A program made the translations under genes and the position numbers. DNA of 64,000 bases from Eledone cirrhosa (Eukaryota): contig OZ024754.1 of the NCBI GenBank assembly GCA_964016885.1, forward strand, positions 17,980,001-18,044,000, given 5' to 3'. The notes beneath the pieces were generated by a model. The model searched no databases. It saw only the letters and a program-made list of their open reading frames with translations, and had not been told where the DNA came from. Every line of letters starts with the position of its first letter. Positions within the stretch are counted from its first letter, which is position 1. Of this stretch, positions 1 through 64,000 are shown piece after piece.

Positions 1-315
1 CACACACACATATATATATATATATACATATATACATGCACACACACACATACATACATGCACACACACACAGATATATACATATATACATGCACACACA
101 TACATATATCATCATCGTTTAACGTCCATATTCCACGCTTGCATATACACACACACATACATATACATACATGCACACACACATATATATATATATATAC
201 ATATATACATGCACACACACACATACATACATGCACACACACACAGATATATACATATATACATGCACACACATACATATATCATCATCGTTTAACGTCC
301 ATATTCCACGCTTGC

Positions 316-352
<37 letters not shown>

Positions 353-359
353 CACACAC

Positions 360-396
<37 letters not shown>

Positions 397-1276
397 CAAA
401 TAAAATTATCGAGAATCGGAACTTCGGCCCACGAAATAACGAAAAACAATCTTCGAAATGTGTGGCAAAGTGCTCAATGGTTTGGATAAACCAGAGCTAT
501 AACTAACGTTTAATACCAAACACACTGAGACGATGTTTAAACAATCATTCGCACAGCCAAAAAATACGATCAAGTAATTCGGGTCAAACAAATAAAAACA
601 TACATGATATATATACATATATATTTTAGAAATTAAAAAAAAAGTCATATTATAAAAAGGTGTCTTTATTTCATTCAGGACCTAGGGTTCAACAGTTTAA
701 ATAATGTAATAATGTTGGAGTAGTAGTGGTAGTAGTAATAATCATTATAATAATAGAAATAATTATTATGGTAATAATAGTTATATGTAATAATTAAGAG
801 CTGATCATAAAATACACAGCTCAATGCACACAATCTAATAATTTCAACAGACAGCCTGAATTCAATTCTACGAACACAATAGCAATTTTACATCAACAGA
901 TGTTGCAGGCAAATATTCCGACAGCAACTGTAACATATTCGATGCAGTATACATCAGGGCTAAAATGTATTAGCAAGTGACACCCAGGTTCTCTTTGATT
1001 TAAAAAAAAAGAGGAAAAAGGAGCAATTGTAATTGGGTAGAAAAAATTAGAAAATTAATTTTTAAAAAAATTAATAAAAAAAAAACACACCAAGAAAGAT
1101 ACATGCAAAATTCTATTTCAATATATATATATTTTTTAAAAGTAAATTTTAATTATCCAGCTGCAACTTTTAAACTAGTCTTAAGACTAATATAATTCCA
1201 ACAGCATTAAATACTGGGTTTTATTTTTTTCATTTTTACAAATCTGTTCATGTGTATTTCTTCTTATTTGACTGAT

Positions 1277-1975
1277 TGTGTGTGTATGATAGTAAGAGAG
1301 AGAGTGTGTGTATGTCTGTGAGAGAGAGAGAGAGAGAGAGTGTGTGTATGTCTGTGAGAGAGAGAGAGAGAGAGAGAGAGTGTGTGTATGTCTGTGTGTG
1401 TGTATGATAGTAAGAGTGTGTGTGTGAGAGAGAGAGAGAGAGTGTGTGTGTATGTGTGTGTTAGTGTGTGGGAGAGGGAGAGAGAGAGTGTGTGTGTTGC
1501 TTGTGTGTGTGGGAGAGAGAGAGTGAGTGTGTATGTGGGAGAGAGAGAGAGAGTGTGTGTTGCTTGTGTGTGTGGGAGAGAGAGAGTGTGTGTGTTAGTG
1601 TGTTGCTTGTGTGTGTGGGAGAGAGAGAGTGTGTGTGTTAGTGTGTTGCTTGTGTGTGTGGGAGAGAGTGTGTATGTGTGTGTTAGTGTGTGGGAGAGAG
1701 AGAGTGTGTGTGTGTGTGTGTGTTAGTGTGTTGCTTGTGTGTGTGGGAGAGAGAGTGAGTGTGTGTATGTGTGTGTGGGAGAGAGAGTGAGTGTGTGTGT
1801 ATGTGTGTGTGGGAGAGAGAGAGTGTGTGTGTGGGAGAGAGAGAGAGTGTGTGTGTATGTGTGTGTGGGAGAGAGAGAGAGAGAGTGTGTGTGTATGTGT
1901 GTGTGGGAGAGAGAGAGAGTGTGTGTGTATGTGTGTGTGGGAGAGAGAGAGAGAGTGTGTGTGTGTATGTGTGCA
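1277..1975. repeat. Compound (GT)n/(GA)n microsatellite-minisatellite
   Basis: Repeating gtgtgtatgtgtgtgtgggagagagaga blocks. Confidence 0.9.
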
Positions 1976-3201
1976 AATTTATAAGAATGTAAAAATCTAT
2001 ACTTGAATTCAACTTGCAGTCCTAGTAGATTTCTTCTCTACAGATTTAAAGTAGCTTAAAGAAAAATGTTTTACGAAGATGATCGGTTTACAAAGCTAAT
2101 GGATAAGCTGCTGTAAAGCACCAATCGAGAAAGATGGAGAAAGAGTGAGAGAGAGAGAGGGAGAGAGACAAAGAAAGATAGAGATAGAGATGTAAAAGAG
2201 AGAGAGAGGAAAAGCAAGAGAGAAGGAAAGTAAGAAGATGAGAGAGAGTAAAGGAAAGTAAGAAGATGAGAGAGAGTAAAAGAAAGAAAGAGACAAAACA
2301 ATAGAAGGAAAGAGAGGGCAAGAGAGAGAGAGATGTAAAAACTCAGGGTAGTTTTTGTTATATATAATAAATAAAATGACTGTTAGAAACCATCAAGAAA
2401 AGCTGAATCTAATATAAGGTTTTGTGGTTTATGTTTTCAATTGGTTCTATGGCTAAATGACATATTTACAAAAATCTTTTTTTTTTTTATTTTAACAATA
2501 ATAAATCAGTGTTTCTTTCTTTACACAAAGAGGCAAATATCCTTTGATAAATCACAATTTGATATCCAATTAGTGTTGGAATCCTAATCACGTCATTTCG
2601 TATCTCATTAGCAAAATAAGAAGTTGAAATATTTTTCAGGAACAATTGAAAAAAAAAAAATTTTTTTTAAATTAATTTTTTTTAGTGGGGATGGGGGTGA
2701 GGGGTGAAGAGGGGGAGGGGTTAAATCCTTTGAAATAGTTTTGCCAATGTTTTCTTTCTTCTTTTTATTTCAACTTTTTTTTTTGTTCAATGCTAATAAT
2801 CTTTGGAAGAGTAATAAACTCCATTTTTGTTTTTGGCATCTGTATGTCGCCTCACATCTCAGGTCAAGTTTTTCATCAAGTTATAAGCAGTTTTTTTTCT
2901 TTTTCATTTGTATAAAATAAATATAGTCAGATAGTTGATTATTTTCCAGATTCTCATTCTGTTTCTGTTCTTTCTGTTTTATTTATATATATTTTTTGTT
3001 TCTTTTTTCTTTTTTTTTTTTTTGGTAAAGGTGACTGAACAACTTAAATTGACCAGAGCTTGGAAAAGGGTTAGGGTGGACAAATGATATCCACAGTTTC
3101 TTGTCAACCACTGGCCAGTAATATCTCGATCATACACACACACACACATATATATATATGTGTATGTATGTATACATATATATTTATATATATAATATAT
3201 T

Positions 3202-3265
<64 letters not shown>

Positions 3266-3272
3266 ATATATT

Positions 3273-3338
<66 letters not shown>

Positions 3339-3349
3339 ATATAGTTATG

Positions 3350-3383
<34 letters not shown>

Positions 3384-3544
3384 TATTCATATATAATATG
3401 ATATATTTATGTATATATATATATATATATACATATATTTATATACAATATAATATATTTATGTATATATATACATATACATTTATATATAATATATATC
3501 TCTATATATATACATGTGTGTATATATAAATATATATATATATA

Positions 3545-3580
<36 letters not shown>

Positions 3581-3881
3581 GAGAGAGAAATTAGAGAGGG
3601 TTGTCGCCAAAGTATCAGATATGCTGACCTAGACATAATTTTGGTTTGAGTCTTCAAATACTCAAATATATATCAAAACATGCCTAGAAATATTGATATT
3701 GTTTTCATTCAGCTTTTATACATAATTCCCCATAAAACGACAAAAAAAAAAAAAAAAAAAAAATTTTTCTTAAAAATAAAAATAAAAACAACAAAAAAAA
3801 AGTGAGTTCATTCCAGTGAAATCTTTGTGAACCATTACATGAAAGGATATATATATATATATATATATATATAAAGGTGTA

Positions 3882-3930
<49 letters not shown>

Positions 3931-3998
3931 CTATGCATATGTATATATAAAAGTGTGTGTGTAAATAATGTGTGTGTTTATGTGTATGTGTGTGTGTG

Positions 3999-4048
<50 letters not shown>

Positions 4049-4812
4049 AATTTACAACAGCAATTATTCTGATAAATACAAAATACTACCTAGACTCCTA
4101 GTAGTCCCAAACTTTTTGCCATCAGCTTAAGTCTTCATAGTATTGTTTTTTTTAAGAAAGGAGGGGAAACTGCATGGTACCTCGTTCAGTAAAATAAGAT
4201 TTAAACCCTTGTCATCCGGGGTATGCATGCATTAGCTGCTGCTGTCCCTAGGGGAGTATATATATATAGAGAGAGATCTTATCCTAATGCACAATATCTT
4301 TTTTTTTTCTCATTTTTGTTTTAAAGAACAAAATGTGTTAAAATATTTAATAATGTCTATTTTAAAGAAGAACCAAACTAACCATTTTCTATATTAAAAC
4401 AGTGATTGTTGCTATTTTAAACATGATAAACTAAGTTTTAAAAGAATTTAAACTTCACTTCTATATCAGGCAAGCAAATCTGAAAAATTAAGTTCTATAT
4501 TTCAAAAATAGATAACGATGCAAGCCTCCTAATTAAAGGATTTTAATATGGTTAAAGTGAAGGCAGTTTTAAAAGAAAAAAAACTCAGAACTCCTCAATG
4601 AATGAAGAGTTAAATGAATAAAGATTAAGGATATTTTTCATGGTTACACAGCTACCATGGTAATAAAGAATAACGATCAGTTTAATGATCAACTATGAAA
4701 CTATCCTTTTATATCTAGATTTTTACAATTGTTTTTTCTCTAGCATGCTGATGTTTGTAATTATCAAGGCTGCGTTTTCTTTTCAAATAGCATGCATTGT
4801 AAACAGTAGCTT

Positions 4813-4871
<59 letters not shown>

Positions 4872-4972
4872 TAGATAGATAGATATATTATACATGATTA
4901 AAATTGTCACGAATATACATAACATCTCAATGAAAAGAGATCGTGAAAAGGATCTTATTCAGAGAAGCAAAT

Positions 4973-5192
4973 ATATATATAGAGAGAGTATCTTATACAT
5001 ATCACTGAAGTGTAGATTACAGTATAGTACTCAAAATAATACTCCACATTCAAGCAACCTAAATATAGGGACCCTATATTTAGGTTACTTGAATGTAAGT
5101 ATATCTCTAGGGAATGATGCTTGTGAAGTGCTCTTTTGAATACTTCACTGTAATCTACCCTTCAGTGATTTGTATAAGATACTCTCTCTATA
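4973..5192. repeat. Nested fold-back element
   Basis: Outer arms tatagagagagtatcttataca.atcactgaag.gtagattacagt / actgtaatctac.cttcagtgat.tgtataagatactctctctata. Inner hairpin acattcaag.aacctaaatatagg / cctatatttaggtt.cttgaatgt. Confidence 0.88.
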
Positions 5193-6144
5193 TACATATA
5201 TATATGAGATGTTACTAGTTAAATGACTAGTAAGACCATTATTAAACTTGGTACTCAATACTTTAACAAAAGCAGAGTGTAGATCTTTTTTTTACAGTTT
5301 AAGCCAAACAACTCAAATGTGGACCTGGCATGCAAAAAGCATGAGATTACAATTTCTTACACTTCAGTAAAAAAAATGAAGTGATTTTTGTTTTAACACA
5401 TTAACGCAAGACAATAATTGCTGTTAGTTTTATCTGAAAGGTTTATAGAGGAATAAAAAGATTACACTTCCACCCCTGTAGTTACTAAGCTTTGTTTGTA
5501 AACACTATTTCAATACACAATCCTTTATATATATACATTAATGTTAACCAGAAACATGGTAAAGCATTTTTTCATTAATGAAAGGACAATTGTTACAAAT
5601 TTACTATTTAAAGAGTTCAACAATCTAACAATTATATAAGAACGATAGAAATTGCATAAGATAATGAGTAATTGTAAGGAACTTGCAGTAGCAGCTGTTT
5701 TATGACAACATTGAGCTAGGTTTGATAGCCAAAATTCTACGAATCAACATTTTGTTTGGAAGGAAATGCAAATGTAATGGTAAGACAAATTTCATTGTTT
5801 TCAGAAACATTGCTGTTTTCAAAAAATTTAAATGGTTGACTATTCTTGGATAGCCATGTAGGAAAATAAAAGTTTCATATTGAAACAAAATGCATGAATT
5901 TGTCTCTTCAACTTCTAAATTGTGTTTTATTTTCCCTTTCCTTTTTTGATAAAAATCAAAAGAAATTTCTTGATATTCTAGAAAGGCTAATATACTAGAT
6001 TAAACAATTGCATGGATATAAGGTGATCTTTTGAAAAATTGATCAGAATTTTCACACAGGTTACCGGGTTTAGGCTCTTTTTTTTTTTCTTTTCTTTTAG
6101 AATCCAAGAAGATTCTTAGAAAGTTCAAATGTTTCAAAGATGTG

Positions 6145-6206
<62 letters not shown>

Positions 6207-7306
6207 AAAATAGTTTCTATTAGCTGGGTTAGCAAACGGTGAGAGTTACAAAAATTGTATATTTTGTGATATGTGCAACTTTGACATTTGTAAGAATTTT
6301 ATTATACCCAGCCAACAGCTGCAGCTAGAATCAGTGAGTGATTTACAAGAGGGAAGTGTGTGGTATGTGATGGTGGTGGTGTGTGTATGTAGTAACCATT
6401 GTGCAGAATCCACATCATGTAACTCAAAAGATTATTTAAATATTTACACAAATAAAATCAGTGGAATGAACACTCCCCACACCTACTGTGAAGTGATATT
6501 AGCTTTTCCTCATAATATTTTGCACTGGGAGAAAGGAAATTATTATTATCATTATTATTATTATTATTATCATTATTAATAATAATAATAACAACAACAA
6601 CAAAGAATCAACAAAGACAATAACAAGAACAACAGCAACAACAACAAAATAAATGGTGTAAAGAATATTTGTGTAGTGCAGGTTTCATTCATTCGGTAAA
6701 TAAAATAAAATTTGAAATGTTTGAGTGAGAGTGCTTCATCAGTTCATGCAAACCTGAAGATTGACGTGAAAGAATCGGTCATTCTAGCAGAGTGGCAATA
6801 ACAAAGAAGGGATGGGAAATACCAATATTTAAGCTGAATATCAAATCTTGTTTATTTTAATTATTAATAATCAAACAAGATTTACATAGTTCATAGAAAG
6901 GATAAATATTAGAGCTCTATGTAAAAAAAGAAATATGAAATATTTAAATTTCACTTTTTTCCAATAAGGAAAAAAAAAACTTTCATTTTATTCTTTTAAA
7001 ATTTAATTAGTCTTTTCATGAGAAAAGACAACCTAATAACTTTATAACAACTGTATAGTTAAAGAATTATGCAGATTTATTCTGAAAATAATGGTAAAAA
7101 GTCTAAATGTTCATGTCTGAGATGGAGACAAAAAGGAAGAAGTTTAGATAATGTCTTTATAAAAAATATGCCTTTTGTGTTGAAGGAAAGCATTTGACAT
7201 AAGCTACAAAGTATTTTGTTTATTAGTTGAAATAAATATTGTATCCAAAAATAAAATTAAAATAAAAACAAAAACAAGAGAAAAGCAAGCTGTCAGTTCA
7301 CATTCC

Positions 7307-7337
<31 letters not shown>

Positions 7338-9359
7338 TATTATTATTAACAATGTAATGTAAAATAGTACCAGAGTAGTAATTGTCAGTCTGTGTCCACA
7401 GCAAATGAATAATTAAGAAACAAATCACTGATTGAACTGTCTTTTTTTTTCACAGAATATTATTATACAGAACACCTTAAGTAATGAATTTGTTAGACTA
7501 ACTGTAAACATTTAATGCTTCTTTTTGGGGGATAAGTTAAAGGTGAAATGTGTCTTCAGAGAGTACATCTGTTGAACAACAATGAAATAATGATATTATT
7601 TAGGTATAATCATTTTTTTTTTCTTTTCAATATAAATATAAGTAAAAAGAAAACCAATATCTGACTTAGATATCTTCATAATAACTTTCCATTTAGTGTA
7701 AATGGCTTTTGTAAATATATCTAACAGTTTAGATTCACATCATAACATCATGTTAAATATCAGAGGAAAGTTAAAACAAATGACATAGATAGCTAGACTA
7801 TTTTGTTTTGACCAAAGCATAATGTACCTGAATTACTAGTTAATATTATCTGCAGATAATATTTAAATAAATAAATAAAATAAATAGATAGATAACAACC
7901 CCCAAAGAAACCCCAGAAAACATAACCCTGAGATTTAAGATATCCCATACACACTTAAACACATACCAACATTCATGCACCAAGCACAGAACATAATTTT
8001 AACAACTTAAATCTGTACCCGTTTTGTGAGCCGAATTAGTTTGGGTAGAAATAATAGCTTATCTTAACAGACAAGTAATGGATCTAATAAGTGCTTAAAT
8101 ATATAAGACACTAAGTAAAAAAAATGCATTAATAATGTCACTCATCTGGGAGTGATTGCATACCTTTATGGTCCACATGATAAAAGCCAGCACTATTGTA
8201 ACAAAAGAACTAAATCTATTGAAATACATAGCCATCTATCATTTGGAAATAGTTACAGTTAGTCTTATATTTTGGAGAAATTGCTATTATTATTATTAAA
8301 AAAATAATTTATTTAGCCTTGATTTATTTAGATGCAAGAAAACCATTACAATAAGCTATATAAGATGACAAAGAAAAGCATTACATCAAGCTATACGAAA
8401 TAAATTATTATACTGAGCTATATAAGGTAAATTATTATCTAGGAGCTATATAAAATAAATTATATTGAGCTATAAAAAATAAATTATTAAGTCAAGCTAT
8501 ATAAGATAAATTATTAGCTAGAAGGTATATAAAATAAATTATTAACTAGGTACTATATAAAATACATTTTTATATTGAGCTATATAAGATATATTATTAG
8601 CTAGGAGCTATATAAAATAAATTATTAAGTCAAGCTATATGAGATAAATATGGCAACAAAGACTACATCAAATAAATGAAACTCATATGGAAAAACCGGA
8701 AAAATCTGAACAGAACTGGTTGAAATTCAAATACAGTGATTGGCTGTTTCTTAATAATGTGACTTTAAGTTCACAAAGGCTTCTGAAGACTATTTGTAAT
8801 GTTGGCAATGGTGTTCTGATATAATCAAATGCATTGCACAATTTAGCTGGAAGTATATATATTTTTTACTAGAATATCTGTGATGAGGCAAAGTAGCCAA
8901 TACAAAATTAGATTTGGTAATGATCAAAGACAACTGACTCCAACAGTTTTATACAAAAGAAACTCAATTGAAAAGTAGAATATTAGATTTCAAAACCTTC
9001 TCTTCAATTTTAAAGTAGTGCCACATTAAAACCCAAACAATTTTATTTAAAAAAAAACAAAGTTATATTTGTAACATGACTTTAAATCACACTTTAAAGA
9101 AAGTTAAAAGAGGTAATTATCTGCCCTTGGAAAGAACAGTTGATTTAATAATCAAATAGAAATTAATGTTACAATAAAGAGCAAAGGTGACTTAGTGAGA
9201 TCATGACTATGATGATAAGATAAATAAAAAGGAGAGTACCATTGGTAATGTTGTTTTATGTTATTTACTAGTTGTTTGTTTATGTTTATGTTGATTATAG
9301 GCAGTTTTCATACTTGGAGAATATGTTGAGATAAAATTACTTAAAATCAAGCAACAGCT

Positions 9360-11240
9360 ATATGTACAGTATAATATTAGACTTCTAACTCTGTACAGTA
9401 TAGATTAGACCACTAACACTGTACAATAGAGATTAGACCATTAACTCTGTACAGTATAATATTAGATTTCTAACAATGTACAGTATATTAGGGTTAGACC
9501 ACTAACTCTGTACAGTATATTAGGGTTAGACCACTAACTCTGTACAGTATATTAGGGTTAGACCACTAACACTGTACAGTATATTAGGATTAGACCACTA
9601 ACTCTGTACAGTATATTAGGGTTAGACCACTAACTCTGTACAGTATATTAGGGTTAGACCACTAACACTGTACAGTATATTAGGATTAGACCACTAACTC
9701 TGTACAGTATATTAGGGTTAGACCACTAACTCTGTACAGTATATTAGGGTTAGACCACTAACTCTGTACAGTATATTAGGGTTAGACCACTAACTCTGTA
9801 CAGTATATTAGGGTTAGACCACTAACTCTGTACAGTATATTAGGGTTAGACCACTAACTCTGTACAGTATATTAGGGTTAGACCACTAACACTGTACAGT
9901 ATATTAGGATTAGACCACTAACTCTGTACAGTATATTAGGGTTAGACCACTAACTCTGTACAGTATATTAGGGTTAGACCACTAACACTGTACAGTATAT
10001 TAGGATTAGACCACTAACTCTGTACAGTATATTAGGGTTAGACCACTAACTCTGTACAGTATATTAGGGTTAGACCACTAACTCTGTACAGTATATTAGG
10101 ATTAGACCACTAACTCTGTACAGTATATTAGGGTTAGACCACTAACACTGTACAGTATATTAGGGTTAGACCACTAACTCTGTACAGTATATTAGGGTTA
10201 GACCACTAACTCTGTACAGTATATTAGGGTTAGACCACTAACTCTGTACAGTATATTAGGGTTAGACCACTAACACTGTACAGTATATTAGGATTAGACC
10301 ACTAACTCTGTACAGTATATTAGGGTTAGACCACTAACTCTGTACAGTATATTAGGGTTAGACCACTAACTCTGTACAGTATATTAGGATTAGACCACTA
10401 ACTCTGTACAGTATATTAGGGTTAGACCACTAACTCTGTACAGTATATTAGGGTTAGACCACTAACTCTGTACAGTATATTAGGGTTAGACCACTAACTC
10501 TGTACAGTATATTAGGGTTAGACCACTAACTCTGTACAGTATATTAGGGTTAGACCACTAACTCTGTACAGTATATTAGGGTTAGACCACTAACTCTGTA
10601 CAGTATATTAGGGTTCAACCACTAACACTGTACAGTATATTAGGATTAGACCACTAACTCTGTACAGTATATTAGGATTAGACCACTAACACTGTACAGT
10701 ATATTAGGGTTAGACCACTAACACTGTACAGTATATTAGGGTTAGACCACTAACTCTGTACAGTATATTAGGGTTCAACCACTAACACTGTACAGTATAT
10801 TAGGGTTCAACCACTAACACTGTACAGTATATTAGGGTTAGACCACTAACTCTGTACAGTATATTAGGGTTAGACCACTAACACTGTACAGTATATTAGG
10901 GTTAGACCACTAACTCTGTACAGTATATTAGGGTTAGACCACTAACTCTGTACAGTATATTAGGGTTAGACCACTAACTCTGTACAGTATATTAGGGTTA
11001 GACCACTAACTCTGTACAGTATATTAGGGTTAGACCACTAACTCTGTACAGTATATTAGGGTTAGACCACTAACACTGTACAGTATATTAGGGTTAGACC
11101 ACTAACACTGTACAGTATATTAGGGTTAGACCACTAACTCTGTACAGTATATTAGGGTTCAACCACTAACACTGTACAGTATATTAGGGTTAGACCACTA
11201 ACTCTGTACAGTATAATATTAAACCACTAACTCTGTACAT
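9360..11240. repeat. 32-bp tandem satellite/minisatellite containing TTAGGG
   Basis: Unit tgtacagtatattagggttagaccactaactc. About 54 near-identical copies at 9477-11213, with degenerate units at both edges. Confidence 0.97.
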
Positions 11241-11585
11241 AAATTGTGGTGTATAAGTCAACTTTTTAAACCAGAAAAATGTTCTTCAAAACTAAGGATC
11301 AACTTATAAGATGAGGATGTAATGTAAATCTTTATGAACATGTGGTAGACAAGTTATATAGAGGGCTACATGTAGTTGGTGACACCAGTGGCTGTTTCTT
11401 TAAATCAATGATGTAAATGGCAAACAGGAACAGTTTCCTTATGTATATATAGGTGTATAAGTATGATTTAATATATAATAAACAGTGTATATATATTATA
11501 GTCTGCAGAACAATGCTGTACTATATAATATACAGTATACATATTAGAGTAGTCAGAACAATGCTGTGAAAATCATTAATACATA

Positions 11586-11621
<36 letters not shown>

Positions 11622-12181
11622 ATAAGTGTACAACCATGTTTTACTATATAATATACAGTATATATATCATAGTCTTTAGTTAGAACAATGCTGTGAAAAA
11701 CTATCAATAAGTACAGTATATACATATGTGCAATCTTGCCATTTTAAATGAGTATTTTAAGCTCAGTAAAATTTTATGAACATTTGGACATGTGTATAAT
11801 ACGAATTCCATTTTCCCCTCAATTTTTAGTTCAAAACTTTTCACATTATACATGAGAAGATACAATACTAACTTTTATTTTACATTTTCAATTTGTTTTT
11901 ATTACTTAGCTTAATTGAAATAGTGAAAATAGCTAATGTGTTTGACTTAAACGAAACAAAATTAACCATGATAAATTCTTCTAAGAATCGAATCCTTCTT
12001 GGGTCACTAAACACAGCCCCCAAAATAAAACTTCACTTAATGTAACAGTCACTATTGAATTGAATAGTTTTAAAGCATCTTCTTCAAAACTAGATGACTT
12101 CTTATGTTTATTATGTGTAAAGAGCACCATCTGAATATCAAAATGTGCACACTCTATAAATATATGTATAAACATATAAAT

Positions 12182-12440
12182 GATGATGATGATGGCTGCA
12201 ACTCGATTTCAAGTAATGCAATCGCTTGATACTTAAGCATGAGCATCACAGACATGGCTTTTTAGTCCAGCTAGGGACTTGCCTATGGCCAGCAATACAA
12301 CGCATCTCAAAAATTGTCACATATCAAGCGATGTTTGTGCTTGAAGCTTTTTTAAGTGAGGAAAGGCTTTGCACGGGGCCAATCCCACTCTCTGAACATC
12401 GAATGCATTTGCCCCAAAAGAAGAAGTGGTCTACATCATC
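12182..12440 (-). mobile_element. Short 5'-truncated RTE-like LINE insertion with 15-bp TSD
   Basis: Flanked by tataaacatataaat at 12167-12181 and 12441-12455. Has a (CAT)n tail. Encodes GKSLAGLKSHVCDAH, resembling an RTE C-terminal zinc-finger remnant. Confidence 0.7.
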
Positions 12441-13282
12441 TATAAACATATAAATACATTAATATATACATACATACATACATCTATATATACAATGCTA
12501 CTATAGTGAAATCTTTATAATCTTTTATATTGGACTGCTACACTGTACTAACACAGTAGCAAATAACCAATGGGGGGGTAGGGCGGGGGTAAACTGTATG
12601 AGGGGTGGAGGCTACATCATATTTTTGATTTTGTGTTTCAACTAACATTTAATGACACCAATTCTTTGTTTCAAACAAAATAATACTGTTATAATCTTTA
12701 AATGTATATATATATATACAATCATACATACACGTGTGTGTATATACATATAATATATGTGTATGTGTAAATATATATGTGTGTGTGTGTGTATGCATGT
12801 ATATATATATTGGTTTTTTGACTAAAGAATTGGGTGCTAAAACCTGCATGTGACTTATATACCAATCCTTGCTCTTACTTCAAAACTTCACAGCCCTTAC
12901 TAACTTACACAGAAGCACTGAGTATGCAGAATGAGTAGGTTATATCAATATCCCCCCCCCCCCCTATGAACATTAGCAATGTTTTCTTCTGGTCAGCCGT
13001 AACCCTAACAATACCTATTATCTGTCAGTCATTCAGTAATAGTGTTTTAAAAGAACCAATTTGTTTCAGACATAAAAAACACATTGCTATGAAACCTATG
13101 GTTCTGGAACTTTGCCAGACTGTATTGGCAATGATTGGGATTATTTTAGCTAATTCAAACACAACCACAAGCAAATCTGCAAACACTATTGCCCATTGAA
13201 TAAAAACAATTTATTTTGGGGGTGAAAGGCTAAAGTCAAAATATTCTAAATATGAAGTGGGTGTAACTTTTCTGCTGTAACG

Positions 13283-13365
13283 TCATCATCATCATTTTAC
13301 GCCTGCTTTTCCCTGCTTGCAAGGGTGGGACAGGTCCTATTCAGCACATCATCTCTCCGCTTGTC
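13283..13365 (-). mobile_element. Isolated RTE 3'-end fragment (similar copies at ~17744-17805 and ~42964-43020)
   Basis: catcatcattttacgcctgcttttccctgcttgcaagggtgggac matches the 3' end of the RTE at 40267-40316. Confidence 0.8.
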
Positions 13366-13367
13366 AC

Positions 13368-13446
<79 letters not shown>

Positions 13447-14626
13447 CAGTAGGTAGAATATAAATATAAATATATATATATATCATACATATAGGGCAGC
13501 TGATGGATGAAATCTTTAGAGCATCAGAAGAAAAATGCATTTGGTAATTGTTCTGGCTATTTACATTCGGCATTCAAATCTCGCCAAGATCAATATTACC
13601 GTTCATCCTTCCAAGACTGATTGATAGTACACAGTACCAGTACCTGTCATGTGCTAGGGTTAATGTAATCAACTAAATATAAGGAGCTGGAATGCCTGAG
13701 GCAGTCAGATTTTATCTTCAACATAGTTCAGATTATATCTTCGATGACATTGACGTGAAGATATATTGGACAACACTAATGGCATAGAAAGGTTTAATTT
13801 GCAGCAGGAATAACTACTTTTATACAACCCAGGCGGACAATTCTGTGTACTACTAATCTTCCATACAACCATGGTCAGTTCTCTGCATGAGGAGAAGATT
13901 ATTCTGTGTGCCACTGGTCTTCCATACAATCATAGCCAAGTCATCAGTGTTATGGAGAAGATTATTCTGTGTATTATTTTAGCATGATCTCGAGACATAT
14001 TGATGCCAAACAATATACATACTATATATATACACACACACATACATATATTTACATATAATATACATGCTTAGACAATATAACTAATACATATAATTCA
14101 GTATTAAATTGCCTTTTATAAAGATTTGTGCAAAAATTTAAAATTGAGATAAAGAATGTTGAAATTCCATGGTTAGACCAGTTGATGGTGGTCGTTTTAC
14201 TGGTATGATCAGTAATTCTAATAAAACGTGCTTATCAAGTTTTAAACTAAATTAGAGTGGTCATGTCACAAGTTTTCTATAAATTCAAACTCAGTTTGAA
14301 AACCCCATTAGATTATTAACAATACACACACACACAATATATATGTTGGTACCACCACCAGATATTCACTGAATCACATACACTATAAATATATAAATAT
14401 ATATATATATACATACATACATATATATATATAGTACTTCGTCGGATACCATTTAGGGAATCACAACATGGAGTGCTTAAGCTGGAACACACCATAGATT
14501 GTTGACCTAAAAAAAAATCAACAACAAATTACCATATGTATATATATATCAGATAGGGTGTGGTAAAATACCAGGTGGACCCATAACCCACCAGAGTACT
14601 CAATACTTGGGGTAGTAGAGTGGGTA

Positions 14627-14745
14627 ATATGAAAAGATTCAAGACCCCGATGGCTGAGCTCCAGCCGTTTCGACAGCTAGATCCAAACTCAGTTCAGATC
14701 TAGCTGTCAAAATGGCCGGAGCTCAGCCATCGGGGTCCTGAATCT

Positions 14746-14753
<8 letters not shown>
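14627..14753. repeat. Near-perfect hairpin (~58-bp arms) next to (TA)n
   Basis: atatgaaaagattcaagaccccgatggctgagctcc...cagctagatc / gatctagctg...ggagctcagccatcggggtcctgaatcttttcatat. Confidence 0.92.
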
Positions 14754-14789
<36 letters not shown>

Positions 14790-15844
14790 AAAATATTGTA
14801 GTTTGCTTGAAGCACTGCAGATTATATAAAAACAGTATGTTAGAAACAACAGCACTGCAGCAGGAGGACTGAATATCAACAACAACTGAAAGGTATTATA
14901 TTGTTTAGATTAAAGTAACAATTCTATAGCTTTGTTTTTATTGAGGTTTTATCTTTCAACTGCAATATATATATATACATATATAGTTAACTGTACCTAC
15001 TCTGCATCTTATAATGCATTGAGTACTAACCTGATTTATGGGCATCCTGGCCATTGTACTGTGAACACTTCACACACATACATATATATATACCTACATG
15101 TACATACATATAAATACATATATACATATGTACACACTAATACAACATTTCTCTCACACATGCAGAAAAAGTGTTTTATGTTATAAAAATGAAATTTATG
15201 ATGCACTAACATCAGTTCTGAATAATCAGTCTGAATAAGATGAAATGGAAGAAGTCTAACTACTGAGGCACACGATTTGAGATGATTGAAGAACAAACAA
15301 GAGTGTGGTAGTTGTAGTAGTAGTAGTAGTAGTAGAAGTGGTGTAATGGTGGTGAGGGAACAGGGAGGTTTTGTTAGTGTTTATAGATTAGAAATCTTAT
15401 TGTAAATGTTAACCTAACAAAGATCAGGGAATATTATCTATTGCTCTATCTACCGAAGAGGAAGGGGAGAAGGGGCAAATTCAATACGAATGTGGTTGAA
15501 TTGTATAATGGTTCCTTACAGAGACAACGGAGCACCTGGAATTTTTAAAAGCAAAAGAGTGTAGAAATATTTAACATTCATGTCTTTTCCAAGGTCACTG
15601 GGGAACATAAGTAAAAAGGAAATAAGATTCAAACTGGTAATTCAATACAGGTCTTGTATTGTACTTGCCACAGATTATACAATAGTATTCACTTCTTTTG
15701 TGTAGGTACAGTCCCAAATTTATGAGCAATGATGTGACATTCATGCCAATCTCAAGAGCATTGCTGATAATATATGTGAAATGGTTATGAACTGAACTCT
15801 GTAAAAAACTAATTTAGATGATTTGCTGTGTGTCTATATATATA

Positions 15845-15891
<47 letters not shown>

Positions 15892-15986
15892 ATATATATA
15901 TATACTATATATATATATATACTATATATATATGCATATACTATATGTATATACACATATATACATATACTATATATATATACACA

Positions 15987-16050
<64 letters not shown>

Positions 16051-16088
16051 TATATATATATACACATATACTATATATATATATATAC

Positions 16089-16140
<52 letters not shown>

Positions 16141-16958
16141 ATATATAATATATGTATATATATATATATATATATATACACATACATATATTTAATATAT
16201 ATTAGTTTTGCGAGGTTTTTGATATGAAATCGTGTGTCGAAACAAATATTGTTATACTTGGGGAGGGTCATATTGTTGTAATAATATTGCTAGAATTAAT
16301 AACAGAACACACTCACTGTTTGGTTGGTTTTCGCTTCTGTAACTTTTATATCAATTAATATATATATTAATTCTGGCAATATTATTACAACAATAATATA
16401 TATTATATATTGTTATACTTTTGGAGGGTCATGTTGCCAATAAAAACCCATCTACCTGTTGGTTCGATAACTGGAAGGTTGTTTATATATTGTCAAAACA
16501 TTTTGTCACACATTCTGTAACCTCCTCAGTGACTAGGTTTTCATTTTGTGTATCTTGACTTTGTTCTGTCCTATGCCATGTTGTTTTTGTGTTGTGTATT
16601 TAGTTTCACATGCGCTACATCCGGGTGTGTGGGGGATATTTAAAGAAGCACACAAGACACACCACACAGAAAGAAGATGGCGTAGGACAGAAAAAAGGAG
16701 ACACAAAATAAAAAACTAGTCACTGAGGAGGTCAAAGAGTGTGTGACGTTATATATAATATATATATATATATCATATAGATATATAATATATATATATA
16801 TATATGATATGCACATATAATATATATATATATATATCATATACATATATATATATATATATCATATACATATATATTATATATCATATACATACATATA
16901 TATATATCATATACCTACATATATATAATATATATATATATATATATCATATACCTAC

Positions 16959-16989
<31 letters not shown>

Positions 16990-17940
16990 CATATATATAT
17001 ATATATATATGTATCTATATATATATGTATCATCTATATATATCATATATATATATCATATATATATATATATTTATATATATATATCATATACATATAT
17101 ATATATATATCATATACACATATATATATCATATACAAATACATATATCATATACATATATATATCATATACACTTATATATATCATATACACTTATATA
17201 TATCATATACATATATATATATATCATATACATATATATATATCATATACAAATACATATATCATATACATATATATATATCATATACACTTATATATAT
17301 CATATACATATATATATATCATATACATATATATATAATATATATATATTATGTATATATATAATATATACATAATATATATCTATAATATATATACATA
17401 ATATATATATATATATAATATATATCTATAATATACATAATATATATATATATATAATATATGTATATAATATATATATATATATAATATATAAAAAAAT
17501 CGCTGCTTTCACCCTTAACACGAGATCTTCTGAAACTAAGAAAGGTAAATATTTCGAAAAAACGTCTATTATATATATATATATATTACCTTTCTTAGTT
17601 TCAGAAGATCCCGTTAAGGGTGAAAGCAGCGATTCTTTGCTTAAATTTTAATCTGTTATTTTAATAAATATTTGCTCTAGGGTTCTTATATATTTGATAT
17701 ATATTTATCCTTATCGAGCTCTCTTTGGATTTTAGTCTATATATCATCATCATCATCATCCTCATCATTTTATGTCCGCTTTTCCCTGCTTGCAAGGGTG
17801 GGACTATATATATATTATATATATATATATATATAATATATATATAGATACATATATATAATATACATATATATATATATATAGATATATATATAGGTAT
17901 ATATATATATATAGGTATAGATATATATATGATATATATA

Positions 17941-17979
<39 letters not shown>

Positions 17980-18070
17980 TATAGATATATATAAGATATA
18001 TATATGATATATATATAATATATATATCTAATATATATATATATATATGATATATATATATCTATATATA

Positions 18071-18111
<41 letters not shown>

Positions 18112-18248
18112 GTTTCTAATTTAGGCACAAGGCCAGCAATTACCCAGTGCATTACTGGTACTTTATTTTAACGACCACGTAAGGATGAAAGGCAAATATA
18201 TGTATAATATATATATAATGTATATATATATATATATATATATACACA

Positions 18249-18495
18249 CAATGATATTAAATAAATGGAAATTATATTTATAAAACCATATTTATTCTAT
18301 TATATATATTTCAAGGGTACCAAAATGATATGCTTTCATCAGATAAAATACAAAGTGTGTTTTATAAATTTTGACATAGCCAAGGAAACATACCTTATCA
18401 GTTGAATTTCCCTTGGAAATTTCAACTGATAAGGTATGTTTCCTTGGCTATGTCAAAATTTTATAAATATAGTTTCCATTTATTTAATATCATTG
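18249..18495. repeat. Fold-back element with a hammerhead motif in its asymmetric bulge
   Basis: Inner arms 18361-18410 / 18414-18467; outer arms 18249-18285 / 18459-18495. Confidence 0.88.
18293..18350 (-). ncRNA. Minimal type-I hammerhead ribozyme motif
   Basis: Minus strand tattttat-CTGATGA-aagcatatcattttggtaccctt-GAAA-tatata-TA-atagaata: 8-bp stem I (one G-U), interrupted stem II, palindromic stem III. Confidence 0.72.
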
Positions 18496-19535
18496 AATAT
18501 CTACTCCAGAAATTTGTCGAGTACTCTGAATCAGTTATATTTGTTGAATTTCCAACAAAATTAAATATCCCTTCTACTTATATATATATATCATATATAT
18601 ACATCATACATATATATATATCATATATATATAAAATTATATATATTACATATAATATTATAAATATTACATATTACATATTATATATATTTAAATACAT
18701 ATAAATATATATATATATATACATACATATTTGACTTTCTAGTTCACTGAGATATATTAACAATACTTTCAAAATAAATTTGATGAAATCTAGATTACAG
18801 TTAGTATTAAATGAAAACCTGTCTAAAAATGGTTAAAGAAAAGTGGAATCCCTGAAATCTAAATCACTTTCTTCCATCATTGTATTAGTGTTGGAACAAC
18901 AGAAACAAAAGAAGTGGGCTTGGGATGGGTTAATGATTCATTAATTAATTACTTGTTAGTTAATGACTAGATTGGTTTTATTTCCATAGCTACATTTCTA
19001 GAAAGTTTTTGTTTTTTCGTGGGGAAACATTTTTCTTTTTAAATTCGAATACAATTTAAAAGTAAATGTGGAATATTGAATAAATATATATATATTTTTT
19101 TTTGTTAAGTAGATTTTATGCTACTAATAATCTTATAAATTTCAGCATGCTGTCCAACATAAACGAGAGGTGACATATGGATGAGGTTGTGTTAGTAAGA
19201 GTGAAATGTTATAAAGTAGATATTATATGGTTTATATAAGGTTTGGATGAAAAGGGATAATCAAACAATTTTTAGGGACAACATAACTTAGTGCTTTAAA
19301 TTAATTCACAGTTGTACAAATTAAAAAGGGATAAAAATAAATTTGGTTGAAATGAACAGGAATAATAACAACAACAACAACAGTAACAAAATATTGAAGC
19401 AGAGGAAAATAATTTAAGCTAAGAAATGAAAACTGCACACAGACATTGAATATTTTGAACCTTGAAAGATAGAGATCAAGAAGAAAAAGAGAAGGGGAGT
19501 TTAGAATTTCTTTCCTCTAAAAAATTGTCTTTTCT

Positions 19536-19751
19536 TTAAGGTTCGTCAGCATATGGGATACTTTCGGCACGGTTTAGCCATGGTTTACTGGGACATTCAT
19601 CCATTTCAGGAGAACTGGGAAGATTGTTTTTTTTTAATGGTCCAGAGCGTAATTGAAGAGATGGTAAGCTGGCAACAGACGGACGACTGCGTTTATCATA
19701 GCTGTCCAAGTGAGTATCTAAATCCATTTGAAAAGCGTTTACAACACGGAT
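19536..19751 (-). CDS. ATP2B: PMCA alternative last exon T3 (71 aa, ends ADEP)
   Basis: ttctgttttcag acceptor, then IRVVNAFQMDLDTHLDSYDKRSRPS...SIPYADEP-stop. Confidence 0.87.
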   Translation of the reverse strand: MRVVNAFQMDLDTHLDSYDKRSRPSVASLPSLQLRSGPLKKNNLPSSPEMDECPSKPWLNRAESIPYADEP

Positions 19752-19796
19752 CTGAAAACAGAATGATAACAATAAAAATAATAATGTGTATGTACG

Positions 19797-19847
<51 letters not shown>

Positions 19848-19952
19848 TAAAAAGATATTCTTTTAATGTAGAAAATAAATACTTAAAAAACCACATAGCA
19901 TAATGAAACACGACAAAATAAATTTTAACCATCTAAATATATATACTTGCCG

Positions 19953-19987
<35 letters not shown>

Positions 19988-20372
19988 AATGAAAAAAAAA
20001 AATCAAAATAAATGATAAAATTGACAGAAATGCCAATCAAATTGCAGTTATATATATTTTTTCATTTGAAATAAAATAAATATATACAATTATATACAAA
20101 TATATATATATATACATACATACACATATGTATACATATATATACACATACATATATATATACATACATACATATATATATACATACATATATACATACA
20201 TATACATACATATATACACACATATATATATATATATATATATAAAACAAGCGTAAAGTAAAATTATTGCAGATAAAATAAAGAAAATAAAACAACATTA
20301 TAGTCGTGCAGCATGCAAATGCTAGGCAATGAAAAAGCTGGCCCATGCAATGAACTGATAATCCTGGCTTAC

Positions 20373-20393
20373 GAAAGCCTTCCACGCCAGGTA
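20373..20393 (-). CDS. ATP2B: Candidate PMCA microexon (YLAWKAF)
   Basis: ttctccttcagcag|TACCTGGCGTGGAAGGCTTTC|gtaagc. 21 nt, phase 0-0, aligns with IRVVNAF. Two downstream TGCATG. No transcript evidence. Confidence 0.5.
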
Positions 20394-21602
20394 CTGCTGA
20401 AGGAGAATTTCTCATTACACATTGTAGATCCTATTTTATCACAATAATTAATTTCTTACATAGATTTTAAAGGGGCCCCAGATTTATGGAAGAGGGGGAA
20501 ATGAGTTAAGTGTGACATTGAGTACCTTTTGTTGTTTTTCTTTTTCAAAGGCAAAGGCAACTGATGTAAAGTGAAACTGTATCAACAGGGAATGAAAACA
20601 ATGTCATTGACTTGGCTCACCAGGAGTTTACTTCTACAGTATAGTGAACCACTGAGAACATTGAATAGATGACTATGATGATGATGATAAAATAATAAAA
20701 TTGATGGCTTCTTAATTAGATATGGTATTGAAACATTAATGTTTGAAAGGTCATGAGTAGTTGTGATCTTCAAGCGTTTCCCAAAATCACGGTTGATGTA
20801 AAGGAAATTGTTTTAATGTGGAATTGAAATTGAGTTGTAAACCAAAGTTTCTGAGAACTGTCGCACCTCATTAAACCCAAATTAACAATATCAATAATAA
20901 TAATAATAATTTTATAATTATTATTTAACCTTCAAATTAATTAATGTAAGTTGATAAAATTGACCTGAAATTTGTAGCTTTTTATAGGCAGAAAAATAAG
21001 AATTTTACTACCACTTAAAGTAACAATTGATGTAAGATGAAGTAGCTTCAGCTGTAGATTAAAACTGATTTGTCAATTGAACTCCCATATAATAATAATA
21101 ATGATAATGTTGATGATTGGCAGGTGTCAAATGTGAAAGAAAGGACTATAACTATAGTGTTGAACACTATATGATAATTACTTATTTTGTGGATCATTGG
21201 AGAGATGTAGGTCAAAGTCAACACCTGATCAAATTTGAACTCTCATTACTACTACAACTAATAATAATAGTGATGATGATAATACCCATTTTTACTAGTT
21301 ACAGCCACAGGGCTCTTTATAAGCACAACCATCACATCCTTCTTTCTAACTACATTAATGATACCTTTTTTTCTACTTACAACTATAGGCCTATGTGAGT
21401 AGGATAATGGTACCCTTGTTCCTAATTACAACTACGGGGTTATGTAACTAAAGGATTAAATGTTTGCATGGGACAGTTTCCAACTATTCAGTGAAAGGGA
21501 ATGGTTAAAGTTGATCTCTGTAGGATTCTTGAACTTTAAAGCCACGAGGTAAAAAAAATGGGAAATCAGCCCTTAATTTGAATCTTGTTGTAGCAACTCC
21601 CT

Positions 21603-21633
<31 letters not shown>

Positions 21634-22584
21634 GAAATAGCAAACATATGTTGTCAAAGCTGTTATTACAAAGTGATAAAGAATATTTAAAAATATATTT
21701 TAGAAAACTTTTGTGATACATAGCCAGAATAATCTAAATGTTCAATAATAATTCCAATGAGAGAGAGGATAAACTCACCTTAATTCTGAATCATATACAC
21801 CTAAATTAATTTAATGTATTTTGTCTACTAAATGTTTGGTGACTTGATTAAATAAAATACATAGCCAAATTTATTACATCTAAAATATTTATCTTATTTA
21901 TTTATAGAATAGTTTACATAATTTCCTGAGACATCTGAACTTAAAACTCTAAATATTAATCTAGAAATACAAGAAAACCTAAACATGTAAATATAATTTA
22001 ACTGTTAACACTAAAAACAGGTTTGTTATTTCAAATGTTTATAGTATCTTTACCAGTGGACAGAACTCTGTGATGCAGTCATAGCGCTGTTATGTAATGT
22101 GGTCTCATGTGGTACAGGATGGTAGTTGTTAATATACTCAACTATTAGGTTACTTTATTACATAATATGTGAATTTTTATCATAGTTACACCAGATATTA
22201 TAATGTGTTTATTAATAGAACAATACCATCTCTTGCAGGGACAATGGTTGGCTGTAGGAAAGCTTGAAGAAAGTGAACAACTAGTAGCTTTTTGTTGGTT
22301 AAGTGATTTACTGAAATAAATGGGGCTGCAATCCCCAAACTAAATATATTTTCTATAAACATGTTATGGTACCTATAAACATGTTATGGTACCAATTTTA
22401 TAGGGCTCCTATTTAAATTATAACTTTCCAGAACAATTTTATAAAAGACTCACATGTTAAATATCTTTTCCACAGACTCTGAGCAGTAACAGCGTTACAA
22501 TATAAACTACTCACCATTTAATTTCAAAGACAGTATTATCATAAATCTGTGATCTTGCATAAAGTTTCATTGTATCTTATTAAT

Positions 22585-22700
22585 AATTGTTTCTACTTTT
22601 GGCACAATGCCAGCAATTATCCCAGTGCATTACTGGCACTTTATTTTATCGACCCCGTAGAGATGAAAGGCAAAGTTAACCTTGGCGGGATTTCAACTAA
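22585..22700 (-). mobile_element. SINE fragment (related copies ~18108-18197, ~53345-53490)
   Basis: Shared ggcacaa.gccagcaatta.cccagtgcattactgg.actttatttt...gatgaaaggcaaa. Confidence 0.6.
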
Positions 22701-25700
22701 TACATATTTACCTTGTTGAGAGAAGTCTTAACTGAATTTTTGCTTGATCTAATTAACATTTTGTGTATCTTAGTTACAATTAGATTAGAAAAATGTCTAG
22801 TTGCAAAAGAATAATTTTTTATAAGATTTATTAACTTTTAATCATCTAAAACTCTATAACAGATGTAAGTAGATTTTATAATTCAAAAGACGTAATATTT
22901 GAATTAGATCTTGGATGGTAAATGAGTGAGAAATGGAAAAGAAAAGGAAATCAGAAGTAACAGAACTAAACTTTCCCAAGGTGAGGAATTTTAGGCAGAT
23001 ATTGTTAGATAATTTAAGCAAGATAACTTGTCAGGGGAACTGACCCTCTCAATTATACAGGAAGCATATAGTAGAAATATGAGATTGAGAAGAAAAAAAA
23101 AAGAAAAGGAAAAGAAAAAGGAAAAGAAAAAAGAAGAAAAAACAAAGCTCAGAGAATTTCCATTAAACTATAATGAAAATGTTTAACCATTGAAGTCAAT
23201 TTAACATATAGTAAGTAAAAAGTCTTTGGTAATAGCAGGCAGGTAAGATTAAGACTTTCTTTTTTTTGCCTTTAAAAAGTTTCATTCCAAAAGATAAAAT
23301 AAGAAATGTTTAACTTTATGAAAATATGAAATGTCAAGCATTGAAGAAATATACTGAATAGAAACTGAAGTTAATTGTAAAGATAAATAGATTGAAGTAG
23401 ATAGAAGGTGTTGAAAGTCATTCTTATTTTTGATATTAAATTTATCTGTAGATACCGGAGGAGATTATTATACCTTGTGATTGAAGAAACCTAAGCATCA
23501 TGCAGATATTTTACATATCATATTGGTTATTAAGTTGATAAGTTTTGCCATTAAAACAATGTGGAAGTTGTTTTTATTTGAAATTTGCTAGTATATATGC
23601 GTGTGTGAATGTTTGTGTGTGGCTATAAGGATATGATAACTGATAACCAAAGACCAGTTTAAGAAGCTGAAGGACGCTTGATAAAGTGCCAGACTCTAAC
23701 CCACTGCGATGATGAAGTTGGTTGTCTGATGTGCAAAAGATATGCAAAAGCTAGAACTAGCAGATAAAAATGGTTAAATGGTAATTAGCATCTATGAAGA
23801 CAGTTCAAAGCAAGAAGATTAAAATATTTTTTTTGTTACATCTGCAGATAATGAAGACCAATTTAGAAACCTAAAATGATAAAAGAGAAATGGTTATTGA
23901 AAAAACCAGACATAAATTCATCTAAAATTAGAAATCTAAAATGTAAATAAATATGGGATGAGAACTGAGAACAGCTTTTTAGGGATAATTTAAAATTTGA
24001 ATAATGATTTGAAATTTATTGATCTTACCAAAGAATCAATAATTTGGGTTTTTTGAATTGGTATTGATCATAATAGACAATATAATGTCTAAAATTATTC
24101 AAAACGAAAGTATCAGGATTACAAAAAAAAAAATGAAAAAAAAAAAAAAAATGAAAGAAAAAAGTATATATATTTTTTCTTCTAATTAAAAAGAGAAACA
24201 ATTATTGGGTTTATAAATATAATTTTACATCATTTATCATAAAAATCTAATGTTTGTCTTTGGTAGGGTAGAAATAAGATAGAGGAAAAGAAAAAGAATT
24301 TGATTTTTAAAAGACAAAGCAGAGTGAATTGTATGGGAGAAAGCAAAAGTGAATGAGAGGAGAGAGAGTACTAAGAGTGGTTGTAGGAAATATGAAGCAC
24401 TTTGTTTGGAAAAACACATTTAAATAAATGTTTTTAAATTTCTTTTGTGTAAAGAATTTATTGGGGCAAGTGTCAAGTAATTTTTCATAAAACAACTGTT
24501 TAAAAGTCTTCTAGAAGAAGGAATGAGATTCTGATAATTATGAACATTTGCAAATTAAGAATTTGCAGAAAAGTCAAGATACTGAAAGTATAGAGAATAT
24601 TTAAAACCCTTCAAACTAATTATATAATGGATTGGATTTTTAGTTTGACAACAAACAAAATAAAGCTTAAAAATCATTTAGAGAATAGAAATGAATACAT
24701 ATTGAAAACTTGAACACAACTTTAAATACAACACTGATGGTTGGGGTTAACGGCAGACAGGATGAGAGAGAGAAAGAGAGAGAGGTGCATATAAACAATT
24801 TGGTGCTTGGGACTGAGAGAGTTTCTTGCCAACAATGAATAGCAGCAGATGTAAGGCCTGCAAGTGCTCATTTGTTGATACATTGGTTAGAATAATGTAT
24901 ATCTGAATGGAAGAAAGCAGCAAGATGGGTTGAGTTGCTCATCAAAGAGCAGAGAAGAAGGGTTAAAGACAAGTTAGAAAAAAGAGAAGAAAAAAAAGTA
25001 GAATAAAAAAAAAAAAAAAAAAAGGCAGAAGAAGGATACAATCATGCTACATAGGTAAGTAGGTGGGTAAGTAGAGTCAGCTTGTTTGGACAAGGAAAGT
25101 TTCACCATTATGACAGAACTGGCTCCACAATGTTTCCAATATTTGCTGTTGTATTCTCTCTGGTTGCAAATGTCACCTTAGTTCTTGGGAAAAGATGTTG
25201 TAAGAGATTTGGGCAGATTTCTTTAATTCCAATGTATTCCTGGTTCATATCCAAAGCTCGATGAAATCCATGATGCATGAAGTAAATGAAGCAGTATGTG
25301 TATATAAAATTCACTTTTTTTAACATTTCCTCTTACACAGAACAATTCTCAATGACTTTTGTTTTTTTTTTAATCTTCAAATATACATTTTAAAAAATTT
25401 ACTTCCAAGTAGGCGGATATAAATTGCTATTTATAAAGACAACTTTGCCAGTCAGGAGTTCTGTAAGATTCTAAAAATTATTTTGTGCAGAAAATAAATA
25501 TTTTAAAACAATAGCAATAATGTCATATATTTCAATAAAAATGAACCCAAATATCATGTTGGTTGGGGATTTCAGTGATCATTTTTCAAAACAGGAATTG
25601 AATGAAACATTGTTATCAAAATGATTTTAAAAAAAAAACAAAAAAAAAACACCCCACCCACCAAAAAAAATCTATATTGTGAATATTTAATTTTTTTAGA

Positions 25701-26295
25701 CTTAATCCTGTCCACCCAGAAACAACCTTCCCTAACCCAAATAAAATACAGCACAGTTCTATTGATATTGCTGATAATAATAAAAAACAAAACAACAAAA
25801 CAGCCTTATTGCTATTTATTTATTTATTTATTTTCTCACAAAATAAAACAAAGACATTTCAATATTTTTCCAGGTCCTTTTGTAAAGTTAGAAGTTTTAG
25901 AATGTGCACACACATACACACACACACATATGTATGAATGCAATCCTAAGAGCTTACAAGACTTTTAGAAATATCTTAAAATAGTTTAGATTGATCTAAA
26001 ATTTGGTAAGTTTTAAGAAATAATTTATGAAAATATACCAAAATAATAAAAAAAAATTTTCAACTCAAATAATTGATTCTAAAATGATATTTATAGATAT
26101 TGCCAAACAAATTAAAACCAAATTAATATTCATAGTTTCAGTAAATTTTAAAATATATTTTCTCAAAATATTATTTTAGCTATTTTCCTTTGTTGTACTA
26201 ATTCTAGATTGAAGAGTATTAACTGAATTTTTAGTTTATGAAACAGCAGTTACTCATAAAACCATTTCTTTATTGTTACCAAGCTTTAGACCAGA

Positions 26296-26333
<38 letters not shown>

Positions 26334-27395
26334 ACTGAATCTATGTTAATATCAACTCACAATGTCATCCACTGCATGTTCTGTATAATTTTGCTGAGTT
26401 AAAAGCAATGCTTCACGCCAGTGATACTGAATCAATTACACCAAGAATTTAATCATTATTCGTGAAGATTTCAGTAAGAAGCATTTTTCTCCTTGATTTT
26501 CCCGTGTTATCCTAACAATTTTAATGTTGAAATTGTGTAGGTCAAGGAAAATTGTTTGTTTTGATTAAGCCACGCCAATACATGCACTCCCTATATTAAA
26601 TACTTTAGTTAATTTCAACAGTAAATATATTGGTTATAACTTGCTCCACATATTCTTACAGAAATAAATCTAGAAAGTTATAACAATTTATGTTATAACT
26701 GGGATGATATGAATCAGCGGAGAAAGAAAATGGTATTTCACCAATAAGACAAGCAGGAGAATTTCCATAAAACTTTTGTCATTGTAAGAAAACACAACTT
26801 CAGTATTCAAAATCTGATACACCGGCTTTTAATTTTATTTTCCTTTCTTTCTTTTGAAATACACACAGCCAGATTACATCTCATCAATGTCGTTTTATTT
26901 CAGGATATTTATATATATGTATGTATATATATAGGTGTATATATTTTATCAGTAAATAACTGAAGACTGGTGTTAATAAGCTCAATGAATGCAAGATGAT
27001 ATTAACAGTATTTAGTAATTCAGGATTAGTAATTAGGAAAAAAAAAAAAAAAAAAATGAAAATTAAAAATAAATAAAAGCTGTTATTTTAACAACTACAA
27101 ACAATAACAAAATACTACAGGTCAAACGTTTTTATTCATAAAAACGATAAACAATGCTGAGAACAAAACAGTTGTTGGTACAAAACCTACAGTTAAATAA
27201 CCAATCAATCTTTAAGAACTGCAGATGACCTAGTCATCTCACCTTTTTCTTCCATTATTTGCCTCATTGCTGATACAGATTTTTTTTTTTAAGTCAATGA
27301 CTGTTTGTGTATGGTGATAGAGAGATAGGATAAAGTGCAGCTAGAACATGTAAGCTCAAGAAAACATACATCCAGAGAGCTAGCTGGCATCCTAC

Positions 27396-27431
<36 letters not shown>

Positions 27432-29044
27432 ACTGATCTGAGATAAGAATGAGAGCATACCAAAGATTTGAATTTTTTCCCCGTGACAATGAAATTATAG
27501 CAGTCAGTTAATATTGATATGCTCCGAAAACTGCCAGTACATGAATACTAATAATAGCAAGATTAAAATTTCTTGCAGAGTAAGCTATTTTAAAGTCAGT
27601 TTTAATGATATTTTAAAAAGTTATTTAGTTTTATAATTATCTGTTGATTTAAGATAATGAAACTATTACTTTATTTTAAAGGAATAAATACAGTTCATTA
27701 AAATTTTTTTTGTTTTGCATTTATTTATTTTTCTGAATGTAAATTTAGTAAAATGTGAATCAAACTGTATGTTTGGTGTTAGTCAATATTTGTCACAATA
27801 GAAACACAGGAAACCTGTTCAGTATCTAACAGCACAGCCAATAACTGCAGTCATACTTCAAGACACTCACTAGTTGTTTAAGATTAATCCATTCCAATAA
27901 CTGACACACCCAATGATGGTGTCCATAACATATCCCACTACAAAATGGTTTTGCATTTGTACCTTTTTTTTTTGTATTTTTTAAAGAGAGATTTTCAAAA
28001 TTTACATTTGAATAATTACAAAAATGTTTCTTCTAAAATCAATTAATCATTTCTAGTTCCATTTATTTCATTTTAAAGATCATTTTGTACATAAAACTTG
28101 AAGTTAAAAAAATGATTTTTTTTTGGGTTGTTTTCCATAATTTTATTTTTCATAAATTTTCCACTCAGAGAGGAAAAAATTTGTGTAAAAACTTTTCTCC
28201 ATTTTTCAATTTTTAAAGGTTAATTTTAATTTCAACCGCACATTTGAGACAATTAGCCTTTAGTTAAAGAAAAATATAAAATGAACAAAGCAGTAGGTGT
28301 TTTGTATGGGCAATTGCACACACACACACACTTCCTGTACATACAGAAAATGAAAGTAGACGGTATAAAGATGATGTAAAAATTACTGAAAATCTTTATA
28401 CTGATTAAACATAATGAAAAGTTAAGTATGGCAGCAATCATAAACACATCTGCACACATGCTTCTAACTTCAAGTATGACAGTCAAATAAGAACAAGGTT
28501 TTGGTTTATTTTTTTTTTTAATCTTAAAATTTATAATTTAAAACATTTCAAAACTTAAAGGGAAGGGTTTTGATTATAAAAAGGAGCAAACTAACAGTGA
28601 AAATGTACGTGCCTCAGCCCAACTGATTGGAAGAAATTTGAAAATTTGGGGGTATATGTAATAAATTTTTTTTTAATCCTACTAGATATGTATATTGGCT
28701 TGATATCAATATCAACTAAATTATCTTTGTGGGGATGTAGTTTTCAAAGATATACTGCATTCAGTAAATGGTTTTCATATCTAGAGTAAGATTAGTTTTC
28801 ACAGCAGGAACTGGCACCAGATCAGTGATATTAGGGAAAGGTACTTCTACACTGCACAGTTTCAGCAATATAAAACAAGCTCAGAACCCAAGTTCTAAAT
28901 GAATAAGGATATTTAAACAATAATAAGATGAATAGCAAATGATACAAAATGAAGGGATTGTGACAGTGACACTTCCAACAGCAGCTCTTGCAGTGCCCGT
29001 TTCTATACTACCAGGGCATAGTCCAAAATAGTGCAGTAACATGC

Positions 29045-29221
29045 TCACATTACTGTGTCTATGATCTGGTTGGTGCTAGCAGACCCTTCGATGCGTGGGC
29101 TCACTGGAAATTTGTACCTCATCCTAAGGTTTTCAAGTGATTGGGAACTATAGTTCGAGGACAGACTATGCCCCTCGTAACGCGCATCTAATGCCATGCG
29201 GAAAGCATTAACAACACGAAT
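29045..29221 (-). CDS. ATP2B: PMCA alternative last exon T2 (58 aa, ends DTVM)
   Basis: cctgtttttcag acceptor, then IRVVNAFRMALDARYEGHS...QIIDTVM-stop. Confidence 0.88.
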   Translation of the reverse strand: MRVVNAFRMALDARYEGHSLSSNYSSQSLENLRMRYKFPVSPRIEGSASTNQIIDTVM

Positions 29222-30332
29222 CTGAAAAACAGGAAAGAAACCAAAAACAAAACGAAAACAAAGGTGGGAGTGATCAAGCACAAAGGGTAAACAACATTGC
29301 AGCATTCACTAATAATTTAAATAAATAAAAGGATAAGGTTTTACAACAACAAAACTGACTAAACCTAGTGCAGTACTAACAACAATACTATGTGAACTAG
29401 TATGACACACATTTGCAAGTTTGACTTCTAAGCAATGATAATTATATTTTCTCAAACTGGAAAAAAAAAAGGCAAGAGCAAGGAAAAAAGTGAATTAAAT
29501 TTAAAAAAAAAACAAAAAAGACATTTAATAGCAACATCAGCTAGGTAAAAAAAATAATATATATATATATTAAAAAAAAACAAACTTGGGTTAAATATGA
29601 ACATAAATACCATGCAGGGAAGAGTACCAGAGGGTCATGGAAAGAAAATTGTTGACAAAAACACACCACCTTCACATGGGATTATCACAACACAGCTGGT
29701 AAATGTTTCATTAAGAGCAGTGAAGTGGTAGGTTTTATGTTAGAGGTTAGTGAAGAATTAAGTAACAAGGTATTCTACTGTTATATATATCAGACTAAAA
29801 GTTAGACACTATTCACAGGAGTCCATCCACTGATGGGGAAAAATTGGGAGTAATAATAATAAGAATAAAAAAAAAAGATACATTTAAAATTGAATTGAAC
29901 GAAATAATAAAAAAGATAAAGAAAAAAAGAGGAACTTATGAAAGAAAATATAAAAAGGTGCACTGCACCAGAAGCTTGTGTGAATAATCTATTATCCTTT
30001 GATCAAAATGATGACACCCCAAAAAAGTCAAATCCAGTTTGACCTTTGGTTTCTGTGGTCCCTTCAACAGTTTTTATTTATTTATTTTTTTTTTTAAACA
30101 AGTTTCACTTGGTAGCATTTGGAATATGTTTGAGGTGATTGGATCAGTGGCAATATAAAGCTACTGGATCTTTCTATCACCTCGAAGAGATGCTCATTAT
30201 CAGAGTCTTTCCTTCATTTATTAAACACCATCATCAATTACTCTCCGCTAACTGGATCCATTAGGGGGGGAAAAAAATCACACAGTAAAGGTTTTTCCAC
30301 TTTTTTTCTTTTTGTTAACAAATGAGAAACTA

Positions 30333-30728
30333 CTAAATTGAAGTCTCATGAATATTTGTGTTGGCAATGTCAGACTGACTGAAGGTCTTTGTCGGAGACT
30401 TTTTGCGGGTTTGGTTAACAGGCGCCAGTATGGGTGATGGTTGCTTAGCAACCAGAGGAACATTTTCAAATGACTGGCTTTTTGTCTTGAATGGCTGATG
30501 ATCAAGTGGAGTTATTGGAGTGGAGACAATTTCTGGGGTGTTAAGGTACAGGTTTTCTGGTGGACTTGATCGTAAATGGTGGTCATGGTGATAAGCTTCT
30601 TCACTTATGGGCCGAGGCCCAGGGTGGCTACGCGAACTACGTATGCTGTGTAAACTGTGGAAACTGTGAATGCTACGTTTTTCCTCAAGGTCTTCCAAAG
30701 TACTCTTAAACGCTCGCACTACCCGAAG
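30333..30728 (-). CDS. ATP2B: PMCA alternative last exon T1 (131 aa, ends ETSI)
   Basis: ttctgttgacag acceptor, then LRVVRAFKSTLEDLEEKRSIHSFHSLHSIRSSRSHPG...NIHETSI-stop. Completes the CaM-binding helix. The end resembles the ETSL/ETSV PDZ ligands of vertebrate b-type PMCAs. Confidence 0.9.
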   Translation of the reverse strand, partial: LRVVRAFKSTLEDLEEKRSIHSFHSLHSIRSSRSHPGPRPISEEAYHHDHHLRSSPPENLYLNTPEIVSTPITPLDHQPFKTKSQSFENVPLVAKQPSPILAPVNQTRKKSPTKTFSQSDIANTNIHETSI

Positions 30729-33583
30729 CTGTCAACAGAAGAAAATTAGTCAGCTATTTAGGTTAACATCTCAATGACAGCAGTAGTAGTAGCAGTAAAA
30801 AACTTAACAACTGAGGACTGTTCAAAGTTATCCATTTTTGATGGACCCTAACTTTTTTCCAGATGGCATTTCAAATTAGCCATGAATAAGTGGGATGTAA
30901 TAATTGGTAGGGAATAATGAATGGTAACTACAAATAAAAATGATACATCAGTTTTCTTGAAACATCATTAAAAGAAGGGAGTAGACAAATACTATTTACA
31001 AATACTAAAGATTCATCTATGTTTAGTAACTAACAAAATAGATATTTTTGCTTAAATGTTTCATTTAAACTTTAAAATATTTAAAAACTATTTTAATTAC
31101 ATATAATCACAGAAATTTAAAAAACAAAACACATCTAATTTTAGCCTTAGCATATCAGTACCATGGCTTTCGAAAGATTTAAAAATAATATGTGGCTAAC
31201 GTTAAACTTATTTTGAGTATTAAATATATATACAAATTACTGTTTTCTACAAATATCTCTCATTTCTTTCAGATTATTGGAATTTTAAGTTAAGGTTTAA
31301 GTAAATTTAATATGTTTAGCTGCATAGTGATAAGGAAAATTTTAATGTCACAATAATTCTACCAAACACATCTTTCTTCTGATATGAAGTTAATATATCT
31401 TGTGGAAATTTTAACTTCCTTCTACCAAACAAAGCTGTAACTATTCTGAACTACCACTTAAAACTGTCTTCACATACAAGATTTAATAAATTTTCTTAAT
31501 CTTGGTAATTTGTACAGCAAATTCCACTTAAATAATGTAAAAAAAAAAAAACCTCAACAAATGCCAACTTTTATTAAATTGTCATCTAATTTTGAAAGTG
31601 ATTTCAACAAATATAAAATCAAGACAAGCTATTTCATGTGAGTATGAAAGATTAGCAGCTAAATCTATAGATCCACAAAAATAACAGAAACTAGAAAAAC
31701 TTGATTATAAAACTAAGGCAAAGATTGTCATCAAAATCTTCAGTTAGAATCAGAATCAATAAAAAACATTTTTCTTTTAAATTATGAAGGGACTTAAATG
31801 CTAAATAATATTTTAAGTAAAAAGGAACACATACACTCCCAGTGAAGAATAAAACAAAGTACAACACAAAAATGAACCGGTTGGAAAAATATTAAATTTG
31901 ATAGATAGCATTTACATTACTCTATATATACTATTATATTTTCATGATAAAGGCTTTACCTCACATAATTATCTCGCATAATATCGAATCTGTGAAATTT
32001 TGATATTATTTATTTTGGGAACAATACCTTAACATCAGTATGAGCGGCTGGTTACAGCTGGTTTGAACAGAAAGAGCTGAGAGAATTCTGGCCGGATATA
32101 CCGGTTTAAATGCTAAAAGATTAAAAGTTGATTATATAAAATTGTATTTGGTAATCAACACTATTTTGCTTGGGTAAAATTTGAAGAAAACTTAGCATTA
32201 AATCATTTTGTAATCTAAATTTTGATTTCATTCAAAGCCTTCATAGAATTGTATTTTTCAAGATAAAACCATGTCAAGTTTAGTATTCTATTTGATAAAT
32301 ATATTCTTATGTTCTGAAATTAAAAAAAAAAGTTTTAAGTTGTATGATTTTGAGAGTTCATGAGAGATAAATTCTGTAGAATTAAAGCTCAAATTTAAAG
32401 ATTTAAAGTATATATTAAAGTAACTAAGCAATAATTATCTCTTTTTTAAAAACTGATTCATGTTCTCTCCTCATATTCTTCAGTCCGTGCTTCGACCTAA
32501 AACTACTAAATTGTATGCCATTTATTGACAACCCCACATTTCATTAAGTCCAACTGCACTGTGAACAATGGACCGCACTAGTATCAAGATTTCTCATCAT
32601 TCCCCTAATCTAATTAAATCTGAAACAGCAGTTTCTCCTCCTCTTCTTCTTCATCATCATCATCATCATTGATTGCCAACATCAAATCAACCTCTCATCA
32701 TCAGCTATCATGTTGTTGAAATGAACCACAAGCTTTCCAAAATGGCTGAATGAATACACACGTGTTTTTCCGTTCCTTCCTCTTCTCAATTTCTATCTTT
32801 CTATTTCATCTTTTATTTCTCATTCTATCTTCTGATAAATGAGTAGTGTCCGAAATATTAAAACTTTTCCTATTATACAAAGCATTAAACTATATTTCTT
32901 CATTGTACTGTGTTGTTTGCTTTGTTATTTCTGTTTATACCCCCCCCCCCCTCTCATGCATGCATTCTCTTTCCATTTACCCGTGTTACAGGTCAGTTAT
33001 TTTAGGTCTCCTTAGTAGTAAGGGACATATTGACTTAACACATGCTGACGATCCATAAGGCTGAATTGGTCTCCTCACTAATTTAGAGTGAAACATTCTC
33101 CTAGTGAGTCTGTATATGTGTGATTTTGTTAAAAGGTGGGTCATTTCATTTTAATTTATCCTTTTAATTATAATGTATTTCCCAAACCTTTTGTAGTTTA
33201 TATGTTTTTCATGCCAGTGGTAATATACCCCCTGTAAATGAAAACACATACACCTGTGTTTTTCCTCTCTATATTGTATTTTGAAGTGCCCAGGAATTTT
33301 TTCCTTTGAGCTCATTAAATTACAGGGATGAACGCGAGTCCTTTACTCTGTGGCTTTACTTGATATATATATATACTTAATATATATATATATATATATA
33401 TTAATATTATAGTTATAACATCAATGGTATACTGATTTACAGGTTGATCTGTAGCTCAATGCAGTAGGAGTCGTGCAGAGCTGTTATACATTAACATTTA
33501 AATGACACCAAAGATATAAACATTTTAAAACTAAATGCTTTAATCTTTGGTGTCATTCAAATTTTAATGTTTGTATGTGTGTG

Positions 33584-33630
<47 letters not shown>

Positions 33631-34599
33631 TCACACAAATATGAAATAGTTTTGAAGGAGTATGTGGTTATATTAATAGAGAATTGGAAGAAGAGTTTAG
33701 TTATTTATGAATGTGGATGAACTCCAAGAGAGGAAATAGCTCTAGTAAAATGATATTTATTATTATTATCATTAGACTCACAAATTAATATAAGGAATAA
33801 CAAAATGTTAGTTATTAGAATGTTAGTTATTAGAATATACAATTTGCAAAGAAATCTTTAAGCTGAAATATTTTTTGGAATGGTTCATGGTTTTGTTTTT
33901 CTTGCTAAGGAGTGTATGTTTAGTTATTATTTTTCTAGCCTTTTATTACATTTTTTCTCTCGCTTTTATATAGGAAACATCAGATAGAGATTTGAATAAA
34001 AGATAACCGGCTAAGCTGTAGCGAGGATTGAAAAAAAAAACAACAAATAAATCTTTCGTAATATTATTATAATAATTCCCTGTTTACAAATGGTTAAATG
34101 GAACAAGATAAGATTGGCATAATAACTATTGGTTTTATCGTTAGATAATGGGAGGGGATTTGAAAATATATATCGATTTGCTCACCACCACTGCAACCCT
34201 AAGTAGAATGAATAATTCTAGGTGTTGGGACAAGGTTAGACAAAGTTGAAGATACAGTTAAATAAAAAAAATATATATATATATTATTTTGAATTTTGCA
34301 CAAATGCTGCAATGGTTACAAATAAGAACCAGTTCCTGAAGAATTAATTGTTAACTAAATCATTAATATCAGTAATAATATTGCAATGTGTGGAAACTCT
34401 AATTAAATTGACGTCCCTCTTCCCAACAACTCTAGTCTTTCTTCATGTACATTTCGGGACAACTGCAGCATTGTAAGAGGTCTAAGGAAAAACAATTGAA
34501 AAGAATGTTTCCTTTTATAAGAAATTGTTTATCATAATTTAGATGTTTATTGTACGTCTTTTCCTTCACTGCTTGGGAAATACACATATATACGTGTAT

Positions 34600-35665
<1,066 letters not shown>

Positions 35666-36401
35666 TTTGTTTTTATTCATTGAAACCATGCCTGAACAGC
35701 ATGGTATTTTAGAAGCAGTTAAGGAAAACAACTGGTCATAAAAATCTAAACTATAATTGATAGTGTACCTAATCATTTCTGCTTTGTTTTTTTTTCCATC
35801 AAAACTTTTTTTTTACACAACATACGTAAAAATGTGAATATATTGATTATGTTTATGAAGCAGACTTAAATTCATATATAGCGACCATGTCATTTGTGAG
35901 GGTAAAAAGAAAAAAAAAATCATAATAAAAATGGTTGGAATAATCAGCCAATAAACCTTCAAAGTGATGAGACAGCACATTTTTGGTTGAGAGTTCAAAG
36001 GAACAGTTCCGTAAGTGATTGTGTACTGTCAGGAGTAAATTTTTAAAATGACCAGAGAACAGATTTGGACAACAAATTTTGGCAATAAAATAGGAAGCAT
36101 TCAAAAGATAACAGGTTAAGTCATGCAACATTACCAACAGTTTCCAGGATGAAAAAAATCAAATGATAAATTGGCAAACAAGGAGCCAAAAATGGTATGA
36201 AAATATATTGAGAGAGATATAGCGAAGTGTAACCATACGGAAAAAAGAATGAACAAATATGAAGTATTAGGATTTCGCTCGACAAAACCCAGTAGCTAAG
36301 AACTGTATCAAATAATATATCTTGGTACCAGAAGTTGTAAATGATTAAAAAAGAGAAAAGGAGAGATATAGAGGGGAAAAGAGAATGAGAGAGGTAAATA
36401 T

Positions 36402-36432
<31 letters not shown>

Positions 36433-38594
36433 GAAATAATGAGGAGGGTTGGGTAAAGATAGCAGATTAAAAATAACTGACTGAACTGATGGCCTTTTAT
36501 TGGTTATCACCAGAATAGATCAGAAAATCTTGTGAAAACATATAAAAGAGAAATTCAAATATATTTGCAATAAATAATATACATTCAATGAAAAACTAAA
36601 ATAACTTAGTTTTTAGACATTTCAGTAAATTATAGCTTGAATTTAGTGACTTGCAAAATGAGAAAGAATTAGATGAAGCCTATATACATATATATATGCA
36701 GAGAGTGCATATATATATGAATATGCACACACAGACACACACACACTTGTACACATATATGTATGCATGTGTGTGTGTGTGGCAGTGTGAGTGTGTGAGT
36801 GTATATGTGGTGTGTGCGTGGTGTATGCATATGTATATGTATCTGTGTGTGAGTGTGTAAAAGACTAACTGAATAATTATTTGTGATGTAATAGATTATA
36901 CCTTCACTGAAAACAAAAGAGGAACTGAAATTGGAAATACTTCTTACTAAACATTGAGCAGGAAAGAATGGTTAAGTCTGAAAGCCAATTTCTTGTTGAA
37001 GCTGAAGAGAATTGAAATTAAAGAAAAAGTAAAAAAAGTGAAAGAAAACAAATCTCCTTAAAGAATATTTTTTCTTTCAGTGAAAAAGGAAGAACTGGAC
37101 ATACCAGTACAAATGGAGCATTGCTAAAAACGGTCTCCTCGATGAAAGGCAGTCAAAGAATTGCCAATTTTATGATTATAGATAGAGCAACTTAATTATA
37201 TTTCAGGTAAAAGAAAAGAAAAGAAAACAAAAAATATTTTGTTCTGCAAATTTTAACTGCAATAAATTTTACTTTGATTAGAAAAATTATTATTCGATTC
37301 ATTCACACATTCACAAATTCATTCAAATTAAAAAAATATTTTTTCCATTAAAAAAACCCAAAAAACTTATTGTTATTTTTTCAAAAAGAAACTTGTGTTT
37401 AATATATTTCGAAAATAATGTTGGTGATAAATTCATGTATTGTTGGAAATGATACAAATATACAGTTGGGTGGTTACTTTTGTTCATGCCGTCTGTTTTA
37501 GTTTAGAAAGAGATTGTAAAAAAATATTGTGTTTTCTTTGCAATATAATATTAGTTAAGTAAAATGGCAAAAGTGTTTTTTATTATGTTAGCGTAATTTT
37601 TTTTCTCAATGTATATCTGAGCTACATTTAAAGGTAGGGACAGAAAGCTAGCATTGTTGTCACTGTGTTAAAATAAAATAGCTTTATAATTGCAATATCA
37701 AATCTACCATTTATAAATATTATTTCCTCAGAAATTCTAATTCTTAATATAAATATATGAATACTTATGAAATTGTGTGTGTATGAATGTGTGGTTTAAA
37801 TATCAAGTTAGTTTGCTGCTGCTCCTTCCTTTTACACTAGATTATTTCTGATCAAAGTTTCTAATATTTAATGAAAAGTTTTTAAAAATATATTATTTAA
37901 GCTGTGGCTAATAAATATTTTATATTATATAAGCCTAAGTCTGATTAAAGACAGAATTCAACATCTCAGGGTCTAAAATTAAGAGCTAAGTAAGTAGAAA
38001 AAAAAAAGTCAAGGTTCTCAAGGGAATATTCCCTTTCCCCCAAAAATGGTTATAAGTTTGAACAGTGACTCAAAAGATAACATTTCAAAATAAAAAGGGA
38101 CAAAGGAGGAGTAAGTGGTTACAGTTTTAAAATCATTAGTTTCAAAATGCAGCAACTCTCATAGTAAAATATTAGTATCATAAAACAACAACTTTAAAAC
38201 CTTTTTTAGTGGGCCAGCTCCCACTAGTTAAAAAGAAAAAAAATTGAAGAAATTAAGTAAAAGCAATTCATTTATTTGAAAATGACTACAAAAAAAAGAG
38301 TTCAAACATGCTTAATCTATGATAGAAAAGAAACAGAAAAACAAACAGAAATGTAGAGAAAGGTTCAGGATAAACACATGAAATGTTAGTGTTGAGGACA
38401 TTGACTGCCTTTGTGATTTCTATAATATATATATTTATGAGATGGTACTAGTTAAGACTAGTAAAACCTGTACAAGACAGAATACCTGCTGATCAAGTTT
38501 AAACTGTTTCGATGGCCGAATGGAAAATTAATCCAAATTAATTTCACATTTTGTCATTGCAATGGTTTAAGCTTGATTGTTGAGCATTCTGCCC

Positions 38595-38661
<67 letters not shown>

Positions 38662-38945
38662 ATAAGATGTTGCTAATCAAAAGACTAGTAAGACCATTAT
38701 TCAACGTAGCAGTCAATACATTAAAAGAAAGTAGAGAGCAGATGTTATTTAATACATGTAAAATTGACAGCCTAGCCTAAACTGTTTCAAAGTCTTCCAT
38801 TCAACCATCAAAATGATTTAAGCTTCACTGTTGGTTTACATGTATTATATATATAATATATATGTATGTATTATATATATATATGTGTTATGTATATTAT
38901 ATATATATATATGTATTATATATATATAATATATATATGTATTAT

Positions 38946-39034
<89 letters not shown>

Positions 39035-39090
39035 GTAATATATAATATATATACAAATTATATATATATATAATGTATATATGAATTATA

Positions 39091-39128
<38 letters not shown>

Positions 39129-39336
39129 TATGAATTATATATATATAATATATAAATCTATCTATATATATATCTACATATATATAATATATATATATAC
39201 ATATATATAATATATATATATCTATCTATATATATATAATATATATCTATCTATATATATATATAATATATATCTATATATATATCTATCTATATATATA
39301 TAATATATATCTATATATATATATAATATCTATCTA

Positions 39337-39368
<32 letters not shown>

Positions 39369-39389
39369 ATATATATATCTATCTATATA

Positions 39390-40221
39390 CGAGGTGTGTC
39401 AGAAAAGTTCCAGGACTGATGTCACAAAAGATTTATTTCAATCCCAAACTTCACACTAAGAGTTTTCCCCTTCAAAGTAATCCCCCTGGAGTATGTAACT
39501 GTAATCTTAGCTCTCTGCAGTGATCAAACTCTGTTTCAGGTCGTCAAGCAATGAGCACAGAGCAATGAACAAACTTGAAGTTTCTGGTACGGTTGGGGAA
39601 AACTCCATCAGAAACACTGGGATTGCTGCAGCAAGTGTATGGAGATGAGACGATGTCATGCTCACGTGTTTTTGAGTGGTGCAAGATGACCCCCAGGAGC
39701 GGAAGGCCCTCAACAACCAGGACTGAGGTCAACATTGAACGCGTCAGGCAGATGGTGCGTAGCGATCGTCGGCTGACTGTTCGACTGATGGCAAATGAGC
39801 TGGGCATGAATTGGGACACCGTCTGGAAGATTCTCAATCAAGATTTGGACATGCGGAAAGTCTGTGCAAAGATGGTGCCAAAACTGCTGAATGATGACCA
39901 GAAGGGTCGATGCATGCAAGTGTGTCTTGAAACCGAACCAGACTTGCTAGGGACAGTCATCACCGATGATGAGTAATGGATCTTCGAGTACAACCCGGAG
40001 GGGACCCGTTTTGAAGACGTGGACGACATCAAAAAGGTTGTGATGACGGAACTGTGGAGAATCCCGGAAGAATCCTTCCAGGAGTGCATGCAAGCATGGC
40101 AGAAAAGGATGGAAAAGTGCATTAGACTCCAGGGGTTGAAGGAGAAAACCCTTAGTGTGAAGTTTGGGTTTGAAATAAATCTTTTGTGACATCAGTCCTG
40201 GAACTTTTCTGGCACACCTCG
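39390..40221 (+). mobile_element. Internally deleted Tc1/mariner (mariner-type) DNA transposon
   Basis: TA on both sides. ~85-bp TIRs (cgaggtgtgtcagaaaagttccaggactgatgtcac... / ...gtgacatcagtcctggaacttttctggcacacctcg). ORF 39575-39976 has the HTH region, RSGRP, KMVPKLL and a TDDE first-Asp motif. Most of the catalytic core is missing, while the C-terminal remnant (GTRFEDVDDIKK...MEKCIRLQG) is kept. Confidence 0.93.
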
Positions 40222-40256
<35 letters not shown>

Positions 40257-40266
40257 TATATATATA

Positions 40267-41818
40267 TCATCATCATCATTTTACGCCCGCTTTTCCCTGT
40301 TTGTAAGGGAGGGACAGATCTTATCCAGCACAGCATCTCTGCACTTGCCATGGTCCTTCGTCATCTCAACCGTGAGCTTCAGCGATCTGAGATCTGTTCT
40401 CACCACCTCCGCCCATGTTTTTCGTGGTCTACCTCTACCACGTCTTCCTTCAACTAGCATTTCCTGGCACTTCTTCACCCATCGGTCATCCTCCATGCGC
40501 ATCACATGTCAATACCACCGCAGTCTCCTCTCCCACACACTACATTCTATCCTTCTCAGACACAGTTTCTCTCTCAACACATCCATGCTGGGTCGTTCAC
40601 GCACATTGACATTGCACATCCAACGGAGCATGCTTTCCTCATTTCTCTCCAGCTGTCGCAAATCCTCTGCAGTTGCTGCCTGTGTCTCACTACCATACAG
40701 CATCGTGCTCCTCACACAGGCATCATATAACCGGCCTTTCGTACGCAGGAGAAACCCTCCTTCGTCAGCAGAGGAAGCAGCTCCCTAAACTTCTTCCAGC
40801 CCGTCCTTATTCTAGATACTATGGCCTCGGAACACCCCCACCCCTCCCATGCTAATCTGATCTCCTAGCTACTGGAAGCTATCCACCACTTCTATAGCAC
40901 CCGCCTGCATTTGAAAAATGTGTCTATCAATGCGACTTCTACTGTCTAATTTCCCTGTAAATCTACTGCATACGTATTTCTCCCTACCTGTTAGTTTGCC
41001 TGCTATCCCACTACATCTCTTGTGTACCCAGGATCTGCATTGTGTGCATTTTATAGAATTTATGCCAGTTCCTTTTCTGCATATCGAACATGGCCATTTC
41101 CCTGACAGAATCAGAGTTTTGTCCTCTTTTCTACTTATCAACACTTTTGTCTTAGCTAGGTTCACTCTCAGTCCTCTTGCTGGAATACAATGAACAAGAG
41201 CGGGCTGAGGACTGAACCTTGATGTACTCCTAATTGTATCTGGAATTCCTCACTAAACTCCATTCCTACCTTGACTTTACTGACAGTACCTCTGTACAAA
41301 GTTTGCACTGTCCTCACAAGCCATTCCTCAAAACCTAGTTTCCTTAGGGACCACCAGATGACAGATCGGGGTACCCTATCAAAGGCCTTCTCTAGGTCAA
41401 CAAAGGCTAAGTATAGTGGCTTATTCTTCTCTAAGAACCTCTCTTGTAATTGTCTCACCAAGAAGAGGGCATCTGTTGTACTTTCCCCAGGCACAAAACC
41501 AAACTGCATCTCATCTAGTTTGACCCTTTCTCTAATTAGTTGTGATAATATCCTTTCTGCCACTTTCAGAACCTGATCCATCAGTTTTATACCCCTATAA
41601 TTGCTCCTCTCCAGAGCATCCCCTTTACCTTTGTAGCAATTATGAGAATACTGCTGTACCAGTCTTTGGGCATGACACCACCATATATAGCCTGATTGAT
41701 GATGCATGCAACCAGTTTAGTGCCTACGTCCCCTGATGCCTTCAGCATCGCAGCAACTATTCCCGATGGCCCAGCAGCCTTACCATTTTTCATTTCCTTA
41801 ATCGCCTCTTGGACCCTA
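40267..41818 (-). mobile_element. 5'-truncated, decayed RTE-clade LINE
   Basis: Broken RT frames (KAAGPSGI, NYRGIKL, QFGFVPG, AFVDLEKAFDRVPR, GVHQGSVLSPLLF), a WPCSICRKG...WVHKRCSG Cys/His domain, RRLRWY, GRRGRGRPRKTW and a (GAT)n tail. A deletion near 41170 removes the YADD region. Confidence 0.93.
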
Positions 41819-42124
41819 TATAATATATATATAATATATATATATATATGTGTGTATATATATATAATATATATATATGTAATATATATATAACATATAT
41901 ATAAATAATACATATATATTATATGTATATATATATAACATATATATAAATAATATATATATATATACTATATATATAGAATTATATATATAATATATAT
42001 ATAAATAATATATATATATAACATATATATAAATAATACATATAAAATAATATATATATACTATATACATATATATATAATACATATAAAATAATATATA
42101 TATACTATATACATATATATATAT

Positions 42125-42434
42125 ATATTTATTAAAATAACAGATTAAAGTTTAAGCAAAGAATCGCTGCTTTCACCCTTAACGGGATCTTCTGAAACTA
42201 ACAAAGTCAATCTGTAAACGCAGAACTGGATATTTCAAAAAACGTTGCAACGGAAGGAAGACAGGAAGACGATACTTTGGTTCGTGGAAACCTTCCTGTC
42301 TTCCTCCGGTTGCAACGTTTTTTGAAATATTCACTTCTGCGTTCACAGATTGACTTTGTTAGTTTCAGAAGATCCCGTTAAGGGTGAAAGCAGCGATTCT
42401 TTGCTTAAACTTTAATCTGTTATTTTAATAAATA
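42125..42434. repeat. Fold-back element (~140-bp arms); shorter family member at 17498-17737
   Basis: aaagaatcgctgctttcacccttaacgggatcttctgaaactaacaaagtcaatc... mirrored by ...gattgactttgttagtttcagaagatcccgttaagggtgaaagcagcgattcttt. Confidence 0.92.
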
Positions 42435-42642
42435 TTTGCTCTACGGTTCTTATATATTTGATATATATTTATCCTTATCGAGCCCTCTTTGGATTTTAGT
42501 CTTCAAATTTATTATTATTACTATATATATATATATATAAATATATAAATAATATATATATACTATATATATAAATATATAAATATATATATTTATAATA
42601 TATATATATTTAGCTATGTAATAAACAACATAAGATAATTAT

Positions 42643-42698
42643 TTCATATACCAGTGGTTTCTTGAAGACAGATGTATGTTTTCAGTCGTCAGAATGAA
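42643..42698 (-). ncRNA. Hammerhead ribozyme motif, inverted more degenerate sister copy
   Basis: Minus strand ttcatt-CTGACGA-ctgaaaacatacatctgtcttcaa-GAAA-ccactgg-TA-tatgaa. Mismatches in stem II and next to the cleavage site. Confidence 0.6.
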
Positions 42699-42931
42699 TA
42701 AAAAAAACATGGTGTTTTTATTAAATATGGATTTGAAAATAAAATCCAGGAAATATGAAAGTGAGGCTGAAAAAAACGGGCGAAAATAATATGTGTGTAT
42801 ATATATATATGTATATACATATCTTGTGTATTTGTTTATATTTAAGTTGTTTTTATTTTTTCTCCCCCACCCACACACTCACACCTATCGTTGTCAACAC
42901 GTCCCCCCTTCTTTTACTTTATTTTGTTTTT

Positions 42932-42967
<36 letters not shown>

Positions 42968-43204
42968 TCATCATTTCATTTTACGCCCGCTTTTCCCTGC
43001 TTACAAGGGTGGGACGGGAACTGATTCTGGCTTGATTTCTACAGCTGGATGCCCTTCCTAACACCAACCTCATTTACAGTGAGTGGTGGATGCTTTTTTT
43101 CCGTGGCGCCTACACGTCCACTTTACAGTGTGGGCTGGGTGCTTTTTTGCCGTGGCACCTCCACGACCACTTTGCAGTGGAATGATAGGGACCTCAGTCC
43201 TATC

Positions 43205-43323
43205 ATCTCATTTTTACAGCTGAGTAAACTGGAGCAATGTGAAATAAAGTGTCTTGCTCAAGGAAACAGCACATCACCCGGTCTGAGAATTGAACTCACA
43301 ACCTTTCGATTGCAAGGCCAATG

Positions 43324-43325
<2 letters not shown>
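43205..43325 (-). mobile_element. SINE fragment, same family as 51550-51830
   Basis: gaaataaagtgtcttgctcaagga...gaattgaactcacaacc is the reverse complement of the SINE head/core. Confidence 0.65.
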
Positions 43326-43389
<64 letters not shown>

Positions 43390-43742
43390 TTTTTTGTTCT
43401 TATTTATTTTTTTATTTAGTTATTTCTGCTTGCTTACTCCTTCCCAAATTTGAGTGTATATATCTGTGTATATGTATGTGTACGTATTTATGTTCCTGTC
43501 CATAATTCTTTGTAGACGCTAATACGTTTGTTTGAGTTTACGTCTACATACATTTTAGTATATCCGCGTAGTTGTGTGTATGTTTACGTTCTGGATATTT
43601 ATATTTTTATTCGTATATATATATATATATATATATATATTTTTTCCCTATTTCCTTTTCGCCAGTTTTTTTCAGCCTCACTTTCATATTTCCTAAATTT
43701 TATTTTCAAATCCATATTTAATAAAAACACCATGTTTTTTTA

Positions 43743-43803
43743 TTCATTCTGACGACTGAAGACAGATACAACATCTGTCTTCAAGAAACCACTGGTAAAT
43801 GAA
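43743..43803 (+). ncRNA. Minimal type-I hammerhead ribozyme motif
   Basis: ttcatt-CTGACGA-c-tgaagacagat/acaac/atctgtcttca-a-GAAA-ccactgg-TA-aatgaa: intact core boxes, 6-bp stem I, 11-bp stem II, short near-palindromic stem III. The stem II closing pair is C-A. Confidence 0.75.
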
Positions 43804-44049
43804 ATAATTATCTCATGTTGTTTATTATATAACTAATAAGCTCTGTAGCCTACATAGAGCACTTTTTTTCCTGTACCTTTCCGACGGAAATACTTCATTT
43901 ACTATATATATATATATATATATTTATAATATATATATACATATATAATATATATATTATATTAATCAATTAAAGAAAGTTGGTTGATTAAAAATCTGCC
44001 GACCTTTTCTTAACAGACTCCACATTTTTTTGTTCATCCGGAATTTTAT

Positions 44050-44240
44050 TATAATAATAAACAAGAAAGACGGTTTCATTTGTCCACCCCTATTTATTTT
44101 GTTATACGTATTTCAAAGATGTATGGTAGTTATATAACATCTTTACGTGTTGTCTGAAGAGAACCCGTAAGGCAGATGTTATCAAATACCATACGTCTTT
44201 GAAATACGTATAACAAAATAAATAGGTGTGGACAAATGAA
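44050..44240. repeat. Fold-back element (~70-bp arms)
   Basis: aaacaagaaagac.gtttcatttgtccac.cctatttattttgttatacgtatttcaaaga.gtatggta is mirrored at 44187-44237. Confidence 0.9.
44150..44216 (+). ncRNA. Possible degenerate hammerhead motif in a fold-back element
   Basis: ttgt-CTGAAGA-(40 nt, weak stem II)-GAAA-tacgta-TA-acaa. Stem III is palindromic. Confidence 0.4.
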
Positions 44241-44254
44241 ACAGTCTTTCTTGT

Positions 44255-44323
<69 letters not shown>

Positions 44324-44336
44324 CACATATATACAT

Positions 44337-44375
<39 letters not shown>

Positions 44376-46732
44376 TACATACACATATATATATATATAG
44401 AGAGAGAGAATTATCCAATTTCTAACAATACATTTTTCAACAATAAAAAATTTAGTATATAAGGCACTCAATGCAAAATATTAAACATTTATGCAAATTA
44501 GACTGTATTATTATAACGTGTGAGTATATTTGTGTGTGTAATTTAAGCATTATAATACATTTTTCTTTGTATATCTCAATTTTGTTATCTTTGCAAGACT
44601 ATGTAAATAAAGATTTCTTACAAGCTAGGAAAATTTAAATACACAAAAAACAAGATTAGAAAGCATTGGCAAATTCAGAAATTGTTTAAATAATTCTATA
44701 TTAATGCTGAAATCCTACATTTTTTTTATTAAGTCATCCTATAAGTAATGTTTTTTAAGTTAAGGAAAGGGTATTTGTATTATTTCTGTTTAAACCATTT
44801 CATACCAAACTACTTGAAACTGCCTATGGTTCTGTGACGCAAAACTGTTTATTTTAAAGTGTTTATATTTATCTAAAAACCTTTCATCATAATCTTATGT
44901 AAGAACCTTTGTTATGTTATGTTCCAAACACCCCTGATTCTATGACACAAAACTGTTTATTTTAAAATGTTTGTATTTATCTAAAAACCTTTCATCATAA
45001 TCTTATGTATGAACCTTTGTTATGTTATGCTCCAAACACCAACTTAATAAAGAAAGAGTAAGTGATTAAATCCTTACAAATTCTTTGAAAACCATAGACA
45101 ATGTCTTTCATTAGAAATGTGGCAATGAAAGACTTAAGGTTAAATACTCTGAAGACAATAATTAGGAGGAAATATATTCCACTCTTTAAACACATTGACA
45201 GGAAATGAGGTGATGATTTTACTTGGTATAATTTACTCATTAAAGTCAACAATAACATATGAAGCATATGTTTTATGGATTCAGAAAAGTAGAAGTTTCA
45301 TGGCCCTGGTCGTAGGAGAAAAACTTTGTTTTAACTCCTAACACCATGCTTAACAGAAAATAGCTAAATATAGACTTTGTTAATTCAAATGTTTGTAGTA
45401 TATATACTAGTGGACAGAGTATTGTGAACATTTTCAGTATTCAGGTAAAAACATTATTTTCAATGTGATGCTATCATAGTACTGTTTTTTGTACTTTTGA
45501 AGAAGGTTTTGCTAATGTGGTTTCGTTAAGAGTTAGTGTTTATGTTTAAATTTAATCCTTTCATTACTTGAAAATGTTAGGCAATGTCTTTCATTAGAAA
45601 CATGGTTCAAAATGTTTTATGTAGTTTGAGAAATGAAACACCCACTGGAAGTTGTTTTTAGTGTTATAAAATACCAGTAACACACTGGGGTCAATTTAAT
45701 CAGTTTTCCCCTTCCTTCAAATTGTTGCTCCAGAACATTATGCAAACTTCTTCCATTCTTTTACACTAACTGGCTAAAAAGTGTCTATGTTAGGAAAGTA
45801 GATGTCACATGGAATATTAGAACTAATGTATGATTAATAATATAGGATGACTTGATAAAATGGAACTATTTTCATAGAATTTAACTCTTAACATCCTGTA
45901 ATGATCTAGCAGAAAATAACTGAATTGTCATTCTACAACGCTAAACATGTCTTTTGCAATCCTCAACTTGATACATTACCCATAAGCATTACTGACCAAC
46001 TAACACAGACATTCTAAACCCGAAGCTAACCTGTTCCTGACTCTGTCTCTGGACCTATCAGGCTGTCAAACAACTCACCTCCACATACTACACTAGCCTC
46101 TACTCCTAACCATATCACACTTCAACTCAGCTGACTGGTGAAAGTTTTGTCAGTTCTCATCATCATCACTATTGTCATCAATCAATCATTCACCACCACA
46201 ACCACCATCATTATCAGTACTTATTGCTCCTGTGCATCTGCAGCATACAAAGTCTTCATTCTTTGTTGACCTGGCTGTGATCCCACTACATCTCATGTCA
46301 CTAATTTACACTAGTTACACAGTATAGAATTCCACCCAGATGTTCTTTATGATGTCAATCCTCATGTTTTTCTTTAAGCCAGGTGGTGCTATTAAGTTGT
46401 CCTGGGCCAATACTGGCCAAAAGTTATCAAAGTACATGTTAATTCAAATGTTTATAGTGTCTTTACTACTGGAAAAATCATCATGAAATACGTAGCAATA
46501 CTGGAAAGACTAATTGTTAATATGATTCAGTCATAGTACTGTTTTGTACTTTTAAAGAATGTCTTGTTAATGTAGTTTCATATGGTACAGGATATTATAA
46601 GTTAATGTGATGTAGTCATAGTACTGTTTTGTAATTTTACAGAATGTCTTGTTAATGTGGTTTCATATTGTTTATAGCATTTTTACTAGTGGACTTCAAA
46701 ACCTTGCAGTATCAGAGTAAAGACATGAATTT

Positions 46733-47110
46733 TTAACGTGAAACCATCACACTGCTGTTTATACTTTTGAAGACTTTCTCATTAAACAGGACGTTAAGAG
46801 TTAAAAAACAACAACCAAAAAGCTAAATATTTCACTCTTATGTTTCTTCTTTAGTCCTGAAGTAGTCAAATGATTTGTTTAGTATGAAAGAGGATAAGAA
46901 AAAAAGATATTCTTAATGTGAAACCATCACACTGCTGTTTATACTTTTGAAGACTTTCTCATTAATGTGGTTTTATGTGGTACAGGACGTTAAGAGTTAA
47001 AAAACAACAACCAAAAAGCTAAATATTTCACTCTTATGTTTCTTCTTCAGTCCTGAAGTAGTCAAATGATTTGTTTAGTATGAAAGAGGATAAGAAAAAA
47101 AGATATTCTT
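46733..47110. repeat. ~180-bp direct tandem duplication
   Basis: gtgaaaccatcacactgctgtt...gaggataagaaaaaaagatattctt occurs twice, nearly identical. Confidence 0.9.
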
Positions 47111-47959
47111 TGTCATCAGTATAATTGGTTAATCTGTAACTGATTGGTGGTTTGTTAACTTGGATTGTAGATCTGAAAAGGTTTTAGGGACAAAACCTAC
47201 AATAGGTTAGTGTCATGGAGGAAGAGATAACTAGCAATTGTTTAAGGTTTTAACTCTTTAGATACCAATGTCACACCCCAAACTATTAAAATTAAACTGT
47301 CCAGCATAAATTTATATAAGAACCATTTATGTGACAAACATCATCTTAATAATGAAATAATTATTTGACTAAATTCTTCATTAATTAAAATAGAGTGTAT
47401 TTCATAAGAACTAACACCATGAAAAGGTTAATGTTACCATCCATTCACAAGTCTAAAATTTCAATAATGGCAATAATCAAAACTGCCTTTTTCAAATTTA
47501 AGACAGTTGGGTGTGATTTGAGGATTTGGCTGCTATTCCTAGCAGGTCAAGTGTCCATAGAGACTGAAGTAAACTTGGTCATTGTTGTTATTGCTTAACC
47601 TGTGATTTGAAGAAGATTTGGCTGCTATTCCTAGCAGGTCAAGTCACTATACAAAGACTGAAATAAACTTGGTTGTTGTTGTTGTTTAGCCTCAGATCAG
47701 TCCTGATCAAACAGACCTCTGACGATATTCCAGTTGTGACCATCTTGTTTTTTTTTAGTAACATTGTCCAATATATCTTTGAAGACAATAAGGTGTGATT
47801 TGAGGGAGATTTGGCTGCTATTTCTAACAGGTCTAGTGAGCACATTGAAGCTACCTTGAACAGAGTTTAACTGATGTACAGTGATGTCACCTGACATTGC
47901 TGCAAACAGCAATACAATAGCAACGAGAAAAACAACTCTCTCTTGCTTTCTTTTGTTGA

Positions 47960-48275
47960 TTAAGTAGGTTGTAGTTCAATAAAAAGCTATTAAGAGGTCT
48001 ATATCTCTCCAATAGGTTGTATTTCAATAAAAAAAATTATTAAGTATTGTATAACTTTCTAGCATGTTGTAGTTCAATAAATGGTTATTCAGTAGTGTAT
48101 AACTCTTTAGTATGTAGTTTAATAAAAAGCTATTAATTAGTATATAACTCTCCAGTAAGTTGTAGTTCAATAAAAAGCTATTAAGAAGTGTATAACTCTT
48201 CAGTAAGAAGTTCAATAAAAAGCTATTAAGAAGTATATAACTCTTCAGTAAGAAGTTCAATAAAAAGCTATTCCA
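47960..48275. repeat. ~42-45-bp degenerate tandem repeat
   Basis: agttcaataaaaagctattaagaagt.tataactct units. Confidence 0.75.
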
Positions 48276-51113
48276 TGCCAAAACATTAACTGAATTAATA
48301 ATTAGAAAGAAATGTTTCGAATCATGCAAGGCTGTTTACTGAGACTAGGAAATAAAGAAAGAAGTAGAAACAGACTAGTCTACAGAAATATTTGTAATCC
48401 AGAATTACTAGGATTTAAACAAATATAATCATGCAGATACAATAGGATAAACCTTATTTACATCCTAACAACAATTTCTTTAAATAGACAATGAAGTGTT
48501 GAGTTCAGTATCTTGTTGAAGGACTCAAGAGAAAAACCTTCAGTGAACAAAAACTCGGGATGTAGGAAACAGAGGTTTGGTGTCTTACTTAGTCTTTGTC
48601 TCTCTCAGTTGATATTCAGAACTTATTTAGCTCTACATAATGAAAGATATTCCTTTAATGATTCAATTTATGGTCCCAGACATGGCCAAATTGTGGAGAT
48701 GTTTGCTTCCTGGGACCCAGAGATGGCCAAATTGTGGAGATGTTTCCTCCCAAACCCCAAGACCCCAGGTTCAATCCTGCAGCAGAGCATCTAAGGCCTC
48801 AACCTTCTGAGATTGAGGAAATGGAAATTGTTTAGAAGATTGTTGAATGGATGGTACTGGTAATTCAAATAATAAACCAGCCTTGTCAAACAATGAATCT
48901 TCCTGAGAACTACATTAAGTGCACATGTGTATATGGAATACTCAGCCACATACACTACAACATAAGATGAACTGTACCAGTAATTCAAATGTTCTGCAAT
49001 GTCACACAGTATTTTGCTGAATCTCCCTGAGAATTACTACACAGGCCTGTGGAACAATAAGCCACTTAAACTATAATAAAGCTGTATTGTAACTGGAATA
49101 AAAATGTCCAACATTGTAATACACTGTTTCATGCTGAATCTCCTTGACAATTACATCAAGGGTACTACAAGTGTCTTTGGAATATTCAACCACTTGCACG
49201 TTAATTCCCCAAGTTGGCCTGTCTGTTGATTGAACCAGAACACTCACTGTTGAAGTCTGATAGAGGTGGTCCATTATTTATGAAACTAGAAATATCTAGA
49301 ACATACAGAACTAATAAAGCTCTATTTTCCAAAACCATTCATTAATAAGATGGATGTAAAGTGAAGTTTAGGAAAATGAACAAAATATATAGAACATGTA
49401 TATGATAGAACAATTTAATATATAGAGTGTGATAGAAGATTTTAGGATAAGACAAATGATAAAGTATTATAATAGTCTTCTCTAAACAATAGTGTATTCA
49501 AGAAGATTTGAATAATAATAATAGTTGAAAAAGAAGGAATGACCCAAAGGAGCTTTGGCCATTGGCTATGGCTTGCTCTGTTGATATAGTGTCAGTATAA
49601 CATCTGCCAGAGCACGTTACGAATGATGGTAATAATAATAATGATAACTTTAATATTGACCACACTTGAGAATTATTACTAATGAAAACAATAGGTATTA
49701 ATTTGTTATATATTAAAGCAAAATATTCTTAGAATTATTATATCTAGTTTGTTAGTCAGTATCTGAGAAGGAGAAACTGGGTAGAAATAGAAAGTTGACA
49801 CATTAATCAAGGCAGGTAAAAAAAGATAAATAAATAAATAAAAAACTTGCACACAAGCATGAGTAAAATATTTGAAAAAAAAAAAAAAAAAAGGTATAAT
49901 TAAAATACTTCATTTAAGAATTACTGAAAGTGAATAGTAAAGAAATATGAAACCTCTGTCATCTTCCCTGCTTTTCAAATACATACTTAGCTACAATACA
50001 CTCAATGATATTTTGCATTTTAAAAAAATAATAATATTAAAATACCACAGAATTGCTGTAAGGGATTAGAGATTATTTTTTCAGCTATCCTGAAAGAAAA
50101 AATGTCAATAACACTCCCCACCCCCATATGGTAAAGTTAAAAAAAAATTTTTTTTTTCTAAGAAACTCTAAAATCATATTGATATTGAAGATATTACTTA
50201 AATCGCTGCAGAAGAACAATATAAGACATCCAGGCTCAAAATTAGTTTCTTCAATTCTTCTTTTGATGAAGGGATTTTATCCCAAAATATTAAGAGATGT
50301 TAAGTAACTCTGATGTAACATTCCAATCTCTTTATTATCATTATTTTTAACATTTAATGTCCCATCTGTATTGTTGTAGCCTTCTAATAAAAAAAAAACA
50401 ACATACTATTATATTTAAAGTCCTAGAATAGAATATAAGAAACATTTAAACTAAATCAGGGACTCGACATATGGCTAAATATTACCAATTTCAAACTGAA
50501 GGAATTTCAGTTGAAACATACAACCAAAGAGAAATAAAAATCCAAATAACTGATTTTTTTTTTTGTTTGTTTTTCAAAAATCTTCAGGAGTATTTAGTGG
50601 GCACAGTTTGGAAAAACCTACTAGGAATACTTCTGAAATTTAAGAAGTAACAACTTTATTATATTCATTGTAAATAATTCTCAAAAATAGGGATATTTTT
50701 CTTCTAAGGTTTATAAATTTATATTTTAAAAAAAAATTAATAAAATGAATTTAAACTAATTTTTTTTTCAGTTTAAATAACTAATGCTTGTTTTATAAAA
50801 TTATAAAATAACTATACAATTAACATAAATATGAAATCTGAGAAAATATCTACATGTCTACACGATTTATTAGTATGAAGAGCAATTAAAAAACCCATTA
50901 GTTAAAAAGCTTAAATATCAGGCAATAAAACTCTATTCACATTGCAAAACTCAATGAAAATACATGCAATGCAATATATAGAAATATTTTTTCTCTTTTT
51001 ACTCTAAAATAATTTACAAGCTTACAAAAATAGAATAAAAAATTAAACTTAAATATTTTTAAAATTCTATTAGAGAATAAAAAAAAAAAAAAAGAATAAG
51101 AAAAATGATTTAC

Positions 51114-51299
51114 CTGTTGTTGGAGTCTTGTGAGGCCACGTACCCAAAGAATTTGGCCCCGCCGACCAACATGGTCATCTGACTCCGGCGATGCGTCTAA
51201 TTTCGCTCCATCTATGGCATCCATATCCAATTGTGCATCAGATGAGGTTCCCCATGTACAAAGATGAGGAAGAGTGTGTGTTGGAACAGTGGTGATAAT
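51114..51299 (-). CDS. ATP2B: PMCA exon J, ending in the first half of the calmodulin-binding domain (splice site C)
   Basis: ttttag/gtaaat. IITTVPTHTLPHLCTWG...RRGQILWVRGLTRLQQQ. 186 nt, phase 0. Confidence 0.96.
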
Positions 51300-51549
51300 C
51301 TAAAAATAATAACTCTTTTCATTAAAGCCAGACTGTCTTTATCTTTTTATACAGTTTAAGAACCCATTATCCAAAATTCCCAAATCAGAAAAACCTCAGA
51401 AATCTGAAAATTATTCTAGTGCTGTTGGAAAGTTAAATTATCGGAAAAACTCAACAGTAGTGGAAATGTGAAGTGTCTCTGACTGAGGAGTTTGGCATTG
51501 GAACAACCACTATATTTATTATATACTATGAATGGAGTAAAGGTGCATT

Positions 51550-51830
51550 GCTTTGTGGTTAGGATCTTCAGCTCACAATCATAAGGTCATGAATTCGATT
51601 CTCTGCGGGGCATTATGTCCTTGAGCAAGACACTTTATTTCATGTTGTTCCAGTCCACTCAGCTGGTAAAAATGAGTTGTACCTGTAAATGGAAGGACCA
51701 ACCATGTCACATTTAATCTCCCTGAGAACTATGTTAAGGGTCCATGTGTAGAATGCTCAGCCACTTGCACGTTAATTTCATGAGCAGGTAGTTCTGTTAA
51801 TTGAATCAACTGGAACACTCATCGTCGTAG
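51550..51830 (+). mobile_element. tRNA-derived SINE with CORE-like central domain
   Basis: gtggttagg (A-box-like), aattcgattc (B-box-like), then tgtccttgagcaagacactttatttca. An inverted related copy is at ~43205-43325. Confidence 0.65.
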
Positions 51831-52205
51831 CCACTATAAATGAATAACATGTTTAGACTAGGGTTCCATCTCCAAGACATCCCATTTTATAGATGCTGTA
51901 TACAAAGTATACAAATACTCAAAAATCAGGAACACTTTCAGTCCCAAGAATTTGTGATAAAGGATTCCCAACCTGTAATATATCTTTCATAAACTATATT
52001 CTGAAATATACAACAGAAATTAATGAATTTCCCCTAAACTATTGGGCAATAGTAAAAATATAGACATTGTGGTTAACAAGTTAGCTTTACAACCATATGG
52101 TTTCAGATTTAATACTACTGCATGGAACCTATTATTGCCTCAAGCCAACCAATGCCCCTGGAGTGGAATTTGGTAGATGGAAACTGTAAAGAAGCTTGTT
52201 ATATT

Positions 52206-52237
<32 letters not shown>

Positions 52238-52501
52238 AGTATGTATAGAAAAGGAGTAGGCATAAACGATGTGCACAATATAGATCTTGGGTACACAAGA
52301 GATGTAGTGGGATAACAGGCAGACTAACAGGAAAGGAAGACTTTGTATGTAGATGTTCATGGTTAATTGAATCAGTAACTTTAAGCTAACATACATAAAA
52401 ATTCCAAAGATTATAATATTCATTTAATTAGTAAAAAGTAATGTAAGAAAATGAAAAAAGTAATAATCATTTGTAATGTATAATAAAGAAATAAATCTTA
52501 C

Positions 52502-52609
52502 CTGACCCCATAGAAGAGCACCAATTCCCAAGAAAAGACACCACAACCACTGGTCTAAACTCAGTCCTTTGGTACTGAATGCAAACCCACCCAATTCAAT
52601 AATAATAAT
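52502..52609 (-). CDS. ATP2B: PMCA internal exon I (TM10)
   Basis: tttcag/gtaaga. [36 protein letters not shown]. 108 nt. Confidence 0.96.
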
Positions 52610-52789
52610 CTGAAAGACAAAGAAAGAATACACAAATTAACTACCATGACAGAAATCTAGGGGAATGAGTTTGAATTCTTTCTTTATATCACATTCTAAA
52701 CAAGCATGTCTGTTATTTCACTCTTGAACTTTTAGAAACTTCAGTTATAATTTTGTCTTTATATTTTACATAGTTTGTACTGTAAGGTA

Positions 52790-53130
52790 GTAGAGCTGGT
52801 GCCACAATAAAAAACACCCATTCCATCGTGTAAGGTGGTAAAGCTGTTATGAAAAAACGTAGCCAGTGTACACCGTAAAGTGGTTGTGCTGGTTTCTATG
52901 ACAAAAGCAACCAATGTACACTGTTAAGTGGTTGTGCTGGTGCTAAGACAAAAGCATCCAGTGTGCACTGTAAAGTGGGGGATGTTAGAAAGGGCATCCA
53001 GCCAAAACCAAGCCAAAAACGGAATGTTTGAGCAATAGGTGACCACCTGACCAATTTAGTCTCAGTATGCGACAACCTATCTAATCCATGCAAACGTTAA
53101 AAATTGATGTTAAATGATGATGATGATTCT
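52790..53130 (+). mobile_element. SINE-like repeat with internal tandem units and RTE-type tail (relatives ~43020-43180, ~55265-55495, ~56090-56180, ~60224-60495)
   Basis: Repeated gtacactgtaaagtggttg units, agggcatccagcc motif, (GAT)n tail. Confidence 0.55.
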
Positions 53131-53757
53131 CTTAAGGCACAAAAAAATATCTATACATTTTAGGTGAAATGTGTCAACTGTTTCAATCAATGGCAATGAT
53201 ATATCTAGTCTTAGAGAGATTATGAAGGCCATGGGTACTGCCCCTTTCTCCAGGCCTCCTAAATATAGCAATCTCTTCTTTAAAAAAAATCTCTCAAAAA
53301 CAAATTATTTCCCTGTTAGGATTATATATAATAATGATTTCTGATTGGCACAAGGCCAATAATGTTTGGGGAAGGGAAAGTCGATTAAATCGACAACAGT
53401 GTATTACTGGTACTTTATTCATCAACCCTGTAATGATGAAAAGCAAAGTTAACTTCGACGAGATTTGAACACAGAATGTAAACAGTCATAACTCACTGCT
53501 GCAAAGAATAGGGTCTGATGCTGTACCCATACTGCTAATCCATCGCCCCCTAATATATGATAATCCAATAAAAAAAAATGTTTAATTAGTGCTGCTGCCA
53601 TGATAAAAAATTACCCAGTACATTCTCAGACTGTGACAACCCCCGACCAACTGGTGCCAGCAAGGAAACTGGACATAAAATGATGATGATAATAATGATG
53701 ATGACAATGATGAATTAGTGAAAGGTAAACAGATAAAGAAAACAACAGAAAACTAAC

Positions 53758-53975
53758 CTGTGATATTAATGTTCCTACCCAAATTCCAACAAACACAGGA
53801 TTTCGTCTAAGGCCTGATAAAATGTTGCGCTGCCCATGAATTTTACGAGAATTTACTTCGTTAAATAATGTCATCATGACAAATGTGTTGAAAATGATGG
53901 TGAAATGCTGAGACGGGGGTGCATGTTTCTGTGCCTCTTCTATTCGGCCACTGTCAATATCCATAATTTCAGCAC
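53758..53975 (-). CDS. ATP2B: PMCA internal exon H (TM8-TM9)
   Basis: ttttag/gttagt. (G)AEIMDIDSGR...PSQHFTIIFNTFVMMTLFNEVNSRKIHGQRN...GTLISQ. 218 nt. Confidence 0.96.
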
Positions 53976-54019
53976 CTAAAATGAATCAAGGGAGTATTAG
54001 TGTCAATTCAACAATTTAT

Positions 54020-54410
54020 TTAACCCTTTCATTGTCATTAACCCTTTTGTTACTACATTTCTAATGAAAGACACTGCCTATGTCATTAACCCTTTCGTTC
54101 CCATATTTCTAATGAAAGACACTGCCTATGTCATTAACCCTTTTGTTACTACATTTCTAATGAAAGACACTGCCTATGTCATTAACCCTTTCGTTCCCAT
54201 ATTTCTAATGAAAGACACTGCCTATGTCATTAACCCTTTCATTACCACATTTCTAATGAAAGACACAGCCTATATCTTTAAACACTTTTGTTACCACATT
54301 ACTAATGAGAGACATTGTTTATGTCATTAACCCTTTCACTACCACATTTTTAATGAAAGACACTGTCTATGACATTAACCCTTACCACATTTTTAATGAA
54401 AGACACTGCT
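54020..54410. repeat. 48-bp tandem repeat derived from a TTAA-MITE terminus
   Basis: About 8 copies of gtcattaaccctttcgttcccatatttctaatgaaagacactgcctat. A related terminus occurs singly at ~45100-45140 and ~55810-55850. Confidence 0.85.
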
Positions 54411-54689
54411 TCTGGTTTTTCAAATTGAATATTATGTAAGAAAATGATTCTTACATAATACTATAATAGAATGAGTTTAGATAAATATAAATGTCTTAAA
54501 ACAAACAGTTTTGTATCATAGAACTCAAGGTGGTTTCAGGTAGTTTGGTATGAGGGGGAGTTAAAAATAAAACACGGAAAAAAAAAAAAAAGAAAGACTG
54601 AATAATAATTTTTTTTCCAAAAATATTTCTGAGTTTGTACATTATTTAATGGTCCAATCCATGGCAACATGGATAAGTAGATGTAAAAT

Positions 54690-55055
54690 AATGATGTGCC
54701 AGCTTCAACATTCAGTAATCAGAAGGGAGGTGGATGTAAAAGCCAAACTCACTATCTTCAATTCAATATTTGTGCCAACTCATTACCTATGGTAATGACC
54801 GAAAGAATACAATCGTGAATACAAGTGGCCGAAATGGGGGATCATCCAAAGGGAGTTTGGAGTGGTGTTACTCGATACAGTTTGTAGCTCAGAGATCAGA
54901 GAGTCACTCCAGGTGGAGCCGCTACTTCTCCAAATTGAGATATCACAGCTCCGATATTATGGGCATGTGGTTAGAATGTCTCAGGAAAGAATTGCTGGAA
55001 AGATTTTACGGGCAAAACCAACTGGCAGGAGACCCAGAGCAAGATGGTTGGATTA
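54690..55055 (+). mobile_element. LINE (RTE-like) C-terminal fragment
   Basis: SQLRYYGHVVRM...KPTGRRPRARWLD, frameshifted. Confidence 0.7.
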
Positions 55056-55527
55056 TTCTATATATACTATCATATTTTTTTGGTAAAGGCTTTATCTTAC
55101 ATAACTATGTCACATAATATTGAATCTATGAAATTTTGACATTATTCATTTTGAGAACAATACCTTAACATCAATATGAGTCGCCAGTTACAGCCGGTTT
55201 GAACAGAAAGAGGTGACAGAATTCTGGCCGAATATGGCCGGTTTAAATGTTAAAGGGTTAAAGTAATAGTACTGGTGCCAGTTAAAGTAAAAGCACCCAG
55301 TCCAGCCTGTAAGGTGGTAATACCAGAGTCATAATAAAATGCTCCTAGTACATGATGTAAAGTGGTTACTGTTAGGAAGCACCAAAATGGAGCAGTTGAG
55401 CTCAACATGGTCATCTGACCAGTCTGGCCTAGTACATGATGACAGCCCATCCATGCAAGGATGGAAAATACACATTAATCAGTGATAATGATGATATACA
55501 GATATAACATACAAAAGTGTTACTAAC

Positions 55528-55741
55528 CTCCAAACAGCAGTACAAAAATAACAGTTAATTGATAAATAGCATGACCTATAATGTTTTTCATCATTGTTCT
55601 AGAAATGAGAGCTTTTGTTCTTCCATATGGTTTTCTTTTCAGCAGCTCTTCAGTTGGGAGCTCTGTTGCAAGAGCAAGGGATGCTAAAGTGTCCATGATT
55701 AAGTTCACCCAAAGCATCTGTATAGCTTTCAGGGGACTGTC
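55528..55741 (-). CDS. ATP2B: PMCA internal exon G (TM6-TM7)
   Basis: ttgtag/gttagt. [29 protein letters not shown]...[15 protein letters not shown]. 214 nt, ends phase 1. Confidence 0.97.
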
Positions 55742-56208
55742 CTACAAGAATAAACAAAACAACAAAATCAATATTTACATGATGAACAACAACAGAAACA
55801 ATAAGAAATTTAATCCTTTCATTACCACATTTCCAATGAAATACACTAAATTTTAATTAATGAAGAATTTTGAGGGCTTTACTAAACATATTATTTCATT
55901 CCTTCTTCCATCATCTTTAGTCATGTGTTTTTTGGTCTTCCCTTTCCTCTACTTCCTTCTACATTCCTCTCACCCAGTCACTTTCATCCTTCCTCAACAT
56001 CTGACCCAACCATTTCTCTACTGAACGTTCATCACTGGTTTTATTCCTCATAACCCAACCATTACATTCCATTTCTCTTTACAACATTCTACAGCTGGAT
56101 GACCTTCCTAATGACAACCACTTTACAGTGTGTATTGAGTGTATTTTATCATGGCACCAGCACTACCACTTTACAGAGTGTTAGGTAGTAAAAAGCAAAA
56201 TATAATTA

Positions 56209-56517
<309 letters not shown>

Positions 56518-57129
56518 TTATTTTTTTATTATTTTTTTTTAAACTAGAATAATTTTACTGATGCAAGCAAGGGTTGGACAGGTCTACATAGACCAAGTCG
56601 GTACTGAAGTGGGGATGCTGATCTTCTGGACAGGCCAGGGATCTGCCTCTAGCTTATGTACAGTTTAACGTTTTATTGATAGCTATACTATAAGTCAGGA
56701 TACTATGTCTATAATATAGGCTAGTTTCTTACATAACTATACTATAACCCACAGGGCTAATCTCCTCTCAGTAGGTATATGCACCCAAAATTTCGTTACA
56801 AACAACCAGATTCTTAACTTGTAATATTTTCCTGTTTGGAAGGGAGAGAACTCTGAAAAGTACCAATTTGGTATAGTAGACAGACAGACAGACATACATA
56901 AGAAGTTGATACCATTGAAATGGAAGACAAGAGATAGTTGCAAGACATTGTCAGCTATGACAGTAGTCCGACATTTTCTCCTCCTCTTACAAACGACAAG
57001 CCAGATTTATGCAAGTCATTACAATCTCATCAACAATGGACCAACCCCACTACTATTTTCTTTTCCTTTATCCAATACCATTTAGAATTTTGTTGTGTAA
57101 CTTCTCTTCCTCGCCCACTTATTCCAGAG

Positions 57130-57320
57130 AGGGGGCAGAATCCTCAAACACTCCTTCTAGCAGGTCCTGTCATAAGCAACCATCTCCAACTGATCTAGCT
57201 GGATCCTCAAGTGAGACTAGCCAAGCTCATGGATGTTATCCAACCATCTTGCTCGGGGTCTACCCCTGCGTCTCCTGCCGATTGGTTTCGCTCCCACGTA
57301 AAAATCTGTCCAATGATTCT
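57130..57320 (-). mobile_element. LINE (RTE-like) C-terminal fragment related to 54690-55055
   Basis: AKPIGRRRRGRPRARWLDNIHELG. Confidence 0.65.
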
Positions 57321-57809
57321 TTCCTCTTTGTTGTTGAATAACTGATACCAAAATTATACAACTATAACATGGTTGCAACAGACGAACAAAATAACTGAGT
57401 TGTCTTCTCTTGTATGTAAGTATGTCATGTGATATCACTGTTCTTTACCTTTGAGAGTGTGATTGCTTAATTAATCTTTCTCCCTCCCTGTATCATATTT
57501 CCCTTTCTCTCGTTATCTCCCACTATTTCCCTCTCTTTAGCCATATTTCTCACCACCTTCCACTCTCTCTGTTGCAAATAATATTTCCTCTTTTATGTTC
57601 CTCTCACCCTTCCTCCTTTTCAATGTCTGAACGCAAATCCACAGTAATGATTTTATATCTTATAATATATATTAGACTAGTGTTTCAAGGCCACCCCACC
57701 TACTAAAGTGGGGAGTTAGCCTTGTGGGCCCCTTGAAAGGCTTCCCATTTAGAATGGGATTCTTCTTGAAGCAAAATGCCCTTCTTGGTACCAACTCTTT
57801 TAAGGCACA

Positions 57810-58020
57810 CACATGTATCTATTATAAACCAGATACACAGAGCTATATCTTATGTTACACACGTATATCTATTATAAACGAAATACACAGAGCTATATCT
57901 TATGTTACACACGTATATCTATTATAAACCAAATACAACGAGCTATATCTTATGATACACAGAGATATATCTCTTCTAAACCAGATACACTGAGCTATAT
58001 CTTATGTTACACAGGTATAT
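57810..58020. repeat. 50-bp tandem repeat (about 4 copies)
   Basis: agctatatcttatgttacacacgtatatctattataaac...tacacag units. Confidence 0.85.
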
Positions 58021-58482
58021 CAATAGAATATGGAAATGACACTTGTGATGCAAAAAAAAAAAAAAAAATTAAGGCAAAACAAAACATTTCTAGATTTATA
58101 AGAGGAATAATCTGGAAATTGTGAGGGATACTTTCCTGTGTCCTACAAAACTAAGTTGTATCTAGTTCTTCAAGTTTTATTGCAGGCTTAAGCCAGATTC
58201 TTTCTTTTCTGTAACTACTTCACTTTGTTGAGCTAATTCACTGCAGTTTGTTCGTATTGAAAAAACATTTCGCAAATATTCAGAAACAACTTTCAAGAAA
58301 ATATTGTAGAGTTTATAAATCTAAAAGAGTTCAAATGAATTATATTTACAATGAAAAATTCAGATACCTTTCATTTTCATTTCTTTTCAGTTTTATTCAA
58401 TTTCATTTTATTGTCTGCCATTTTATATACCTAAAACAAAACATGCACCAGAAAATTTTTTTGTAAAAGTGTGATATATTAC

Positions 58483-58677
58483 CATAGCAAAACCGACATC
58501 AGCTTTTTTCAAAGCTGGTCCATCATTGGTACCATCTCCTGTGACAGCAACTACTTCCCTGTTAGCGTTGACTCGACTGTCAATGATGCCCTTTACCAAA
58601 GTATATTTATCTTGTGGGGATGATCTTGCCAATACTCGTAAATGAGGCCACACCTGATCAAATAATTCCTGTTTAAC
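58483..58677 (-). CDS. ATP2B: PMCA internal exon E (GDGTND hinge)
   Basis: ttttag/gtaata. [34 protein letters not shown]...[23 protein letters not shown]. 195 nt. Confidence 0.97.
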
Positions 58678-58710
58678 CTAAAAGACAGGAAGAAAAAAAT
58701 AATTAAGATT

Positions 58711-60215
58711 CATCATTATTATCATCATCGTTCGTGTATATTACTGTTACACATCCAATGGAGCATGCATGCTTCGTTCCTCTCCAGTCTGCGCAGGTCC
58801 TCTGCACACAATGCCCATGTCTCACTGCCATGTAACATTACTGTTCATATACAAGCATCATACAATCTGCCTTTCATTTTTAAAAAGAAACCTTTTGTGG
58901 CCAACAGTGGTATAAGCTCTCTGAACTTTTTCCATCCCATTCTAACTCTGGCTACTGTACTTTCAGAGCACCCTCCACCACTGCTGATTTTGTTACCCAG
59001 ATAATGGAAAGTGTCCACTATTTCTATAGAACCATCTGGGCAGTTGAAGGAGCTAGTAGCCTGTGGGCACTTGCTACTTATTGCACCTAAGCATCAGTCA
59101 CATATAAAATCTATGTTCTTCGATAGTTTGCCTGTGATCCCACTACATCTTTTATGTACCCATAGTTTGCATTTGGGACATAAAATGGAATTTCTACCTA
59201 CTCCTTTCCTACACACTGAGCATGGCCATTTCCCAGAGGAGACCTGTACCCTATTTTCCTTTCTACAAACTAGAACTTTAGTCTTAGACAAGTTAACTTT
59301 AAGGCCTTTTGGTTCTAGGCCATGCTTCCATGTTTGGAATTTCTTTTCTAGTTCAGCCATAGATTCAGCTATGAGAGTTAGATCATCTGTGTATAGAAGT
59401 TCCCATGAGCAGCCAGTCTTAAACTCCTCTGTTATAGCCTGAAGGGCAATAATAAACAGGAGGGGGCTAAGGACAGAGCCTTGATGAACACCAACTTTTA
59501 TGCTAAATTCTTCACTATATTCATTGTTAATTCTAACCTTACTGACTGTTTCTTTATACATGGCTTGTATGGCTCTCACAAGCCATTCATCTACACCTAG
59601 TTTTCTAAGGACCCACCAGATAATGGAGCAGGGGACTCTATCAAAGACTTTCTCCAAGTCAACAAAAGCTAAGTAGAGGGGTTTACTTTTAGCTAGGTAC
59701 TTCTCCTGTAGTTGTCGTACAAGGAAAAGAGCATCTGACACAAACCCAAACTGCATTTCATCTAGATCAATTTGATCTCTGATTAGTTGTGCTATAACTC
59801 TTTCTGTGATCTTCATGACCAAGTCAACTAACTTAATGCCTCTATAGTTTCCCCTATCTAGAGCATCCCCTTTACCCTTGTAGCAGTTAATGATGATGCT
59901 GCTACGCTAGTCTTTTGGTATGACTCCATTCTGTACTACTTAGTTTACTATCCGGGTGACCATAGTATGTCCCACCATTCCAGATGCCTACATCTCAGCA
60001 ACTATCTCCGAAGGCCCAGCTGCCTTGCCTGTCTTCATATCTTTGATTGCCTTACTTATTATACTACCATTAACTTGCACCGCTGGTCTCTCTATTGGAT
60101 TGATTTGGGGCAGACTTTCTTTTTCCCCTTTATTCTCCTTATTTAGTAGTCTCTCGTAGTGACACTTCCAAGCTACCTTTTTATCAGTATCAGTGAGGGC
60201 AAGTAGACCATCTGT
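58711..60215 (-). mobile_element. Decayed RTE-clade LINE, same family as 40267-41818
   Basis: ORF 59094-59822 contains AFVDLEKVFDRV, GVHQGSVLSPLLF, LYTDD and WPCSVCRKG. Frameshifts/stops on both sides. Confidence 0.92.
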
Positions 60216-60631
60216 AACCTCAGCATCATTTTATGTCTCTTTTCCATACTGGCATGGTTTCTATTGCTAGATGCCCTTCCTATCTTGGATTACTTTATAG
60301 AGTTTACTGGGTGTATTTTATTGTGGACCCAGCATTAACACTTAACAGAGTATACTGGGTACATTTTATCATGGTATCAACACCACCATTTTACAGAGTG
60401 CACTCGGTACATTTTATTTTGGAACCAGCACCACCATTTTACAGAGTGTTCTGGGTACATTTTATTGTGGCCTCAGCACTACTACTTTACAGAGTGAATA
60501 TAAACAAACAAAAAGAGATCTTAAGAATTATCTGCATGAGACATGTTTACATATTAGTGATGTATCAAGCAGTACCAGTAATTATTGGAAGATATAACTT
60601 ACAGACATGATGAGGTAACCCTTTTTATAAT

Positions 60632-60749
60632 AATCTCATTAATAAAATCTTTAAAAAACTTTTTTTACAAGATGTGATTTCATTTTTGGCCATGATGGAA
60701 TTCCAAAACCTTTTTCTCTTCAAGACCATATTATTGAACCAATGGCTAA
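60632..60749 (+). repeat. Inverted, diverged copy of PMCA exon B and its upstream acceptor region (partner 62965-63100)
   Basis: The + strand aatctcattaataaaatc...ttacaagatgtgatttcatttttggccatgatggaattccaaaacctttttctcttcaagacca-tattattgaaccaatggctaa aligns to the reverse complement of 62965-63100, with scattered substitutions and one 18-nt gap. Confidence 0.92.
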
Positions 60750-60755
60750 ACTAAC

Positions 60756-60938
60756 CTCTCCAGTTGCTGGATCCCTGATTCTGTGGTTAAATTCTCGACC
60801 TTCAATGACCAGGAATTCTTCCCCTGGTCGAAGAATACCACATTTTGCGGCAATTGATCGGGCCGTGTTAACATTGTCTCCAGTTACCATTCTTACAGTA
60901 ATGCCAGCCTCCTGACATTTTTTAATGGCACCAGGTAC
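60756..60938 (-). CDS. ATP2B: PMCA internal exon D (TGDN motif)
   Basis: ctctag/gttagt. [61 protein letters not shown]. 183 nt. Confidence 0.97.
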
Positions 60939-61632
60939 CTAGAGAAGAAAATGAAACATATTCAACATGGGTTGGATTGGTTTATCCATTTGAGAAATTT
61001 TCAACACAAATTATTATGTTTTGTATCTATGTGTCCAAAGACTGACAGCTGACATCAATTACATCTGCAATAAACTACTCAAGTTGTTTAACCATTTTGA
61101 TATCAAATTGAACCAGAGTCAGTTTCATGTTAAGATACAAAACTGTTTTAGAGTGTTCAGATTTAAATTAAAAACCTTCTCCTATAATTTTATCTAAGAA
61201 CCTTTGATAAGTTATCTTTCAAATGTCAGATAAATGAGAAAGTTATATTAATAAATTTCTTTAAATTGATTATTTTCAGAATAATTTGAAAAAGGTAGGC
61301 AGTATCTTTCATTAAAAATAATGTAATGAAAAGATTAACTATATCACAATATTTCTATGGTTCATCATAAACTGTCAACTCCTGGTACTTTCTCATGCAC
61401 TACGAACCCACTCTTCAATTCATTCATTATATAAATTCTACATACATTATATAAAATTTATTATTAAATTCATTATACAAATTCTACAAATATTCTATAA
61501 AATTTATTATACAAGTTCATTATACAAATTATACATACATTATATAGAATTTATCATTAAATTCATTATAAAAATTCTACAAATCTACATACATTAAATG
61601 TAAATCAAGAAGGACATGAAAAAGATACTAAC

Positions 61633-61754
61633 TTCATTTCGTACAGGATCTTCAATACCGACAACAGCAATACAAGTAAGTCCTCGAATAATTTCATCTT
61701 CTTTTTCCCAGTTTGGTTCTTCATCATAATGTGTTTCACCTTCTTTAGGAGGTC
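61633..61754 (-). CDS. ATP2B: PMCA internal exon C
   Basis: tttttag/gttagt. (G)[40 protein letters not shown]. 122 nt, phase 1->0. Confidence 0.96.
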
Positions 61755-61938
61755 CTAAAAATTGACATTTCAAAATATGATAAGTATTATTTTCTTTTTA
61801 TACCATAAACAAAGATCACGATTTATTACTCACGATGAAACCATTTTGGTAGAAGTTAACATTTCTAATTTAATGGCAGAGTGGATTGGCAGGATTACTA
61901 AAGAAAATTAGATAAACTGCTTAGTAATAGTTAGTTAA

Positions 61939-62086
61939 CCCTTTAACATTATTTACTATTGTATTTTCATGGTAAAGGCTTTATCTCATATAATATCGAA
62001 TCTACAAGATTTTGATATTTATATTGAGAACAATATGTTAATGTCGGTATGAGCAGCCAGTTACAGCCGGTTTAAATGCTAAAGGG
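61939..62086. mobile_element. piggyBac-like MITE (relatives ~31935-32125, ~55070-55260)
   Basis: TTAA at 61935-61938 and 62087-62090. Termini ccctttaacatt / aatgctaaaggg. Internal sequence is shared among three copies. Confidence 0.7.
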
Positions 62087-62299
62087 TTAAAGCCCCCAAC
62101 CTAATGACAGATACCATTTCAACAGAGCTGGTAAAATATAGATGTTTCTCTGAGTAGGAACATCAATCAACTTATATATAGTCGCTTCGCTAGTAATTTA
62201 AGTAAATAGCTGTCTAATAATTGCCGATACATACAAAATAACACCCTCTATTAGTTGATCTTTGCTAGATCAATAAGCAAATATTAATAAATGATGAGA

Positions 62300-62640
62300 T
62301 ACATTGAGAAGGATTATGTAATCTGGCAGACAATCAGATCAACAATTTTTACCTACAGTATATATTACAATGAGAACGATTATGTAATTCTGCCAGATGA
62401 CCAGATCAACAATTTTTACCTACAGTAAATATGACAATGAGAAGGATTATGTAATCTGCCAGGCGATCAGATCAACAGTTTTTACCTACTGTATATATTA
62501 CAATGAGAACAATTATGTAATTCTGCCAGATGACCAGATCAACAATTTTTACCTACAGTAAATATGACAATGAGAAGGATTATGTAATCTGCCAGGCGAT
62601 CAGATCAACAGTTTTTAGCTACTGTATATATTACAATTTA
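62300..62640. repeat. ~66-bp tandem repeat (about 5 copies, alternating variants)
   Basis: gagaaggattatgtaatctgcc...cagatcaaca.tttttaccta...acaat units. Confidence 0.85.
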
Positions 62641-62917
62641 TTAATTCATTTACTGTCAATAATCAGCCAGAGCATCAATATTTCAGTATGAAAAGTGTTC
62701 AAAGAAAGCATCGGTTTAAATCATATGCAAAACAAATGAGACAATTTCCAGGAAAATATCCTCCCAGGAATCAGGTATAGCTAAATCAATCAATAGTGTT
62801 TAATACATAATTAGGACTGTGTTGATCATCTACTCGACAATGTGAATAGTAAGTCACTTCTATTAATGACAACCAAAATCTAAATTCCAGAATAAAAATG
62901 AAGAAATATTTCCTTAC

Positions 62918-63060
62918 CATGAACAAAATGTTTAAATGCCAAGCACAAAGTCCTCAGACCATAATTAGCCATTGGTTCAATAACATTTGCTACCATATCT
63001 TCTTGGTCTTGAAGAGAAAAAGGTTTAGGAACTCCATCATGTCCAAGAATGAAGTCACAC
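62918..63060 (-). CDS. ATP2B: PMCA internal exon B
   Basis: ttcttacaag acceptor, gtaagg donor. (K)[47 protein letters not shown]. 143 nt, phase 2->1, fits neighbours. Confidence 0.95.
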
Positions 63061-63223
63061 CTTGTAAGAAAATAAAAAAAAAGATTTTATCAATGAGATT
63101 GTTAGATTTTAACAAGTTTTACTTAAGTTAGTTCATGCATTAATTGGATCAGATCAAATGGATGTCAAAATGGATGTTAAATGATGATGATATATATATA
63201 TGTGTATAAAGCAATTTCCTTAC

Positions 63224-63462
63224 TTCTTCAAGACAATTTCAGATGCTCCTTTAGTGTATAACCGAAATCCATCTTCAATTTTTAATACCGTGCTCATAGA
63301 TTTTCGAACAGAATTGAAGGTGTATATTTTATAGATTTTATCGACTGGAGTTTCTTCCCGCAAGGCATCGTAATCTTGTCCCAAATCCAGTACAAAACCT
63401 AAAAGTGCACATTCTGTCTTATTACCGATCTGCGTTGGTAGCGTTGAGCTATCTTTACTTAG
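63224..63462 (-). CDS. ATP2B: PMCA internal exon A (nucleotide-binding domain)
   Basis: ttcttcag acceptor, gtaagg donor. Translates [28 protein letters not shown]...[13 protein letters not shown]...[11 protein letters not shown] ([17 protein letters not shown] and KGASE motifs). 239 nt, ends phase 2. Upstream exons lie outside the window. Confidence 0.96.
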
Positions 63463-64000
63463 CTGAAGAAAGAAATAAAATCAATAGAAATGAGTATAAA
63501 CCAAATACATATACTTGAAAAGTTTTAATACACCTCAAACTTCATTTAATATGTCAGTATAACCACAAGCCATTTCCCCCTTAGAAAAATTGTTTTCAAG
63601 TGTTCATGTTTAAATGCAAACCGTCCATTACAATTTTTTGTTAAAAATCTTTTTTTTAAAAAGATTATGTTCTTAACACCAACTTAACAAGAAATCCCTC
63701 CAAATTTCTGATTATATAAACAATTATTTGAAAATCATAGACAGAAATAGGGTAACACATGAGTTAAACATATCTGCTCACAAATATAAGTGATTGAAAA
63801 CTTAACTAGTAGTTAAGATTAAAAAAATGGGAATTTCATTATGAAAAGTGTTGAGCATCAGTGATGTGGAGGCAGTTCAATTACAACAGTTTAGGATACA
63901 GTAGTGTTTCTGAAATATTTTAGCCATGTCTTATCCAATAAATACACAACCTCACCTCATATAAATAAATCAATATGAAAATAATCATTGGCTGACATAA

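Follow-up and report, generated by a model that had tools for sequence, protein, structure and literature searches.

According to the accessible parts of PMC8835232, splice site C of the vertebrate PMCAs lies midway through the calmodulin (CaM)-binding domain, with W8 and F25 as anchors, and the b forms carry a PDZ motif while the a forms do not. The portions available of PMC4465641, PMC8373072 and PMC9741552 date the tandem duplicated exon substitution at the PMCA C terminus to Bilateria, describe the ATP2B1-4 event as orthologous to that of Drosophila PMCA, name an event in C. elegans mca-3 too, and report the substitution to be tissue-specific in human proteomics; in those portions no mollusc PMCA, third exon or exon order is named. 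In Ciona, a single Atp2b gene yields var.a and var.b, two C termini which diverge at the CaM site and of which one is testis-enriched; unlike the gene described here, it has two variants, neither with a PDZ motif (PMC6226504). Our literature search, which reached few subscription papers, found no paper on C-terminal isoforms of mollusc PMCA, nor any description of a three-way mollusc version, of a PDZ-less charge-neutral tail such as T3 below, or of a b-like exon placed first. Work by Kraev (1999) is said to concern C. elegans, and work by Mantilla (2023) reportedly treats the diversity of CaM-binding domains. The two-way C-terminal exon swap of PMCA is already published, and the third mollusc tail adds to this known phenomenon.

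The window analyzed here is a 64,000-nucleotide stretch of Eledone cirrhosa contig OZ024754.1 (Table 1). Judged from the sequence of its P-type ATPase body, the gene in the window is a PMCA (P2B ATPase, ATP2B): the upstream exons share 80-100% identity per HSP with Octopus and Argonauta PMCA records in tblastn, and the O. vulgaris record scores 1088 and 1079 bits against PMCA2 and PMCA1, 514 against plant ACA8 and <250 against SERCA and Na,K pumps. The 3' end of exon J encodes GQILWVRGLTRLQQQ, which makes up the first half of the helix that binds CaM and holds the Trp anchor. As an earlier note on this DNA had claimed, exon J ends in phase 0 partway through the CaM-binding domain. Pfam PF12424 is split at this junction, with exon J matching the start of the profile at E 1.6e-5 and T1, T2 and T3 matching positions 17-44, 16-41 and 16-44 (E 0.018-0.057, each alone below the gathering score). 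CAG stands immediately 5' of each of the three tail exons, every one of which has its own stop codon, and the lengths and endings that the note had given for them agree with our coordinates and open reading frames. Its description of the acceptors as strong suits T2 and T3, whose pyrimidine tracts rank in the top 1.4% and 4.4% of 1,625 YAG sites, and does not suit T1, which is middling (top 16%). AATAAA hexamers behind each stop are uninformative, because this hexamer occurs at 1.56 per kb on the gene strand. In P0034, P0035, P0004 and P0011 a Trp stands in place of the stop; RNA editing was considered as the cause and rejected, these being intron-containing ORFs; most likely TGA was read as Trp in ORF calling.

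Table 1. Features of the PMCA gene in the window
Feature	Positions	Strand	Details
Upstream PMCA coding exons (nine), from the nucleotide-binding domain through TM10	52499..63462 (outer limits approximate)	-	tblastn
Exon J, 62 codons, phase 0 donor	51114..51299	-	acceptor TTTTAG/ATT, donor CAACAG/GTAAAT; PF12424 positions 1-15
Intron J to T1, 20,385 nt	30729..51113	-	
T1 exon, LRVVRAFKST..., 131 aa + stop	30333..30728	-	end ETSI
T2 exon, IRVVNAFRMA..., 58 aa + stop	29045..29221	-	end DTVM
Non-coding stretch behind T2 stop, likely 3' UTR	28834..29044	-	tblastn of read-through ORFs P0034, P0035
T3 exon, IRVVNAFQMD..., 71 aa + stop	19536..19751	-	end PYADEP

By comparing the heads of the three tails, we found that each completes the same domain. 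J+T1 gives a gap-free alignment with the 2KNE peptide, T2 and T3 have their Phe anchor at the same position as T1, and the Trp-Phe 1-18 spacing is present in every J+T product. When 69,484 stop-free decamers from the two strands were scanned (3,465 of these after AG), only the heads of T1, T2 and T3 stood out, at scores of 46-49 with self-matches included, the next best reaching 23 overall and 18 after AG; no fourth head-like exon was found in the window, the J-T1 intron included. Pairwise, the heads score 46-70 (0-3 of 1000 shuffles), and the first 12 codons of T2 and T3 comprise 6 identical, 4 synonymous and 2 non-synonymous pairs. The view that the tails are unrelated holds only beyond about residue 35, because residues 8-40 score 34-48 between mollusc tail classes versus shuffle means of 18-22. 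The alternative exons are both adjacent and homologous, as in a tandem duplicated exon substitution. The central proposal of the note, a single gene in which every one of three exons restores the latter half of the CaM-binding domain, is supported.

We put at about 78% the probability that three old duplicated end exons complete the CaM-binding helix of one PMCA gene, likely as alternative last exons used one at a time, with a predicted role in setting CaM control and PDZ anchoring. This reading builds on exon anatomy, phase, the Trp-Phe anchors, conservation, end motifs and head charge. From this arrangement we infer that the J donor picks the acceptor of T1, T2 or T3; as there is a stop in every one of the exons, T2 and T3 would be reached only by skipping the preceding tail exons, and the choice of acceptor is probably in competition with 3'-end formation.

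Relatives provide records of each junction. J+T1 is full-length in a cuttlefish-like cephalopod Logan contig (P0071) and J+T2 in others of this kind (P0037, P0069, P0070, P0072), all transcript-sized at 3.8-4.7 kb, while J+T3 occurs in an oyster-type Logan contig of 6.5 kb (P0017) and in Tridacna P0022, a 1,198-aa protein that agrees with the cDNA cloned in PMC5641333. In O. vulgaris annotations, all three tails stand behind an identical 740-residue body (P0245, P0238, P0249). The case of a single exon joined to J, with the rest unconserved, was not what we observed: all of the tails are conserved, and for every tail at least one transcript-derived record from relatives shows it joined to J. 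J+T3 in cephalopods was seen only in two genome annotations, the 15 members listed out of the 28 in the Octopus cluster include 12 RefSeq isoforms, from O. bimaculoides and O. sinensis, none of which carries T3, and the proteins examined include no transcript-derived cephalopod J+T3. It is conceivable that octopods retain T3 but make little or no use of it, the old T1/T2 pair being the working switch, but we regard this as very improbable: the T3 acceptor is intact, the exon is 97% identical to that of Argonauta and about 93% to that of a cephalopod record with a Sepia-type T2, and 13 more cluster members exist beyond the 15 to which the RefSeq count applies.

The term "last exon" may not always hold, because some mollusc models (Haliotis, scallops, oysters, Dreissena) splice from T3 into another ending and because the cephalopod P0002, a 4,842-nt Logan contig, carries T3 behind a purine-rich sequence which is neither J nor J's intron and does not resemble the acceptor that this tail has in genomic sequence (P0363). 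Together with the mere 1.1 kb between the T1 stop and the T2 acceptor, these records favor a layout nearer to that of vertebrates, in which genuine exons would not in every case be terminal and T1 and/or T2 are stop-carrying cassettes or share a 3' end; in variants of the latter, T1 mRNA would run through T2 as UTR, or the T2 UTR would be spliced to T3. Such a layout seems unlikely to us, since the coding part of T1 has no consensus-like donor, the donor-like site at the T2 stop needs a G that the Ile codon in the Sepia tail presumably cannot give, and about 200 nt past the T2 stop are similar in other cephalopods (tblastn with the read-through ORFs P0034 and P0035). Besides, the 5' part of P0002 has no placement in the window (best E 0.13), and stops far upstream of the last junction invite nonsense-mediated decay.

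The three ends differ in their predicted scaffold binding. Class I PDZ ligands have Ser/Thr at -2 and a hydrophobic last residue, a consensus which ETSI of T1 and DTVM of T2 fit and ADEP of T3 does not; the T2 end reads DTSV in Octopus and DTSI in Sepia records. With M, F and C also accepted as the last residue, predicted class I ends are found in 80 of 89 distinct T1 tails, 18 of 21 T2 tails and 2 of 34 T3 tails, counts that are independent of the head-based definition of the classes, and the expectation of PDZ-type ends on T1 and probably T2, and of none on T3, is thereby supported. The basic charge also differs among the classes, as had been claimed: the net charge of the first 10 residues is +3 in T1 (88/89 distinct tails), +2 in T2 (21/21) and 0 in T3 (34/34), although these counts are partly circular because the classes are defined by their heads. 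After its neutral head, T3 is acidic. By analogy with vertebrate site C, the choice of tail is predicted to set both the strength of autoinhibition and CaM activation of the pump and its anchoring to PDZ scaffolds. T1 would act b-like: it would bind CaM tightly, be strongly autoinhibited and be anchored through PDZ domains. T2 would be a short PDZ-bearing form. T3 would act a-like, its CaM binding and autoinhibition both being weaker and a PDZ tether lacking.

Given that the two anchors and the VV.AF core are preserved, CaM binding might instead be equal for all three tails, which would then matter for localisation or phosphorylation only. This alternative concerns function and overlaps with our preferred explanation in its anatomy; we hold it to be doubtful, at perhaps one chance in a handful or slightly better. 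T2 and T3 are the same residue for residue up to the Phe anchor, and T3 keeps Arg at position 2, unlike the four human a exons with their acidic residue 2. However, position 8 (R/K versus Q) and position 10 (Asp in 34/34 T3 tails) are class-specific across molluscs, and both are within the span of the C28 peptide of 2KNE.

The window gene shares with vertebrate PMCA1-4 a splice position midway along the CaM-binding domain, alternative exons with homologous heads, and one product with a class I PDZ end beside another with none, as far as the accessible parts of PMC8835232 describe the vertebrate forms. The vertebrate a exon is a cassette before a shared b exon whose frame it shifts, whereas the window gene has three exons with a stop in each, two tails with PDZ-type ends, and the b-like exon first instead of last. 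The contrast with vertebrates drawn in the note is weaker than stated, because a/b is already published, in the parts of the literature available, as a duplicated-exon C-terminal substitution dated to Bilateria. With an unchanged body, the score against the PMCA2 b form (9gsd) is 1103.1 bits for T1, 1088.8 for T2 and 1087.7 for T3, which suggests that T1 is the tail closest to the vertebrate b tail. Against PMCA1 with an a head after J (6a69), T3 scores 1078.1, T2 1075.1 and T1 1074.7, and only the T3 alignment runs 18 residues further; the T1, T2 and T3 exons alone, or a T3 profile, retrieved no PMCA chain from PDB (T3 searches to E 10). T3 appears to resemble vertebrate a weakly: Gln follows the anchor in 2/4 human a exons, but T3 lacks the acidic residue 2 (human a exons start MD, IE, ME and ID; T3 starts IR in 34/34, by class definition) and is no cassette upstream of a b exon, sitting downstream of the b-like T1. 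A tentative and rather unlikely reading would make T3 the equivalent, in molluscs, of the neuronal a tail of vertebrates: a PDZ-less, weakly autoinhibiting and fast end, preserved for some 500 million years, within a three-step CaM/anchoring switch run from a single gene. Because the b-like exon is first here and last in vertebrates, the "one bilaterian event" would become repeated duplication with swapped roles, the ancestral second exon having split into T2, which got the head and PDZ end, and T3, which got the SIxYAD motif that the second tail of insects also has.

T1, T2 and T3 are all conserved and already in automatic mollusc annotations. T1 is 100% identical to that of O. bimaculoides, and T3, better conserved than T2 across molluscs, is common to bivalves, gastropods and cephalopods at 59-97% identity. 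All three are present in Mytilus galloprovincialis, in Haliotis cracherodii and in H. rufescens, Patella has them across two species, and a fused Magallana model has them in the order T1, T2, T3. Insect and chelicerate PMCAs share T1-type (..HETSI) and T2-type (IRVVNAFRQG..ETAV) tails with the window gene, both PDZ-type, and fused insect models (P0211, P0147, P0166, P0187) place T1 before T2, as here; arthropods additionally separate J from the heads by short spacer exons. These spacers and the odd mollusc endings gave only head matches and short chance matches in the window. The note's statement that T1- and T2-like tails occur in insects proved right, and both T1 and an exon of T2 type are older than the split between molluscs and arthropods.

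No T3 was found in insect or chelicerate PMCA, and all 33 named matches of the T3 search are molluscan. A T3 profile search gave 4 strong matches, all T3-type, and 19 weak ones (15 T2-like, 4 flank-only); P0366 has a T3-like head, yet clusters with T2-like neighbors in the tree. The two T2-type exons of Lineus were rejected as a T2/T3 pair, as each is the other's partner (100/99). Built from 45-residue heads, the tree groups T3 (90/89), leaves the T2 group without resolution and does not settle the branching point of T3. From residue 17 on, the T3 profile scores 9-24 bits against 19 of 25 tested lophotrochozoan T2-type tails (0 of 200 shuffles), 8 of these 19 best-scoring rows having been found with a T3 profile, versus 4-10 bits against 25 tested T1 tails. 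The SIxYAD motif is present in 27/43 T3 and 8/8 insect T2 tails, a weak link (hhalign P 0.011, probability 3.9%), and 1 of 5 further T2-like tails has a likeness to the T3 end. The most likely origin of T3 is a T2-type exon, at a time when bivalves, gastropods and cephalopods had not yet parted; the presence of T3 in all three argues against the recent copy that the note's "further duplicate" could imply.

PMCA tails set the speed at which calcium spikes are cleared and the location of the pump. Molluscs are both classic neuron models and shell builders, and the choice of tail in a tissue bears on both fields; the PMCA cloned from the shell-forming mantle of the giant clam carries T3 (P0022). 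With stepwise charge and identical anchors, the J+T1, J+T2 and J+T3 peptides offer a clean test of whether charge near the second anchor tunes CaM affinity and autoinhibition, and the reversed order of the b-like and other exons provides a check on the published single bilaterian origin.

A PMCA gene is represented on the minus strand of the window by its 3' half, and its exons are 80-100% identical to Octopus and Argonauta PMCA records. Exon J, the last common exon, encodes the first half of the calmodulin (CaM)-binding helix, and three downstream exons (T1, T2 and T3) each supply the second half, a tail and a stop. The Pfam profile PF12424 is split at this junction, with J covering profile positions 1-15 and each T exon positions 16/17 to 41/44. 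J joined to T1 (J+T1) aligned without gaps to the CaM-bound 2KNE peptide, whose anchors are W8 and F25 in the available text of PMC8835232, and the Phe of T2 and T3 falls at the same position as the Phe anchor. Scanning both window strands revealed no fourth decamer resembling the T-exon heads (first residues).

Features of the PMCA 3' end in the window
Feature	Position or length	Strand	Description
Exon J	51299-51114	-	ends RGLTRLQQQ, then GT donor, phase 0
Intron J to T1	20.4 kb	-	separates J from T1
T1	30728-30333	-	CAG acceptor, own stop
T2	29221-29045	-	CAG acceptor, own stop
T3	19751-19536	-	CAG acceptor, own stop

The same gene contains an inverted copy, 84% identical, of the acceptor and 5' part of one coding exon (60628-60750, +, versus 63104-62965, -), lying in an intron 2.3 kb downstream of that exon. 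The predicted pre-mRNA duplex reaches -146 kcal/mol; 100 random stretches average -40, and a single one of them lay at -145 kcal/mol, probably through overlap with the copy or exon. The animal group of this host is known for A-to-I editing, and the copy is possibly an editing or splice-masking partner of the exon. PMCA introns also hold two broken reverse-transcriptase copies (60230-58848 and 41967-40284, -), about 67-69% identical to each other, which from their translated motifs we take to be LINE-like. A tandem array (period about 64 bases, copies about 95% identical) occupies window positions 9363-11239.

Of 51 candidates from the T3 search, 33 proved to be relatives, with identities of 59-97% (97% to Argonauta hians), and all 27 named ones are bivalves, gastropods or cephalopods. 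The T2 search gave 4 cephalopod-type relatives among 13 candidates; T2-type tails also occur among cluster members from molluscs (Patella, Mytilus, Pomacea, Haliotis, Biomphalaria, Crassostrea, Dreissena), the nemertean Lineus, insects and chelicerates. T1, 100% identical to Octopus bimaculoides, had 138 relatives among 346 candidates, those among the 120 matches listed coming from molluscs, Lineus, Lingula and arthropods. The identities of T1 and T3 mark the host as a cephalopod of octopod type. Annotations of O. vulgaris place all three tails on one identical 740-residue body. The exon order is T1, T2, T3 in a fused Magallana model and T1 then T2 in fused insect models; the presence of T1- and T2-type tails in insects agrees with an earlier note. 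Transcript-sized contigs from cuttlefish-like cephalopods join J to T1 (protein record P0071) and to T2 (P0037, P0069, P0070, P0072). J+T3 is represented by an oyster-type contig (P0017) and by Tridacna P0022, whose length equals that of a cloned cDNA in the available text of PMC5641333; in cephalopods it was seen only in two genome annotations, and in none of 12 RefSeq Octopus isoforms (among the matches listed, 15 of 28 cluster members). Judged by conservation, the three exons are real, old and functional, and we infer their use in Eledone cirrhosa.

In a sample of 386 proteins, biased by the queries used, 312 carry the J motif, which continues into T1 in 161, T2 in 35 and T3 in 75; the rest show a spacer and then a head (19), no head (18) or fused models (4). 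Class I PDZ-type ends were found in 80/89 distinct T1 tails, 18/21 T2 tails (the three exceptions all from Mytilus) and 2/34 T3 tails, in agreement with the earlier assignment of T1 and probably T2 as PDZ-positive and T3 as PDZ-negative. T2 tails drift elsewhere but retain Thr at -2 and a hydrophobic last residue, a sign of selection on this motif. The final residues of the window T2 are DTVM (29045-29062, -), whereas Octopus records have DTSV and Sepia records DTSI; the end has thus changed without losing either feature. The proposed difference in basic charge also held: the first ten residues carry +3 in T1 (88/89), +2 in T2 (21/21) and 0 in T3 (34/34), counts that are partly circular because the classes were defined on heads, while Asp at T3 position 10 and the end motifs stand outside that circularity. 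Across twenty residues, T3 carries -2 or -3. The tails had also been called unrelated, which proved incorrect: comparing mollusc classes over residues 8-40 gives scores of 34-48, where shuffled sequences average 18-22. Within the window, T2 and T3 are the one pair of tails whose similarity past the head is notable (12/1000 shuffles; other pairs, 110 and 367 of 1000).

In a tree built from 45-residue heads (60 rows, 47 columns), T1 formed a single group (100/99) and T3 one with lower support (90/89), T2 being unresolved. The two Lineus T2-type exons grouped together, indicating a separate duplication; Lineus longissimus (P0284, P0287) thereby also has three tails. The T3 profile was run on 25 of 32 lophotrochozoan T2-type tails, of which 19 scored 9-24 bits and six (five cephalopod T2 and Dreissena) scored low, and on 25 of 113 T1 tails, which scored 4-10 bits. 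Among 1.84 billion representatives, no full T3 was found besides four mollusc-like records. The preference for T2-type over T1 tails and this restricted distribution suggest that a T2-type exon probably gave rise to T3 early in mollusc history. The view of T3 as a further duplicate thus probably stands as a T2-type derivation, with the amendment that T3 is old, extending across bivalves, gastropods and cephalopods. Its end motif SIxYAD occurs in 8/8 insect T2 tails, 0/32 lophotrochozoan T2 tails and 0/113 T1 tails, but the profile match between T3 and insect T2 is weak (P 0.011).

We also compared the tails with vertebrate site C forms b (PDZ end) and a (none). With the body held constant, T1 exceeds T2 or T3 by 14-15 bits against the PMCA2 b form, making T1 a moderately firm b-like candidate. 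Against PMCA1 with an a head, T3 exceeds the others by 3 bits, aligning on VVNAFQ and R..PS(V/I)AS, a weak sign of a-like character. The coordinates in the available text of PMC8373072, taken with the strands of the ATP2B genes, put a before b in human genes, whereas b-like T1 comes first in the window. Residue 2 is acidic in all four human a exons but not in T3, and just two of the four share the T3 Gln after the anchor (same text), so we do not class T3 as an a form, though it may work like one.

In the mechanism we propose, the J donor would choose among the three acceptors. The weakest pyrimidine tract is that of T1, so skipping to T2 or T3 would be allowed, and would compete with 3'-end formation; poly(A) hexamers are too frequent to mark separate 3' ends. 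In vertebrates, the PDZ motif is lost from the a forms, which are regarded as less autoinhibited and faster (available text of PMC8835232 and PMC13464777). By analogy, T1 would give a tight, anchored form, T2 a short form that is likewise anchored, and T3 a looser, unanchored one. Some mollusc models splice onward out of T3. A 4,842-nt Logan contig (P0002) carries a cephalopod T3 tail behind a 5' part that corresponds neither to exon J nor to the intron of P0363, a genomic record with that tail; this 5' part was not placed in the window (best match 25286-25254, E 0.13). Arthropod records including P0290, P0293, P0323, P0335 and P0356 annotate short spacer exons between J and head, which would increase the distance between the two CaM anchors.

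Homologous exons at the ATP2B1/ATP2B4 C-termini (PMC4465641), a C-terminal ATP2B1-4 event that is bilaterian and orthologous in Drosophila (PMC8373072), C. elegans mca-3 with tissue specificity (PMC9741552) and two Ciona C-termini (PMC6226504) are described in the portions available, where PMC13423992 and PMC12092002 only touch on fly and worm isoforms. Our search of open-access text found no account of three mollusc PMCA tails. The kind of switch is already known, while a third, PDZ-less option is undescribed in the literature searched, and the b-like-first exon order deserves re-examination.
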